In this document: piece by piece, positions 1 through 33,459 of the stretch | Layout of the letters: every line of letters begins with the position of its first letter | Numbering within the stretch: position 1 is the first letter of the stretch | Assembly (NCBI GenBank): GCA_028876695.1 | Contig: JAGWRH010000111.1 | Span: 1 to 33,459, forward strand | Source: Acidobacteriota bacterium | Lineage (GTDB): Bacteria; Acidobacteriota; Terriglobia; Acidiferrales; UBA7541 | Reading direction: 5' to 3' | DNA length: 33,459 nt | Translations under genes and position numbers: made by a program | The notes under the pieces: generated by a model | Told to the model about the DNA's origin: nothing | What the model saw: the letters and a program-made list of their open reading frames with translations, nothing else | Database searches by the model: none

Positions 1-2140
1 CCGTGGGCGCAAAATTAACTGTCAGAGTGACGCTCTGATTCGGAGACAGAACCAAGCCGGGGGTGATGCCGCTGGCGGTGTAACCTGCCCCGGTGACGTT
101 CACGGTGGAGATGCTGACGCTGGAGTTTCCGGTGCTGGTAACAGTGGTTGTCAGGGAGGCGCTGCGTCCCACTTGCACGTTGCCAAAACTCAGGCTTGTC
201 GGAGAAGCGCCGAGCGTTTGAGTGGCAGCGGCTCCGGTGCCGGAGAGAGCAATGGAAATTTGCGAGGGCGAGCCGTTGGTCGCGAGCGTGATGGAGCCCG
301 TCGAGGATGTCGCAGCGGCCGGCGTGAACACGGCGTTGAAGTTCAACGAAGCTCCCGCGGCGATGGTGCTCGCGGTCGTCAGCCCCGAAATGCTGAACCC
401 CGTTCCGCTCACGCTGACCTGAGAGAACGACAGAGTTGCGTTGCCCGTGTTCTGGAGCGTGATCACGCTCGAATTGCTGCTGCCGACCGCCACGCTGCCG
501 AACGAGACGCTGGTCGGGCTCGCTGATCCGAGAGATTCCAGTCCGGTGCCGCTCAGGACGATCGCCGCCGGCGATCCCGGCGCGTTGCTGGTGATCGAAA
601 TGCTTCCCGGCGCGTTGCCTTCGGCTGCCGGCGTAAAGGTGACGGAGAAGGTCGTATGGGCGCCCGCGTTGATGGTGGCGGGCGCAAGCGTCATCGTGTA
701 GCCGCTGCCGGAGATGGTCGCCGCGGCGATCGTCAGTGCCGCGTTACCGGTGTTGGTCAGAGTGACCGTCTGCGAGGCGCTGCTTCCCACATTCACGTTG
801 CTGAACGACACCGAAGACGGACTGATCGAAAGCTGCGGTTGCGTGGCCGTTCCGGAACCGCTCAGGGCCATCGTAAGCGGAGAACCCGGCGCATTGCTGG
901 TTACGGAAACCATTCCCGTGGCGCTGCCGCTCGCGGTCGGTGCAAACGTGACGCTGAACGAACCGGTTGCGCCCGGGTTCAAAGCGGCCGCGGTGAAACC
1001 GCTCAGCGTGAAGCCTGAGCCCGAGACGCTCGCAGCCGAAACGGAAACCGGCGCCGTTCCGGAGTTCGTGAGCGTAACGCTGGTCGAAGCTTGGCTGCCG
1101 ATCAGAATACTTCCAAAGTTTATGCTCGAGGGATTGGCGGAGAGCGCGCCCTGCGTGCCGGTTCCGCCGAGTGCGATCGAAAGAGTGGGATTGGACGCGG
1201 TTGTCGAAATCGTGATGCTGCCGGAGGCGCTGCCGGCCGCCGTGGGAGCGAAGGTTGCGGTACACGAAGCCTGCGCGCCCGCCGCGATGCTTTGTCCCGC
1301 GCTGATGCCACTGGCGGCAAAGCCCGCTCCCGAAGTGCTGACGGAATTGATCGTCACCGCCCCCGCGCCGGAGTTCGTGAGCGTAATGGTCTGCTGGCTG
1401 CTGCTGCCGACCACGACGCCGTTGAAGTTATAGCTCGCTGGATTCGCCGAAAGCGTGCCGCTTGGCGCGACCGCGCTGGCGGTTATCGGAAGCGTTTGCG
1501 GCGAGCCCGGCGCGTTGTCCGAAAATGCAATATTTCCGCTCGTCGAACCGGCCGCCGCCGGCGAGTACTGCACCGTGAACGAGATCCCCTGGCCGGGAGC
1601 AATCGTCTGCGGCACGGTCAGGCCCGCGATCGCAAACCCCGTGCCCGTCAGAGAATCGCTTTTCAGCTGCAGATTCGAGGTTCCCGTGTTGGTCAGCGTG
1701 ACGATTTGCGTGCCGGATTGACCGACGACGACGTTGCTGAATGCCACCGACGTGGGGGAAATCGACAGGACCGCCTGAGTGGCGTTTCCGTGGAGATGAA
1801 CCTTGAAACTGGTAGTCGTGGTTGCCTGCGCCGTGATGGTGGAACTCGTGCCAGCGGCGGCACCGGACACGCTGGACGCATCGCTGACGATGGTCACATC
1901 CGCCGAAAGGCTCCCGGCCGATGGGGGAGCGAACACCAATTGCACCGTGGCGCTTTGGCCCGCCGCCAGCGTTCCTGTGGAGTTTCCGCCCGAAAGGCTG
2001 AATCCGGCGCCCGAAACGCTGACGCTTGAGATCGAGACCGGAGCGGTGCCGGTGTCCGTTAACGTAAACGACTGCGTGGCGCTGCTGCCCACGGGCACGT
2101 TGCCGAAATCAACCGTGCTCGCGCTCGCTGAAAGTACCCC
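1..2140 (-). repeat. Coding tandem repeats, period ~300-309 nt (one ~100-aa beta-sandwich module each)
   Basis: The exact 19-mer CCGGAGTTCGTGAGCGTAA occurs at 1059-1077 and 1368-1386, 309 nt (103 codons) apart, and encodes LTLTNSG on the minus strand. I read seven protein-level repeats by hand. They are diverged at DNA level and conserved at protein level. Confidence 0.7.
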
Positions 2141-2332
2141 GGTTGCCATTTGGGAGGCTGTGGCCGCGGCGTTGGTGGTGTAACCCGCGCAGCTCGAAAG
2201 CGCAATCGTTAACCCAATCGTCGCGGCCAGCGCCAATAGAGCCAGCACAGGACCGTGCTCCGGGCAGCTCGATACGTGCCGGAAAATCGGCGTGTGATAT
2301 TGCGTTTCGGATTTCTGTGCACGCGTTTTCAT
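1..2332 (-). CDS. Surface lipoprotein with at least 7 tandem Ig-like (choice-of-anchor-D / ASH-type) repeats; 3' end runs off the window
   Basis: Absent from the ORF track because it has no stop inside the window. Hand translation of the reverse complement from ATG at 2332-2330 gives MKTRAQKSETQYHTPIFRHVSSCPEHGPVLALLALAATIGLTIALSSCAGYTTN... The track lists no minus-strand ORF in this frame (2332 mod 3 = 1) within 1-2332. There is a hydrophobic signal plus lipobox L-S-S-C (Cys48, 2191-2189). Repeats of ~100 aa follow, with the pattern FGNVxVGSSxxQxxTLTNTGxxxLxIxxxxxSGxGFxxxG...PGxSxxFxVxFxPxxxGxxxGxIxIxSNAPGSP. The long + strand ORFs here (714-1433, 1091-2029, 1803-2183) are low-complexity mirror images. 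GTG at 2341 is an alternative start; an in-frame TAG lies at 2347-2345. Confidence 0.8.
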   Translation of the reverse strand, partial: MKTRAQKSETQYHTPIFRHVSSCPEHGPVLALLALAATIGLTIALSSCAGYTTNAAATASQMATGVLSASASTVDFGNVPVGSSATQSFTLTDTGTAPVSISSVSVSGAGFSLSGGNSTGTLAAGQSATVQLVFAPPSAGSLSADVTIVSDASSVSGAAAGTSSTITAQATTTTSFKVHLHGNATQAVLSISPTSVAFSNVVVGQSGTQIVTLTNTGTSNLQLKSDSLTGTGFAIAGLTVPQTIAPGQGISFTVQYSPAAAGSTSGNIAFSDNAPGSPQTLPITASAVAPSGTLSANPASYNFNGVVVGSSSQQTITLTNSGAGAVTINSVSTSGAGFAASGISAGQSIAAGAQASCTATFAPTAAGSASGSITISTTASNPTLSIALGGTGTQGALSANPSSINFGSILIGSQASTSVTLTNSGTAPVSVSAASVSGSGFTLSGFTAAALNPGATGSFSVTFAPTASGSATGMVSVTSNAPGSPLTMALSGSGTATQPQLSISPSSVSFSNVNVGSSASQTVTLTNTGNAALTIAAATISGSGYTMTLAPATINAGAHTTFSVTFTPAAEGNAPGSISITSNAPGSPAAIVLSGTGLESLGSASPTSVSFGSVAVGSSNSSVITLQNTGNATLSFSQVSVSGTGFSISGLTTASTIAAGASLNFNAVFTPAAATSSTGSITLATNGSPSQISIALSGTGAAATQTLGASPTSLSFGNVQVGRSASLTTTVTSTGNSSVSISTVNVTGAGYTASGITPGLVLSPNQSVTLTVNFAPT

Positions 2333-2392
2333 GGCGCGCACAGTCTAGGGAGTCGGCTCGACGCAACTCTACTGGTCAGAGGTCCAAACTAA

Positions 2393-2414
2393 GTACAGGC
2401 TCTTTCGCCTGTAC
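2393..2414. promoter_or_regulatory. Perfect inverted repeat GTACAGGC-N6-GCCTGTAC in the divergent intergenic region
   Basis: GTACAGGC (2393-2400), TCTTTC, GCCTGTAC (2407-2414). It lies 61-82 nt upstream of the minus-strand lipoprotein start. It could be an operator or a 5'-UTR hairpin; the function is not determinable from sequence. Confidence 0.3.
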
Positions 2415-2590
2415 AGACGGTCTATTGAAAACCTGACCCTGCGGGGCACGCATCTGCAGTTTCGTTCAGTCGGGAAATGACGCAAGCATTCGTTGCGCAA
2501 GCGTTTACCGCCGAAAATCCTTAAATGATGTCGTTTTCCGTGGCTGTACTCGCGGGACAGGACCAACCTGTTCCCATGCTAGACTCGAAG

Positions 2591-2607
2591 TGAACGTCCT
2601 ACGTTCA
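2591..2607. promoter_or_regulatory. Perfect palindrome TGAACGT-N3-ACGTTCA just upstream of the VanZ/LamG gene
   Basis: TGAACGT (2591-2597), CCT, ACGTTCA (2601-2607). It ends 10 nt before the ATG at 2618, and no Shine-Dalgarno is visible in between. It is a candidate dimeric-repressor operator or a translation-modulating hairpin. Confidence 0.3.
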
Positions 2608-2617
2608 AACTTACTGG

Positions 2618-4189
2618 ATGATGACACATGCTAATTTGGACGCGCGCCGTGCGCCCACGCCATGGTCCTGGTCCAACCGAGTTTTGCTTCTTTCACTCGC
2701 CGGTATTTTCTTCCTGACTCTTTATCCATTCGAGTTCGACCCACAACGATTGGCGAGCTTTCTGTCCAGTTTTGCTCTAAACGGCTGGAGAAAGGGACTG
2801 GATGATGTCCTAGGCATCTTCCTGAATATCTTGCTATTCATTCCCTTCGGCTTTGGTCTCGCGGAAAAGCTCCGTGAACGGGGAAAATCGAGGTCCGCAA
2901 CACTCATCGCCGTTTATGCCGCGGGTGCTTTGCTCTCCTATTTCGTCGAACTTTTGCAGTTCTATATTCCAAGTCGTGATTCGGGCTGGGGGGATGTCAT
3001 TACCAATTCATTCGGCGCGTTCACCGGCGCGTGGATCTTCGAAGCCGCCGGAGCGAGGATCATCGCCTGGTTTAGTGCGCTCGAGCAAGAGTTGGATTCG
3101 TCATTAAGTATTCCAACGATCGGGGTGATCGTCGCTCTCTACACCGGACTGTGGTGCCTATTGGCTGCGCCGCTACAGAAACAAGTAAGGATCACCAACT
3201 GGGTGCGCGATTCATTTCTTGCCGTAGGTGACCACGCATCCCTTTACCCTGCACCACCATGGCAAGGCCGCATGCTGGAACTGGACATTTGGAATCGCAG
3301 TTTGTCCTCGCAGCTAGCCCGTAGGCTTACAGCCCAGCAACCAACCGAGGCCGGGGCGTCAGACGCGCTGGCTGTTTACAAATTTTCCGGACCGGCGCCA
3401 TTTCACGACCTTGAACACTTCCTGCCTGATCTCGACTGGGCCTCCCAAACACCCCGTACCGCCGACGGTGCGCTATTCGACGGGCGTTCGTGGTTGATTT
3501 CTGCTGGCGGTGCGCCCATGCTCGTCAGCTCCGTAGAGGGTTCCGGGCAGTTCGCCCTACGGCTAATTTGCCAGCCGGCCAAAACCAGCCATACGGATGC
3601 GACGATTGTCTCAGTGTCGTCCCCATCCGGGACGATCAATATGGAATTGGGGCAATACGGATCCTCACTCGCGTTCTGGTTCCGGAATCGATTGTCGACG
3701 CGACGATCGAGGATGGGCTGGAACGTTCCGCAGGTATTCGCGACCAATCAAACGCGCAATGTGTTAATAAGTTTCAACGGTTCCGTTTTGTCGCTGTACG
3801 TGGACGGTCGAGAATACAGTAAACATTATGAGCTCGGCCCGGGCGTCGCTCTTGCGCGGTACGTCCGGCGCCTAAAAACCGAGGAGCTAGAGGGGTACGA
3901 ATTCATCTTGTATGCGATGATATTCATCCCCGTAGGATGCCTGCTCGTGTTCGCCTGGCGCAAATCCGATGTCGGCTGGATTGAACGGTCGTCGTTCTTG
4001 CTGGCGGGCCTTTTGCTTCCGGCCGTGGCCTTGGAATGGGTGGTGGCCAGTGTGGCAGGACGGACAATGTCGCCAGGAGAGATCTGTTTTTCCGTGCTGC
4101 TGGCGCTGGCGGGCTGTGCCTGGATGAATGCGGATCGCGGCTCTTCCGGGGCATTTCGACGCGCGCAGGAACTTGTTTCCGCGAGGTGA
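2618..4189 (+). CDS. VanZ-like membrane protein with central LamG/concanavalin-like jelly-roll domain and C-terminal TM helices
   Basis: 523-aa ORF. The N-terminus has the VanZ-family pattern (LNILLFIPFGFGL ... VELLQFYIPSRDSGWGDVITNSFGAFTGA). The central segment LRLICQPAKTSHTDATIVSVSS...LAFWFRNR...NVLISFNGSVLSLYVDGREY is typical of LamG-type domains. The last ~110 aa contain three hydrophobic helices. Confidence 0.8.
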   Translation: MMTHANLDARRAPTPWSWSNRVLLLSLAGIFFLTLYPFEFDPQRLASFLSSFALNGWRKGLDDVLGIFLNILLFIPFGFGLAEKLRERGKSRSATLIAVYAAGALLSYFVELLQFYIPSRDSGWGDVITNSFGAFTGAWIFEAAGARIIAWFSALEQELDSSLSIPTIGVIVALYTGLWCLLAAPLQKQVRITNWVRDSFLAVGDHASLYPAPPWQGRMLELDIWNRSLSSQLARRLTAQQPTEAGASDALAVYKFSGPAPFHDLEHFLPDLDWASQTPRTADGALFDGRSWLISAGGAPMLVSSVEGSGQFALRLICQPAKTSHTDATIVSVSSPSGTINMELGQYGSSLAFWFRNRLSTRRSRMGWNVPQVFATNQTRNVLISFNGSVLSLYVDGREYSKHYELGPGVALARYVRRLKTEELEGYEFILYAMIFIPVGCLLVFAWRKSDVGWIERSSFLLAGLLLPAVALEWVVASVAGRTMSPGEICFSVLLALAGCAWMNADRGSSGAFRRAQELVSAR

Positions 4190-4191
4190 GT

Positions 4192-5325
4192 ATGGAGCGT
4201 GCGAACGTCGTGATCGTAGGTGGTGGCGTGGTTGGTTGCGCCATCGCCCGAGCCCTCTCCGCTCGATGGAGCGATGTTTTCGTGCTGGAAGCGCTTCCGA
4301 AGATCGGCATGGGCACGAGCACACGCAATAGCGGCGTAATCCATTCCGGGATTTACTATCCGCCCGGTTCGCTCAAAGCGAAATTGTGTGTCCGTGGCAA
4401 TCGGCTAACCTACGAGTTCTGCGCCGCACACAACGTTCCGCATCGCAATTGCGGCAAGCTGGTGGTGGCCGCTCTGGACGAGGAAATCAAGGATCTCACA
4501 GCTCTGATGCAAAACGGCTGTGTGAACGGCGTCGAAGGATTGGCGATGATCGATCGCGAAGAAATTCGCGCGCGCGAGCCGCACGTGGCAGCCAAGCATG
4601 CCCTGCTCGTGCCATCGACGGGAATCGTATCGGCTGAAGATCTGGTGAAGGCGTACGCGCGCGTTGCAGCGGACCGTGGCGCGCACATCGTTACGAACGC
4701 GAAGGTTGACCGGCTTGAGCCATTGCCGGATGGGGTTCGCATTCACAGCGCAGCCGGGGAAATTGAAGCACGGTGCCTGGTAAACAGCGCCGGGCTTTTC
4801 GCCGACGAAATGGCCAGCTTGCTGGGTTCGAAGATGGCCGAGCATCGCATCTATCCGGTTCGAGGGGAATACTGCGAACTGGTCCGCTCGCGGCAGGATT
4901 GGGTGCGAGGTCTCGTCTATCCGGTCCCGCATCACTTGCGCATGACTCTGGGCGTGCATCTGGTGAAAACCGTTTGGGGAAACGTGTTGCTCGGGCCAAC
5001 GGCGCATTACGTGGATGACAAAAACGACTACGAACGTAACCGCGAACGCGTGGAAGATTTCGCCGAAGCGGCCAAACAGCTGCTGCCGGAGCTGACCGTG
5101 GCTGATTTAGTCCCGTCGTATACCGGAATCCGCGCGAAGCTTGCGCCGCCTCCCGGTGCTTCGGGCGGGACCGGTTCTGCCAACGCGATGACCGACTTCA
5201 TCATCCAGCGCGATCCGGAATTTCCGCAGGTCGTACAACTAATTGGGATCGAGTCTCCCGGGCTCACTTCTGCCGCAGCAATCGCGGAACTGGCCGAAAA
5301 TCTGGTCCGAGAAATTCTGGACTAG
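4192..5325 (+). CDS. lhgO: FAD-dependent L-2-hydroxyglutarate oxidase/dehydrogenase family (DAO superfamily)
   Basis: The track ORF starts at 4036 and overlaps the upstream gene. I prefer the ATG at 4192 because GAGG lies at 4184-4187 and the upstream stop TGA lies at 4187-4189. MERANVVIVGGGVVGCAIA is a Rossmann GxGxxG motif. NSGVIHSGIYYPPGSLKAKLCVRGN closely matches my recollection of E. coli LhgO ([25 protein letters not shown]). Confidence 0.85.
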   Translation: MERANVVIVGGGVVGCAIARALSARWSDVFVLEALPKIGMGTSTRNSGVIHSGIYYPPGSLKAKLCVRGNRLTYEFCAAHNVPHRNCGKLVVAALDEEIKDLTALMQNGCVNGVEGLAMIDREEIRAREPHVAAKHALLVPSTGIVSAEDLVKAYARVAADRGAHIVTNAKVDRLEPLPDGVRIHSAAGEIEARCLVNSAGLFADEMASLLGSKMAEHRIYPVRGEYCELVRSRQDWVRGLVYPVPHHLRMTLGVHLVKTVWGNVLLGPTAHYVDDKNDYERNRERVEDFAEAAKQLLPELTVADLVPSYTGIRAKLAPPPGASGGTGSANAMTDFIIQRDPEFPQVVQLIGIESPGLTSAAAIAELAENLVREILD

Positions 5326-5381
5326 CGATCCCGATTGGGCACTCGCGAGCAGCGATTTGGTGCAAAGTCTGTGGCGCAGGT

Positions 5382-8366
5382 CTAGAGAAGCGGTTCTCCT
5401 GCCCCTCGCGCGATAATCTTTCGCGTCTCGTCCCGTAGTCGAACGATGCCCTGCCAATTATCTTCCGCATGGCCAGGCGCGATCAGCGGCCCATAAGTTA
5501 TGGTAATCCGCCCCGGCTTCGGCAGGACTGTTTTATCGCGCAAAATCTGCCGCGCTCCACGCACAGCCACGGGGCAAATCGGCCGCTGCGTCTCGACGGC
5601 CGCCTTGAAGGCGCCGAGCTGGAAAGGACGGATCCCGGTGATCGCCGTAAACGTCCCCTCCGGATAAATGACCACTGACTCGCCGCTTCGGAGGGCCGCA
5701 TTCAGTTCATCGGCCTGGCGGAGCCTAGCCTGCGGATCGGTGCGGTCAAATCCAAAATGTCCGGCGCGCCGCAGAATAGCGCCAAACACCGGCATCGACA
5801 AAGCTTCGCCTTTGACGACAAAGTGCGCGTTTGAGGGAAGGCATCCGACGGTAACCAGTACATCGATGTAGCTCGAATGGTTTGGGGCGAAAATCCAACC
5901 ACCCTCTCCATTCACCTGCGATAACAGCTCGGCGTGGATTTCTCTCACCGGAATTCCCGCCAGCCGCAAACACCATCGCGAAGCGCCCTTCACTCGTGCG
6001 GCGGCGCGTTTTCGATCGTGCGTGGACATGACTCCGACCCATCCTGCGACGATCGCAGCCCCGACGACAGCGAGAGCGTATGCACCGTATGCAAATTCGA
6101 CGGTTCGCCTGGCCGAGCGCTTTAGCTCCAGCCACAGGCGCGGGAACGCACTGCGAGCCGCGAGTCTGGTGACCTGCACCCATGCGGGAGCAAGTTTTTT
6201 GCCAAGCTGTCCTTCCAGGTACAGGCGGCGCGTTTCGCTGCGGCGAAGCTTTCCGCTCGACGTCTTTGGAATGGATTGCGGCGGCAGCAGTTCGACGCGA
6301 TCCGGCGGGACGCCCATCGCGGCGTTCACGTTTTGCGTGATTTCCGCCGCGATTCGATTTGATTCCACAGTTGCACCTCGCCGGACTTCGGCCGCCACGA
6401 TAAGCCTCTCTGTGCCACTTCGTTCATCCGGAGCGCCGAAAGCGACCACGCAGCCCGTTCGCACACCTCGGACGCGTCCAGCGACATCTTCGATTTCATG
6501 AGGGTAGAGTTTCTTCCCGGCCTTGATGATGACGTCCTTCACGCGCCCCGTAATAAAAAGTTCGCCATCCGCTCTGTACGCCAGGTCGCCGGAATCCAAC
6601 CACCCGTCGCCTCGCATAATCTGTTTGGTTGCGTCGTCGTTGCGGTAATAGCCACAGGTCGCGGAGGGGCCGCGAAACCACAATTGCCCTTCGGTGCGCT
6701 CGCCCGCATCGCGTCCGTCGCTTCCGACAATGCGTACTTCCACATCGTTCAGCGGTTCTCCCGCACTAACGAATTCGAGAGCCGGCTGACCTTGGGAGGC
6801 CGGTGTCGCGCGCCCCTCCGACTCAAACGTGTCGCGCGCGATGCGATCCACGCGGTAGCCGCGGCCACACTTAGGAATGGAAATCGCAAGAGTCGCTTCC
6901 GCTAGCCCGTACACCGGCATGATGGCTTCGGGACGGAACCCGTACGCCGCAAACCGTGACGCGAAATTCTCAAGCGTCTCCGCATGAACAGGCTCAGCTC
7001 CGTTGAGCGCCGCGCGCCAGCAGCTCAAATCCACGCCGTCCAAATCCGCATCTGCGATCTTGCGAAGCGAAAGTTCGTACGCGAAATTGGGAGCAGGACT
7101 CAGCGTGGCACGATGACGATCAATCGCCTGCAGCCAACGCGCCGGTCGGCTCAGAAAGGCCAGTGGCGACATTACCGCGACTGGAACGGCGCTATAGAGC
7201 GGCGCCATCCACGCGCCAATCAGTCCCATATCGTGATACAGCGGCAACCAGCTGACCATGAAGTCACCCGGCTCAACTTCGGCTGCGGCGATCATCGACC
7301 GAATGTTGGACATCAAATTCGCATGCGTGAGCGTCACACCCTTTGGCGCACCTGTTGAGCCGGACGTGTATTGCAGGAAAGCGATTTCTGCGGCACGAGC
7401 GGCGTGCGCAGCGTCATCCCCCGCGCGCCGTTCCGTTGCCGGCACATCGGCGGAAGCCGGCGCAGCCAGCGCCAACTTATCGGCGTTCAGCACCTCCCGC
7501 AGCGACCGTACAGCCGGTTTCAGCAAATTCGCCAATCCTTGTGCCTGCGAAAAAGTGACAAGGAAACGGCATTCGGCGTTCGAAAGAATTCCAGCCTGGC
7601 GGGCGGCATACTCCGCAATGCGGTCGGCGCGGAAGGGAGGATAAATCGGCACCGGTATGCCCCCGGTCAGCAAGATTCCTGCGAACGTGTAATAGAACTC
7701 CGCGCATGTCGGCAGCATGATCGCCGCTGTTTGCCCCGGCTGAAGTCCACGTCGCCGCAGTTCCCCAGCCACGTTCAGCGCGCGATTGTAAAGCTCTCCA
7801 AAAGTGATGGTTTGGATCTGCTCGCGCTCGTCGTACAGGTGAATATGCGCGCGGGCCGGCTCGGCCAAGCCACGCAAACGAATGATTTCGGTGAGAGTTT
7901 CCGAAGCGCGAATTCGCCGCTCCGATTCAGGGTCATACTCTATCGTTTCGCCGGACGCTGCTTGCGGAGGAGTTTCGGTGCGTTTGCTAATCGGATCGTG
8001 CGTACGTGACGGGGAGACATGCTCCGGCGCAGATCTTTCGCGCCGCACCGCGTCGATCACGTCTTGAAGGGTGTTCGCTTCCGCGACAACGCGATCCGGC
8101 AGTCGCACGCCGCAGGCGCGATCCAGACGTAGCATCAATTCGACACGTTCGAGACTCCCCAGCCCAAGTTCGCGTTCGAGATGCGACTTAGCCCCACGGA
8201 CCGTGAGTTGCTCGAGGGTGCCAGCGCCGCCGAGCTCGATTACAAGCTGGCGAACAGTCGCCAGAACTTGTTCCTCAACGGATTCACTTCGACCGGCTTG
8301 TGTCCCTCGGGCATTCACGCGGGCAGACTCTTTGCAGCGGTTGATCGTTAGCGAAACTAGCTCCAC
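5382..8366 (-). CDS. Tri-domain fusion: N-terminal acyl carrier domain, fatty-acyl-AMP ligase (FAAL-type adenylation domain), TM segment, C-terminal lysophospholipid acyltransferase (PlsC/AGPAT-type)
   Basis: 994-aa ORF. The carrier domain is ELGLGSLERVELMLRL, with Ser71 at 8156-8154. The adenylation core is LQYTSGSTGAPKGVTLTHANLMSN, with PVPIYPP and PKTSSGKLRR. A hydrophobic stretch FAYGAYALAVVGAAIVAGWVGVM follows. The acyltransferase has the HX4D motif NHSSYID (5882-5862), FGFDR, and YPEGTFT. The start at 8366 is GTG with no SD, so the true start is uncertain (for example, the GTG at Val17). Confidence 0.85.
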   Translation of the reverse strand: MELVSLTINRCKESARVNARGTQAGRSESVEEQVLATVRQLVIELGGAGTLEQLTVRGAKSHLERELGLGSLERVELMLRLDRACGVRLPDRVVAEANTLQDVIDAVRRERSAPEHVSPSRTHDPISKRTETPPQAASGETIEYDPESERRIRASETLTEIIRLRGLAEPARAHIHLYDEREQIQTITFGELYNRALNVAGELRRRGLQPGQTAAIMLPTCAEFYYTFAGILLTGGIPVPIYPPFRADRIAEYAARQAGILSNAECRFLVTFSQAQGLANLLKPAVRSLREVLNADKLALAAPASADVPATERRAGDDAAHAARAAEIAFLQYTSGSTGAPKGVTLTHANLMSNIRSMIAAAEVEPGDFMVSWLPLYHDMGLIGAWMAPLYSAVPVAVMSPLAFLSRPARWLQAIDRHRATLSPAPNFAYELSLRKIADADLDGVDLSCWRAALNGAEPVHAETLENFASRFAAYGFRPEAIMPVYGLAEATLAISIPKCGRGYRVDRIARDTFESEGRATPASQGQPALEFVSAGEPLNDVEVRIVGSDGRDAGERTEGQLWFRGPSATCGYYRNDDATKQIMRGDGWLDSGDLAYRADGELFITGRVKDVIIKAGKKLYPHEIEDVAGRVRGVRTGCVVAFGAPDERSGTERLIVAAEVRRGATVESNRIAAEITQNVNAAMGVPPDRVELLPPQSIPKTSSGKLRRSETRRLYLEGQLGKKLAPAWVQVTRLAARSAFPRLWLELKRSARRTVEFAYGAYALAVVGAAIVAGWVGVMSTHDRKRAAARVKGASRWCLRLAGIPVREIHAELLSQVNGEGGWIFAPNHSSYIDVLVTVGCLPSNAHFVVKGEALSMPVFGAILRRAGHFGFDRTDPQARLRQADELNAALRSGESVVIYPEGTFTAITGIRPFQLGAFKAAVETQRPICPVAVRGARQILRDKTVLPKPGRITITYGPLIAPGHAEDNWQGIVRLRDETRKIIARGAGEPLL

Positions 8367-8538
8367 GCGGAAATAAGAGGAGCAGTCCGCTTCACTGGCG
8401 CCAGCGTATCACCGCGCTCCCGCCCATTCAAACGGACGGCGCAGCTACGCTGCAACCGACGGTTGGCCCGATTGCTGATTGCCGCGGGCGAGCAGAGCTC
8501 GGTCCGCCTCACGATGCATCCGAGCAGGACGAACCCTT

Positions 8539-9411
8539 TCAAACTACATCGGCGATCGTCATCTCCATCGCTTGGAAATACAGCAGGCCGCTGAACAGGA
8601 GAAGCACCGTCACGACTGACGACGTCAGAAGCATTCGTCCCGGCATAAGCCCGCGTCCAGTTAGCGACCAGCGGAAGCCTTCAATGACTCCCGCCATGGG
8701 ATTCAATCCATAGGCCCACCGCCATTTGGCCGGCACCAAAGAGCTGGGATAGGCAACCGGAGAAGCGAACAACCAGAACTGCACCAGGAATGGAACCACG
8801 TACCTTACGTCACGATAGATCGCGTTGAGCGCCGAGAACCAAAGTCCAGCCCCGAGGGCAGTGGCAAACGCCAGAATCACAAAAACCGGAAAGAACAGCA
8901 GCCCTGAGCTCGGACGCACGTGGTAGTAGACCATCAGCACAATGAACATCAGGAAGGAAACGGCAAAGTCCACGAGACCCGCGGCAACAGCGGAGAGCGG
9001 CAACATCAGGCGCGGGAAATACACTTTCGTGATGACGTTCTGATTTTCCACGATTTTACTTGTGGCGCTTTGCAGCGAGTTGGCGAAGTACATCCATGGC
9101 AGCAAGGCACTGTAGTAGAAGATGGCGTAAGCCATGCCATCGGACGGGATGTGCGCTAAGCGGCCGAAAAACAACGTAAAGACAAGCATCGCCAGAAGCG
9201 GCTGCAAAATCGCCCAGGCCGCACCGATTGCCGTCTGCTTGTAACGAACCTTTATGTCGCGCCACACGAAAAAGTAGAGCAGTTCACGGCACGTCCACAA
9301 TTCGCCGAATGGAATTGTCCACCAGCGGCTCGGCGGCCGGATATGCAGCACCGGCGGGCGCGGTTCGAACGTCGTGGTCGACTTTGCAATATTGGCAGGA
9401 GCGGCCGTCAT
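8539..9411 (-). CDS. ABC-2 type polysaccharide/O-antigen/teichoic-acid export permease (Wzm/TagG/KpsM-like)
   Basis: The track ORF extends to 9783 but overlaps the upstream gene. ATG at 9411-9409 overlaps the upstream stop TGA at 9410-9408 (ATGA coupling). WRDIKVRYKQTAIGAAWAILQPLLAMLVFTLFFG is the ABC-2 permease signature, and six hydrophobic helices follow. Confidence 0.85.
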   Translation of the reverse strand: MTAAPANIAKSTTTFEPRPPVLHIRPPSRWWTIPFGELWTCRELLYFFVWRDIKVRYKQTAIGAAWAILQPLLAMLVFTLFFGRLAHIPSDGMAYAIFYYSALLPWMYFANSLQSATSKIVENQNVITKVYFPRLMLPLSAVAAGLVDFAVSFLMFIVLMVYYHVRPSSGLLFFPVFVILAFATALGAGLWFSALNAIYRDVRYVVPFLVQFWLFASPVAYPSSLVPAKWRWAYGLNPMAGVIEGFRWSLTGRGLMPGRMLLTSSVVTVLLLFSGLLYFQAMEMTIADVV

Positions 9412-10922
9412 TCGGCGGGTTTTCCTGGCTGCGATTTCAATGCATTCATGTCCGTTTGTTCGATCCGCTGCATCAGGTTTGTTCGCCGCGTGAAGTATGC
9501 TTGCATGGCTGCGGCAGCTTCGCGCGGGACGACCGCCACCTGATTGTATGCTGCCTCTCGCCAGGAAACAGGGCCGCGCGGCGGAATCAGGTGCATGCCC
9601 CATTGGAACATTAGCCCCAGGTTCCAAAGCACAAGCAGCGCTACGGCACTCGCTGAAATGATGGTAATACGCCGTTCCGGCCACGCTCGAGCAATCCGGT
9701 CCAAAACAACGGCCAAGCCGATGATGAACAGCGGCGTGAGCGAAATAAAAAACCGATTGCCGAACGAAGAGAGCCCATCCCAATCAAGATAGCATCCGAT
9801 GGTGTAGAGAAAAGCTACGAACACGACCATCGAATACCGCCCAAATTTCCGGTCGAATCGGCACAGAAGCATTAATCCGCAGGCGGAAGCGATCAAGATA
9901 GGTGTCCAACTGAACAGCCCGTGATCGGATGAGAACAACGCTTTCAGCAGAGCGGGCGACCAAAAGTTCCAGAGGCGACCGTAGCCCATTTGCAGGAAGC
10001 TGCCATAAATGACCTTTTTCACGATCAGAGTGGGCATAAAAGCAGCCAGCAGGACGGCGCTGAAGACCGCGTTCGAAATCAACAGTCGCCCCGCTCGCGC
10101 CAACTCTCTCTTGCGGAATAGCGCTGCGTACCAGCCGATCGAGTCAAAAAAAGCGAACAGCAGCAGGAGAGCATTCAGGTAGTAGACATCCATCATCAGC
10201 CCCGCGATTGCTCCCCAAATTGCCCACTGGGCAATACTGCGAGACGTGCGTGTCCGGATCCAATACCAAACAAATAGCGCGACCGCGAATGCAGATTGCG
10301 CATGCGACCACGACGGATTGAAATACATATACACGGGCAGAGAACTCCCGAACCATATCCCTACCGCGGCAAGAAATGCCCACCGTTCGGGTACAAATCG
10401 CCGCGCCAAAGCGAACGAAAGCATCACCGAAAGAAAGCCATAGAACGCGGTGCCAAGCGAAATTGCCGTGACGTATGGCCGGGAGAAGCCGTCAGCCGCG
10501 ATGCCCGCACCAAAGGCATCGGCGACCAATACGCCGGCATGCGCGACAAGCAAAAAAGGTGCCCACAAAATCGCGGGTCCGACAGAAAAGTGATTGTCTA
10601 AGTGGCCCGTGACCGTGTATTGGGCAAGAGCGATTTGGCCGTTAGGGCCGATGCGCGCCATGCGGAAGGTGGAGTTTGCCCGGAGCCAATCCTGGCTGAA
10701 ATCCAGTTTGTGTTCGATCAACATCGATCGCGCGAAGGCGTAATAGCCTACGCCATCGCCGCGGATCCAGGGATTAATGAGAGGCAAGGTAAACAGAAAC
10801 AAGACCACCAGTGCGGTCTGATACGCCGATAGGTGGCGATGGCCTGAGAAATCGAATAACGCTGCCCCGCGTTGCATCATTACAGCCGGTTCGTGAGTGT
10901 CGAAGGCTGCAGCGCGTGTCAC
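9408..10922 (-). CDS. Polytopic GT-C fold glycosyltransferase (ArnT/PMT/GT39-like)
   Basis: 504-aa protein with more than 10 TM segments. The first periplasmic loop carries INPWIRGDGVGYYAFARSML, an Asp-containing loop typical of polyprenyl-phosphate-sugar-dependent GT-C enzymes. GTG at 10922 overlaps the upstream stop (GTGA). ATGs at 10880/10877 are alternative starts. The family call rests on pattern only. Confidence 0.65.
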   Translation of the reverse strand: MTRAAAFDTHEPAVMMQRGAALFDFSGHRHLSAYQTALVVLFLFTLPLINPWIRGDGVGYYAFARSMLIEHKLDFSQDWLRANSTFRMARIGPNGQIALAQYTVTGHLDNHFSVGPAILWAPFLLVAHAGVLVADAFGAGIAADGFSRPYVTAISLGTAFYGFLSVMLSFALARRFVPERWAFLAAVGIWFGSSLPVYMYFNPSWSHAQSAFAVALFVWYWIRTRTSRSIAQWAIWGAIAGLMMDVYYLNALLLLFAFFDSIGWYAALFRKRELARAGRLLISNAVFSAVLLAAFMPTLIVKKVIYGSFLQMGYGRLWNFWSPALLKALFSSDHGLFSWTPILIASACGLMLLCRFDRKFGRYSMVVFVAFLYTIGCYLDWDGLSSFGNRFFISLTPLFIIGLAVVLDRIARAWPERRITIISASAVALLVLWNLGLMFQWGMHLIPPRGPVSWREAAYNQVAVVPREAAAAMQAYFTRRTNLMQRIEQTDMNALKSQPGKPAE

Positions 10923-12580
10923 GTTTCGGCTCGCGGCCGTCGGTATGATTCGCTCGGCGACCGGTCTGTCGTCCCGGCGTGGTCTTTTCGCAACACGGCT
11001 ATGAGCGAAAGCGGCGGCAGTGGGAGCCAGTTGTCAACGAGACGGAAAACGGGCGTAAACAAATTTAACGCTCGGATCTGAGCGAGGCCGAACGTCTTGC
11101 GACGTAAGATCTGGCAGTTCAGCCACCAAGCTGGCACGCCAGTTTTGTTGAATTTCAAGATTTGTTCCACGTGGAAACCGGCTTCCGCACATACCGCGGT
11201 CAATTCATCGGGAGTGTAGCGGCGGAAATGGCCGAGGACCTCGTCTAGGGTCCCGAATAGCCATGGTCCATGCGGCACGAGGACAATCGCGCGCCCGCCA
11301 TCTGCCAGGGCAGCGCGGATGTTGCGCAGCGCGCCGATGTCGTCCTGGATATGCTCGATAACGTTCAGGCACACCACCGTGTCGAAAGACTGGCCTGCAG
11401 GGTACGTGGATGGATCGGCGGCATCCGTGAAACCAACTCGCATGTACGGACGACTGGCGCGCAGCTTCAAAAGGTAATCCAGATAATAGCGATTGACGTC
11501 GCTGGCCCAGTAGACAGAACGCGGCATCAGATGCATCGACAGATTGCCCGTACCGGCGCCGATCTCGAGCACCCGATCTCCCACATAAGGACGGATTACG
11601 TCTGCCATCCACTGGTTAAAACGCGGCGCGCGATTCAAACGGTCGAGAATTTCGCCGCCGGAGGCATCGTCGACGTAGATCCGTCCAGAGGCGGCGTAGT
11701 AGAGGACCGCCCAAAGGGCGCGGAAACCGTCACGCCAGTTGATCTTCTTTCCTTCTCCGTAAGTTCGGCCTGAATAACTGATCGGCACTTCGAATATGCG
11801 CGCGCCGCGCTTGGCGAGCTTGATGGCCAATTCGGGCTCTACATCGAAGGTGGAGCTTTCAAGCGGAATGCTCTTCAACAGATCGGCTCGAACCATTTTG
11901 TAGCAGGTTTCCATGTCCGTAAGGTTCAGGTCACATACCAAATCGCAGAGAAATGTGAGCAGTTTGTTGCCGAGAGCGTGCCGGAAGAATAGGGCGCGCT
12001 TGTGCCCGCCCGACATAAATCGCGATCCGAATACCGCATCGGCATCCTCGGAAAGAAACACTTCGACCATCGACAAAAGATCGCGGGGCAAATATTCCAG
12101 ATCGCCGTCGTGCACCACGACGAGTTCGGTATCGACGTGCTCAAGTCCCGTGCGAATGGCGGCCCCTTTGCCGCAATTCTTGGAGTGGCGCAGCCACACC
12201 CATGAAATCTTCGGTTCCGCTTCCCGTGATTCGATGGATTCGCGAAAAGCGCGGATCGCCTCGGCCGTGCCATCAGAAGATCCATCGTCCACGACGATGA
12301 TTTTGATCGATTCGAGCAGCGGCGATTCACCGAGTACACCCAGCCGGGCCAAACTCGATGCGATTAAGTACTTCTCGTTATACGCGGGGACGATGACCGA
12401 CAGCGTCGTGGAAGGACGCTTGCCATCCGACATTTCACCGAAGGCCGAGGACATTTCACCTGTGCGTCGGAGGCGACGCTTTTCCTCCGCGCGGCTGCTT
12501 GCCGGAATGCTACCCAATGCCGTTCCTCCGGTCCCTCCGTTGCTATCACCAAGCGATGAGAGGAAAGCAAACAGAAGCAT
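10919..12580 (-). CDS. Fusion of GT2 polyprenyl-phosphate glycosyltransferase (DPM1/ArnC/GtrB-like) and class I SAM-dependent methyltransferase
   Basis: The GT2 part has LSVIVPAYNE, IIVVDDGSSDGT, and VVHDGDLEY. The methyltransferase part has VLEIGAGTGNLS (motif I) and VVCLNVIEHIQDD. The true start is probably ATG at 12454 or 12433 (MSSAFGEMSDGKRPSTTLSVIVPAYNE) rather than 12580. Confidence 0.8.
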   Translation of the reverse strand: MLLFAFLSSLGDSNGGTGGTALGSIPASSRAEEKRRLRRTGEMSSAFGEMSDGKRPSTTLSVIVPAYNEKYLIASSLARLGVLGESPLLESIKIIVVDDGSSDGTAEAIRAFRESIESREAEPKISWVWLRHSKNCGKGAAIRTGLEHVDTELVVVHDGDLEYLPRDLLSMVEVFLSEDADAVFGSRFMSGGHKRALFFRHALGNKLLTFLCDLVCDLNLTDMETCYKMVRADLLKSIPLESSTFDVEPELAIKLAKRGARIFEVPISYSGRTYGEGKKINWRDGFRALWAVLYYAASGRIYVDDASGGEILDRLNRAPRFNQWMADVIRPYVGDRVLEIGAGTGNLSMHLMPRSVYWASDVNRYYLDYLLKLRASRPYMRVGFTDAADPSTYPAGQSFDTVVCLNVIEHIQDDIGALRNIRAALADGGRAIVLVPHGPWLFGTLDEVLGHFRRYTPDELTAVCAEAGFHVEQILKFNKTGVPAWWLNCQILRRKTFGLAQIRALNLFTPVFRLVDNWLPLPPLSLIAVLRKDHAGTTDRSPSESYRRPRAET

Positions 12581-12719
12581 TATTGGCCAGATGCCTTTTG
12601 CGCTTCAACGGGATGTTTCTTTCCATCGCGTCCTCGGCGATGCAGCCGGGCTGAATAGGGAGGCGCCCGACGGTCGTCGCGCGATCGGCGGCCCGGTCGC
12701 CACCGAACGATCAATACGA

Positions 12720-13739
12720 TCAATCACTGGCCGCGGCTGTCGTGGCGATTCCGTCTATCGATCGAGTCGCAGGAGCTAGCCTGGCGTGGAAATGGTCGAT
12801 GACACGGTCAATAGTTTCCGTGAGGGGCGTGGAAGGACGAAAACCGGTCAATCTGCTCAGTTTTTCGAGCGATGGAACGCGCCTCAACATATCCTCGAAT
12901 CCTGGTTCATAGGCTTGGTCATAAGGGACGTGCGTAATCGGAGACGAGCTCCCCGCGCGTTCTTTTACGAGGCAGGCCAGTGCATCGATGGAAATCTCCT
13001 CATTAGTTCCCACGTTGACCACTTCTCCCACCGATCGATCGGTACCCAGAAGCCGCACAATCGCTTCAATCGTGTCGCGGACGTCGCAAAAACAACGCGA
13101 TTGCTGGCCGGAGCCATACACCGTGATGGGTGATCCTTCGATGGCCTGACGCACAAAGTTTGGAAGAACCATCCCGTAGCGCCCGGTCTGTCGCGGTCCG
13201 ACTGTATTGAAAAAGCGAGCGATGATGACCGGTTGATTTTTCTCTTTCCAGTAGGAAAGCGTCAGAAATTCATCCAAAGCCTTTGACGCCGCATAGCTCC
13301 AGCGGCCTTTGGTGGTCGGGCCAAGCACCAAATCGGCATCCTCGTGGAATGGCACTTTCTCGCTCTTGCCGTACACCTCGGAAGTCGACGCGGTAAACAC
13401 GAGCTTCTTCTTTTTGGACGCGGCATCGAGCACCTGCTGCGTGCCATACACGTTCGTTTCGAGCGTTCGCACCGGGCTTTCGACGATCAAGCGCACACCA
13501 ACAGCGGCAGCCAAATGAAAAACTACTTCTGATTCATCAACCAGCTCAGCAAGTAAATGTTTATTGCTGATGGAGTCGTAGAAATAATGGAATCGCGCAT
13601 TCGTCTTCAGGTGCCTGACGTTTTCCACGCTGCCGGTCGAAAGGTCGTCCAGGATAAATACTTCGTCCCCGCGGGCGAGCAACGCTTCGGCCAAATGGGA
13701 CCCGATGAAACCTGCTCCGCCGGTGATCAGGTAACGCAA
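12720..13739 (-). CDS. NAD-dependent sugar-nucleotide epimerase/dehydratase (extended SDR)
   Basis: MRYLITGGAGFIGSHL is a TGxxGxxG motif, and YAASKALDE is the YxxxK catalytic motif. The start is TTG at 13739, preceded by AGGAGAG, which overlaps the stop of the upstream gene (TAG at 13751-13749). Substrate specificity cannot be read from the sequence. Confidence 0.9.
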   Translation of the reverse strand: MRYLITGGAGFIGSHLAEALLARGDEVFILDDLSTGSVENVRHLKTNARFHYFYDSISNKHLLAELVDESEVVFHLAAAVGVRLIVESPVRTLETNVYGTQQVLDAASKKKKLVFTASTSEVYGKSEKVPFHEDADLVLGPTTKGRWSYAASKALDEFLTLSYWKEKNQPVIIARFFNTVGPRQTGRYGMVLPNFVRQAIEGSPITVYGSGQQSRCFCDVRDTIEAIVRLLGTDRSVGEVVNVGTNEEISIDALACLVKERAGSSSPITHVPYDQAYEPGFEDMLRRVPSLEKLSRLTGFRPSTPLTETIDRVIDHFHARLAPATRSIDGIATTAAASD

Positions 13740-13748
13740 TGTGCTCTC

Positions 13749-16052
13749 CTACGTCGAGTGATTGGTATCGTTAAATTTGACTGAAAACCTAGCATTGCTT
13801 CCGATATCTTCCCCATAGCCGTAACCGTACGCATACGGATAGTACCGGTAAGAGTAGTAATAATCGGGTGCGGTCGAATCCACGCGGTTGAGCACGATTC
13901 CGAGGAGTCGGGATTTGACGGCTGACAGAAGGTCTCGCGAGCGTGTGAATGCTTGCCGAGGAGTCAACCCGCTGTGGACGACCAACAAAACTCCATCTGT
14001 AAGAGCCGATAGGATGACCGCGTCGGTAGCGGCCAGAACCGGCGGCGAGTCAATAACGATAAACTTGAATCGACGCCGCAATTCCAAGAGCCCATCGCAC
14101 ATACGATGCGACGAGAGTAGATCCGCAGGACTCGGAGGAACGGGCCCGGTGGTTAGCACGGCAAGGTTGCTGATCGCTGGATGGGGAATGGTCACTTCGT
14201 CCAGTGTGTTTACGCCCGCCAGGTAGGAACTGAGCCCGGTTTCCTTGCTGACCGTCAAATTCAGCGCACGCCGCACCCCTGGTTTTCGTAAGTCCGAGTC
14301 CATCAAAAGAGTTCGGTCACCTAACTGAGCGAACGTGACAGCCAGATTCACCGCCGCAGTCGTCTTCCCCTCTCGCGGGAGAGCGCTGGTTACCAAAATC
14401 ACCTGCGGAGGGTGATCCGCCTGCGAAAGCAACAGGGATGTGCGCAGTGCGCGGAATGCCTCTGAGATCTGTGATTTCGGCTGCATGTGGGAAAGCACTT
14501 CGACCCGCGGCGCATCCATTTGCGCCGACGCGCCATTTCCAATGAGTTTCGATAGGCGGCCGTGCCGTCCATTGTTCCCCGGTAGCGACGGTACGACAGC
14601 CAAGGAGGGCAAGCCGGTGAGATGCTCAATTTCGTCGGGAGATTTCACGGTGTTATCCAAGTACTCCCGGAAAACGGCCAGGCCGATTCCCCCAACGAGC
14701 CCGACCAAGATTGAGAGCAAAATATTGCGGCTCTTCTGGGGAGCCGATGGATTGGCCGGCACCAGGGCGGGATCGACGATCCGCAGGTTGCTCGAACGCA
14801 GCCCAGCCGAGACGCTCGCCTCTTTCAGCTTTTGCTGCAGGCCATCGTAGAGCTGCTTGTTAGCGTCGGCGTCGTGTTGCAGGATGTTGTATTGGACCAA
14901 CTTCTCGGCCATCTCATTGGCTTCGGCTTTCTGCGCGTTTACCTCGTCTTGCAAAAGCTCCACGCGCTGCCGTGCTGTCTCATATTCTTGCTGAACGCCG
15001 TCCACAACAGCTTTGCGCGCCACCGCGAGCTGTTGATTGACCTCCCTTTGCTGATCTGCGATCAACTTCACTTTCGGGAAATTGGGGCCGTATTGGTTGA
15101 CTGCTTCCACGTAACTTTCGTCCACATCTGATTTGCGTTTGACGAGTTCCTGAACCACGACATCATTGCGCATAGCCGCCAGCGCATCGACATCTCCGTC
15201 CTTCGCCATGCGGTAGTTCGCTTCCTTTTGCGCCAGCTCGGTTTGTGCGTCGGTCACTGCTTTGCTGAGATCGGCTAGCTTCTGGGTGGTGATGTCCTGT
15301 TTTTCATCGATCTGCCAGATTTGATTTTCGCGCTGATACGCGATGCGCGCGTCTTCGGATTTCTCGACCTGGAGTCGCAGTTCCTCGAGTTCGGACGTAA
15401 GCCACCCGGAAGCTTGCGTGGTGGCGTCGTACTTGCTTTTAAAGTTCTGTTCGATGAAGTTCTGGAGATGGGCATTGACGATGCGGGCCGCGAGTTGCGG
15501 ATTTTGCGCGGAAAACGATACTTCGATCAGCCGGCTGTTTGGCACCCTGGTGACCCCTAGCCGCCCAAGGAACGCGCCGAGAATCGCCGGACGTTTTTCG
15601 CCGGGCACGACTGGGCGCACCGGTTGAGATCCTGAATTTCCGCCAAATTCGGCGTAGCGCGCAAGATCGAGCGAACGGATGGTATCGAGAGCCAGGGTTT
15701 CGCTCTGCAAGATTTTCATCTGCGTCTCGATGTAATCCTCTGTATCCATGTACTCGCTGTAGGAATCTTCAGTCTGGAACGGGAGCACGTTTTGAGCTTC
15801 TCTATCCACCTCCACAAGGGCCGTGGCTCGATACACGGATTTCATTTTGAATGACGCGACAGTTACTACCGTGACGACCGTCAGCAGGAAAGTGAGGATC
15901 AGCCACTGGTGCTTCCGTAGGATGATGAGGTAATCGAGCAGGTGAGGCTCGCGCGATATCTGTTCCCACGGCGGGACCACAGGGGCGGGAATCACCGCGA
16001 GTGTCTCCGAGGACTTGCGGTCGCGAAGCGCGAATCTCGACGCGTCTTCCAT
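13749..16052 (-). CDS. wzc: Polysaccharide co-polymerase / tyrosine autokinase (Wzc/GumC/EpsG class, PCP-2a)
   Basis: 767 aa. It has an N-terminal TM plus Wzz-like periplasmic coiled-coil region and a second TM. The CpsD/CapB-type kinase carries Walker A LPREGKTTAAVNLA, Walker A' LLMDSDLRKP, and Walker B FIVIDSPP. The C-terminal tail is Tyr-rich: DYYYSYRYYPYAYGYGYG. Confidence 0.9.
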   Translation of the reverse strand: MEDASRFALRDRKSSETLAVIPAPVVPPWEQISREPHLLDYLIILRKHQWLILTFLLTVVTVVTVASFKMKSVYRATALVEVDREAQNVLPFQTEDSYSEYMDTEDYIETQMKILQSETLALDTIRSLDLARYAEFGGNSGSQPVRPVVPGEKRPAILGAFLGRLGVTRVPNSRLIEVSFSAQNPQLAARIVNAHLQNFIEQNFKSKYDATTQASGWLTSELEELRLQVEKSEDARIAYQRENQIWQIDEKQDITTQKLADLSKAVTDAQTELAQKEANYRMAKDGDVDALAAMRNDVVVQELVKRKSDVDESYVEAVNQYGPNFPKVKLIADQQREVNQQLAVARKAVVDGVQQEYETARQRVELLQDEVNAQKAEANEMAEKLVQYNILQHDADANKQLYDGLQQKLKEASVSAGLRSSNLRIVDPALVPANPSAPQKSRNILLSILVGLVGGIGLAVFREYLDNTVKSPDEIEHLTGLPSLAVVPSLPGNNGRHGRLSKLIGNGASAQMDAPRVEVLSHMQPKSQISEAFRALRTSLLLSQADHPPQVILVTSALPREGKTTAAVNLAVTFAQLGDRTLLMDSDLRKPGVRRALNLTVSKETGLSSYLAGVNTLDEVTIPHPAISNLAVLTTGPVPPSPADLLSSHRMCDGLLELRRRFKFIVIDSPPVLAATDAVILSALTDGVLLVVHSGLTPRQAFTRSRDLLSAVKSRLLGIVLNRVDSTAPDYYYSYRYYPYAYGYGYGEDIGSNARFSVKFNDTNHST

Positions 16053-16098
16053 CAGGAGGGGTCCTTAAAACTTCCGCGAACTCAGAACGTCGCTCACT

Positions 16099-17160
16099 TT
16101 AGGGAGTCCGATAAATTGCGACGCCCGTGCCGATGCCTAGCGCCGCCTGCGCGCCACGGGCTAGAGCCTTTTTCCCGCTGCTATCAGGTACGTATAAAAT
16201 ATCGTTCGATTTCAGCGGTACGTCTTCCGACGTATGCTTCTCGATCTGTTTGAGCCGGACGGGTATTTCGTCCTTACGACCCGTGACCGGATTGTTGCGC
16301 AAGATCACGGCGGAATTCTCCTTCGCAAAGCTGGTCAGCCCGTGCGCGAGCGCTATCGCGCGAAGCACAGTCACTTGTTCTCCGTGGCCTTGCAACACAT
16401 AGCCGCCTGGTTGGGCAACACCAAATCCGAGGACGTACACGATCCCGGCATGTGGCACGGTCACGGTGTCTCCGCCGTAGACGGCAATGTTGTACGCCGA
16501 GTTGCCTGATTCCAAAAGATCTTGCAATCGGATCGTTATTTTTTGATCGTCCGGATCGGCCTGGGTACTGGCGCTAGCGGACTTCTCACGCGGAACATCG
16601 TCATGCGCCGGGCGCGTGACGATCACGATGCTCCCGGCATCATCCGAAATCCCTCCCGCCGCGGCCAATACTTCAAGCAGGGTTGAGGGTCCCATGACCT
16701 GGTACACCAGCGGGTGGGCGACAGCACCAACGACGCTGACGGGCTGGCTGTACTGCTCCCGGACGAAAACGGACACATGGGGATGCGACACCAGGCCGTT
16801 TTCAATCAGCAGTTGCTCTAATTTCGACTGCAGTTCATACGGCGTGAGCCCGGCAACCGGAATCGGGCGCGGGATCAGAGGGAAACTGATATTTCCCATG
16901 TCAGTTACGCGCACATCGCGTGAAAATTCCGGGATATCGAAAACATCGATGTGGAGAAGGTCGCCGCTTCCGATCATTGTGTCGGGGGGGTGAACCTTCG
17001 CGAAGGCGGCAAGCTCCTGAATTTTCGCGTTTGCTTGCTGAGCAGTTTGGCCCGGTTTCTGCGCAAATGAGGTTTGCCCGCAGCACAAAAATACAAAAAC
17101 TGCCAGCCACACAAGCATTGCCCCCGCCAAGGCAAACACCCGGCTGATCGTAGCTCTCAT
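16099..17160 (-). CDS. wza: Polysaccharide export protein (Wza-like; Poly_export + SLBB domains)
   Basis: GDLLHIDVFDIPEFSRDVRVTDMGNISFPLIPRPIPVAGLTPYELQSKLEQLL is the Poly_export signature. I prefer ATG at 17160 because MRATISRVFALAGAMLVWLAVFVFLCCGQTSFA-Q is a plausible signal peptide. The track start is GTG at 17223. Confidence 0.85.
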   Translation of the reverse strand: MRATISRVFALAGAMLVWLAVFVFLCCGQTSFAQKPGQTAQQANAKIQELAAFAKVHPPDTMIGSGDLLHIDVFDIPEFSRDVRVTDMGNISFPLIPRPIPVAGLTPYELQSKLEQLLIENGLVSHPHVSVFVREQYSQPVSVVGAVAHPLVYQVMGPSTLLEVLAAAGGISDDAGSIVIVTRPAHDDVPREKSASASTQADPDDQKITIRLQDLLESGNSAYNIAVYGGDTVTVPHAGIVYVLGFGVAQPGGYVLQGHGEQVTVLRAIALAHGLTSFAKENSAVILRNNPVTGRKDEIPVRLKQIEKHTSEDVPLKSNDILYVPDSSGKKALARGAQAALGIGTGVAIYRTP

Positions 17161-17252
17161 TGCCAGAGGTGACCCCGGAACACTATGCCCAGCGGAGTTA
17201 TCGATGTCAATCAGGGTTTGCACAGCCGGACATCTCGATGATTCGAGCAGGA

Positions 17253-18557
17253 CTAATCGGCGGCAGATATGGACTGGCGCACTTGCCCAGAGTCCTCGTG
17301 CAGGCTCGACTGGCGAGGAAGCGCAGCAGACGGCAGCGGCGGAGAGATTGCAATCGAGACTTGCATCAGGAATAGAAGCGCGTTCGCGGGTATGTGAAGA
17401 TTAAAATCGACAAAACTGTGCACCAACATGCCGAACACACCGGCGATAGCTCCGGCGTGCATCGCGCCGGAAAAGTGTCCCTGCTCGGCTTGGAAATTCT
17501 TTCGCGCTTCCCTGTATAACAGCCAAAGGAAAGTAAGGCCGCAAACCGCACCTAGAATACCGGCCTCGGCGAGCGCTTCCAGATAATCGTCGTGGACATG
17601 ATCCACGATTCGCCGGTCGTACGCTGTGTCGAATTGCGGGAACACATCCACCAGCGCGCCGAGCCCGCAGCCTTTTAGTGGATGGGCCAAAAAGATGAGG
17701 ATGGCGCCATGCCCCATGGAGATGCGTCGCGCCAAGGTGACTTCGGGGTTGCTCAAGCCGGAAAATTTTTCGGCCGTTTGACCGACGCCAATCCAGGCGA
17801 CAAACCCGATCGCCACGACAACGGTAAGCATCAGTGCTGTATTGCGACTATTGCGCATTCTTCGCTGTTGGCCCGGCCGCCAGTATGCCAGGAGCAACAG
17901 GAGCGCGATCTCCAATGCAAGGCTTATAATTCCGCCGCGGGAGCTCGACAAAATATCCGCGCCCACCGGGACTACGGTTAGGAGCACCAGCAGCGGCGTT
18001 AAGGTGCTCCGAGCGCCTCGAAAAATAATCAGCGCAAGCCCGATCGGTAGAGTGAGTTCGACAAAACCGGCAAAATGATTGCGGTTCACATATGGACCAA
18101 ACGGCTTCACGCTGCTCTTTAAGCTATAGAACCAATAAATTTCGTTTCCTGATGTGAACTGTTGTGCAATCGCGAAAAGCGAGACCGCAAAGCAAAAGAT
18201 AATCACGAACCAAGCCAATTTCGACCAATGCTGGCGGGTGCGAAACGCCTGCGCAATCAAGAAGAAGATCACGAAATACGCCGTCAAGCGGAGAATTTCC
18301 GCGCGAGTGAGGAAGGACGAAGCCGTACCGTGAAACAACAGCTGAAATCCACCAATTGCGATCAGACCGAGAAACGGCCAATTCAGGGCGTTCCATCGCA
18401 CCGAGGCTTCAGGGTCGCGCCAGGCGATGCCAGCCCACCATGCGAGCAGCAGCGCCGCAGCCATTTCCAGAATCGACTGCGACCAGACGTCAACCGCGCC
18501 GAAGCTCAGCACGGCGAACGCCACGAGCGCCAGCAGGCTGAAGCGCAAAAGGGTCAC
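17253..18557 (-). CDS. O-antigen ligase / Wzy-family polytopic membrane protein
   Basis: 434 aa with about 10-12 TM helices and one larger loop, the usual Wzy_C/O-antigen-ligase layout. The GTG start at 18557 overlaps the upstream stop (GTGA, 18554-18557). The call is by topology and context. Confidence 0.75.
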   Translation of the reverse strand: MTLLRFSLLALVAFAVLSFGAVDVWSQSILEMAAALLLAWWAGIAWRDPEASVRWNALNWPFLGLIAIGGFQLLFHGTASSFLTRAEILRLTAYFVIFFLIAQAFRTRQHWSKLAWFVIIFCFAVSLFAIAQQFTSGNEIYWFYSLKSSVKPFGPYVNRNHFAGFVELTLPIGLALIIFRGARSTLTPLLVLLTVVPVGADILSSSRGGIISLALEIALLLLLAYWRPGQQRRMRNSRNTALMLTVVVAIGFVAWIGVGQTAEKFSGLSNPEVTLARRISMGHGAILIFLAHPLKGCGLGALVDVFPQFDTAYDRRIVDHVHDDYLEALAEAGILGAVCGLTFLWLLYREARKNFQAEQGHFSGAMHAGAIAGVFGMLVHSFVDFNLHIPANALLFLMQVSIAISPPLPSAALPRQSSLHEDSGQVRQSISAAD

Positions 18558-19993
18558 GGTCGTAATCCCTCATTCGACGGCATTGGCACGAGTGAGACGT
18601 CCGCGATCCAAAGGGTTCCAGAAAGTTTGTTGTCGAATAGACGACTCGGCGGACGGATCAGGCGCACGACGACGAAGTGTGTCTGCGGGCTCACTACGAA
18701 ATCGGCGTCCACAGGTGACCAGCCGTGCGATCCGGTGAAGTTGTTCGTCACTACGTCGACCGCACTGGCGTGATTCGGATCGGTAATCGAGAAGCGCGGC
18801 CCGCTTTCGGTGGTAATTGAATCGGTTCGCATCAATGCGTGGAAATGGTAGGCCTGGCCCGGCTCAACCGGGACGTATTGGTACGGCCCCTCCAGATCCA
18901 GGTTCGAGCCGCCATTGAAATCCAGCCGTAGCGCGCGCGCGCCGTCACCAGACGGAGCCGTTTCGAACGCTACATACACTCCTGTCATTGGAGTCCATCG
19001 CCAGCCGAGCCCTCCGTCGGCAAAATCCGTGACAAAATCGCCGTTCCACAAGACGGATCGCGACTCACCGTGACCCGGACGGGCTTCGCTGGAGGCGACC
19101 TGCGACCACACGCGCCGCGCATCGTCGCTTCGGTCCTGCGCAATGAGTTCATTCAACAGGGGGAACGTGCTGGAGACCGCCACACCGACCCTCGATTCCG
19201 CCACACCCGTCCAGACGGAAAGAGCTGCGTCGCATTGGTGAATGCCCGCAAAATAGTCGATTGCCCGAAGGTAAGCGCTCGTGCTCGGCGGGAGCAGCCG
19301 ATCTACAATTTGACTCGCACTTCCTGTAGCACGCCACGCGCGGGAAATCGCCATGGGCAGCAGTGACGGGTCTTCTTCAACAGCGCGACGAAGCTGCGCG
19401 AAACCGGGCCCATAGTCCGCCTGCCGTAAAAGGAAGTTGCCATAGTAGAAAGCGACCTCGGCAGAATCCGGATACACCGCTTGCGCCCGGACGAACGCTT
19501 TGGCTGCTTCCCCAGCATTGCCTGACGCTTCTTCGGCGCTTGCGAGATCCATCCAATAATCGGCGGAACGCGGATCCTGGCGCAGCGCTCTGCGATAGGC
19601 ATCAATCGCGCCTCGCAAATCGGAGCCCGCGAGTTTCCATTGACGCAGATGCCCCAGATTGTCCCACGCCGCGGCGTCGCTGGGGATCAGTGTGGCACCG
19701 CGCTCAACGAGGCTGACGTTTTGCGAGTTGATCCAGCGATTCTCGATCCAAAGCTCGATAGCCTGGAAGATCAGCACGGCGGCGATCACAGCACAGCCCG
19801 CAATTACGAAGGTGCGATGGCGCGCATTCGTAAGCGCAATGTCCATAGACGCGTAATCTGCTATGAGGATGTCGAACCGCGCAAGTGCAATTTGGAATTT
19901 GCCATGGCAATCACGCGTCGGCTCGCCAATTGTTCGGACAAGGGGCGCGGGCAACGCGCCCACCTCAATATAGCGGCGTCCTTTCGCGCTCAT
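18554..19993 (-). CDS. Membrane-anchored TPR-repeat protein with C-terminal beta-sandwich (CBM-like) domain
   Basis: N-terminal TM segment [24 protein letters not shown]-like repeats include [61 protein letters not shown]. The last ~170 aa ([20 protein letters not shown]...[10 protein letters not shown]) look like a CBM4/9-type jelly roll. The start is uncertain (ATG at 19993 or an internal Met at 19846). Confidence 0.65.
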
Positions 19994-20060
19994 TCGGACC
20001 CGAGCGGTCTATGCAGGCGGAAGAAACGCAGATACAATCGTCACATTCCTCGAATCGCGA

Positions 20061-20762
20061 GTGCTGACGCGGGAATCGTTTGTGGAGCCTATACTCAAGA
20101 CCGAGAATCTTTGGAAGGTGTACCACGCCGGCAAAGTGGAAGTTCCCGCGCTGCGCGGCGTCAGCGTGGAAATCATGCCGGGAGAGTTCGTTTCCATTAT
20201 GGGCCCATCCGGCTGCGGAAAGTCCACTCTGCTGCACGTGATCGGGGGGCTTGCGAGCGCGACCAGCGGACGGGTGCTGCTCGACGGCAACGATTTGAGC
20301 GAGATGAGCGACGCGGCGCGGACGCAGTTGCGCCGTCATAAAGTTGGATTCGTATTCCAGCGTTTCAACCTGCTCCCGACGCTCGATACGTACCACAACA
20401 TCGCGCTGGCGCAGCACCTGCACGCGAATGGATTCGATCCGCACCGGTTCGATGTCGTCGTGGGCCTGCTTGGACTGAAGGATCGGCTGAAGCATAAACC
20501 TTCGGAGTTATCGGGCGGCGAACAGCAGCGGGTGGCCCTGGCGCGCGCGATCGTGAGCGAGCCAAAGATCGTGCTGGCGGACGAACCGACCGGGAACTTG
20601 GATACACGAAATTCAGAGGCGGTGCTCGCGTTGCTGCGGCAACTGAACAAGGAATTGGGGCAAACGATCGTGATGATCACGCACAACCCGGACGCGGCAA
20701 CCTATGGCAACCGCGTGCTGCACATGCGCGATGGAGCGGTGGTAAACGGCGTGGTGCATTGA
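20061..20762 (+). CDS. ABC transporter ATP-binding protein, LolD/MacB/FtsE subfamily
   Basis: GTG start. Walker [13 protein letters not shown]-loop, signature [14 protein letters not shown], Walker [13 protein letters not shown], and H-loop ITHN. Confidence 0.9.
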
Positions 20763-21157
20763 TGCGTGCGTTTTGGCGAGCAATTGGCCGGGTGCTGTTT
20801 TGGTCGTATGAGCGCATGACGTGGCAATACGACGTGATGGTGGCGCTAATCGTCATGTTCGTGCTGTTCACGCCCAGGCATTGGTTTCATGATCAGCCGA
20901 GACCCACGGCCCATGTCGAGTTGCTTTCGCAAGACGCCGGCAAGCGAACCACTACGTATCGGGTGGAGTCCAGCGCCCTAGCTGGCGATAATCGTCCCCG
21001 AATGGTGGCAACCGACCTGATGCAGAAGCGCGCGCACGACGTGTTGAGTGATTCGGTTCGAGAACTGAGGGGAGGCGCGTTTCAGGTGGTGCGCGTCGAT
21101 CCCGAGCTTGCCAATGACGGCTCGGTGGCGTATTACGACGTGACCGTGCGGCGCTGA
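20762..21157 (+). CDS. Hypothetical single-pass membrane protein
   Basis: The ATG at 20762 overlaps the ABC ATPase stop (TGATG). There is one TM segment (YDVMVALIVMFVLFTP) followed by a ~90-aa soluble domain. I recognise no family. Confidence 0.5.
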   Translation: MRAFWRAIGRVLFWSYERMTWQYDVMVALIVMFVLFTPRHWFHDQPRPTAHVELLSQDAGKRTTTYRVESSALAGDNRPRMVATDLMQKRAHDVLSDSVRELRGGAFQVVRVDPELANDGSVAYYDVTVRR

Positions 21158-21191
21158 CGCGCTGGCCGGATAGCTTCATCGTTCAGGTGCC

Positions 21192-22622
21192 ATGATGGCC
21201 CGCCCAGAAACAACAACGTCGGCCCGCGAGCGGATGAGTGCGGCGATCCGCGATTTGCAGGAGCTTCTCGGCGGCCGCGCGACCACCGCGGACATTGTTC
21301 GCGAGCACCACAGCCATGGCGAGTCATACCATCCAGCTGCCGCTCCAGACGTGGTGTGCTTTCCGCATACGACGGAAGAGGTGAGCGAGATTCTGAAAGT
21401 CAGCCGCCGGCATCAGGTGCCGGTGATCCCGTTCGGCGCCGGCACTTCGATGGAGGGGCAGATCAACGCGATTCGCGGCGGAATCACGATCGATATGCGC
21501 GAGATGAACAAGATTCTGCGCATTAGTCCCGAGGATTTGCAGGCGACAGTGCAAGCGGGCGTACCGCGGAAGGAATTGCAAAGGGCGCTGGCCAATACCG
21601 GATTCACGTTTTTCATCGATCCGGGTGCGGATGCGACGATTGGGGGTATGACGTCAACGCGTGCTTCGGGAACCACGGCTGTGCGATACGGCACGATGCG
21701 GGAAAATGTGCTGGCGCTCACCGTGGTCCTCGCGGATGGACGCGTGATCCACACGGGATCGCGCGCTCGAAAATCCGCGGCTGGTTACGATCTGACGCAT
21801 CTTTTCGTCGGCGCGGAGGGCACGCTGGGCGTGATTACCGAAATCACGCTTCGCCTGCATCCGCTCCCTGAAGCGGCAGGCGCAGCCTGCGCAACATTTC
21901 CAACGGTTCGCGACGCGGTAGAGGCGGCGATCGGCGTCATTCAGCTTGGCGTGGCGGTGGCGCGCATCGAGTTGATGGACGAGGGGCAAATCGACGCATG
22001 CAATCGATATTCGAAAACGAGTTATCCGGTTGCGCCGATTTTATTTTTCGAGTTTCACAGCGACAGCACGCGCGGCGTGAACGAACAGGCCGAAACCGTC
22101 AGGAAATTGGCTGAAGAGAGCGGCGCGACGGGATTTCAATGGTTCACATCGCCTGAAGAGCGCGAGACGCTTTGGAAGATGCGCCATGAGGCCTACTTCG
22201 CCACGCTCGCGATCCGCCCCGGCGGTAAAACGTTTACGACGGACATCTGCGTGCCGATTTCGCGGCTGGCGGATTGCATCGTGGAATCGAAGAAGGACGT
22301 GGCGGACGCGCCGTTCCCTGCCGTGGTCGTCGGGCACGTGGGCGACGGAAACTTCCACATGGCTTTCGTGCTGGATCCGAATAATCCGGCGGAACACGAC
22401 GAAGCATTGCGGCTCGAGGAAAAGATCATCCGGCGCGCGCTGGAAATGGGGGGCACGTGCACGGGCGAACATGGCATCGGCTTCGGGCGCAAAAAATATT
22501 TGCCGGTTGAGCACGGGGCGGCACTGGAAGTGATGCGAGCGATCAAGCAGGCGCTCGATCCGGATGATCGGATGAATCCCGGGAAAATGGTGGATCCACG
22601 ACCGCTGGATGGCGCGGTTTAG
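21192..22622 (+). CDS. FAD-linked oxidase, D-lactate dehydrogenase (cytochrome) / glycolate oxidase GlcD-like
   Basis: 476 aa. The FAD_binding_4 pattern is VPVIPFGAGTSMEGQ. The C-terminal FAD-oxidase domain ends in GGTCTGEHGIGFGRKKYL...MRAIKQALDPDDRMNPGK, typical of GlcD/Dld. Confidence 0.9.
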   Translation: MMARPETTTSARERMSAAIRDLQELLGGRATTADIVREHHSHGESYHPAAAPDVVCFPHTTEEVSEILKVSRRHQVPVIPFGAGTSMEGQINAIRGGITIDMREMNKILRISPEDLQATVQAGVPRKELQRALANTGFTFFIDPGADATIGGMTSTRASGTTAVRYGTMRENVLALTVVLADGRVIHTGSRARKSAAGYDLTHLFVGAEGTLGVITEITLRLHPLPEAAGAACATFPTVRDAVEAAIGVIQLGVAVARIELMDEGQIDACNRYSKTSYPVAPILFFEFHSDSTRGVNEQAETVRKLAEESGATGFQWFTSPEERETLWKMRHEAYFATLAIRPGGKTFTTDICVPISRLADCIVESKKDVADAPFPAVVVGHVGDGNFHMAFVLDPNNPAEHDEALRLEEKIIRRALEMGGTCTGEHGIGFGRKKYLPVEHGAALEVMRAIKQALDPDDRMNPGKMVDPRPLDGAV

Positions 22623-22654
22623 CGCCGTGCGTTTCTAACTGCGGTAAAATTCCT

Positions 22655-23848
22655 TCAGCAGGCCCGTTTCCAGCTTGCGGGCGCGTCGATGTACGAGCGG
22701 TCAAGATCCGCGACCGAGGCACATCCGAGGAGCTTCAAAACGCGTTCCAAGTCGGCGCGAAGGATTTGAAGCGCGCGCGCAACGCCTGCTTCGCCCGCGG
22801 CGCTGAGTCCGTAGGCATAGGCGCGGCCGATGAGCACGGCGCGGGCGCCAAGGCAGATCGCCTTGGCAATGTCACTTCCGCGGCGCACACCACCATCCAT
22901 AAGGACAACACCGCGGCTGCCGACCGCCTCGACAACTTCCGGCAATGCACGGAGAGATGCCGCGACACAATCGAGTTGCCGCCCGCCGTGATTCGATACG
23001 ACAACTCCTGCAGCGCCCTCGTCCATCGAGCGGCGAGCGTCGTCGCCGGTAAGCACCCCTTTGACGATGATCGGTCCCTTCCAGGCATCGCGCAACCACC
23101 GAACGTCGCTCCACGTGACCACCGAACGGCTCAGCGCCGCCTGGGTTTCCGCCAGCGGCATCGCTCCGCGGCCGGGAACGATCACGTTGGGCAACGTCAG
23201 CATTCCGCCATCGCGCAAGAATCCGGCTAGCCAGCTTGGCTTCGCCAGCACTTGCGGCAAATGCGGGACCTTGGCGAGGAAGCTTGGTCCGGTGAGGGCG
23301 CCTGCGCCGTTGCGGACGTCGCGCTCGCGCAAACCGAACGTGCCAGTGTCGATCGTAATCGCCAGAACCGTGAATCCCGCCTTCTGAGCCCGTTCGAGGG
23401 TAGCTTCGGCGGCTTCGCGCCCGCCGACGAGATATAGCTGATACCAACGCGGCCCGCTGGAAGCCTGCGCTACATCTTCAAGCCGGCTGCCGGAGATGGT
23501 GGAAAGTACGTAACCTACGCCCGCCTTCCCGGCGGCCCGCGCCGCGACCACTTCACCGCGCGGCCACATCATTCGCGTGAATCCAACCGGCGCGAGCAAC
23601 AGTGGCATTGAAAGATTGCCGCCCAGTACCTCGGTGCGGATGTCGCATCGGTCCACAAACAGTGCGTTGCGTGGGCGGAATGTGACGTCCTCGAATGCGC
23701 GGACGTTTTCGCGCAGTGTGACTTCGCCCTCGGCGCCGCCATCGACGTACTCGAAGACTGCACGCGGCAACCGCCGCTGCGCCGCGCGGCGCAGATCCGC
23801 GATATTGACGACGCGCGGCAGCGCGACTCTGCGTTCCGCGCGCGTCAT
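22655..23848 (-). CDS. FMN-dependent alpha-hydroxy acid dehydrogenase/oxidase (LldD / mandelate dehydrogenase / glycolate oxidase family)
   Basis: The track ORF runs to 24307 and overlaps the divergent ThDP gene. I chose the ATG at 23848 (MTRAERRVALPRVVNIADLRRAAQRRLPRAVFEYVDGGAEGEVTLRENV). The diagnostic motif VVSNHGGRQLD is present. Product length is 397 aa. Confidence 0.9.
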   Translation of the reverse strand: MTRAERRVALPRVVNIADLRRAAQRRLPRAVFEYVDGGAEGEVTLRENVRAFEDVTFRPRNALFVDRCDIRTEVLGGNLSMPLLLAPVGFTRMMWPRGEVVAARAAGKAGVGYVLSTISGSRLEDVAQASSGPRWYQLYLVGGREAAEATLERAQKAGFTVLAITIDTGTFGLRERDVRNGAGALTGPSFLAKVPHLPQVLAKPSWLAGFLRDGGMLTLPNVIVPGRGAMPLAETQAALSRSVVTWSDVRWLRDAWKGPIIVKGVLTGDDARRSMDEGAAGVVVSNHGGRQLDCVAASLRALPEVVEAVGSRGVVLMDGGVRRGSDIAKAICLGARAVLIGRAYAYGLSAAGEAGVARALQILRADLERVLKLLGCASVADLDRSYIDAPASWKRAC

Positions 23849-23995
23849 CGCTGGTCGCCCTCTCTCGGCGAAGATACCACTCGATTGAGAAGGTGCAAGG
23901 AAACCCCTTTCGCGCGGCCATTCTACCCGGTATTCTCTAGATTTTGTTGGGCAGATATATGATCGGCAGCGCTGAGCGGTTCGAGGAGACCAGCA

Positions 23996-25642
23996 ATGAA
24001 GGCCGGTGACGCGATCGCGGAAATCCTCAAACGCGAGGGCGTCGAGATTATTTTTGGATACCCCGTAAATCACCTGCTCGAATCCGCGGCCGCGCTTGGG
24101 ATCCGCCCGATCATCGTGCGACAGGAGCGCGTTGGACTGCACATGGCGGATGCGCTTTCGCGCCTGAGCAGCGGCCGAAAGCTCGGGGTGTTCGCCATGC
24201 AGCACGGCCCGGGCGCTGAGAACTCGTTTGGCGGAGTGGCGCAGGCATTCAGCGAATCCGTGCCGATACTGGTGCTGCCGATGGGTTATCCGCGCCGCAT
24301 TGCGCAAATTGATCCCAATTTCCGCTCTGCGGTGAGCATGCAGACCGTGACGAAGTCCGCTGAAGCAATCTGGTCAACCGCCGAGATCCCAAACATCTTT
24401 CGCCGCGCGTTTTCGCGCCTTCGCAACGGACGCGGCGGGCCGGCAGTTATCGAGATACCGATGGACGTTTTTGGCGAGGAAGTTCCCGAGCCAATCGCGT
24501 ACGGGCCCGTTGTTTCCGCGCGGTATGCTCCGGATCCAGCGGAGGTCCGGCGCGCGGCACAGGCTTTGGTCGAAGCGAAAAACCCCGTCATCTATGCCGG
24601 GCAAGGCGTCCATTGGGCGCTCGCTTGGCGCGAACTGAAATCGCTGGCCGAGATGCTGGGCGCACCGGTGGCCACGAGCCTGCAAGGAAAGAGCGCGTTC
24701 CCGGAAAATCATCCGCTCGCGCTCGGCGCCGGAGGAAATTCGTTTCCGGCGACGGTGCCGCATTTTCTGCGGAACGCCGACTGGATTTTCGGCGTTGGCT
24801 GCAGCTTTACGCAAAGCACGTTCGCTGTGGCCATGCCGCCCGGCAAGAAGTTTATTCATGCCACGCTCGATCCGAATCACATCAACAAGGACGTGCCCGC
24901 TGAGATTGCTCTAATCGGAGACGCGCAGTTGACGCTTGAAGGGCTGTGCGGCGAACTGACCAAACTTTTGCGAATGCCTCAGCCGAGGTCATGGCCTGTG
25001 GAGGCTGAAATCGCGCGCGTCCGCGAGGCGTGGCTTGCCGAATGGTCCTCGCGCATTAATTCGGACGAGGAGCCGTTCTCGCCATACCGCGTACTACGCG
25101 ATTTGCAACGCACCGTGGATGTGGCTAACACAATCATCACGCACGACGCTGGGAGCCCGCGCGATCAGCTCGCGCCATTTTGGGTCAGCACGGAGCCGCT
25201 CAGTTATATTGGGTGGGGAAAGACGACGCAACTCGGCTATGGCCTCGGACTGGCGATGGGTGCGAAGCTCGCTTGTCCCAATAAGCTCTGCATCAATGTG
25301 TGGGGCGACGCGGCAATCGGCTTCACCGGCATGGATTTTGAAACCGCCGTGCGCGAACGGATCCCGATCCTCTCAATCCTCCTCAATAATTTCAGCATGG
25401 CCATGGAAATCCCGATCATGCCGATATCGACGGAAAAATATCGCTCGACGGATATTTCGGGCGACTACGCAGCCATGGCGCGTGCGTTCGGCGGATATGG
25501 CGAGCGGGTGACGTCGATCAAGGAAATCGTACCGGCGATTCGGCGCGGGATCGAGCAGACGCGCAAGGGCGTACCGGCCCTCCTGGAATTTATTACGAAG
25601 AAGGAGACCGCGCTATCGCGTCAATATCATTCGCCGAGCTAG
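23996..25642 (+). CDS. Thiamine-diphosphate-dependent enzyme (acetolactate synthase / benzoylformate decarboxylase superfamily)
   Basis: 548 aa with the three-domain layout. The N-terminal PYR domain has GVEIIFGYPVNHLL...HGPGAENSFGGVAQAFSESVPILVL. The ThDP motif is GDAAIGFTGMDFETAVRERIPILSILLNN. SD GAGGAG lies 8 nt upstream of the ATG. Confidence 0.9.
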   Translation: MKAGDAIAEILKREGVEIIFGYPVNHLLESAAALGIRPIIVRQERVGLHMADALSRLSSGRKLGVFAMQHGPGAENSFGGVAQAFSESVPILVLPMGYPRRIAQIDPNFRSAVSMQTVTKSAEAIWSTAEIPNIFRRAFSRLRNGRGGPAVIEIPMDVFGEEVPEPIAYGPVVSARYAPDPAEVRRAAQALVEAKNPVIYAGQGVHWALAWRELKSLAEMLGAPVATSLQGKSAFPENHPLALGAGGNSFPATVPHFLRNADWIFGVGCSFTQSTFAVAMPPGKKFIHATLDPNHINKDVPAEIALIGDAQLTLEGLCGELTKLLRMPQPRSWPVEAEIARVREAWLAEWSSRINSDEEPFSPYRVLRDLQRTVDVANTIITHDAGSPRDQLAPFWVSTEPLSYIGWGKTTQLGYGLGLAMGAKLACPNKLCINVWGDAAIGFTGMDFETAVRERIPILSILLNNFSMAMEIPIMPISTEKYRSTDISGDYAAMARAFGGYGERVTSIKEIVPAIRRGIEQTRKGVPALLEFITKKETALSRQYHSPS

Positions 25643-25660
25643 TACGAGCGCAAACCGGCC

Positions 25661-27712
25661 TCAGTTACCGGACGGCCGGGCCGGCTCCTCTGGGCCCGCA
25701 GCCGGCACGACCACAATCTGGCCGTACTCCCACGGATACTCCTTGCAGTGGTAGGCGTAGGTACCCGGCTTGTCGAACGTATGCTGCCCGATGTCGAGTG
25801 GATGGAGCGTACCCGTTGACCACGACCCGTCCACGGCAACGATCGTATGGTCGAGCACGCCGTTGTTTCGCCACATGACCCGGGTGCCAACGGTAACTTG
25901 CGCGCGATACGGATCGAACTCGTATTCGTCCTCGATCACGTGCTGGCCGGTAAGGCCCATGTCGCGTACGGCTGAAGCCGTAAGGATCGTATCGGTCTTG
26001 GTGACGGCCCCGGAGAAATCCTGCTGGGGAGGGGTCGGCGGCGCGGGCCGCTGCCCGATTGTTCCGCCCAGCTTGAACGCCCACACCTGGCCGCCCGCAA
26101 TGCTGACGATGTACTGCTCGCCCGCATTTTCAAACGCGACCGGCGGCCCGCCAATGGGCGACCCCGTCTGAAATTGCCACCGCAGAGAACCATTTGAGGC
26201 GTCGTACGCCTGCAGATTGCCATCGCCGGCCATCTGAAAAACCAAACCTCCCGCGGTCGCTAGGGCTCCGCTCGGTTTGCTATCGTGAAATTCCTTTTTC
26301 CAGGCGATCCGGTTCGTGCGGCTATCGATGGCGGCCAGAACTCCATAACCCATTTTGTTCAGACCCGGCACGCGATTGCTAAAACCCAGGCTGAAAAAGT
26401 CCGGATCTTTTGTCCGTCGAAACCACTGCAGCGCCGCATTTCCAGTAGCGTAAAAAAAATGCGTTTGCGGATCATAGGCCATCGGCGTGGAACGCATCCC
26501 GTACACGGGCTCGAGCAGATTCGGCTTGTCCACCGATCCGGGCGTAAAGAAGCATCCCAGATCGAAACCGGCGGGTATCTTTTGAGTTTTCCAATAATCG
26601 CAATCGGGAAGAACGGGTTCGGCACCGACGGGGTACGGTTGGGTTTTGGCCGTCTTTTGGTACGGATCCTGCGGTACGCGCCGCTCTTCAATGCGGCCGA
26701 GCGGTTTTCCCGTTTCGCGGTTGAACATAAACAGATATCCGTCGGTTCGGATTGCCGCGATCGCCTTTACCGTTTGACCGTTCGCGTCCGCATCGAACAG
26801 CACCGGAGATTCGGCGATGTCCGCTTCCCAAATGTCGTGGTGAACCACCTGGTAATACCAGCGCAGGTTGCCGGTTTTAGGATCCAGCGCGATCACGCAA
26901 TCGGTATAGAGATTATCCCCCGGCCGATATTCGCCGCCGTATTGCGGAACGGCATTGCCGGTCACGTAGAAGTCCACTCCGAGTTGCGGATCGTAAACTC
27001 CTTCAAGCCAAACGGCGCCGCCGCCGTGCAACCACGCGTTGTTATTCTTTGGCCATGTGTTGGAACCCGGCTGTCCCGGATTCGGCACCACATAAAAGCG
27101 CCATGCCTCTTTGCCGGTCATGGCATCGAATGCCACGATTTGTCCACGGTATCCATAATCCGCGTTCGTGCCGATCGACACGAGACCATCAGCAAACAAT
27201 GGAGCGCCGGAGGCGCCGCCGGTTGGTTCACCGGAGGGCGCAGCGAGCGAAACTTTCCAAACCGGTTCGCCGGTCTTCTCGCGCAGCGCGATCAAGCTCG
27301 CGTTAGCGGGATGCCACAGGCCGACGAAAACCATACCGTCGCCCACGGCCACGCCTCCATGCGACGGCTCCGTGCCGGCCGGAGCGTGATACTGCCATGC
27401 GACCTTTCCGGTGTTTATGTCGTACGCGTACACGTACGGCGGCGCGGTTACGAACATCAGCCCCTGGTCGACCACAGGCGTGGCGCGAGAACTCGGCGCC
27501 GGTACCATTTTGTCGGACACCCACGCCGCTCCCAGCTTGGTGACATTCTGGGCGTTGATGTCGCCGAGCGGAGAATATCGCTGATTATCCGCACCGTTCA
27601 CGGTGGACCACTGCGCGCTCGACGGCTGCGCGGCAATCGCGATGCATACGAGCACCGCGACCACCAACGCCCAAAACCGTGCCGCCTGCCATTTCCGCTG
27701 AGTTCGACGCAT
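25661..27712 (-). CDS. Periplasmic PQQ-dependent dehydrogenase (8-bladed propeller) fused to a C-terminal cupredoxin-like domain
   Basis: Sec signal MRRTQRKWQAARFWALVVAVLVCIAIAAQPSSA-QW. The quinoprotein pattern is GDNLYTDCVIALDPKTGNLRWYYQVVHHDIWEAD, with repeated W-motifs. The last ~93 aa (25664-25942) read FDPYRAQVTVGTRVMWRNNGVLDHTIV...GTYAYHCKEYPWEYGQIVVV, a plastocyanin/amicyanin-like layout. SD GGAGG is upstream. Confidence 0.85.
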   Translation of the reverse strand: MRRTQRKWQAARFWALVVAVLVCIAIAAQPSSAQWSTVNGADNQRYSPLGDINAQNVTKLGAAWVSDKMVPAPSSRATPVVDQGLMFVTAPPYVYAYDINTGKVAWQYHAPAGTEPSHGGVAVGDGMVFVGLWHPANASLIALREKTGEPVWKVSLAAPSGEPTGGASGAPLFADGLVSIGTNADYGYRGQIVAFDAMTGKEAWRFYVVPNPGQPGSNTWPKNNNAWLHGGGAVWLEGVYDPQLGVDFYVTGNAVPQYGGEYRPGDNLYTDCVIALDPKTGNLRWYYQVVHHDIWEADIAESPVLFDADANGQTVKAIAAIRTDGYLFMFNRETGKPLGRIEERRVPQDPYQKTAKTQPYPVGAEPVLPDCDYWKTQKIPAGFDLGCFFTPGSVDKPNLLEPVYGMRSTPMAYDPQTHFFYATGNAALQWFRRTKDPDFFSLGFSNRVPGLNKMGYGVLAAIDSRTNRIAWKKEFHDSKPSGALATAGGLVFQMAGDGNLQAYDASNGSLRWQFQTGSPIGGPPVAFENAGEQYIVSIAGGQVWAFKLGGTIGQRPAPPTPPQQDFSGAVTKTDTILTASAVRDMGLTGQHVIEDEYEFDPYRAQVTVGTRVMWRNNGVLDHTIVAVDGSWSTGTLHPLDIGQHTFDKPGTYAYHCKEYPWEYGQIVVVPAAGPEEPARPSGN

Positions 27713-27921
27713 GTTCCGTACGTCCTCCCGATACCTGAGTGCGTGTGCCGAAAAAATCCGGCGCGGTCACCGCCGCTTCTGTATACTTGCATCGTTCTAT
27801 TGTTGTCAAGACACCGTTGCCTCCCTGCCGGGCAGTCGCGTGGCCGCGGAAAAAGCTTCGGCGTTGAGCGCGGGCGCGGAGCTCTCTCTGATTAAGGAAG
27901 CAATTCGGGAGACGATTGACG

Positions 27922-28497
27922 ATGAGCAGCGACGGCGCGCGGCCATTCATGCGTCGGACAAAAGTTGAATCCGCCCCTATCCGAACAGGGCGCCTCGCGA
28001 GCGTGGAGCACCGGTATGACCGCGCTCCGCACATCGACTCGCTGATCCAGTTGGTGTCTGTGCGCGTCGTCCGGCTCTCGGACTTACTTCTGCGCATCGG
28101 CAAGATTACATTCGAGCGGCGATTCGGCGTAAAGCTAACGGAGCTCCGGATTCTGATCATTCTCGGGGCTTTTCATTCCATTTCGGTGAACGAAATAAGC
28201 CGCAGAACGCATATCGACAAGGCCTGGATCAGCCGTTCGCTGCGAGGACTGCTCGGCCGCAAGTTGATTAAGAGGACGCCCCATCCCGCCGATAACCGCG
28301 CTTCCTCGTTGTCCTTGACGAAGAAGGGCGAGGAGCTGTTACGGCGTATCGCGCCGGTCGCGGAGGAGTATCAGCGCCAGCTGCTTGAGGGACAGAAAAG
28401 CCGCGACGTGGAACAAATGCTCGACCTGCTGGCGGAACGCGCCGAAGGAATTTACCAGCACGAAAGTCGGCAGCAGAAGCAGGTGGCGCGCCGTTAG
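27922..28497 (+). CDS. MarR-family transcriptional regulator
   Basis: The winged-helix core is LTELRILIILGAFHSISVNEISRRTHIDKAWISRSLRGLLGRKLIKRTPHPADNRASSLSLTKKGEELL. I prefer the ATG at 27922, which follows GGGAGA at 9-nt spacing. The track start at 27916 is TTG. Confidence 0.85.
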   Translation: MSSDGARPFMRRTKVESAPIRTGRLASVEHRYDRAPHIDSLIQLVSVRVVRLSDLLLRIGKITFERRFGVKLTELRILIILGAFHSISVNEISRRTHIDKAWISRSLRGLLGRKLIKRTPHPADNRASSLSLTKKGEELLRRIAPVAEEYQRQLLEGQKSRDVEQMLDLLAERAEGIYQHESRQQKQVARR

Positions 28498-28548
28498 CGC
28501 GGCTGCGCCGCCACCCGATCACCCACCCGATTTACTCGCCATGCCAGC

Positions 28549-30339
28549 TTAGGCCCATTCGTCAATCGAAGTGCCACGGTCCGGCATAAAATCCGTGGCG
28601 AACCACACGCTTGCGGTCTTTCCGCCGGTGACGATCGCGTGAATGGCATTCGCATTCGCGAACGGTTTGATCAGCGTATCGCCGGTAACACCCAGCCAAT
28701 CCGCGTACGGTTTCAGTCCTTGGCGCGCCAGCGGAGCGAGCATGCTGGACACAATCGAATTCCCCCAGTACGACTCCGCGGTCTTCTGAACGTTCTGCGA
28801 GAGCCACTGACCGAGCGCCGCCTTGGTTTTGAAACCTTGCACGCCACTCAACAGATCCGCAACGGATGGGTCCATAATCAGCGTGGCGCCCATCCCTGAA
28901 AGCGACGACATATAGTCGCGCATCAGGAATTGCGGTGCGTAGTGCTGCTCCACCCAACCCGTGCTATTGATGAAATTCCAGCCGGTGAAGATCGTCACCA
29001 CGCTGTCCGTTGCCTGATGCCCCAACTGGACGTGCAAAGGCTGCCATCCCGGCGGCAGAGCCTCCTCGTTTTCGGCGAAGCAGAGGTTGTCGTACCGGAG
29101 CGGGTTGCTGAGCGAAGCGAAACCGGTCACGCCCTCGACGTATCCCTGAATGACTTTGTGTATCAGGGTCATCGAGCGGCCGATAACTGCGTTCGCCTCA
29201 TTGTCCGGGCCCAGAGCGCCCATCCCGGAGTTCATGCCGATCTTGTTGCGGATCGGACCGTTGACCACGACCATCTGCGCGATCGAGGTCGTGGAATCCT
29301 GATACGGCACTCGAGTTGAGAGCGCCAGGATGACCGGCAGATATTCCGGCCTCGCGCCGGCCATAACGGCAATTGTGGCGACTTTCTCGACGGTGAACGG
29401 GCGGCGCGAGCCGAACGTCCCCGCGGCGCTTTTCACCACTTCATCCGGCGCGTGGCTGGTGCCCTTGAGCATGGCGGCGACCCGCTCCGGCGTGGGAAGG
29501 ATTACCGGGTTGTAGTCCGTCCAGCCCTTCTGCCGAAACAGGTCCTGCAGGTTGTCCTGGCTATCCGGCCGAAGCATGCGCGGCTCGGCCGCAGGCGCAT
29601 CTGGCGACGGTCCTGACAAATTCTCCCTGGCCGAGAGCGGTTTTGTAAGCCCATCGACAATTGCGCGCATAAAAGGCGCGCCGCTGACGGTATCTTTGCC
29701 GTGGACGTACGACGCCAGCACCGAGCGCGGCTGGCCGGAGAACGGAAAAGGTACGCCGACAAAGCGCAGCGGCATGCCGGTGTTGTACTGGAAATTAGCT
29801 CCGAGCCCGAACGACACGACGTTTGAGCCCGCAAGAGACACGGTTGGGATGTGATACTTCTGCTCGATTTCTCCAGCTTCGCGGCTCACGGCCCCGACGC
29901 AGCCGTGTCAACCGGCTACACCGATGACGACGCCGTCGCCGTGATTCCCGGCGATCTCCTTCCACAGGCCCGGATCATCGGTAACGAAGTTGCCGGCCTT
30001 GATCTTGATGATTATCTTTGCGCTGGGAATGTTCTGCGCAAACCATTTCTGGATTTCTTCCAGGATGCCGTCGTTCTGCTGCATCCCTCCCCAGTCTGTA
30101 TCCACCAGGTAAATGGTTTTACCTTCGAGCGTGCTGAGCCGCGGCGCAAGCGGAACGCGGTCCGCGAACCTCGTTGCGATCGCGGGATTCAGCACCGACA
30201 CCATACTGTTATCCGACCCGCAATTTGCGGCTTCTGGGACACGTTTTGAGGCTGCCGGAGAGGTACGAGCAAATGACGGGCTAACCGCCGCGAGGGCCGG
30301 ACTTACACCGAGCAGCGCCAACATTTTTCGTCGATCCAT
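28549..30339 (-). CDS. Putative selenoprotein, paralog 1 (~596 aa): Tat-like signal, GrdB/PrdB-like UxxC redox module, ~450-aa module of unknown family; in-frame UGA at 29910-29908
   Basis: Track ORFs 29908-30441 and 28549-29889 share one frame (both upper bounds are divisible by 3). Hand translation across the junction gives ...GDGVVIGVAG-TGA-HGCVGA-GTG(V)-SREAGEIEQKYHIPTV. The GTG used by the track as a start is only 6 codons after the TGA. I chose the ATG at 30339 because GGAGG lies at 30350-30346 with a 6-nt spacer. The N-terminus reads MDRRKMLALLGVSPALAAVSPSFA. The coding potential of both halves is certain. Read-through as Sec is an inference. Confidence 0.7.
29880..29907 (-). promoter_or_regulatory. 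Candidate SECIS-like hairpin(s) immediately 3' of the UGA of paralog 1
   Basis: The mRNA reads UGA CACGGCUGCGUCGGGGCCGUGAGCCGCG. Option A: CACGGC (29907-29902) pairs perfectly with GCCGUG (29892-29887), leaving a 9-nt loop. Option B starts 11 nt after the UGA: CGGGGC (29896-29891) pairs with GCCGCG (29885-29880) with one G-G mismatch and loop CGUGA. Folded by eye only. Confidence 0.4.
29908..29910 (-). other. In-frame UGA, candidate selenocysteine codon (motif GVAG-U-HGC)
   Basis: Plus-strand tca at 29908-29910. The flanking codons are GGT (Gly) on the 5' side and CAC GGC TGC (His-Gly-Cys) on the 3' side. Paralog 2 has a UGA at the same motif position. Confidence 0.7.
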
Positions 30340-30376
30340 ATTCCGCCTCCGCTTCCGATTCGCGATCTGCTTCTCT

Positions 30377-32140
30377 TCAGTGGGCACCGTTACTTGGTTC
30401 ATCCGGCAGGCCGCAACTTCCGTCGGCGCAGCCGTCTGCAAGCGGCTTCGCCCGCCATTTATCGACAGAAGCGCTGACGGTGTGCGAAAAATCCGAAACC
30501 TTCCACATTGGGCTCGTTTCGCCCCCGACGACCACGATGTTCATGTTTTCCGGCTTATCATATGGGGCAATCAGCGCGTCTTTTGGCAATTTCTTCCAGG
30601 TAGCGTAAGGTTCCACGCCTTGAATCGCAACCGGACCCATGAGCATGTCGATCAGGTCGTTGTCCCAAAATTCGCCCGCGGGCATTTTGAAGTTTAATGA
30701 AAGCCACCGGCAAAAATCGAGCTTGGTTTGGAAACCTTCGTCGTGCTTCAGGTGGCGCGCTACGAGCGGGTCGAGTATGAGCGTCGCGGCAGAGAACAAT
30801 CCGGGCAGCGGCCGCAATTGGGTGAACATGTCCTCGCCAATCGATCGACGCGATGATCCGACGACATTGTTGATAAAATTCCAGCCGCGGAAGAGGCTGA
30901 CTGCGCTTTCATGCGCCTCGTAGCCCTTTTGCGCATGAAACGGTTCCCAGGGACTCCGTTCCTCGTTTTCCGCCACGCACATGTTGTTGTACCCGATCGG
31001 ATTGCCCTGCGACGTCCAGAACTGCTTTCTCAACCGGAAATAGCCCCAATTGATGCTCAGAAGAGTCCAGGCGCGGCCGATTACGGAATTGGCGAGCGCT
31101 CGGGGGCTGAATGCGCCAATACCGGAATTCATCTCGATCTCGTTGCGAATGGGACCGTTCACCAAAAGCATGGTCGCAAACGGGGTGGTCGAGCCGGGAA
31201 TCGAAGGCTGACCCGTTGAGGCCACGGCCAGAAGAACGGGCAGATGCTCGGGCCGCGCCCCGGCCATCACCCCAACAATCGCCACCATCTCGACCGTGAA
31301 TTTCAAGTGTTCGCGCGTGTCGTGAAGATAGATCTCGCCGACCACCTCGTCCGGCGCATGTGTAGTGCCGGTGAGCATATGCCCAACGCGCTCCTCGGTA
31401 GGCAGGATGATCGGAAGACCGTCGGTCCAGCCGCGCTCGTAGAACAGGCGCTGCAGATTGTCCTCTGTATCGGGTTCCAGCAGTGCTTGCCGTACGCCGG
31501 TCCGCGTGACTGGCACGTACGTATCGGCGCGCTCATCTTCTCCAAGCGGTTTGGTGAGGGCTTCAATGATCTCGTCAGTCACGCTGCGATGGCTTGCCGG
31601 ATCCGTTCCCTCGATGTATTTGCGAAGCACCGCCGCGGTCATTCCCGCGACCGGATGCGGTGTGTATGTAAAGCGGAGCGGAACGCCATGGAAGCGGCGA
31701 TCGTCCGCAAGAACGGCGGCGAATTCGAGGGTGGACACCGGCGCCGTCGGAATTCCGTATTCCTGTTCAAGCGTGCGGGAGCAAGTGGCAACTGCCACCG
31801 CGCAGCCGGGTCAACCAGCGACGCCCAAAATCGCGGCGTCACCGTGCTCCTCGATTTCCAGCCACAAATCTTTGGTGTCGTCGCGAAACACGTTGCCCGG
31901 CTTTCGCCGGCGCACGGTCTTCACGGCCGGCATATGCTCCTGGAACCATGACTGCATTTCATCCAGAAATTTGCCGCTGCCGCCGAATCCTGTATCGACC
32001 AGATAAACGGTCTTGCCTTTCAGCGTATCGAGACGTGGCGCCATGCCTGACGATGCGCCTCTTCCTGGTGGCGCTCCATCGGGAGTGATCGTTCGATAGC
32101 CTTCGGGATTCAACACTGCGGACGTTACTTGCGTAGCCAT
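30377..32140 (-). CDS. Putative selenoprotein, paralog 2 (~587 aa): UxxC redox module plus ~450-aa module of unknown family; in-frame UGA at 31813-31811
   Basis: Track ORFs 31811-32140 and 30377-31798 share one frame (both upper bounds = 1 mod 3). The junction reads ...DAAILGVAG-TGA-PGCA-GTG(V)-AVATCSRTLEQEYGIPTA. The ATG at 32140 is preceded by AGGAG (32152-32148) with a 7-nt spacer. The protein aligns along its whole length with paralogs 1 and 3. Confidence 0.7.
31785..31798 (-). promoter_or_regulatory. Candidate SECIS-like hairpin 12 nt 3' of the UGA of paralog 2
   Basis: The mRNA reads UGA CCCGGCUGCGCG GUGGC AGUU GCCAC U. This gives a perfect 5-bp stem (31798-31794 / 31789-31785) and a tetraloop AGUU containing G-U. 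A flanking G-U wobble is possible. Folded by eye only. Confidence 0.45.
31811..31813 (-). other. In-frame UGA, candidate selenocysteine codon (motif GVAG-U-PGC)
   Basis: Plus-strand tca at 31811-31813. The flanking codons are GCT GGT (Ala-Gly) on the 5' side and CCC GGC TGC (Pro-Gly-Cys) on the 3' side. Confidence 0.7.
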
Positions 32141-32198
32141 GCGCCTGCTCCTGAATCGAGTTCTGGTAACAAATTACAGCGATGTGAAGAAAGGCCGG

Positions 32199-33459
32199 TC
32201 AGATCCACTCATCGACCGGCGCGCTCTTGACGTATCGCATCCCGCCGTAATCCCAATACAGATTATTCGACGATCCAGTGACGAGGACGTTGATTTGCGC
32301 TTTGCTTCGGAAATGCGGCGTCGATTCGTCCTGGCTCTGATAGAGAAACTGGGTAAGCTTCTCGACCGTGTCGTAGCCCTCGCTCTTCATGTAATTGGCC
32401 ACGGCCGGGCTAAGGACGGCCAGGATTCCGAAGAGTTGATCCTGATCGTTCGAGATGTTTTTCAGTTCCTGGGCGAAGTTCATATCTTTCGACCATATCG
32501 CGTGTCTGGAGTTCTTGGCCGAAATCACGCCCCAGCCCTCGAAGATGCTCACCACGTTGTCGCCCGCCTTGAATCCGTGGCGGGCGCTGAACGGCTGCCA
32601 TGGCGATTCTTTTTCGTTTTCGGCAATAATGATGTTGGCGTAATTCATCGGATTCCCGATCACGCCCATGTAAGTCTCACCGGCCTTGCCGCAATTTCCT
32701 CCGTTCAGCGAAAGCAGCGCATAGGCCCGGCCGATGGTGGCATTGGCGTGGCTGAAAGGCCCCAGTGCGCCGATGTGATAATTCAGGCCGATCTGATCGC
32801 GAATCGGACCGTTAATCACAACCGCTTCGGCAAACGAATTGTCCGAGCTTGAGATGGATTCCTTGCCGATGGATGCAATTGCCAAGATCACCGGAAAATA
32901 TTTCGGGTCGGCTCCCGCCATCACGGCATTCACCGCTACCTGCTTCACCGTGTACGACCAGTCTTCATAGACCCCTGGTGTCGGCGACATACGCCCGACG
33001 ATCTCGTCGGGCTTTCGGCTGGTGCCCTTGAGCATCGCTTCAACACGGTCCTCGGTCGGAAGCACGATGGGCAGGTAATCCGTCATTCTTTTTTCGATGA
33101 ACAAGCGCTGCAGGTTATCGGAGCTGTCGGGACCGAACGTTGCCGCGCCTGCGGATTGCGGGATCGTCCGGCTCGCGGTGTCTTCGTTGTTGAGCGGTAC
33201 CGTCAGTTGGTCAACGATCTCCTTCATCACGGCTTTGCCAGTGACGGGATCATTGCCGTCGATCACGTCGCGCTGGAGTTGTTCCGCCGTCTTGCCCCAG
33301 ACGGGCGATTTCACATAGGTGAATCGCAAGTGCGGCATACCTTTTTTCGCGGCATTTTCCTGCACGAGCTGCTGGAAATACTGGGTGATGATCGAGACGG
33401 TCGGCTTGTGATATTCGGATTCGAAGAAGACGTTATGGCCAACGACCGCTGGCGAGCAG
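32199..33459 (-). CDS. Paralog 3 of the same family; 5' end runs off the window at the UxxC motif
   Basis: The track calls GTG at 33365 as the start, but the frame stays open to the window edge. Hand translation of 33458-33366 gives CSPAVVGHNVFFESEYHKPTVSIITQYFQQL, followed by VQENAAKKGMPHLRFTYV... The Cys at 33458-33456 aligns with the Cys of U-x-G-C in paralogs 1 and 2. Base 33459 (C on the minus strand) fits the GGC Gly codon seen in both other copies. Confidence 0.8.
   Translation of the reverse strand, partial: CSPAVVGHNVFFESEYHKPTVSIITQYFQQLVQENAAKKGMPHLRFTYVKSPVWGKTAEQLQRDVIDGNDPVTGKAVMKEIVDQLTVPLNNEDTASRTIPQSAGAATFGPDSSDNLQRLFIEKRMTDYLPIVLPTEDRVEAMLKGTSRKPDEIVGRMSPTPGVYEDWSYTVKQVAVNAVMAGADPKYFPVILAIASIGKESISSSDNSFAEAVVINGPIRDQIGLNYHIGALGPFSHANATIGRAYALLSLNGGNCGKAGETYMGVIGNPMNYANIIIAENEKESPWQPFSARHGFKAGDNVVSIFEGWGVISAKNSRHAIWSKDMNFAQELKNISNDQDQLFGILAVLSPAVANYMKSEGYDTVEKLTQFLYQSQDESTPHFRSKAQINVLVTGSSNNLYWDYGGMRYVKSAPVDEWI

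What the first reader, a model, noticed from the sequence alone, without database searches (positions are those of the whole stretch)
28549..33459. Three tandem paralogs of a large UxxC (seleno)protein that the ORF track splits at in-frame TGA codons
ORF pairs 29908-30441/28549-29889 and 31811-32140/30377-31798 are each in a single frame and are separated only by TGA plus 6 sense codons. Read through, they give two ~590-aa proteins that align end to end with each other and with a third copy at 32199-33459. Shared blocks include DNLQxLF..GWTDxxPxxLPTxERVxxMLxGTxxxPDEVV, VMAGAxPxYxPVxLA, NGPIRxxIxxN, ANxxIGRxxxL, AENEx, VVxIFxGW, and a terminal xxD(E/K)W. Intergenic gaps are 37 and 58 nt with good SD sites, so this is probably one operon. 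The ~100 aa before the TGA plus the motif D-x-x-(I/V)-x-G-V-A-G-U-x-G-C ... E-(I/L)-E-x-x-Y-x-I-P-T resemble, from memory, the Sec region of glycine/proline reductase selenoprotein B (ILTST-U-GTC...EIE..GIP.V). However, no GrdA/C/D/E or thioredoxin genes are nearby, and the ~450-aa module after the motif does not look GrdB-like. I cannot place the family. It may overlap what RefSeq labels UGSC-family (seleno)proteins. A triplicated, multi-domain putative selenoenzyme in an aerobic-looking oxidoreductase neighbourhood looks unexplored.
Basis: partly seen in the sequence, partly recalled or inferred. Interest (0 to 1): 0.9.

Follow-up and report, generated by a model that had tools for sequence, protein, structure and literature searches.

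The report
Three tandem UGSC-family selenoprotein genes
Three neighbouring genes encode large proteins that almost certainly carry selenocysteine at an in-frame TGA; they belong to the catalogued but functionally unknown "UGSC" selenoprotein family, here fused to a very widespread 350-400-residue domain with no known relatives.

Summary
On the minus strand lie three paralogs, 39-43% identical: 28549-30339, 30377-32140, and 32199 to the window end (truncated). Copies 1 and 2 each have one in-frame TGA, at 29908-29910 and 31811-31813, inside a G-V-A-G-U-x-G-C motif.

Evidence that TGA encodes selenocysteine:
- All 107 motif sites in about 80 related loci from four or more phyla read TGA, with conserved protein sequence on both sides.
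- A hairpin 12-27 nt downstream covaries.
- Full-length homologs carry CxxC at the same position.
- A tRNA-Sec gene sits within about 6 kb of the ortholog in two related MAGs.
- TGA is an ordinary stop for 8 of 18 other window genes.

The N-terminal ~170 residues are a UGSC domain (Pfam PF24696); no GrdB signal was found. The C-terminal domain has no Pfam, NCBIfam or PDB relative, even with a pLDDT-90 model.

Elsewhere this C-domain is fused to thioredoxin-fold CPTC domains or a thioredoxin-reductase-like domain. In 5 of 5 loci checked it lay next to a stand-alone UGSC selenoprotein gene. I infer a selenol/thiol redox module serving an unknown catalytic domain. Copies 1 and 3 carry twin-arginine-like signal peptides.

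This is a new member of a known, uncharacterised family. Interest is moderate.

The parts
28549..30339 (-). Copy 1: full gene, 596 aa read through, stop TAA. Layout: signal-like N-terminus, UGSC domain, Sec at residue 144, then the C-domain.
   Evidence: orthologs in 11 loci start at the same MDRRKML
30265..30339 (-). Copy 1 N-terminal twin-arginine-like signal peptide, MDRRKMLALLGVSPALAAVSPSFA|R
   Evidence: Conserved in 11/11 copy-1 and 4/5 copy-3 orthologs. HMM support is only weak. Assigned by eye.
29716..30195 (-). Copy 1 UGSC domain (Pfam PF24696, E=2.7e-9)
29908..29910 (-). Copy 1 in-frame TGA read as selenocysteine (GVAG-U-HGC)
   Evidence: TGA in all 11 orthologs
29874..29905 (-). Copy 1 SECIS-like hairpin, positions 6-37 after the U of UGA, apical loop CGUGA
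   Evidence: Consensus fold of 10 distinct orthologous sequences, with compensatory changes in L011 and L015. The single-sequence fold is not exceptional on its own.
28552..29565 (-). Copy 1 C-terminal domain with no known family, ending DEWA
30377..32140 (-). Copy 2: full gene, 587 aa read through, stop TGA. No signal peptide.
31613..32056 (-). Copy 2 UGSC domain (PF24696 E=2.4e-17; NF041046 53.5 bits, below the 125-bit equivalog cutoff)
31811..31813 (-). Copy 2 in-frame TGA read as selenocysteine (GVAG-U-PGC)
   Evidence: TGA in 77/78 orthologs
31776..31808 (-). Copy 2 SECIS hairpin. The well-supported upper helix is 31784-31799 with loop AGUU (GGUC in most orthologs).
   Evidence: Covariation score 0.335 against <=0.116 for slid partners; 0/500 shuffles reach it; four upper pairs show compensatory changes.
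30452..31471 (-). Copy 2 C-terminal domain with no known family
30401..30430 (-). Copy 2 C-terminal tail C-A-D-G-S-C-G-L-P-D (CX4C). Conserved in copy-2 orthologs, disordered in the model.
32199..33459 (-). Copy 3: gene truncated by the window end at the Cys of UxxC. Contains the last part of the UGSC domain (33264-33459) and the C-domain (32202-33128).
   Evidence: the full ortholog with TGA and a signal peptide is in L001
27916..28497 (+). MarR-family regulator, convergent with copy 1. Conserved neighbour of the paralog cluster, so a candidate regulator.
   Evidence: Pfam MarR; an orthologous MarR lies next to copy 1 in 12 related loci

Best explanation
Shown: the three genes are paralogous selenoprotein genes. 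Each product has an N-terminal Rossmann-like UGSC domain. In that domain a U-x-x-C motif sits at the end of a beta-strand and the start of a helix, and the U is encoded by a TGA that is recoded with the help of a hairpin 12-30 nt downstream. A 350-400-residue C-terminal domain follows, belonging to a very large family that no library describes.

Inferred: the UxxC pair cycles between a selenol/thiol and a selenenylsulfide form. It acts as the dedicated redox centre for chemistry carried out in the C-domain on a small, still unidentified substrate. In other lineages the reducing power comes from thioredoxin-reductase-like, SDR or flavodoxin-type partners.

Copies 1 and 3 carry twin-arginine-like signal peptides and are probably exported. 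Copy 2 has no signal but carries a flexible CX4C tail. The three may act as separate isoenzymes or as one complex.
For: Sec decoding:
- TGA is kept in 77/78 copy-2 orthologs, with GVAG-U-PGC conserved across the stop.
- All 107 motif sites in about 80 loci are TGA, never TAA, TAG or Cys, including three or more further paralog groups.
- The copy-2 hairpin has compensatory changes. Equivalent hairpins occur in the copy-1 and copy-3 groups.
- Full-length homologs carry CSTC, CPGC or CGSC at the U position.
- A tRNA-SeC gene lies 5-6 kb from the ortholog in L017 and L021.
- TGA is a normal stop for 8/18 other window genes.

Family:
- PF24696 UGSC is matched above threshold.
- NCBI names close relatives 'UGSC family (seleno)protein'.

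Redox-module inference:
- The C-domain is also found fused to AhpC-TSA/thioredoxin-like domains with CPTC, and to a TrxB-like domain with CADCDG.
- In 5/5 loci examined where the C-domain is not fused to UGSC, a stand-alone U-G-S-C selenoprotein gene is adjacent.
- A TrxB-like gene (CASCDG) flanks tandem Sec-type fusions in Actinomycetota.
- An AlphaFold model of a CPGC homolog (pLDDT 90.5, pTM 0.91) places CxxC between strand 94-100 and helix 105-118.
- All three window copies keep the invariant C-domain residues.
Against: - No sel genes and no tRNA-Sec lie in the window. The host genome could not be searched.
- Single-sequence hairpin energies are unremarkable.
- The substrate and reaction are unknown. 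The C-domain has no Pfam, NCBIfam or PDB relative.
- Of 17 full-length representatives at 50% clustering, 12 lack the CxxC (for example TVTS, MDTL). Several of these also lack the C-domain cysteines. The C-domain's core chemistry may therefore not be redox, or those proteins may be non-catalytic partners.
- Neighbourhoods differ between phyla, and the window itself has no thioredoxin reductase or SDR next to the genes.
- If copies 1 and 3 are periplasmic, the source of reductant is unclear.
- The Tat assignment is by eye; HMM support is only E=0.019 for one ortholog.
Confidence: 0.75

Rival explanations
1. The TGAs are real stops. Each locus is then a pair of separate genes, a ~110-140 aa UGSC fragment and a ~450 aa protein, and no selenocysteine is inserted.
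For: Gene callers in every database split them this way: all top 120 hits cover <=81% of the read-through protein. Stand-alone UGSC genes and C-domain genes do occur as separate neighbours elsewhere.
Against: The stop is always TGA, 107/107. The codons between the TGA and the first possible start (PGC.., HGC..) are conserved as protein. The split falls inside the UGSC domain, not between domains. CxxC full-length homologs exist. The SECIS hairpin covaries. Even the stand-alone UGSC genes carry the same in-frame TGA.
Confidence: 0.03
2. They are selenoproteins, but the C-domain is not a thiol-dependent reductase. It could be a hydrolase, isomerase or binding module. The UGSC domain would then be regulatory, a redox switch, or a metal- or cluster-binding site rather than a catalytic electron donor.
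For: Many full-length homologs have no Cys at the UxxC position. Amidohydrolase, formamidase and amino-acid/peptide transport genes recur as neighbours. The weak sequence resemblance of the motif region is to nitrogenase-like or HGD-D Rossmann domains that hold cluster ligands (E=0.05 and 0.09). The stand-alone UGSC proteins have U-x2-C-x2-C-x2-C.
Against: The C-domain is repeatedly fused to three unrelated dithiol-redox modules, including a thioredoxin-reductase-like flavoprotein. Only the U/CxxC pair is conserved in the fused forms. Sec strongly dominates over Cys, which is typical of catalytic redox sites.
Confidence: 0.2
3. They are divergent members of the glycine/proline reductase selenoprotein B (GrdB/PrdB) family.
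For: PrdB is listed with a UxxC motif in PMC2398784. Thioredoxin-reductase-like and amino-acid transport neighbours occur in some phyla.
Against: No match to Pfam GRDB PF07355 for any of 17 N-domains at E<=10, nor for the whole proteins. No grdA/C/D/E, prdA or thioredoxin genes lie in the window. The C-domain is unrelated to anything in the PDB.
Confidence: 0.05
4. The TGAs reflect pseudogenisation, sequencing error or an alternative genetic code (TGA = Trp or Gly).
For: One ortholog (L020) is disrupted upstream of the motif.
Against: The same codon is found in about 80 independent assemblies. The aligned residue in full-length homologs is Cys, not Trp or Gly. TGA terminates 8 of 18 other window genes at sensible ends.
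Confidence: 0.01

Closest known systems
UGSC-containing selenoprotein family (Pfam PF24696; NCBIfam NF041046 'UGSC family (seleno)protein'; Zhang & Gladyshev, PMC2398784)
   Same: Same domain (E down to 3e-34 among family members). Same position of Sec/Cys in a U/C-x-x-C motif, followed by ..LE..yGiPtv. TGA plus a downstream hairpin. Mostly Sec forms, with a minority of Cys forms. Function unknown.
   Different: The classical protein is a ~150-190 aa single domain with U-G-S-C. Here the motifs are U-P-G-C, U-H-G-C and U-S-Y-C, and scores are below NCBIfam's equivalog cutoff (53.5, 23.6 and 19.1 bits against 125). The domain is also fused to a 350-400 aa C-domain. A 'UGSC/Unknown_1' fusion was reported in 2008, but the figure is held only as an image, so I could not confirm that it is the same domain.
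Glycine / D-proline reductase selenoprotein B (GrdB, PrdB; Pfam PF07355)
   Same: Sec in a UxxC motif of an alpha/beta protein. Selenol/thiol chemistry fed by the thioredoxin system. Some related loci encode TrxB-like proteins and amino-acid-type transporters.
   Different: No detectable sequence relationship. No Grd or Prd partner subunits. A different C-terminal module. Two of the three copies look exported.
Thioredoxin-fold UxxC/CxxC selenoproteins (Prx-like, Trx-like, DsbA-like)
   Same: A redox-type U/CxxC at a strand-helix junction. The same C-domain is fused to AhpC-TSA/thioredoxin-like CPTC domains in other organisms.
   Different: The modelled N-domain is a parallel Rossmann/flavodoxin-like fold. 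Its Foldseek neighbours are the FtsZ N-domain, flavodoxin and lumazine synthase, all weak. It is not a thioredoxin fold.
Tat-exported selenoprotein formate dehydrogenase-N (FdnG)
   Same: A precedent for a Sec-containing protein with a twin-arginine signal. The only HMM hit of the signal region was to the 'formate dehydrogenase region TAT target' model (E=0.019).
   Different: No molybdopterin or Fe-S domains, and the catalytic module is unrelated.

Membership tests
UGSC family (seleno)protein | Match to the family's domain model (Pfam PF24696) above the gathering score | tested here: met
   64.1, 37.8 and 29.1 bits against GA 25 for copies 2, 1 and 3; 17/17 N-domains of homologs match
UGSC family (seleno)protein | Score above NCBIfam NF041046's equivalog cutoff (125 bits), meaning the same protein as the small UGSC protein | tested here: not met
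   53.5, 19.1 and 23.6 bits. These are domain relatives, not equivalogs. PGAP nevertheless names close relatives this way.
UGSC family (seleno)protein | Sec (TGA) or Cys at the first position of a U/C-x-x-C motif at the conserved site | tested here: met
UGSC family (seleno)protein | Single-domain architecture of ~150 aa | tested here: not met
   587-596 aa two-domain proteins. Stand-alone forms are seen in L092-L096.
Bacterial selenoprotein gene (general) | The in-frame TGA is conserved as TGA, with coding conservation on both sides | tested here: met
   77/78 orthologs; 107/107 sites
Bacterial selenoprotein gene (general) | SECIS stem-loop shortly downstream of the UGA, supported by covariation | tested here: met
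   No Rfam family was matched.
Bacterial selenoprotein gene (general) | Cys-containing homologs aligned at the Sec position | tested here: met
   P0135, P0137, P0142, P0151, P0199, P0352 and others
Bacterial selenoprotein gene (general) | selA, selB, selC and selD present in the same genome | not testable with these tools
   None in the window. tRNA-SeC lies next to the ortholog in two related MAG loci. The host genome is not available.
GrdB/PrdB selenoprotein B | Match to Pfam GRDB (PF07355) | tested here: not met
   No hit at E<=10 for 17 N-domains or at E<=1 for whole proteins
GrdB/PrdB selenoprotein B | Operon with GrdA/C/D/E or PrdA, and thioredoxin / thioredoxin reductase | tested here: not met
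   Window genes scanned. TrxB-like neighbours occur only in Actinomycetota relatives.
Tat-exported protein | Twin-arginine motif + hydrophobic stretch + AxA site, recognised by a Tat signal model | tested here: inconclusive
   MDRRKMLALLG...SFA|R is conserved in orthologs. There is no TIGR01409 hit, only TIGR02811 at E=0.019 for one ortholog.

The most novel reading that the evidence does not exclude
The unannotated C-terminal domain has about 3,700 clusters at 50% identity, no Pfam entry and no PDB relative. It may be the catalytic subunit of a widespread, previously unrecognised selenium-dependent enzyme system, with the long-known but functionless UGSC selenoprotein as its obligate redox partner, either fused or encoded next door. 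Such a system could carry out a reductive cleavage, analogous in logic to glycine or proline reductase, on small nitrogen-containing or aromatic compounds in soil Acidobacteriota, Chloroflexota and Actinomycetota. It would include exported, periplasmic forms.
Probability: 0.3. Interest if true: 0.75.

Novelty: new member of a known kind. Interest (0 to 1): 0.45.

Why it matters
UGSC proteins are among the most abundant predicted selenoprotein families in environmental metagenomes (PMC2398784). No function has ever been assigned to them (reviews PMC9312934 and PMC13188914).

This window and its relatives provide a concrete handle. The UGSC module was accompanied by one particular large domain of unknown fold, either fused or adjacent, in every locus examined here. 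That domain is alternatively fused to thioredoxin-fold and thioredoxin-reductase-like modules. This makes a redox-partner hypothesis directly testable.

It also flags a practical annotation problem. Most members in public protein sets are stored as two fragments.

Tried and rejected
- Rfam scan of the whole window: no SECIS or other family.
- Single-sequence folding of the regions after each TGA: hairpins are present, but z-scores are -0.8 and +0.5, so uninformative on their own. Only the comparative analysis was decisive.
- Foldseek against the PDB with a first model of the copy-2 C-terminal ORF (pLDDT 70): best E=0.15 (fumarate hydratase class I, cyclic amide hydrolases, CyuA) with TM about 0.15. 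Treated as noise.
- Foldseek with the pLDDT-90 full-length model: only generic Rossmann hits to the N-domain.
- Profile searches of the PDB: nothing for the C-domain. For the UGSC domain, only E=0.05 to a nitrogenase-like protein.
- I tried to confirm that 'Unknown_1' of PMC2398784 is this C-domain. The figure is held only as an image, and the stored part of Dataset S1 does not include the UGSC section.
- Promoter and terminator scans: counts at the chance level.
- Looked for sel genes beside the tRNA-SeC in L017: none.
- Neighbourhood clustering of 80 loci found no universal partner. The recurrent ones were SDR genes (29 loci, Chloroflexota), MarR (12 loci) and a divergent PEP-utilizers/PPDK_N pair (10 loci, Acidobacteriota).
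Full report
**1. The observation**

On the minus strand the ORF list shows two pairs, 29908-30441 / 28549-29889 and 31811-32140 / 30377-31798. Each pair is in one frame and is interrupted only by TGA. A third homologous ORF runs off the window end.

- Read through, copy 2 is 587 aa from the ATG at 32140.
- Copy 1 is 596 aa from the ATG at 30339. GGAGG lies 6 nt upstream, and all 11 orthologs begin at the same MDRRKML. The TTG at 30441 used by the ORF track is therefore probably not the real start.
- The gaps between genes are 58 and 37 nt.
- The copies are 39-43% identical end to end.
- Copy 3 begins in the window exactly at the Cys of its UxxC, so its TGA lies a few bases outside. Its ortholog in L001 reads GVGH-U-SYC-SPAVVGHN.

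**2. Is the TGA selenocysteine?**

- A scan of one genome per species found 577 relatives, of which 80 loci were kept. At the codon aligned with the copy-2 TGA, 77 of 78 orthologs have TGA, and GVAG-U-PGC is conserved across it. These come from Acidobacteriota, Dehalococcoidia/Chloroflexota, Actinomycetota, Dormibacterota and Desulfobacteraceae MAGs. The one exception, L020, is disrupted upstream.
- A motif scan of all loci found 107 sites, and every one is TGA. They include the copy-1 (U-HGC) and copy-3 (U-SYC) groups and further paralog groups (U-EAC, U-DGC, U-NAC). A real stop would drift to TAA or TAG.
- The 54 nt after the UGA in 77 distinct sequences form a hairpin, at positions 15-20 and 25-30 with loop GGUC or AGUU. 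Four pairs change on both sides. The covariation score is 0.335 against at most 0.116 when partners are slid, and 0 of 500 shuffles reach it.
- The copy-1 and copy-3 groups have their own hairpins at the same distance, again with compensatory changes.
- Single-sequence energies are not exceptional, and Rfam has no match.
- An exhaustive search of 1.84 billion representatives found 3,759 relatives. They include full-length ~535-570 aa proteins with CSTC, CPGC or CGSC aligned to UxxC.
- ARAGORN found a tRNA-SeC gene 5-6 kb from the ortholog in two Actinomycetes MAG loci.
- In the window, TGA ends 8 of 18 other genes normally, so this is site-specific recoding and not a variant code.
- The window has no sel genes or tRNAs, and the host genome could not be searched.

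**3. What the proteins are**

*N-terminal domain.* The first ~170 residues match Pfam PF24696 (UGSC) above threshold. They match NCBIfam NF041046 only below its equivalog cutoff. All 17 N-domains of diverse homologs hit UGSC, and none hits GRDB even at E<=10. NCBI already names close relatives 'UGSC family (seleno)protein'; others are called 'hypothetical'.

*Literature.* The papers found treat 'UGSC-containing protein' as an abundant predicted selenoprotein of unknown function. A 'UGSC/Unknown_1' fusion was mentioned in 2008. I could not verify that Unknown_1 is this domain.

*C-terminal domain.* The remaining 350-400 residues have no Pfam or NCBIfam match in any architecture and no PDB sequence relative.

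*Structure.* A model of a natural CPGC homolog reached pLDDT 90.5 and pTM 0.91. It shows a parallel alpha/beta N-domain, with CxxC between strand 94-100 and helix 105-118. Foldseek found only weak, generic Rossmann-type hits to that N-domain and nothing for the C-domain. A first, poorer model gave only noise.

**4. Clues to how it works**

- A search started from a protein made of two tandem C-domains shows the same C-domain fused to other redox modules. One is an N-terminal AhpC-TSA/Redoxin/thioredoxin-like domain carrying CPTC, seen in dozens of clusters. Another is a C-terminal thioredoxin-reductase-like domain carrying CADCDG.
- I looked at five loci where the C-domain is not fused to UGSC. 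In all five, a stand-alone U-G-S-C selenoprotein gene with its own in-frame TGA is adjacent, often translationally coupled.
- In Gaiellaceae-type loci, one or two tandem Sec-type fusions sit with two SDR genes, a LivK-type ABC transporter and a TrxB-like gene (CASCDG).
- In Dehalococcoidales, one or two homologous SDR genes lie directly upstream in 29 loci. Flavodoxin and FMN-reductase-like genes sometimes follow.

These Rosetta-stone and neighbourhood links are the basis for my inference that UGSC is the dedicated selenol/thiol redox module of the C-domain.

Against a strictly redox role, 12 of 17 full-length representatives lack the CxxC, and some of those also lack the C-domain cysteines. 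Thioredoxin-fold fusions and C-domain-only proteins usually carry MAGC and FCF-AE(D/N)EE cysteines. The window's copies have MAGA at the first of these sites.

**5. Features specific to this locus**

- The same three-gene array, all with TGA, occurs in Candidatus Acidiferrales MAGs. The best matches to the window are Acidobacteriota MAGs at 85-88% identity.
- Copy-1 orthologs (11/11) and copy-3 orthologs (4/5) begin with MDRRKMLALLG...AxA, a twin-arginine-like signal. Other homologs have Sec-type signals. Copy 2 has none. HMM support for Tat is weak.
- Copy-2 orthologs end in a conserved C-x-D-G-x-C-G-L-P-D tail that is disordered in the model.
- A MarR gene (27916-28497) is a conserved neighbour in 12 loci.
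- In relatives, a PEP-utilizers/PPDK_N/biotin-carboxylase operon lies divergently upstream, beyond this window's end.

**6. Verdict**

It is a new member of a known but uncharacterised selenoprotein family, in a fused and triplicated form, and not a new kind of element. GrdB membership is not supported.

What remains open is the large C-domain family and its obligate pairing with UGSC. The link between UGSC and this C-domain is the most useful result here, because it turns an old orphan selenoprotein into a testable two-component or two-domain redox enzyme hypothesis.

Noticed in passing
L092:7001-9045, L093:7001-9156, L094:5001-7054, L095:5001-7034, L096:4179-7145: Genes for the C-domain fused to a thioredoxin-fold CPTC domain, or duplicated in tandem, are always flanked by a small stand-alone UGSC selenoprotein gene (ALAD-U-GSC-TSC-SVC) that itself has an in-frame TGA. 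This links the classical UGSC protein to this unknown domain.
   Followed up: partly
L017:9126-9219 and L021:6240-6333: A tRNA-SeC gene (anticodon TCA) lies 5-6 kb downstream of the copy-2 ortholog in two Actinomycetes MAGs. No selA, selB or selD was recognised among the ORFs scanned around it on L017 (1133-9557).
   Followed up: partly
window 30401-30430 (-): Copy 2 and its orthologs in several phyla end in a conserved C-x-D-G-x-C-G-L-P-D tail after the usual D-x-W-R terminus. It could be a mobile redox arm or a metal site.
   Followed up: no
L006, L008, L012, L015, L018, L019, L013: Related Acidobacteriota loci contain further Sec-type paralog groups (GVGG-U-EAC, GVGG-U-DGC, GVAG-U-NAC). Single genomes therefore carry four or more of these selenoprotein genes.
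   Followed up: partly
window 25661-27712 (-): A PQQ-dependent dehydrogenase beta-propeller with a signal peptide and a ~100-residue C-terminal extension that looks cupredoxin-like by eye (…YHCKEYPWEYGQIVVV). Orthologs occur near the paralog cluster in 3 related loci.
   Followed up: no
window 21192-25642: A cluster of an FAD-linked oxidase (GlcD-like), an FMN-dependent alpha-hydroxy-acid dehydrogenase with a ~175-aa N-terminal extension, and a ThDP enzyme. This is a mandelate/glycolate-type oxidation set next to the MarR gene.
   Followed up: no
window 8539-19993 (-): An exopolysaccharide locus: Wzz/GNVR tyrosine-kinase-like protein, Poly_export/SLBB, Wzy_C ligase-like, TPR protein, NAD epimerase, GT2-methyltransferase fusion and ABC-2 permease.
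   Followed up: no
window 5382-8366 (-): A 994-aa fusion of a carrier-protein site, an AMP-binding enzyme and an acyltransferase (Aas-like acyl-ACP synthetase / lysophospholipid acyltransferase).
   Followed up: no
L001:506-7566 (beyond the window's 3' end in relatives): Divergently from copy 3, ten Acidobacteriota loci encode PEP-utilizers and PPDK_N. In L001 these are followed by BCCP, biotin carboxylase, an HMGL/PYC_OADA carboxyltransferase and a HAD hydrolase. This may be a co-regulated neighbour, and any link to the selenoproteins is unknown.
   Followed up: no
L020:~5983: The one ortholog without the TGA is disrupted or frameshifted just upstream of the motif. It is either an assembly error or a pseudogene.
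   Followed up: no

What the first reader, a model, noticed from the sequence alone, without database searches (positions are those of the whole stretch)
29880..29910. In-frame TGA no. 1 inside GVAG-U-HGC, followed by GC-rich hairpins at SECIS-like distance
Directly read sequence: GGT GTA GCC GGT TGA CAC GGC TGC GTC GGG GCC GTG AGC CGC. The ORF caller's start (GTG at 29889) is only 6 codons after the TGA, and the intervening codons encode the conserved xGC. TGA is an ordinary stop for other genes here (for example, 4187-4189), so this would be site-specific recoding. Two mutually exclusive hairpins can form. One is a perfect 6-bp stem directly after the UGA. The other is a 6-bp stem with one mismatch that begins 11 nt after the UGA and has a GU-containing loop. 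That 11-nt spacing is the one known to matter for the E. coli fdhF SECIS upper stem-loop.
Basis: partly seen in the sequence, partly recalled or inferred. Interest (0 to 1): 0.8.

Follow-up and report, generated by a model that had tools for sequence, protein, structure and literature searches.

The report
Selenocysteine codon in UGSC-family gene
The in-frame TGA at 29908-29910 is almost certainly a selenocysteine codon inside one 596-residue redox protein of the known UGSC selenoprotein family, which gene callers have wrongly cut into two genes.

Summary
It is a new, mis-annotated member of a known selenoprotein family, not a new kind of system.

- **One gene:** on the minus strand, 30339..28549 is a single gene. 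It has a twin-arginine signal, a UGSC domain (Pfam PF24696) that runs across the TGA, and a ~370-aa (about 445 aa counted from the TGA) C-terminal domain with no Pfam match and no PDB match by sequence or fold.
- **Conserved TGA:** all 68 copies matching the G-x-x-G-(stop/Cys)-x-x-C motif in the Acidobacteriota loci and the window carry TGA here. None has TAA, TAG or Cys.
- **Cys homologues:** more distant full-length homologues (545-570 aa) have Cys at this position in a CxxC motif.
- **Synonymous variation:** the 10 codons after the TGA have the lowest synonymous variation in the whole gene.
- **Candidate SECIS:** It shows compensatory changes at two pairs. Its G22-U23 loop position recurs in every paralogue family.
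- **First hairpin:** it is equally conserved in gene-1 orthologues but absent from the paralogues and too close to the UGA.
- **Paralogues:** two tandem paralogues (TGA at 31811-31813, and one just past the window end) behave the same way.
- **Not shown:** the Sec machinery of this organism, selenium insertion itself, and the protein's function.

The parts
28549..30339 (-). Gene 1, a single 596-codon selenoprotein gene. ATG at 30339, Sec-TGA at codon 144, TAA stop at 28551-28549. Public annotation splits it into a 177-aa ORF and a 446-aa ORF.
   Evidence: The reading frame is continuous and the protein is conserved across the TGA in 32 distinct orthologues. The start is set by the conserved MDRRKML signal.
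30268..30339 (-). Twin-arginine (Tat)-type signal peptide MDRRKMLALLGVSPALAAVSPSFA, specific to the gene-1 paralogue.
   Evidence: The sequence is conserved in the gene-1 orthologues, three with N, V or N in place of D2, M6 or K5. The Tat assignment rests on the RR-x-hydrophobic-AxA pattern (established knowledge) and was not run through a predictor.
29716..30195 (-). UGSC domain (Pfam PF24696), residues 49-208. It spans the TGA.
   Evidence: 37.8 bits against a gathering score of 25. (NCBIfam NF041046, 19.1 bits, below its 125-bit cutoff).
29908..29910 (-). In-frame TGA, the inferred selenocysteine codon (residue 144).
   Evidence: TGA in 68 of 68 motif-matching copies; aligned with Cys in five full-length homologues.
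29899..29910 (-). U-H-G-C redox motif (UxxC).
   Evidence: In the AlphaFold model of the Cys homologue P0133, the equivalent C102-x-x-C105 lies between strand 94-100 and helix 105-118.
29879..29897 (-). Hairpin 2, the candidate SECIS. Positions 14-20 pair with 26-32, the loop is CGUGA with G22-U23 at 29889-29888, and there is a G17-G29 mismatch in this copy. An optional lower stem extends it to 29905-29874.
   Evidence: 94% of cells paired, compensatory changes at 17:29 and 18:28.: -9.3 kcal/mol alone and -15.4 with the lower stem; lowest synonymous variation in the gene.
29887..29907 (-). Hairpin 1, the competing stem directly after the UGA (positions 4-10 with 18-24).
   Evidence: 98% paired, one-sided changes only; preferred by RNAalifold; absent in the gene-2 family.
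28552..29652 (-). C-terminal domain of unknown function, about residues 230-596. Conserved motifs are WTD-LPxxLPTE, VAxxxVMAG, VNGP, ANxxIGR and ENEE.
   Evidence: no Pfam, NCBIfam or PDB sequence match; no Foldseek PDB match with E below 1e-3; 3499 relatives with E up to 1e-3.
30377..32140 (-). Gene 2, a tandem paralogue of 587 codons with no signal peptide. It has an in-frame TGA at 31813-31811 in GVAG-U-PGC and a hairpin at 31803-31781 (loop AGUU, G22-U23 at 31792-31791).
   Evidence: (compensatory changes at 17:28 and 21:24).
32199..33459 (-). Gene 3, a third paralogue cut by the window end. Orthologues read GVGH-TGA-SYC, and the TGA would lie at 33467-33465. Its hairpin (loop GGUC) lies at 33453-33438.

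Best explanation
The stretch 30339..28549 on the minus strand is one gene for a 596-residue selenoprotein. Translation does not stop at UGA 29910-29908. A stem-loop in the mRNA just downstream (positions 14-32, with G22-U23 in its apical loop) would recruit SelB carrying Sec-tRNA(Sec) while the ribosome holds the UGA in its A site. Selenocysteine would then be inserted as the first residue of a U-H-G-C motif.

That motif sits at the strand-to-helix junction of an N-terminal UGSC domain, where it should form a redox-active selenenylsulfide/selenol-thiol pair. The UGSC domain is fused to a conserved C-terminal domain of about 370 residues and unknown function. That domain presumably binds the substrate or partner on which the UxxC centre acts. 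Gene 1 also carries a twin-arginine signal, so the folded protein is probably exported to the periplasm. Two tandem paralogues use the same device.

Shown here: the single-gene architecture, the conserved TGA, the Cys/TGA pairing, the RNA-level constraint and the covariation. Inferred: SelB/SECIS action, the redox role, Tat export and the function of the C-terminal domain.
For: 1. **Conserved TGA.** TGA is present at this codon in all 68 motif-matching copies in 40 Acidobacteriota MAG loci and the window. These fall into six motif families (U-HGC, U-PGC, U-N[AG]C, U-DGC, U-WGC, U-EAC) at 42-90% identity. The 13 gene-3 orthologues (U-SYC) also carry it.
2. **No close Cys form.** The top 120 database relatives are nearly all the 445-447-aa downstream piece (one is a 405-aa fragment). 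No close orthologue has lost the stop.
3. **Cys homologues.** P0131, P0133, P0141, P0151 and P0182 (548-569 aa) align Cys with the TGA inside CxxC. They have the same UGSC plus C-terminal architecture. NCBI names P0131 'UGSC family (seleno)protein'.
4. **Domain spans the TGA.** The Pfam UGSC match covers residues 49-208, across the TGA at residue 144.
5. **Suppressed synonymous change.** Codon entropy is 0.29 bits in codons +1..+10, against 0.98 upstream and 1.09 downstream. The three lowest of 493 ten-codon windows in the gene all overlap this spot.
6. **Third-position invariance.** Positions 15, 27 and 30 are invariant. They lie outside hairpin 1 but are paired in hairpin 2.
7. **Covariation.** Hairpin 2 has pair 17:29 as GC/CG/GU and pair 18:28 as GC/AU/GU. 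Twelve cells change on both sides, against 4.0 +/- 1.5 in shuffles, and none to two in the shifted registers. The gene-2 family has CG/UA at 17:28 and GC/AU at 21:24.
8. **Shared loop position.** G22-U23 sits in the apical loop in all seven motif families (the six above plus U-SYC), even though stem sequences differ.
9. **Fit to the bacterial SECIS model** (PMC13188914): 5-nt loop, G in loop position 2 followed by U, 17 nt between the UGA and the loop, and -9.3 kcal/mol or lower.
10. **Same span as E. coli fdhF.** The stem-loop covers nt 15-31, the span reported for the fdhF upper stem-loop, which lies 11 nt from the UGA (PMC8659212).
11. **TGA is a normal stop elsewhere in the window**.
12. 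**Family and phylum precedent.** UGSC-containing proteins are an established UxxC selenoprotein family, including a fusion form (PMC2398784). Acidobacteria contain selenoproteins (PMC1794560).
Against: - No selA, selB, selC or selD was found in the window or in about 500 kb of related loci, so the Sec-decoding trait of this lineage is not demonstrated.
- Rfam gives no match.
- Folding energies are not better than shuffled sequence.
- RNAalifold on the gene-1 family predicts hairpin 1, not hairpin 2.
- In the window's own copy, hairpin 2 has a G-G mismatch, leaving only 3 contiguous pairs under the loop. It fails a strict 4-bp filter.
- One orthologue (L010) has U in place of G22.
- Covariation counts involve related sequences and may reflect few evolutionary events.
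- The proteins score below the NCBIfam NF041046 cutoff.
Confidence: 0.88

Rival explanations
1. The Sec reading is right, but the functional RNA element in gene 1 is hairpin 1 (positions 4-24, directly after the UGA), or a switch between the two hairpins, rather than hairpin 2.
For: - Hairpin 1 is paired in 98.4% of cells across 27 distinct orthologue sequences, and every observed substitution keeps pairing.
- It is slightly more stable than hairpin 2 on average, -10.6 against -9.7 kcal/mol.
- RNAalifold selects it.
- It is the minimum-free-energy structure of the 60-nt window segment.
Against: - It shows only one-sided (wobble) changes and no compensatory pairs.
- Its 5' arm is the conserved H-G-C codons, so protein constraint explains much of its conservation.
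- It is absent in the gene-2 family (mean -0.5 kcal/mol), and only a short 3-bp stem forms at positions 4-13 in gene-3 orthologues.
- Its loop starts only 7 nt after the UGA, outside the 16-37 nt range of the bacterial SECIS model (PMC13188914).
- It would bury G22-U23 in a stem.
- By inference, a ribosome with the UGA in its A site would cover most of positions 4-15 and melt it.
- Third-position invariance at positions 15, 27 and 30 is not explained by hairpin 1.
Confidence: 0.12
2. The UGA is recoded, but not to selenocysteine. One route is an acidobacterial tRNA(Sec)-like 'allo-tRNA' or another opal suppressor inserting Ser, Ala or Cys. Another is near-cognate read-through.
For: - Acidobacteria carry unusual 8/4 and 9/3 allo-tRNAs proposed to act as missense or nonsense suppressors. 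SelB-dependent Cys insertion at UGA has been proposed for deltaproteobacteria (PMC5389517).
- No Sec machinery could be shown here.
Against: - The UGA aligns with the first Cys of a CxxC motif in a family already documented as a UxxC selenoprotein family (PMC2398784).
- The downstream hairpin has the geometry and GU loop of SelB-binding elements (PMC8659212).
- If Cys were inserted, a plain TGC/TGT codon would be expected to appear among the 68 copies, and none does.
- The allo-tRNA paper reports no opal-decoding system tied to such genes in Acidobacteria.
Confidence: 0.05
3. Two separate genes. Translation terminates at the TGA, giving a truncated 143-residue N-terminal protein, and the 446-aa ORF starts independently at GTG 29889. 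This is how public annotation treats it.
For: - Gene callers and NCBI annotate the 445-446-aa piece as a hypothetical protein in many MAGs.
- G-rich sequence (GGGG, or GGAG in some orthologues) lies just upstream of the GTG.
Against: - The six codons between the TGA and the GTG encode the conserved xGC of the redox motif and are conserved as protein.
- The Pfam domain crosses the TGA.
- Homologues are single chains.
- The G-rich run is only 2-3 nt from the GTG, too close for a Shine-Dalgarno site, and forms part of the conserved stem.
- The stop is always TGA, never TAA or TAG, in 68 copies.
- Ending at GVAG would remove the helix that follows the strand in the model.
Confidence: 0.03
4. Pseudogene or assembly error. 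The TGA is a recent nonsense mutation or a sequencing artefact.
For: None beyond the presence of a stop codon.
Against: - The same TGA occurs in dozens of independently assembled MAGs from different studies, and in three to four paralogues per genome.
- Strong purifying selection acts on both sides.
Confidence: 0.01

Closest known systems
UGSC-containing selenoprotein family (Zhang & Gladyshev 2008, PMC2398784; Pfam PF24696; NCBIfam NF041046 'UGSC family (seleno)protein')
   Same: - The N-terminal domain matches PF24696 above its gathering score.
- It has a UxxC motif with Sec first, and Cys-containing homologues exist.
- A fusion of UGSC to an unknown conserved domain ('Unknown_1') was already reported.
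- NCBI gives the UGSC family name to a 560-aa Cys homologue with this architecture.
   Different: - The motif is U-H-G-C, U-P-G-C or U-S-Y-C, not U-G-S-C.
- Scores of 19 and 53.5 bits fall below the 125-bit equivalog cutoff of NF041046.
- This is a long form with a C-terminal domain of about 370 residues.
- Gene 1 has a Tat-type signal.
- There are three to four tandem paralogues, in soil and peat Acidobacteriota rather than aquatic samples.
- Whether 'Unknown_1' is this C-terminal domain could not be checked, because Figure S1A is held only as an image.
E. coli fdhF bacterial SECIS (upper stem-loop nt 15-31, bulged U17, loop G23-U24; PMC8659212) and the general bacterial SECIS model (PMC13188914)
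   Same: - It lies in the coding sequence immediately 3' of the UGA.
- The stem-loop spans nt 14/15-31/32, so it starts 11 nt after the UGA.
- It has a small apical loop with a conserved G-U.
- It has 17 nt between the UGA and the loop, an optional lower stem, and an energy of -7.5 kcal/mol or lower.
   Different: - GU is at positions 22-23, not 23-24.
- There is no bulged U17. Position 17 is paired, or is a G-G mismatch in the window copy.
- The loop is CGUGA in gene 1, and AGUU or GGUC in the paralogues.
- It has no Rfam match.
- SelB binding is untested.
GrdB/PrdB reductase selenoproteins (Pfam PF07355, UxxC)
   Same: - Both have a UxxC motif after a hydrophobic beta-strand, followed by a helix and a 'G-I/L-P/A-T' strand.
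- In an alphaproteobacterial MAG (L041), a GRDB-family ORF with an in-frame TGA lies 1.5 kb from a homologue of the C-terminal domain.
   Different: - The window proteins have no Pfam GRDB match.
- The profile comparison aligns the motifs but is not significant (E 0.021, probability 2%).
- This is a lead only.
Tat-exported selenoenzymes such as E. coli formate dehydrogenase-N FdnG (own knowledge)
   Same: It combines a twin-arginine signal with an internal Sec codon decoded in the cytoplasm before export.
   Different: - The two are not homologous.
- The protein has no Pfam match to a molybdopterin or Fe-S cofactor domain.
- Export is inferred from sequence only.

Membership tests
Bacterial selenoprotein gene (SelB/SECIS-dependent UGA recoding) | In-frame UGA conserved among orthologues, with coding conservation on both sides in the same frame | tested here: met
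   TGA in 68 of 68 motif-matching copies and in 13 gene-3 orthologues. No indels and a conserved protein across the TGA.
Bacterial selenoprotein gene (SelB/SECIS-dependent UGA recoding) | Homologues with Cys aligned to the UGA (Sec/Cys pair) | tested here: met
   P0131, P0133, P0141, P0151 and P0182 have CxxC with the first Cys in the UGA column.
Bacterial selenoprotein gene (SelB/SECIS-dependent UGA recoding) | Stem-loop fitting the bacterial SECIS model: 3-9 nt loop, G in the first two loop positions followed by G/U, 16-37 nt from the UGA, 4-16 bp upper stem, MFE of -7.5 kcal/mol or lower | tested here: met
   Loop CGUGA, 17-nt spacing, -9.3 to -15.4 kcal/mol. The stem is 7 pairs in most orthologues. 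The window copy has 3 + 3-4 pairs around a G-G mismatch and fails a strict contiguous-4-bp filter. Covariation is seen at two pairs.
Bacterial selenoprotein gene (SelB/SECIS-dependent UGA recoding) | Genome encodes selA, selB, selC (tRNA-Sec) and selD | not testable with these tools
   None found in the window or in 45 related loci. The rest of the genomes could not be read. The phylum is reported to contain selenoproteins (PMC1794560).
Bacterial selenoprotein gene (SelB/SECIS-dependent UGA recoding) | Selenium demonstrably incorporated at the UGA | not testable with these tools
   Needs 75Se labelling or mass spectrometry.
UGSC family (Pfam PF24696) | Match to the Pfam model above its gathering score | tested here: met
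   Gene 1 scores 37.8 bits and gene 2 scores 64.1 bits, against a threshold of 25.
UGSC family (seleno)protein, NCBIfam NF041046 equivalog | Score at or above the curated cutoff of 125 bits | tested here: not met
   19.1 and 53.5 bits. The Cys long-form homologues also score 37-86 bits. The long forms are therefore relatives of the family and not equivalogs of the short UGSC protein.
UGSC family | U/C-x-x-C motif at the equivalent position, literally U-G-S-C in the founding members | tested here: inconclusive
   UxxC is present at the aligned position, but it reads U-H-G-C, U-P-G-C or U-S-Y-C. Only P0182 has C-G-S-C.
E. coli fdhF-type SECIS | 17-nt upper stem-loop at nt 15-31, 11 nt from the UGA | tested here: met
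   C15-G31 stem, with an extra U14-A32 pair. The reference description is in PMC8659212.
E. coli fdhF-type SECIS | Bulged U17 and loop G23-U24 as SelB contacts | tested here: not met
   There is no bulged U. GU is conserved but lies at positions 22-23. This element works like an fdhF SECIS but is not that sequence family.
GrdB/PrdB (Pfam PF07355) | Match to the GRDB model or significant profile similarity | tested here: not met
   No Pfam hit. hhalign gives E 0.021 and probability 2%.

The most novel reading that the evidence does not exclude
The conserved C-terminal domain has no Pfam match and no PDB match by sequence or fold. It may be the catalytic or substrate-binding part of a so far undescribed enzyme family that is driven by interchangeable N-terminal redox modules. 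In Acidobacteriota the module is a UGSC-type UxxC with selenocysteine. In more distant homologues, one of them from an actinobacterium, it is a CxxC, and in Alphaproteobacteria it is an unrelated CxxC-bearing module. One paralogue would be exported by the Tat pathway as a periplasmic selenoenzyme. Three to four tandem Sec-containing paralogues per genome would make this a major and currently unannotated use of selenium in peat and soil Acidobacteriota.
Probability: 0.3. Interest if true: 0.6.

Novelty: new member of a known kind. Interest (0 to 1): 0.4.

Why it matters
- **Annotation.** Dozens of Acidobacteriota MAGs carry three to four of these genes. Public records list each as a truncated 445-446-aa 'hypothetical protein' plus an orphan upstream ORF. 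Recognising the Sec codon restores full-length proteins of about 590 aa and adds several selenoproteins per genome to a phylum credited with few.
- **Biology.** The result ties a large uncharacterised domain (3499 relatives with E up to 1e-3) to a selenol/thiol redox centre. It also predicts a periplasmic, Tat-exported member. Both give a concrete starting point for finding the function.
- **Method.** The locus gives a clean natural set of SECIS variants. Seven motif families share a GU position but have different stems, which is useful for defining what non-enterobacterial SelB proteins recognise.
- **Limit.** It does not change what is known about the mechanism of Sec insertion.

Tried and rejected
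- **Rfam.** Neither the gathering-threshold scan nor the permissive E-value scan gave any SECIS or other relevant hit.
- **Single-sequence folding.** Z-scores were -1.0 to +0.7, so stability alone is not evidence.
- **RNAalifold.** It chose hairpin 1 for the gene-1 family. I kept hairpin 2 as the SECIS candidate because of double-sided covariation, third-position invariance outside hairpin 1, spacing, and conservation of the geometry across paralogues.
- **Sec machinery.** ARAGORN on the window and 45 loci found only two tRNA-Met genes. Pfam on 19 window ORFs found no sel genes. Because those queries came from memory, that negative is weak.
- **Representative search.** I used the downstream 452 aa instead.
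- **'Unknown_1' comparison.** The 2008 UGSC fusion domain could not be compared. Figure S1A is stored as an image, and the sequence dataset is cut.
- **C-terminal domain.** The C-terminal region gave no PDB sequence match, and the full-length AlphaFold model of P0133 (pLDDT 83.7) gave no Foldseek PDB match with E below 1e-3. The best hits were generic alpha/beta folds with TM of 0.18 or less.
- **GrdB/PrdB homology.** The comparison was not significant.
- **Rejected readings.** I rejected two genes, a pseudogene, and lineage-wide TGA reassignment. TGA ends 9 of 18 genes here.
Full report
**What is in the sequence**

On the minus strand the window reads GGT GTA GCC GGT TGA CAC GGC TGC GTC GGG GCC GTG AGC CGC, with the TGA at 29910-29908. 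A 177-aa ORF ends at this TGA. A 446-aa ORF is called from the GTG at 29889, six codons later.

The same arrangement occurs twice more in tandem:
- Gene 2 (32140..30377) has GVAG-TGA-PGC at 31813-31811.
- Gene 3 (from the window end to 32199) starts in the window at the Cys of its xxC. Its orthologues read GVGH-TGA-SYC.

TGA is a normal stop here. Nine of 18 confident genes end in TGA, including 2618-4189. The window has 59% G+C, no tRNA gene and no Rfam match.

**One gene, not two**

- Read through the TGA, gene 1 and gene 2 match the Pfam UGSC family (PF24696) at 37.8 and 64.1 bits, against a gathering score of 25. In gene 1 the match runs from residue 49 to residue 208, while the TGA is codon 144. 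The domain is therefore interrupted by the stop.
- NCBIfam NF041046, 'UGSC family (seleno)protein', is also the best hit, but below its 125-bit equivalog cutoff.
- A scan of one genome per species returned 45 loci, 40 of them Acidobacteriota MAGs and most of those labelled Candidatus Acidiferrales. tblastn alignments cover both halves of the protein.
- In 32 distinct gene-1 orthologues, the protein is conserved without indels and in one frame on both sides of the TGA.
- All 68 motif-matching copies in these loci and the window carry TGA at this codon, never TAA, TAG or a sense codon. They fall into six motif families (U-HGC, U-PGC, U-N[AG]C, U-DGC, U-WGC, U-EAC) and go down to 42% identity.
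- Nearly all of the 120 closest database proteins are the 445-447-aa downstream piece (one is a 405-aa fragment), annotated as hypothetical where named. The split is universal in close relatives, and no close Cys form exists.

**Cys homologues**

An exhaustive HMMER search with the downstream part found 3499 relatives. Among them are full-length proteins of 545-570 aa whose match starts after residue 100 or later.

- Five of these (P0131, P0133, P0141, P0151, P0182) have Cys aligned to the TGA within CxxC (CSTC, CPGC, CGSC). Of the seven others fetched, P0123, P0129, P0140 and P0143 lack both Cys; the rest were not assessed.
- All tested full-length forms carry the UGSC Pfam domain followed by the same C-terminal region.
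- NCBI names P0131 (WP_358488424.1, Pseudonocardia) 'UGSC family (seleno)protein'.

A conserved in-frame TGA paired with Cys in homologues is the standard criterion for a selenoprotein gene (PMC13188914). UGSC-containing proteins have been listed as a UxxC selenoprotein family since 2008, including a fusion to an unknown domain (PMC2398784).

**The RNA element**

Positions are numbered from the U of UGA as 1.

| | Hairpin 1 | Hairpin 2 |
|---|---|---|
| Pairing | 4-10 with 18-24 | 14-20 with 26-32 |
| Loop | 7 nt (positions 11-17) | C21-G22-U23-G24-A25 |
| Mismatch in window copy | none | G17-G29 |
| Cells paired across 27 distinct orthologue sequences | 98.4% | 94.2% |
| Type of change | one-sided wobble only | compensatory at two pairs |

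- The compensatory changes in hairpin 2 are at 17:29 (GC 8, CG 5, GU 5) and 18:28 (GC 19, AU 7, GU 1). Twelve cells change on both sides, against 4.0 +/- 1.5 in shuffles, and none to two in the shifted registers.
- Synonymous variation collapses here. Codon entropy is 0.29 bits in codons +1..+10, against 0.98 upstream and 1.09 downstream. The three lowest of 493 ten-codon windows in the gene all overlap this spot.
- Third-codon positions 15, 27 and 30 are invariant. They are unpaired or outside hairpin 1 but paired in hairpin 2.
- The gene-2 family has its own hairpin, 15-20 with 25-30 plus a lower 11-13:31-33 stem, with loop GGUC or AGUU. It shows CG/UA covariation at 17:28 and GC/AU at 21:24. 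It has no equivalent of hairpin 1.
- Gene-3 orthologues have a GGUC loop at 21-24.
- In all seven motif families (the six above plus U-SYC), G22-U23 lies in the apical loop. The one exception is L010, which has U22.

Hairpin 2 fits the published bacterial SECIS model: a 3-9 nt loop, G in the first two loop positions followed by G or U, 16-37 nt from the UGA, and -7.5 kcal/mol or lower (PMC13188914). Here the loop is 5 nt with G second and then U. The spacing is 17 nt. The energy is -9.3 kcal/mol alone and -15.4 with a lower stem. It occupies the same nt 15-31 span as the E. coli fdhF upper stem-loop, which lies 11 nt from the UGA (PMC8659212). It differs in having GU at 22-23 rather than 23-24, and no bulged U17.

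**Caveats on the RNA**

- Folding energy is not better than shuffles.
- RNAalifold picks hairpin 1 for the gene-1 family.
- The window's own hairpin 2 has only three contiguous pairs under the loop and fails a strict filter. That filter passes 4.6% of all TGA triplets in the window.
- The case for hairpin 2 therefore rests on comparison, not thermodynamics.
- Hairpin 1 may be a by-product of the H-G-C and A-V codons, or may have a modulatory role.
- By inference, a ribosome holding the UGA in the A site would cover and melt hairpin 1 but leave the top of hairpin 2 free, as is proposed for fdhF.

**The protein**

- All gene-1 orthologues begin with a conserved MDRRKMLALLG[VA]SPALVAG.PS[FY]A (three with N, V or N in place of D2, M6 or K5). 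This places the start at ATG 30339 and looks like a twin-arginine signal peptide. Genes 2 and 3 lack it.
- An AlphaFold model of the Cys homologue P0133 (mean pLDDT 83.7, pTM 0.84) puts C102-x-x-C105 between strand 94-100 and helix 105-118. That is the usual position of a redox-active dithiol.
- The C-terminal part has no Pfam, NCBIfam or PDB sequence match. Foldseek of the full-length model against the PDB gives nothing with E below 1e-3. Its function is unknown.
- In alphaproteobacterial MAGs, the C-terminal domain is joined to a different N-terminal segment with a C-E-T-C motif. A GRDB-family ORF with its own in-frame TGA lies 1.5 kb away.
- That neighbourhood hints that the C-terminal domain generally works with a thiol or selenol redox module. 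The profile similarity between UGSC and that GRDB-like ORF is not significant.

**What is not shown**

- No selA, selB, selC or selD was found in the window or the fetched loci. The rest of these genomes could not be read.
- The literature reports selenoproteins in Acidobacteria (PMC1794560). It also reports unusual suppressor-like allo-tRNAs there (PMC5389517). A non-Sec decoding of this UGA remains formally open but unlikely.

**Verdict**

The locus is a Sec-containing, long-form member of the known UGSC selenoprotein family, mis-annotated in public data as two ORFs. It is present here in three tandem copies, and its SECIS candidate is hairpin 2.

It counts as a new member of a known kind. 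The moderately interesting extras are the paralogue expansion in Acidobacteriota, the Tat signal on one copy, and a large uncharacterised partner domain.

Noticed in passing
window 30268-30339 (minus strand): All gene-1 orthologues start with a conserved twin-arginine-type signal, MDRRKMLALLG...SFA. Genes 2 and 3 lack it. This paralogue is therefore probably a Tat-exported (periplasmic) selenoprotein. The true start is ATG 30339, not the TTG at 30441 listed by the ORF tool.
   Followed up: partly
window 30377-32140 (minus strand); TGA at 31811-31813: A second tandem paralogue has an in-frame TGA in GVAG-U-PGC. Its hairpin at 31803-31781 (loop AGUU) has its own compensatory changes in orthologues.
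   Followed up: yes
window 32199-33459 (minus strand): A third paralogue is cut by the window end. Orthologues read GVGH-TGA-SYC, so its Sec codon would lie at 33465-33467, just outside the window. Its GGUC-loop hairpin is inside the window at 33438-33453.
   Followed up: yes
L002 13405, L005 13404, L015 4197, L021 12777, L025 11004: A fourth paralogue family (GVAG-TGA-N[AG]C) lies 3-7 kb downstream of gene 1 in some related genomes. It is not present in this window.
   Followed up: partly
L010 about 6316 (gene-1 orthologue; position 22 counted from the TGA at 6295): This is the only copy in which the conserved loop G22 is replaced by U (loop CUUGA, Val to Leu). It may be a sequencing error, or SelB may tolerate the change.
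   Followed up: no
L041 3493-4770 and 5560-7008 (Alphaproteobacteria MAG OZ245815.1): A GRDB-family (PF07355) ORF has an in-frame TGA at 3997-3999 (VPI-U-PKC). It lies 1.5 kb upstream of a homologue of the C-terminal domain. That homologue has a different N-terminal segment with a C-E-T-C motif and no Pfam hit. This may be a functional link between the unknown domain and reductase-type selenoproteins.
   Followed up: partly
window 29860-29879 (codon 11 of the post-TGA stretch, about 29875-29877): The four-fold degenerate Ala codon 11 varies freely (GCT/GCC/GCG/GCA). With each variant, a different lower stem can form with positions 6-12. It is unclear whether this is selected or a by-product of the G+C content.
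   Followed up: no
window 21192-28497: Genes near the selenoprotein cluster encode a PQQ-dependent dehydrogenase (25661-27712), a MarR regulator (27916-28497), a TPP enzyme, an FMN-dependent dehydrogenase and an FAD-linked oxidase. Farther upstream (8.5-20 kb) is an exopolysaccharide export and synthesis cluster. Whether the oxidoreductases work with the selenoproteins was not examined.
   Followed up: no

What the first reader, a model, noticed from the sequence alone, without database searches (positions are those of the whole stretch)
28549..29886. Conserved ~450-aa C-terminal module with no family I can name
After the UxxC region, all three paralogs share a long module. In paralog 1 it includes GWTDYNPVILPTPERVAAMLKGTSHAPDEVV, FTVEKVATIAVMAGARPEYLPVILAL, MVVVNGPIRNKIGMNSGMGALGP, ANAVIGRSMTLI, CFAENEE, WQPLHV, VVTIFTGWNF and TSIDEWA. 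No nucleotide-binding, metal-Cys cluster or other cofactor motif is evident, and there is no conserved Cys (the Cys before AENE is Ile in copy 3). The only obvious redox centre is therefore the N-terminal U/C-x-x-C. The domain pairing (GrdB-like Sec loop plus this module) may define a new reductase or isomerase type.
Basis: inference. Interest (0 to 1): 0.7.

Follow-up and report, generated by a model that had tools for sequence, protein, structure and literature searches.

The report
Orphan partner domain of UGSC selenoproteins
The conserved C-terminal region is a real, very widespread but unnamed protein domain that is always fused or adjacent to a small selenium- or cysteine-containing redox domain (UGSC), so the two probably form one uncharacterised reductase.

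Summary
Three tandem minus-strand genes share a conserved module (40-45% identity, BLASTP E 9e-60 to 3e-97). The new part is about 345 aa, not 450: the first ~100 aa after the in-frame TGA complete an N-terminal UGSC domain (Pfam PF24696), which is not GrdB-like.

The module matches nothing in Pfam, NCBIfam, PDB sequences, or PDB structures by Foldseek, although the AlphaFold2 models are confident (pLDDT 93, pTM 0.92). It is not rare: 3,389 clusters at 50% identity, in many bacterial phyla and in haloarchaea, all labelled "hypothetical protein".

In every locus with enough flanking DNA, the module is fused to or encoded next to a UGSC gene. This holds whether the search starts from the module or from UGSC. 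In another lineage a thioredoxin-fold CxxC domain replaces UGSC. A thioredoxin-reductase paralog is in 24 of 84 loci, directly adjacent in 16. About a quarter of fusions carry export signals, including a Tat-like signal on paralog 1.

Best reading: the module is the substrate-binding or catalytic half of a Sec/Cys-dependent oxidoreductase. The substrate is unknown. The pairing is shown; the chemistry is inferred.

The parts
28552..29583 (-). Paralog 1: the unnamed ~344-aa module, the core of the finding
   Evidence: A module profile matches 28555-29580. AF2 model pLDDT 92.9, pTM 0.92. No Pfam, NCBIfam or PDB match.
29632..30150 (-). Paralog 1: UGSC redox domain, spanning the Sec codon
   Evidence: Pfam PF24696, 37.8 bits, cut-off 25. 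A UGSC profile built here aligns across the TGA.
29908..29910 (-). Paralog 1: in-frame TGA read as selenocysteine (GVAG-U-HGC)
   Evidence: The same column holds Cys in continuous ORFs of relatives, e.g. CSTC in L019, L025, L034.
29880..29907 (-). Paralog 1: hairpin immediately 3' of the TGA, a candidate SECIS
   Evidence: Fold -24.7 kcal/mol, z -1.6, weak on its own. The sequence is conserved in UHGC orthologs L001 and L007.
30268..30339 (-). Paralog 1: Tat-like signal peptide MDRRKMLALLGVSPALAAVSPSFA
   Evidence: The same RRK-L-L-x-x-G-x-SPAL leader occurs on orthologs L001, L007, L041, L076, L077, L080, L081. Identified by sequence pattern only.
29491..29526 (-). Module motif GWTDYNPVILPT (nearly invariant D, P, P, T)
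   Evidence: Conservation in A3 and A5, 107 sequences. Coordinates.
29335..29367 (-). Module motif VMAGARPEYLP. The Ala is Cys (VMAGC) in most stand-alone family members: all 19 in the sample, 36 of 55 scored.
29248..29265 (-). Module motif VNGPIR
   Evidence: G and P invariant or nearly invariant. Coordinates.
29176..29196 (-). Module motif ANAVIGR (nearly invariant N, G, R)
29062..29082 (-). Module motif CFAENEE (nearly invariant first Glu)
30452..31486 (-). Paralog 2: module
   Evidence: Module profile matches 30452-31480. 45% identical to paralog 1, E 3e-97.
31541..32044 (-). Paralog 2: UGSC domain
   Evidence: Pfam PF24696, 64.1 bits. Profile match.
31811..31813 (-). Paralog 2: in-frame TGA (GVAG-U-PGC)
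31781..31801 (-). Paralog 2: SECIS-like hairpin GCGGUGGC-AGUU-GCCACUUGC, about 10 nt 3' of the UGA
   Evidence: In the consensus fold of 11 UPGC-type loci, 6 of 8 pairs keep pairing through changes on both sides. Coordinates.
30413..30430 (-). Paralog 2: C-terminal tail Cys pair C-A-D-G-S-C
   Evidence: The C-x-D-G-x-C-G-[LI]-P tail is conserved in 8 of 11 UPGC-type fusions and in UDGC-type fusions from other phyla.
32202..33143 (-). Paralog 3: module, a shorter C-terminal subdomain variant
   Evidence: Module profile matches 32337-33137 and 32202-32336. 40% identical to paralog 1, E 9e-60.
33189..33458 (-). Paralog 3: C-terminal half of its UGSC domain. The gene's 5' end, including the U/C position, lies outside the window.
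   Evidence: Pfam PF24696, 29.1 bits. Profile positions 80-161. The translation starts at the resolving Cys, C-SPAVVGH.
27916..28497 (+). Divergent MarR-family regulator, syntenic with the fusion genes in a related genome
   Evidence: Pfam MarR and MarR_2. The same arrangement occurs in L001.

Best explanation
Each of the three genes encodes one selenoprotein made of two parts. The N-terminal part is a UGSC redox domain, predicted flavodoxin-like, with Sec-x-x-Cys after a beta strand at the start of a helix. The C-terminal part is a ~345-aa two-subdomain module from a large, unnamed family with no match in the PDB.

The module is the obligatory partner of the redox domain. In some lineages the two are separate adjacent genes (the classical ~180-aa 'D-U-G-S-C' protein plus a 350-aa 'hypothetical protein'). 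In others, including this window, they are fused.

Most likely the module binds the substrate in a pocket built from the conserved GWTD..P..PT, VMAG, NGPIR, AN..IGR and AENEE motifs. The Sec (or Cys) of the redox domain acts on the bound substrate and ends as a Se-S bond with the resolving Cys. That bond is re-reduced by a dedicated thioredoxin-reductase paralog in cytoplasmic forms. In paralog 2 a C-terminal CxxxxC tail may serve as an extra shuttle.

The three tandem paralogs, with different U-x-x-C contexts and one Tat-like leader, are probably variants with different substrates or compartments.

Shown: the domain boundaries, the obligatory pairing, the replacement of UGSC by a thioredoxin-fold domain, the reductase neighbours, and the lack of any known homolog. 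Inferred: that the module is catalytic or substrate-binding, that the chemistry is a two-electron reduction, and the order of the thiol/selenol relay. The substrate is unknown.
For: (1) Pairing, starting from the module. In 86 fetched loci plus the window, every module copy not cut by a contig end has a UGSC domain fused in frame upstream or encoded adjacently. 89 U-x-x-C motifs with an in-frame TGA were found in the 107 UGSC hits; others have CSTC.

(2) Pairing, starting from UGSC. Of 80 metagenome loci found with stand-alone DUGSC proteins, 60 have the module next door and 20 are cut by contig ends. None lacks the module with >=1300 nt on both sides. More examples: L002-L006, L169, L172, and Halalkalicoccus jeotgali with module-UGSC-module.

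(3) Independent domain replacement. P0213, P0220, P0237 and P0262 carry a thioredoxin-fold domain in front of the same module. P0213 scores 28.5 bits for AhpC-TSA against a cut-off of 26. Their motifs are CATC, CPTC, CPVC and CPTT.

(4) A thioredoxin-reductase paralog lies within 5 kb in 24 of 84 loci and is directly adjacent (<=260 nt) in 16, on the same strand in all but one. It scores 287-312 bits on TIGR01292, below the 343 equivalog cut-off. None of those fusions has a signal peptide.

(5) A C-terminal C-x-D-G-x-C tail is conserved in two subfamilies, including paralog 2.

(6) The full-length Cys-type relative P0129 folds as one confident unit: pLDDT 93.7, pTM 0.93.

(7) Sec decoding is supported by Cys in the same column of homologs, by the UGSC profile spanning the TGA, and by a covarying hairpin 3' of the UGA.

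(8) The nearly invariant polar residues (D, T, T, N, R, E) sit in the module's N-terminal subdomain.
Against: No experiment and no characterised homolog exists, so the chemistry is inferred from context only.

Some relatives keep the module but have no U/CxxC and no VMAGC Cys (P0124 TVTS, P0127 MDTL, P0141, L030). The module can therefore persist without an obvious redox centre.

The conserved Cys of the stand-alone forms (VMAGC) is Ala in all three window copies. Its presence shows no clean relation to the presence of U/CxxC in fusions.

About a quarter of fusions are exported, where a cytoplasmic thioredoxin reductase cannot serve them.

Other neighbours (SDR, TPP enzymes, Amidohydro_2, ABC and SsuA-like binding proteins, PQQ-type propellers) are inconsistent across lineages and name no pathway.

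The loci sets are biased toward relatives of the queries.
Confidence: 0.5

Rival explanations
1. The module is a non-redox enzyme (hydrolase, lyase or isomerase). The UGSC or thioredoxin-fold domain only keeps it reduced or switches it on and off, acting as a built-in reductant or redox regulator rather than a catalytic partner.
For: Relatives exist with the module but without U/CxxC and without VMAGC. The invariant residues are D, T, N, R and E rather than Cys. Stand-alone forms have a conserved Cys (VMAGC) that a UGSC protein could reduce.
Against: The pairing is essentially universal and survives replacement of the redox domain by another fold. That fits a mechanistic requirement better than optional regulation. 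Sec is costly and is typically catalytic. The window copies lack the Cys that would be the target of such regulation.
Confidence: 0.22
2. The pair is a sulfur, selenium or metal(loid) handling relay. UGSC would act as a DsrE/TusD-like carrier on a flavodoxin-like scaffold, and the module would be the acceptor or donor protein, with no organic substrate reduced.
For: The UGSC part of the model resembles flavodoxin-like three-layer folds. About a quarter of fusions carry export signals, which would suit detoxification. A MarR regulator lies next to the genes.
Against: No rhodanese, cysteine desulfurase, metallochaperone or metal transporter recurs in the neighbourhoods. No DsrE or Tus model matched at E<=1. 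A thioredoxin-reductase neighbour points to disulfide or selenenylsulfide turnover.
Confidence: 0.1
3. The proteins are divergent members of the GrdB/PrdB selenoprotein-B reductases, as the first reader's 'GrdB-like Sec loop' suggests. The module would correspond to the substrate-binding part of that enzyme class.
For: The U-x-x-C order is the same as listed for PrdB (PMC2398784, Table 2, read). The logic is similar: a selenoprotein plus a substrate-specific part plus a thioredoxin system. The paralog expansion is reminiscent of glycine, sarcosine, betaine and proline reductases (established knowledge).
Against: No GrdB/PrdB (PF07355, TIGR01917/01918) or GrdE/PrdA model matched any of the three proteins at E<=1, nor any of 107 relatives at E<=10. 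The N-terminal domain is assigned to PF24696. No pyruvoyl-proprotein partner was seen in the neighbourhoods.
Confidence: 0.05
4. The TGA is a real stop. The 446-aa ORF would be an independent protein starting at GTG 29889, and the upstream ORF a separate small protein.
For: Gene callers annotate it this way. Most database entries are 445-446 aa.
Against: The UGSC profile aligns continuously across the TGA, so a stop would cut the domain in half. Homologs have Cys at that exact column in uninterrupted ORFs. A covarying hairpin follows the UGA. The same in-frame TGA recurs in 89 motifs across phyla.
Confidence: 0.02

Closest known systems
UGSC family (seleno)protein (Pfam PF24696; NCBIfam NF041046), one of the most abundant selenoprotein families in ocean metagenomes and of unknown function
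   Same: The N-terminal ~170 aa of each window protein is this domain (29-64 bits, cut-off 25), with Sec at the family's U-x-x-C position. PGAP names a Cys-type fusion 'UGSC family (seleno)protein' (P0131).
   Different: The canonical protein is ~150-185 aa with D-U-G-S-C. The window proteins score far below the NCBIfam equivalog cut-off (19-54 against 125 bits), have U-H-G-C and U-P-G-C, and carry the extra 345-aa module. That module is a separate 'hypothetical protein' gene in the canonical system.
'UGSC/Unknown_1' fusion noted by Zhang and Gladyshev 2008 (PMC2398784, Fig. S1A)
   Same: A UGSC selenoprotein fused to a conserved domain of unknown function that also occurs alone in some organisms (text read). 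This is very likely the same module.
   Different: The identity could not be verified, because the alignment is an image not held as text. The paper reports neither the obligatory adjacency, nor the thioredoxin-reductase neighbour, nor a structure.
Glycine/D-proline reductase selenoprotein B systems (GrdB/PrdB with GrdE/PrdA and the thioredoxin system)
   Same: The working logic is similar: a U-x-x-C selenoprotein, a substrate-specific partner, reducing power from a thioredoxin-reductase-type flavoprotein, and several substrate-specific paralogs (established knowledge, for analogy only).
   Different: There is no sequence relationship and no pyruvoyl proprotein partner. The distribution includes aerobic soil Acidobacteriota, Alphaproteobacteria and haloarchaea. 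Some members carry export signals.
Thioredoxin-fold (AhpC-TSA/redoxin-like) CxxC domain fused to the same module ('redoxin domain-containing protein', P0213 cluster)
   Same: The C-terminal module is the same, and a CxxC-type redox domain sits at the N-terminus.
   Different: The redox domain has a different fold, and a conserved PGCG[SA]K linker has no counterpart in the window proteins.
Class I (Fe-S) fumarate hydratase, the best Foldseek PDB match to the module
   Same: This is the only recurring structural hit: 20 entries, E 2e-3 to 6e-2, about 355 aligned columns.
   Different: TM 0.2-0.24 and rmsd about 17 A. hhalign of the module profile against E. coli FumA gives probability 0.08%. The window modules contain no cluster-ligand Cys. 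Treated as no match.

Membership tests
UGSC family (Pfam PF24696), N-terminal domain | Match to the family HMM at or above the gathering score (25 bits) | tested here: met
   37.8, 64.1 and 29.1 bits for paralogs 1, 2 and 3.
UGSC family (Pfam PF24696), N-terminal domain | Sec or Cys in a U/C-x-x-C motif at the conserved position | tested here: met
   U-H-G-C and U-P-G-C at the column that holds UGSC, USTC or CSTC in relatives. In paralog 3 only the resolving Cys lies inside the window.
UGSC family (seleno)protein, NCBIfam NF041046 (equivalog of the short ~147-aa protein) | Whole-protein score at or above the curated cut-off (125 bits) | tested here: not met
   19.1, 53.5 and 23.6 bits. The window proteins are long-form relatives, not the canonical short protein.
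Any Pfam-A or NCBIfam family, for the C-terminal module | An HMM match to the module region | tested here: not met
   No hit at E<=1 for the three proteins. Among 107 relatives scanned at E<=10, no family other than UGSC recurs in more than 2 members.
Any protein of known structure, for the C-terminal module | Sequence or fold similarity to a PDB chain | tested here: not met
   phmmer and two profile searches: nothing below E 0.05. Foldseek with a pLDDT-93 model: 0 hits at E<=1e-3 and best TM 0.24. AFDB was not available.
GrdB/PrdB selenoprotein B (PF07355; TIGR01917/01918) | HMM match | tested here: not met
   Absent from hits at E<=1 and from the scan of 107 members.
GrdB/PrdB selenoprotein B (PF07355; TIGR01917/01918) | Pyruvoyl-proprotein partner (GrdE/PrdA) encoded nearby | tested here: not met
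   It is not among the recurrent neighbour clusters of about 170 loci. The window's neighbours are MarR, a PQQ-type propeller, a TPP enzyme, an FMN dehydrogenase and a GlcD-like oxidase.
Class I fumarate hydratase / Fe-S hydro-lyase fold | Significant structural or profile similarity, and three Cys cluster ligands | tested here: not met
   Foldseek E 2e-3, TM 0.23, rmsd 17 A. hhalign probability 0.08%. The three window modules share no conserved Cys.
Bacterial selenoprotein (Sec decoding) | In-frame UGA with Cys homologs and a stem-loop just downstream | tested here: met
   Cys homologs and a continuous domain alignment. A hairpin about 10-12 nt after the UGA has compensatory changes in 6 of 8 pairs in the UPGC group. 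For paralog 1 the hairpin is weaker, z -1.6.
Bacterial selenoprotein (Sec decoding) | selA/selB/selC/selD present in the genome | not testable with these tools
   The window holds no RNA gene (Rfam) and none of these genes. The rest of the genome is not available.

The most novel reading that the evidence does not exclude
UGSC plus this module, with a dedicated thioredoxin-reductase paralog in cytoplasmic versions, is a previously unrecognised and very widespread class of Sec/Cys-dependent reductases. It would be built on a fold absent from the PDB. Paralog families would be specialised for different small-molecule substrates, as in glycine/proline reductases, and some members would be exported to the periplasm by Tat as folded selenoproteins. 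This would finally assign a partner and an enzymatic context to the UGSC selenoprotein, one of the most abundant selenoprotein families in environmental metagenomes.
Probability: 0.35. Interest if true: 0.8.

Novelty: new variant of a known kind. Interest (0 to 1): 0.62.

Why it matters
UGSC-containing proteins have ranked among the most abundant selenoprotein families in aquatic metagenomes since 2008 (PMC2398784). A 2026 review still lists them among families whose functions are largely uncharacterised (PMC13188914).

This work shows that UGSC never appears alone. It is always fused to, or encoded beside, one specific 345-aa domain that databases call 'hypothetical protein'. That turns an isolated redox motif into a definable two-part enzyme, with a likely electron donor.

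Cultured Cys-type representatives can be expressed without Sec machinery (Neorhizobium galegae, Paracoccus versutus, Pseudonocardia, Halalkalicoccus jeotgali). The question 'what does UGSC do?' therefore becomes directly testable.

The module is also a candidate new fold and deserves a family definition in Pfam or NCBIfam. Current gene calls cut these selenoproteins in two at the TGA.

Tried and rejected
- **GrdB/PrdB or GrdE/PrdA homology:** no HMM hit.
- **Class I fumarate hydratase:** this was the top Foldseek family, but TM is 0.23 and rmsd 17 A, and hhalign against E. coli FumA gives probability 0.08%. Rejected.
- **Other weak Foldseek hits:** Toblerone-fold cyclic amide hydrolases and PurM-like folds (ThiL, PurL, SelD, HypE) scored E 0.2-1.4. 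Treated as noise.
- **Arginine deiminase:** a profile hit at E 0.055 covers only the variable C-terminal part. Rejected.
- **5-oxoprolinase PxpC:** NCBIfam E 0.097. Rejected.
- **Full-length Foldseek search:** it returned only flavodoxin-like folds for the UGSC half.
- **Zhang and Gladyshev Fig. S1A ('Unknown_1'):** it is an image, and the sequence supplement was truncated, so identity with this module remains unverified.
- **Structure prediction of a window protein with U replaced by C:** I used the closest full-length Cys-type relative, P0129 (CPGC), instead.
- **Genome scan with the 107-sequence alignment:** it failed for lack of a conserved stretch and was repeated with 8 sequences.
- **Complementarity of VMAGC and U/CxxC:** I looked for a pattern in which one Cys replaces the other. 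No clean pattern emerged.
- **Neighbourhood clustering for a metabolic pathway:** the recurrent neighbours were a thioredoxin-reductase paralog, SDRs, ABC components, Amidohydro_2, an SsuA-like binding protein and uncharacterised TPP enzymes. No coherent pathway emerged.
- **Model coordinates:** they are not exposed, so the distance from the Sec to the module pocket could not be measured.
- **Viral structure library:** not searched, as irrelevant.
Full report
**What is in the window**

The finding lies on the minus strand. ORF 28549-29889 (446 aa) is preceded in frame, six codons upstream, by an ORF that ends with TGA at 29908-29910. Read-through gives ...GVVIGVAG-U-HGCVGAV.... The same layout recurs upstream: ORF 30377-31798 after TGA 31811-31813, giving GVAG-U-PGC. 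A third copy, 32199-33458, runs off the window end and begins at ...C-SPAVVGH.

The shared region is 45% identical between paralogs 1 and 2 (E 3e-97) and 40% between paralogs 1 and 3 (E 9e-60) (alignment).

**Domain boundaries**

Pfam assigns the N-terminal ~170 residues of each protein to PF24696, the UGSC family (37.8, 64.1 and 29.1 bits; cut-off 25). It finds nothing else at E<=1. NCBIfam gives only sub-threshold hits to NF041046 'UGSC family (seleno)protein' (19-54 bits against 125).

The UGSC domain spans the TGA and ends ~90-100 residues after it. The unnamed module is therefore about 344 aa, not 450: 28552-29583, 30452-31486 and 32202-33143. The N-terminal domain is not GrdB-like, since no GrdB/PrdB model matches.

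**The module has no known relative**

- phmmer and two profile searches against all PDB sequences gave nothing below E 0.05.
- A scan of 107 diverse relatives against Pfam at E<=10 found no recurring family except UGSC.
- AlphaFold2 gave confident models. The window module alone scored pLDDT 92.9 and pTM 0.92. P0129, a 564-aa full-length Cys-type relative (CPGC), scored pLDDT 93.7 and pTM 0.93.
- Foldseek against the PDB found no hit at E<=1e-3 for either model. The full-length model picks up only flavodoxin-like folds for the UGSC half.
- The module's best hits are class I fumarate hydratases at E 2e-3, TM 0.23 and rmsd 17 A. hhalign against E. coli FumA gives probability 0.08%, so I reject that lead.
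- No AlphaFold DB library was available. 'No PDB match' is therefore the strongest statement I can make.

**The family is large but unannotated**

An exhaustive HMMER search of 1.84 billion cluster representatives found 3,389 clusters at E<=1e-3 and 1,847 at E<=1e-10. Word-indexed searches saturated at more than 6,000 and more than 7,900 hits. Every name supplied by a source is 'hypothetical' or 'uncharacterized protein'. Cys-type fusions are named after their N-terminal half ('UGSC family (seleno)protein'), and one variant is named 'redoxin domain-containing protein'.

Hosts include Acidobacteriota (the window's closest relatives, 79-93% identity), Chloroflexota/Dehalococcoidales, Actinomycetota, Alpha-, Beta- and Gammaproteobacteria, Desulfobacterota, Bacillota, Latescibacterota and haloarchaea. 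Cultured hosts include Neorhizobium galegae, Paracoccus versutus, Variovorax, Pseudonocardia acaciae and Halalkalicoccus jeotgali.

**Architectures**

- Sec-type UGSC-module fusions, which gene callers cut at the TGA to ~445 aa.
- Cys-type fusions of ~560 aa (CPGC, CSTC, CGSC).
- Fusions whose UGSC domain has lost the motif (TVTS, MDTL and others).
- Stand-alone modules of ~350 aa.
- Module-module tandems (717 aa).
- A 1,226-aa module-UGSC-module protein with copper amine oxidase N-terminal (Cu_amine_oxidN1) repeats.

**The key result: obligatory pairing**

I built UGSC and module profiles and searched six-frame translations, reading TGA as U.

Starting from the module, in 86 loci plus the window, every module copy not truncated by a contig end has a UGSC domain. 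It is either fused in frame upstream or encoded next door. I found 89 U-x-x-C motifs with an in-frame TGA in the 107 UGSC hits; alphaproteobacterial copies have CSTC.

Starting from the other side, with classical stand-alone D-U-G-S-C proteins, 60 of 80 metagenome loci have the module adjacent and 20 are cut by contig ends. None lacks the module with >=1300 nt on both sides.

Individual look-ups agree: L002-L006, L169 and L172. In Halalkalicoccus jeotgali the order is module - UGSC (GDCGSC, named by PGAP) - module.

The classical UGSC selenoprotein and this 'hypothetical protein' are therefore two halves of one system. The window carries the fused form, three times in tandem. Zhang and Gladyshev (2008) mention a 'UGSC/Unknown_1' fusion, probably this one, but their alignment is an image I could not read.

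**Evidence bearing on mechanism**

1. In a separate lineage, a thioredoxin-fold CxxC domain precedes the module instead of UGSC. P0213 reaches Pfam's AhpC-TSA threshold. P0220, P0237 and P0262 have CATC, CPTC and CPVC. All four share a conserved PGCG[SA]K linker. Two unrelated dithiol domains recruited to the same module argue that the module needs a thiol/selenol partner.
2. A thioredoxin-reductase paralog (TIGR01292, 287-312 bits, below the 343 equivalog cut-off) lies within 5 kb in 24 of 84 loci. It is directly adjacent (<=260 nt) in 16, on the same strand in all but one.
3. None of those fusions has a signal peptide. About a quarter of all fusions carry Tat-like or Sec/lipoprotein leaders, including paralog 1 (MDRRKMLALLGVSPALAAVSPSFA).
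4. Paralog 2 and its orthologs, and the UDGC subfamily, end in a conserved C-x-D-G-x-C-G-[LI]-P tail. This is reminiscent of C-terminal redox shuttles. That comparison is inference.
5. In stand-alone forms a Cys is conserved in VMAGC (all 19 in the sample; 36 VMAGC of 55 scored) and usually present before [AG]ENEE. The window copies have Ala at the first position, and paralog 3 has Ile at the second.
6. The nearly invariant residues family-wide are not Cys. They are D and T in GWTD..P..PT, G in VMAG, G-P in NGPIR, N, G and R in AN..IGR, E in AENEE, and W.P.

**Sec decoding**

Sec decoding is supported by Cys at the same column in uninterrupted homologs. It is also supported by a hairpin about 10-12 nt after the UGA, in which 6 of 8 pairs keep pairing through double changes across 11 UPGC-type loci. 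The paralog-1 hairpin is weaker statistically. Rfam found nothing in the window.

**Most likely mechanism (confidence about 0.5)**

The module is the substrate-binding or catalytic half, and UGSC is the redox half, of a two-electron oxidoreductase. The Sec acts on the substrate held by the module and forms a Se-S bond with the resolving Cys. That bond is reduced by the thioredoxin-reductase paralog or the general thioredoxin system in cytoplasmic forms. In exported forms the donor is unknown.

The pairing, the domain replacement and the reductase neighbours are shown. The chemistry, the relay order and the substrate are inferred.

**Counter-evidence**

- Some relatives keep the module with no redox motif at all.
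- VMAGC and U/CxxC show no clean complementary pattern.
- Other neighbours are inconsistent: SDRs, uncharacterised TPP enzymes, Amidohydro_2, SsuA-like and other ABC components, PQQ-type propellers.

**Rivals**

- A non-redox enzyme that UGSC merely reduces or regulates (0.22).
- A sulfur, selenium or metal relay (0.10).
- True GrdB/PrdB homology (0.05).
- The TGA is a genuine stop (0.02).

**Novelty and interest**

The window genes are members of a family that is abundant in databases, and the fusion was probably glimpsed in 2008. The module, however, has no name, no model in Pfam or NCBIfam, no solved relative and no described function. Its obligatory partnership with UGSC appears nowhere in the literature I could search.

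I rate it a new variant of a known kind: a Sec/Cys-x-x-Cys oxidoreductase system with an orphan catalytic module. Interest is about 0.6. It gives a concrete, testable handle on the long-unexplained UGSC selenoprotein family.

Noticed in passing
window 30268-30339 (-); also L001, L007, L041, L076, L077, L080, L081, and L008, L009, L011, L030, L035, L038, L045, L058, L066, L072, L074: Paralog 1 starts with a Tat-like leader (MDRRKMLALLGVSPALAAVSPSFA). About a quarter of UGSC-module fusions in other genomes carry Tat-like, Sec-type or lipobox leaders, which implies exported selenoproteins. None of these loci has the adjacent thioredoxin-reductase paralog. Identified by sequence pattern only.
   Followed up: partly
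window 30413-30430 (-): Paralog 2 ends in ...ADG-C-ADGS-C-GLPDEPSNGAH. The C-x-D-G-x-C-G-[LI]-P tail is conserved in 8 of 11 UPGC-type fusions and in UDGC-type fusions of Chloroflexota, Desulfobacterota and Bacillota. Paralogs 1 and 3 lack it. It may be a C-terminal redox shuttle.
   Followed up: partly
window 31781-31801 (-) and 29880-29907 (-): Stem-loops lie just 3' of the two in-frame UGA codons. The UPGC-type hairpin (apical GGUC or AGUU) shows compensatory changes in 6 of 8 pairs across 11 loci. Rfam has no matching family.
   Followed up: partly
model of P0129 (relative of the window proteins), UGSC half: The UGSC domain is predicted as a beta-alpha-beta three-layer fold. Its nearest PDB neighbours are flavodoxin, lumazine synthase and the flavodoxin domain of flavodiiron proteins. 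This differs from the thioredoxin-like fold suggested in 2008 (PMC2398784). All hits are weak, at E >= 1e-3.
   Followed up: no
P0213, P0220, P0237, P0262 (not in the window): A lineage has a thioredoxin-fold CxxC domain in place of UGSC in front of the module, with a conserved PGCG[SA]K linker. The linker's C-G-S echoes the U-G-S of UGSC.
   Followed up: partly
P0124, P0127, P0141; L030, L082: Some UGSC-module fusions have lost both the U/CxxC motif and the VMAGC Cys. They may be non-redox or pseudo-enzyme members.
   Followed up: no
L168 (Halalkalicoccus jeotgali plasmid 2) 4279-6978; L073; L129; P0162; P0246: Two module genes flank one UGSC gene in haloarchaea and some bacteria. Module-module tandem fusions (717 aa) also exist, as does a 1,226-aa module-UGSC-module protein with copper amine oxidase N-terminal repeats. 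This hints that the module works as a (pseudo)dimer.
   Followed up: partly
window 25661-27712 (-): This 683-aa PQQ-type beta-propeller has its best NCBIfam match to 'acido-empty-quinoprotein group A' (TIGR04528), below the cut-off. It carries an extra ~120-aa C-terminal extension ending ...HCKEYPWEYGQIVV, possibly cupredoxin-like. PQQ-type propellers recur near the fusions in 4 other loci.
   Followed up: no
window 21192-25642: A cluster of oxidoreductases sits next to the fusion genes. It comprises a GlcD-like FAD oxidase, an FMN-dependent alpha-hydroxy-acid dehydrogenase with an unexplained ~170-aa N-terminal extension, and a TPP enzyme of the uncharacterised PRK06154 group (864 bits). An uncharacterised TPP enzyme also sits upstream of the UGSC and module genes in L003.
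   Followed up: partly
window 5382-20495: This is an exopolysaccharide-type gene cluster: Wzz/GNVR tyrosine-kinase, Poly_export/SLBB, Wzy_C, a GT2-methyltransferase fusion, an epimerase/dehydratase and an ABC-2 permease. It also holds a 994-aa PP-binding/AMP-binding/acyltransferase fusion protein. It appears unrelated to the finding.
   Followed up: no
public annotation of relatives (e.g. L001, L002, L169): Gene callers split these selenoproteins at the TGA into a ~95-140-aa 'UGSC' ORF and a ~445-aa 'hypothetical protein'. Database entries of 445-446 aa are therefore truncated products.
   Followed up: yes

What the first reader, a model, noticed from the sequence alone, without database searches (positions are those of the whole stretch)
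31785..31813. In-frame TGA no. 2 at the identical motif position (GVAG-U-PGC) with a GUGGC-AGUU-GCCAC hairpin 12 nt downstream
Directly read sequence: GGC GTC GCT GGT TGA CCC GGC TGC GCG GTG GCA GTT GCC ACT. A second, diverged paralog carries TGA at exactly the same alignment column, which argues strongly against a random nonsense mutation or sequencing error. The hairpin (perfect 5 bp, tetraloop AGUU with G-U) starts 12 nt after the UGA. The two paralogs keep a stem-loop at the same place although the underlying codons differ.
Basis: partly seen in the sequence, partly recalled or inferred. Interest (0 to 1): 0.8.

Follow-up and report, generated by a model that had tools for sequence, protein, structure and literature searches.

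The report
Selenocysteine codon with its insertion hairpin
The in-frame TGA is almost certainly a genuine selenocysteine codon, followed by the RNA hairpin that directs selenocysteine insertion, in a gene of the already described but functionally uncharacterised "UGSC" selenoprotein family that public annotation wrongly splits into two genes.

Summary
TGA lies at 31813..31811. Twelve nucleotides later comes GUGGC-AGUU-GCCAC (31798..31785). A diverged tandem paralog has TGA at the same column (29910..29908).

The TGA joins two "ORFs" into one 587-codon gene (30377..32140). Its N-terminal domain matches Pfam PF24696, the UGSC selenoprotein family.

- All 120 homologous copies in 80 loci from several phyla carry TGA at this column.
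- More distant uninterrupted relatives have CxxC aligned to UxxC, a Sec/Cys pair.
- TGA is an ordinary stop elsewhere in the window.
- The hairpin alone is not significant (z = +0.34), but it is conserved: 94% of copies against 4% of control positions.
- Its stem covaries, including at purely synonymous sites.
- Its loop codons are restricted to give an RGUY tetraloop. The loop GU sits one nucleotide from its place in the E. coli fdhF SECIS.

The family and its Sec site are already known, so this is a new member of a known kind. Of modest added interest:
- three tandem Sec paralogs, two with Tat-like signal peptides;
- fusion to a roughly 450-aa domain with no Pfam match and no solved structural analogue;
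- systematic mis-annotation.

Sec insertion itself was not shown experimentally.

The parts
30377..32140 (-). Complete selenoprotein gene (paralog 2): 587 codons, Sec at codon 110 (GVAG-U-PGC), its own stop TGA at 30379..30377. It has an N-terminal UGSC domain and a roughly 450-aa C-terminal domain of unknown function.
   Evidence: Translation through the TGA. Pfam PF24696 scores 64.1 bits against a gathering cut-off of 25, over residues 29-176, so the match spans the TGA. Homologs are split at the TGA by gene callers. The architecture is conserved in 114 copies.
31811..31813 (-). UGA read as selenocysteine (inferred).
   Evidence: TGA at this column in 120 of 120 aligned copies. CxxC is aligned to UxxC in uninterrupted distant relatives. 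TGA is a normal stop in 9 of 16 other Pfam-supported genes of the window.
31784..31799 (-). SECIS apical hairpin: 6-bp stem (GGUGGC/GCCACU, the outer pair G-U) and tetraloop AGUU (31793..31790), with loop G and U at positions 22-23 counted from the U of UGA.
31781..31803 (-). Extended SECIS stem: three further pairs (GCG/UGC) below a one-base bulge (C at 31800). It is less well conserved than the apical stem.
   Evidence: Minimum-free-energy structure. Pairs 11-33 and 12-32 are mostly kept, while pair 13-31 is broken in 47 of 79 sequences.
32148..32152 (-). Shine-Dalgarno-like AGGAG, 7 nt upstream of the ATG at 32140..32138.
   Evidence: Read directly from the sequence.
28549..30339 (-). Paralog 1: Sec codon TGA at 29910..29908 (GVAG-U-HGC). 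Its SECIS hairpin is at 29897..29879, a 7-bp stem with one G.G mismatch and loop CGUGA. It has a Tat-like signal peptide, MDRRKMLALLG....
32199..33459 (-). Paralog 3, cut by the window end just after the Cys of UxxC. Its SECIS hairpin GCCAGC-GGUC-GUUGGC lies at 33453..33438. Its TGA is expected 6-8 nt beyond the window end.
   Evidence: Orthologs in L002, L006, L007, L011, L012 and L049 read TGA AGC TAC TGC TCG CCA GCG GTC GTT GGC.

Best explanation
The TGA at 31813..31811 (minus strand) is a selenocysteine codon. It sits inside one continuous 587-codon gene whose N-terminal domain belongs to the UGSC selenoprotein family.

Inferred mechanism: when the ribosome reaches the UGA, the hairpin that begins 11-12 nt downstream acts as a bacterial SECIS. 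The hairpin has a 5-6 bp stem and an RGUY tetraloop with exposed G and U. It would recruit the specialised elongation factor SelB carrying Sec-tRNA(Sec), so that selenocysteine is inserted instead of termination.

The resulting U-x-x-C motif lies between a beta-strand and the N-terminus of a helix in a Rossmann/flavodoxin-like domain. It most likely forms a redox-active selenenylsulfide centre serving the fused C-terminal domain of about 450 aa, whose function is unknown.

Shown here: conservation of the TGA, reading-frame continuity, the Sec/Cys pair, hairpin conservation, covariation and synonymous-site constraint.

Inferred: SelB binding, actual Sec insertion and redox function.
For: (1) Family: Pfam PF24696 (UGSC) scores 64.1 bits against a cut-off of 25, and the match spans the TGA. 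NCBIfam NF041046 'UGSC family (seleno)protein' gives E = 2.5e-14. UGSC-containing proteins are a published UxxC selenoprotein family (PMC2398784; PMC13188914).

(2) TGA conservation: 120 of 120 aligned copies in 80 loci have TGA at this column. The loci come from Acidobacteriota, Dehalococcoidia, Actinomycetota, Dormibacterota, Bacillota and a deltaproteobacterium. Each copy reads about 110-140 codons, TGA, then about 450-480 codons in one frame. In the protein database the close relatives appear only as pieces ending at, or starting after, the TGA.

(3) Sec/Cys pair: among uninterrupted distant relatives, six have CxxC (CSTC, CPGC, CGSC) at the UxxC columns. Of 30 such relatives, 29 carry PF24696.

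(4) No code reassignment: TGA terminates 9 of 16 other Pfam-supported genes in the window, and this gene itself.

(5) Hairpin frequency: a perfect stem of at least 4 bp with GU in the loop at positions 20-23 occurs in 107 of 114 copies. It occurs at 4.0% of 42,735 other in-frame positions of the same genes. For stems of at least 6 bp the figures are 75% against 0.66%.

(6) Covariation: 86.2% of cells pair in register against 33-59% when the 3' arm is slid. The covariation score is 0.439 against 0.07-0.14. Pairs 15-30, 16-29, 17-28, 18-27 and 21-24 change on both sides. The paralog-1 class gives 90.8% against 29-46%.

(7) Synonymous-site evidence: pair 18-27 joins two codon third positions and is G/C in 57, A/U in 28 and discordant in about 5 sequences. 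Loop positions 21/24 are G..C in 64 and A..U in 12. The loop Ala codon is only GCG or GCA (0 of 74 GCC/GCT, against 59% in the background). The loop Val codon is only GUC or GUU (0 of 77 GUG/GUA, against 37%).

(8) Geometry: the verified E. coli fdhF SECIS has an 11-nt spacer, loop GGUC and GU at positions 23-24. Here the spacer is 11-12 nt and GU is at 22-23.
Against: No experiment shows Sec in the protein.

[quoted passage not shown] There is no tRNA-Sec in the window or in 60 related loci, which is uninformative because these genes are usually unlinked.

No Rfam family matched the hairpin.

The hairpin of this one sequence is not thermodynamically exceptional (z = +0.34).

The copies are phylogenetically related, so the frequency and Fisher statistics overstate independence.

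The upper stem lacks the bulged U of the E. coli element.

The proteins score below the NCBIfam equivalog cut-off (53.5 bits against 125).
Confidence: 0.93

Rival explanations
1. The TGA is a true stop. The locus holds two separate genes, a 109-aa N-terminal protein and a 473-aa protein started at the GTG 12 nt downstream, or a gene broken by a nonsense mutation (a pseudogene).
For: Gene callers and public records annotate it this way. A GTG lies 12 nt after the TGA.
Against: The Pfam UGSC domain spans the TGA, residues 29-176. The xGC residues directly after the TGA are conserved in frame. The same split occurs in 120 of 120 copies across phyla, which a decaying pseudogene would not show. Uninterrupted relatives with Cys at that column exist. 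No ribosome-binding site was looked for or noticed between the TGA and the GTG.
Confidence: 0.02
2. The UGA is read through or recoded, but not as selenocysteine. Examples are near-cognate Trp or Cys insertion stimulated by the hairpin, or a lineage-wide UGA reassignment.
For: Nothing here measures the inserted residue. Downstream hairpins can stimulate read-through in other systems (general knowledge).
Against: TGA is a normal stop in the same window, so there is no reassignment. The position is the known Sec/Cys redox position of a described selenoprotein family. The hairpin has the spacing and GU loop specific to SelB-dependent SECIS elements.
Confidence: 0.03
3. The TGA is a Sec codon, but the hairpin is only a by-product of the Ala/Val-rich codons of the helix after UxxC (GCN GUN GCN). 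The true SECIS would lie elsewhere or differ in form.
For: The two apical pairs come from conserved Ala codons, GC...GC. The single-sequence fold is not significant. A different small stem that encloses the UGA is also enriched.
Against: Covariation at synonymous third positions (pairs 18-27 and 21-24) cannot come from protein-level selection, and neither can the exclusion of the commonest synonymous codons in the loop. Amino-acid pairs at U+5 and U+10 change together so as to keep pairing: V/T, A/A, S/D, S/G. Three paralog classes with different peptides all keep a GU-loop hairpin at the same distance.
Confidence: 0.03
4. The TGA is a sequencing or assembly error for TGC or TGT.
For: None beyond the general possibility. 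The reads were not available.
Against: The same TGA is found in 120 independently assembled copies, including two in this window.
Confidence: 0.005

Closest known systems
UGSC-containing selenoproteins (Pfam PF24696; NCBIfam NF041046; Zhang and Gladyshev 2008, PMC2398784)
   Same: The N-terminal domain matches PF24696 above the gathering score. Sec lies in a UxxC motif at the same alignment column as canonical U-GSC copies found next door in L008 and L038. Sec forms greatly outnumber Cys forms among close relatives, as reported for the family (255 against 21).
   Different: The motif here is U-PGC (U-HGC and U-SYC in the paralogs), not U-GSC. The score is below the NCBIfam equivalog cut-off, 53.5 bits against 125. 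The domain is fused to a C-terminal domain of about 450 aa with no Pfam match. The predicted fold is Rossmann/flavodoxin-like rather than the thioredoxin-like fold guessed in 2008.
'UGSC/Unknown_1' fusion selenoprotein reported from the GOS metagenome (PMC2398784, Figure S1A)
   Same: A UGSC domain fused to a conserved domain of unknown function.
   Different: Identity of Unknown_1 with the C-terminal domain here could not be checked. The figure is held only as an image and the sequence file is truncated.
Minimal bacterial SECIS of E. coli fdhF
   Same: It lies inside the ORF directly after the UGA. The spacer to the base of the apical hairpin is 11-12 nt. The stem is 5-6 bp and the four-base loop has G and U in the middle. 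Most relatives have exactly GGUC, as in fdhF (PMC4607533).
   Different: The loop GU is at positions 22-23 instead of 23-24. There is no bulged U in the upper stem; a bulged C lies below it. The loop here is AGUU. Binding to SelB is untested.
GrdB/PrdB (glycine and D-proline reductase selenoprotein subunits, Pfam PF07355)
   Same: A UxxC motif after a beta-strand, followed by a helix and a 'GIP' strand. This resemblance is recalled from memory and is only a lead.
   Different: There is no PF07355 match even at E <= 10, and no sequence match to any PDB chain. This gene is not filed under that family.

Membership tests
UGSC family (Pfam PF24696) | Domain match above Pfam's gathering score | tested here: met
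   64.1 bits against 25 for paralog 2, 37.8 for paralog 1 and 29.1 for the partial paralog 3.
UGSC family (NCBIfam NF041046, equivalog) | Score above the curated equivalog cut-off of 125 bits | tested here: not met
   53.5, 19.1 and 23.6 bits. These are divergent, fused relatives, not the canonical 147-position equivalog.
UGSC family | Sec (or Cys) as the first residue of a UxxC motif at the family's conserved column | tested here: met
   The TGA aligns with the TGA of U-GSC copies in L008 and L038, and with CGSC, CSTC and CPGC in uninterrupted relatives.
UGSC family | The literal tetrapeptide U-G-S-C | tested here: not met
   The motif here is U-P-G-C. Across 114 copies the counts are UPGC 70, UDGC 16, UHGC 13, USYC 6, UEAC 4 and UGSC 2.
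Selenoprotein gene (general criteria) | In-frame TGA conserved among homologs, with conserved coding sequence on both sides | tested here: met
   120 of 120 copies. The tblastn matches span the TGA with E-values from 1e-47 to 1e-108 for orthologs.
Selenoprotein gene (general criteria) | Homologs with Cys in place of Sec | tested here: met
   Six CxxC forms among 31 aligned uninterrupted representatives. None was found among the 360 closest database hits.
Selenoprotein gene (general criteria) | Sec machinery (selA, selB, selC, selD) in the same genome | not testable with these tools
   None in the 33-kb window or near the related loci.
Bacterial SECIS element | Stem-loop within the ORF immediately downstream of the UGA, with about 11 nt to the base of the apical hairpin | tested here: met
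   The spacer is 11 nt counting the G-U pair and 12 nt without it. fdhF has 11 nt.
Bacterial SECIS element | Conserved G (and U) in the apical loop | tested here: met
   GU is in the loop in 108 of 114 copies. The G is at position 22 in 91 copies and at position 20 in 13.
Bacterial SECIS element | Stem supported by compensatory changes | tested here: met
Bacterial SECIS element | Bulged U in the upper stem (E. coli type) | tested here: not met
   The upper stem is perfect. A single bulged C lies below it. From general knowledge this feature is not universal among bacteria.
Bacterial SECIS element | Match to a curated RNA family model | tested here: not met
   No Rfam hit at the site at E <= 10.
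Bacterial SECIS element | Binds SelB and directs Sec insertion | not testable with these tools
   This needs an experiment.
GrdB/PrdB reductase selenoproteins (PF07355) | Sequence match to the family model | tested here: not met
   No hit at E <= 10.
Thioredoxin-fold oxidoreductases (suggested for UGSC in PMC2398784) | Thioredoxin-like fold around the UxxC motif | tested here: inconclusive
   The AlphaFold model of a CPGC homolog (pLDDT 89.5) shows alternating beta-alpha units. Foldseek finds only weak, generic Rossmann/flavodoxin-like matches (E >= 3e-3) and no thioredoxins among the top 50.

The most novel reading that the evidence does not exclude
The three tandem genes may encode an uncharacterised two-domain selenoenzyme family. 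Each has a Rossmann-like U-x-x-C domain fused to a domain of about 450 aa with no Pfam family and no solved structural analogue. Two of the three paralogs appear to be Tat-exported. Together they would form a periplasmic/cytoplasmic selenium-dependent redox system with new chemistry. It is abundant in soil Acidobacteriota and Dehalococcoidia and invisible in current annotation, because every copy is split at the TGA.
Probability: 0.35. Interest if true: 0.6.

Novelty: new member of a known kind. Interest (0 to 1): 0.35.

Why it matters
For annotation: the close relatives seen in public databases, which were all of the 360 best hits listed, are recorded as two truncated ORFs. Some are even named "UGSC family (seleno)protein" while being cut at the Sec codon. 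Recognising the TGA and its SECIS restores proteins of about 590 aa.

For RNA biology: the family offers an unusually clean natural data set of covariation and synonymous-site constraint for a bacterial SECIS outside the classical model organisms. It comprises 114 copies in three structural classes.

For biochemistry: it points to a widespread, uncharacterised selenoprotein architecture in soil bacteria whose function is open.

None of this overturns current understanding. The family and the mechanism are known.

Tried and rejected
1. An Rfam scan of the whole window at E <= 10 found nothing at the site. The only hit was a chance snoRNA-like match at 22861..22930.

2. Single-sequence folding statistics are not significant for this paralog and only weakly so for paralog 1, with z = -1.3 to -1.7. 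They were rejected as evidence either way.

3. The tRNA-Sec search in the window and in 60 loci found none. This is uninformative.

4. The C-terminal domain could not be identified.
- Pfam and NCBIfam gave no hit, even at E <= 10.
- A profile search of PDB sequences gave none.
- Foldseek with two AlphaFold models gave only non-significant matches. The second had pLDDT 89.5, best E = 3e-3 and TM <= 0.32.

5. The GrdB/PrdB kinship, recalled from memory, is not supported by Pfam.

6. I tried to check whether the 2008 'Unknown_1' domain is this C-terminal domain. The figure is an image and the dataset is truncated.

I modelled the post-TGA part and a full-length Cys homolog instead.

8. A second small stem that encloses the UGA in its loop is enriched: at least 5 bp in 64% of copies against 12.5% at control positions. 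Its register shifts between copies, so I regard it as a probable by-product of the GCN-GGN-UGA-NNN-GGC-UGC codons.

9. Conserved-neighbour analysis gave only an SDR gene upstream in the Dehalococcoidia/Chloroflexota loci, with no shared operon partner across phyla.
Full report
OBSERVATION

The quoted sequence is on the minus strand. TGA is at 31813..31811. Twelve nucleotides (CCCGGCTGCGCG) follow, then GUGGC (31798..31794), AGUU (31793..31790) and GCCAC (31789..31785). A G-U pair (31799/31784) lengthens the stem to 6 bp. After a bulged C, three more pairs can form.

Translating through the TGA joins two mechanical ORFs, 31811..32140 and 30377..31798, into one frame of 587 codons. The frame reads ...AILGVAG-U-PGCAVAVATCSRTLEQEYGIPTAP....

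The neighbouring gene, 28549..30339, has TGA at 29910..29908 in ...VVIGVAG-U-HGCVGAVSREAGEIEQKYHIPTVS.... A third paralog, 32199..33459, is cut by the window end exactly after the Cys of the motif.

On its own the hairpin is unremarkable for 59% G+C DNA, with z = +0.34 and -0.25 against shuffles.

WHAT THE GENE IS

The N-terminal 180 residues or so match Pfam PF24696 'UGSC family'. The score is 64.1 bits against a gathering cut-off of 25, and the match covers residues 29-176, so it spans the TGA.

They also match NCBIfam NF041046 'UGSC family (seleno)protein', with E = 2.5e-14. The score of 53.5 bits is below that model's equivalog cut-off of 125.

UGSC-containing proteins are a published selenoprotein family with a UxxC motif. 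They are one of the most abundant families in the GOS metagenome, with 255 Sec forms against 21 Cys forms, and they have no known function (PMC2398784; reviews).

The remaining 400 residues or so have no Pfam or NCBIfam match, even at E <= 10, and no sequence relative in the PDB.

IS THE TGA A SEC CODON?

Close relatives are always interrupted.
- The 120 best database matches to the full protein all cover at most 81% of it. They are gene calls that start after the TGA.
- The same holds for paralog 1.
- The 120 best matches to the 109-aa upstream piece are 104-169 aa long, so they end at the TGA.

I fetched 80 related loci from species-representative genomes. They come from Acidobacteriota (Candidatus Acidiferrales is closest at 85-86% identity), Dehalococcoidia, Actinomycetota/Gaiellales, Dormibacterota, Bacillota and a deltaproteobacterium. 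I located the codon aligned to the U column in each. All 120 aligned copies have TGA.

Each copy has the same architecture: about 110-140 codons, one TGA, then about 450-480 codons in the same frame. Two of them (L008, L038) carry the literal U-GSC motif at that column.

A profile search of 1.84 billion representative proteins found 5,282 relatives. Of the best 150, 35 are uninterrupted proteins of at least 500 aa. When aligned, six have CxxC (CSTC three times, CPGC once, CGSC twice) exactly at the UxxC columns, one has CGGM, and the rest have lost both residues. Of 30 of these relatives, 29 carry PF24696. This is the classical Sec/Cys pair.

TGA is not reassigned. It terminates 9 of 16 other Pfam-supported genes in the window, and this gene itself. 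Assembly error is excluded by the 120 independent copies.

IS THE HAIRPIN A SECIS?

Frequency. Of 114 distinct copies, 107 have a perfect stem of at least 4 bp beginning 9-21 nt into the message, with GU in the apical loop at positions 20-23. Positions are counted with the U of UGA as 1. The same test is passed at only 4.0% of 42,735 other in-frame positions in the same genes. For stems of at least 5 bp the figures are 85% against 1.6%, and for at least 6 bp they are 75% against 0.66%. The loop G is at position 22 in 91 copies and at position 20 in 13.

Structural classes. There are three:
- a tetraloop class, with GGUC in 62 copies, AGUU in 12 (including this gene) and GGUU in 2;
- a CGUGA pentaloop class (paralog 1);
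- a GAGUNUC class.

Pair counting on the tetraloop class. On a gap-free alignment of 79 sequences, 86.2% of cells pair in register, against 33-59% when the 3' arm is slid by 1-3 columns. The covariation score is 0.439 against 0.07-0.14. Pairs 15-30, 16-29, 17-28, 18-27 and the loop-closing 21-24 change on both sides. No shuffle out of 500 reached the observed values. The tool warns that related sequences can exceed every shuffle without any structure, so the slide control is the more telling one.

Pair counting on the paralog-1 class. It gives 90.8% against 29-46%. The window's own paralog 1 has one G.G mismatch, which several orthologs repair to G-U, A-U or C-G.

Synonymous-site evidence. This is the strongest single argument.
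- Pair 18-27 joins the third positions of two codons and is G/C in 57 sequences, A/U in 28 and discordant in about 5.
- Loop positions 21/24 are also both third positions. They are G..C in 64 and A..U in 12.
- The loop Ala codon is only GCG or GCA. GCC and GCT make up 59% of Ala codons nearby but occur in 0 of 74 here.
- The loop Val codon is only GUC or GUU, with 0 of 77 GUG or GUA against 37% nearby.
- The amino acids at U+5 and U+10 change together (V/T, A/A, S/D, S/G, T/G) so as to keep pairing.
Protein-level selection cannot produce these patterns.

Geometry. I recalled the E. coli fdhF SECIS sequence, UGA CAC GGC CCA UCG GUU GCA GGU CUG CAC C. I confirmed that it lies in fdhF in 5,419 of 5,426 complete E. 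coli genomes. There the spacer is 11 nt, the loop is GGUC and GU is at positions 23-24. Here the spacer is 11-12 nt, the loop is RGUY and GU is at 22-23. Published descriptions of the minimal bacterial SECIS speak of a 5-6 bp apical hairpin a few nucleotides after the UGA (PMC4607533).

Differences from the E. coli element: there is no bulged U in the upper stem, and no Rfam model matches.

I conclude that the hairpin is the SECIS. Binding of SelB and insertion of Sec are inferred, not shown.

THE PROTEIN

An AlphaFold model of the post-TGA part of this gene has pLDDT 77.6. A model of a full-length CPGC homolog (P0372) has pLDDT 89.5 and pTM 0.90.

In the second model the N-terminal domain is built of alternating beta-alpha units. 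The CxxC, which corresponds to UxxC, lies between strand 94-100 and helix 105-118. That is a typical position for a redox-active pair at a helix N-terminus.

Foldseek against the PDB gives only weak, generic Rossmann/flavodoxin-like matches, with best E = 3e-3 and TM <= 0.32. Nothing matches the C-terminal domain.

I therefore commit only to a selenenylsulfide redox centre serving an unknown catalytic or binding domain. The GrdB/PrdB resemblance that I recalled is not supported. A 2008 report of a 'UGSC/Unknown_1 fusion' may describe the same architecture, but I could not verify it.

CONTEXT

The three paralogs lie head to tail on the minus strand, as in the closest MAG (L081/L002). An AGGAG lies 7 nt before the ATG of this gene.

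Paralog classes 1 and 3 begin with a conserved MDRRKMLALLG...A, a Tat-like signal, and two orthologs have a Sec-type signal instead. The class of this finding has no signal peptide.

The rest of the window encodes a MarR regulator, a PQQ dehydrogenase, TPP, FMN and FAD enzymes, and an exopolysaccharide cluster. It holds no Sec machinery. In 27 Dehalococcoidia/Chloroflexota loci an SDR gene sits directly upstream on the same strand.

VERDICT

The selenoprotein family, the Sec position and the mechanism are already known, so this is a new member of a known kind. Four things give it modest added value:
- the fusion architecture without any characterised or solved relative;
- the triple tandem Sec paralogs with export signals;
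- the clean covariation data set;
- the systematic mis-annotation.

Interest: 0.35.

Noticed in passing
window 29879..29910 (-): Paralog 1's own Sec codon (TGA 29910..29908) and SECIS. It is a 7-bp stem with loop CGUGA, and the window copy has a G.G mismatch at pair 17-29. Several orthologs repair this to C-G, G-U or A-U.
   Followed up: yes
window 33438..33459 (-), at the window edge: The third paralog's SECIS hairpin, GCCAGC-GGUC-GUUGGC, is inside the window. Its TGA should lie 6-8 nt beyond the window end. Orthologs read TGA AGC TAC TGC (U-SYC).
   Followed up: partly
window about 30270..30339 (-); L001-L016 and L049 orthologs: Paralog classes 1 and 3 start with a conserved MDRRKMLALLG[VA]SPAL...A, a twin-arginine (Tat)-like signal peptide. 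Two class-3 orthologs have a Sec-type signal instead. The class of the finding has none. Two of the three tandem selenoproteins therefore look periplasmic. This is a motif-level inference only; no Tat HMM hit was obtained.
   Followed up: partly
window 31801..31820 (-) and the same place in relatives: A small stem can enclose the UGA itself in a 4-9 nt loop (here GCUGG-UUGAC-CCGGC). A stem of at least 5 bp occurs in 64% of copies against 12.5% at control positions. Its register shifts between copies, so it is probably a by-product of the conserved Ala-Gly-U-x-Gly-Cys codons. A role as an alternative structure is not excluded.
   Followed up: partly
public records (P0002, P0049, P0096, P0261, P0264; L081 gene table): Public annotation splits every copy at the TGA into a piece of about 110 aa and a piece of about 450-475 aa. 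NCBI names some of the truncated pieces 'UGSC family (seleno)protein' without joining them.
   Followed up: yes
L017-L072 (27 Dehalococcoidia/Chloroflexota loci), e.g. L017:2932-3903: A short-chain dehydrogenase/reductase gene (PF00106) lies directly upstream of the fusion selenoprotein gene on the same strand, sometimes in two copies. It is a possible operon partner.
   Followed up: partly
L049:4334-4345: One ortholog (Candidatus Acidiferrales MAG TC-S_metabat2.bin.184) has a 1-nt deletion just after the TGA (TGACCCGG-TGCGCC). This shifts the frame. It is either a pseudogene or an assembly error.
   Followed up: no
L081:506-7566 (upstream of the three paralogs in the closest MAG; outside this window): The three-paralog cluster is preceded by divergently oriented genes for PEP-utilising/PPDK_N proteins, a biotin carboxyl carrier, a biotin carboxylase, a carboxyltransferase (HMGL-like/PYC_OADA) and a HAD hydrolase. 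Together they look like a carboxylase-type module.
   Followed up: no
window 22655..25642: The mechanical ORFs for an FMN-dependent dehydrogenase (minus strand) and a TPP enzyme (plus strand) overlap by about 300 nt. The FMN_dh Pfam match starts only at residue 176, so the true start is probably much further downstream.
   Followed up: no
uninterrupted relatives P0363-P0507: Most uninterrupted members of the two-domain family have neither Sec nor Cys at the UxxC columns (S, T, M, A, G or H instead). The C-terminal domain therefore also works with a redox-dead N-domain, and the Sec/Cys centre may be accessory rather than catalytic.
   Followed up: partly
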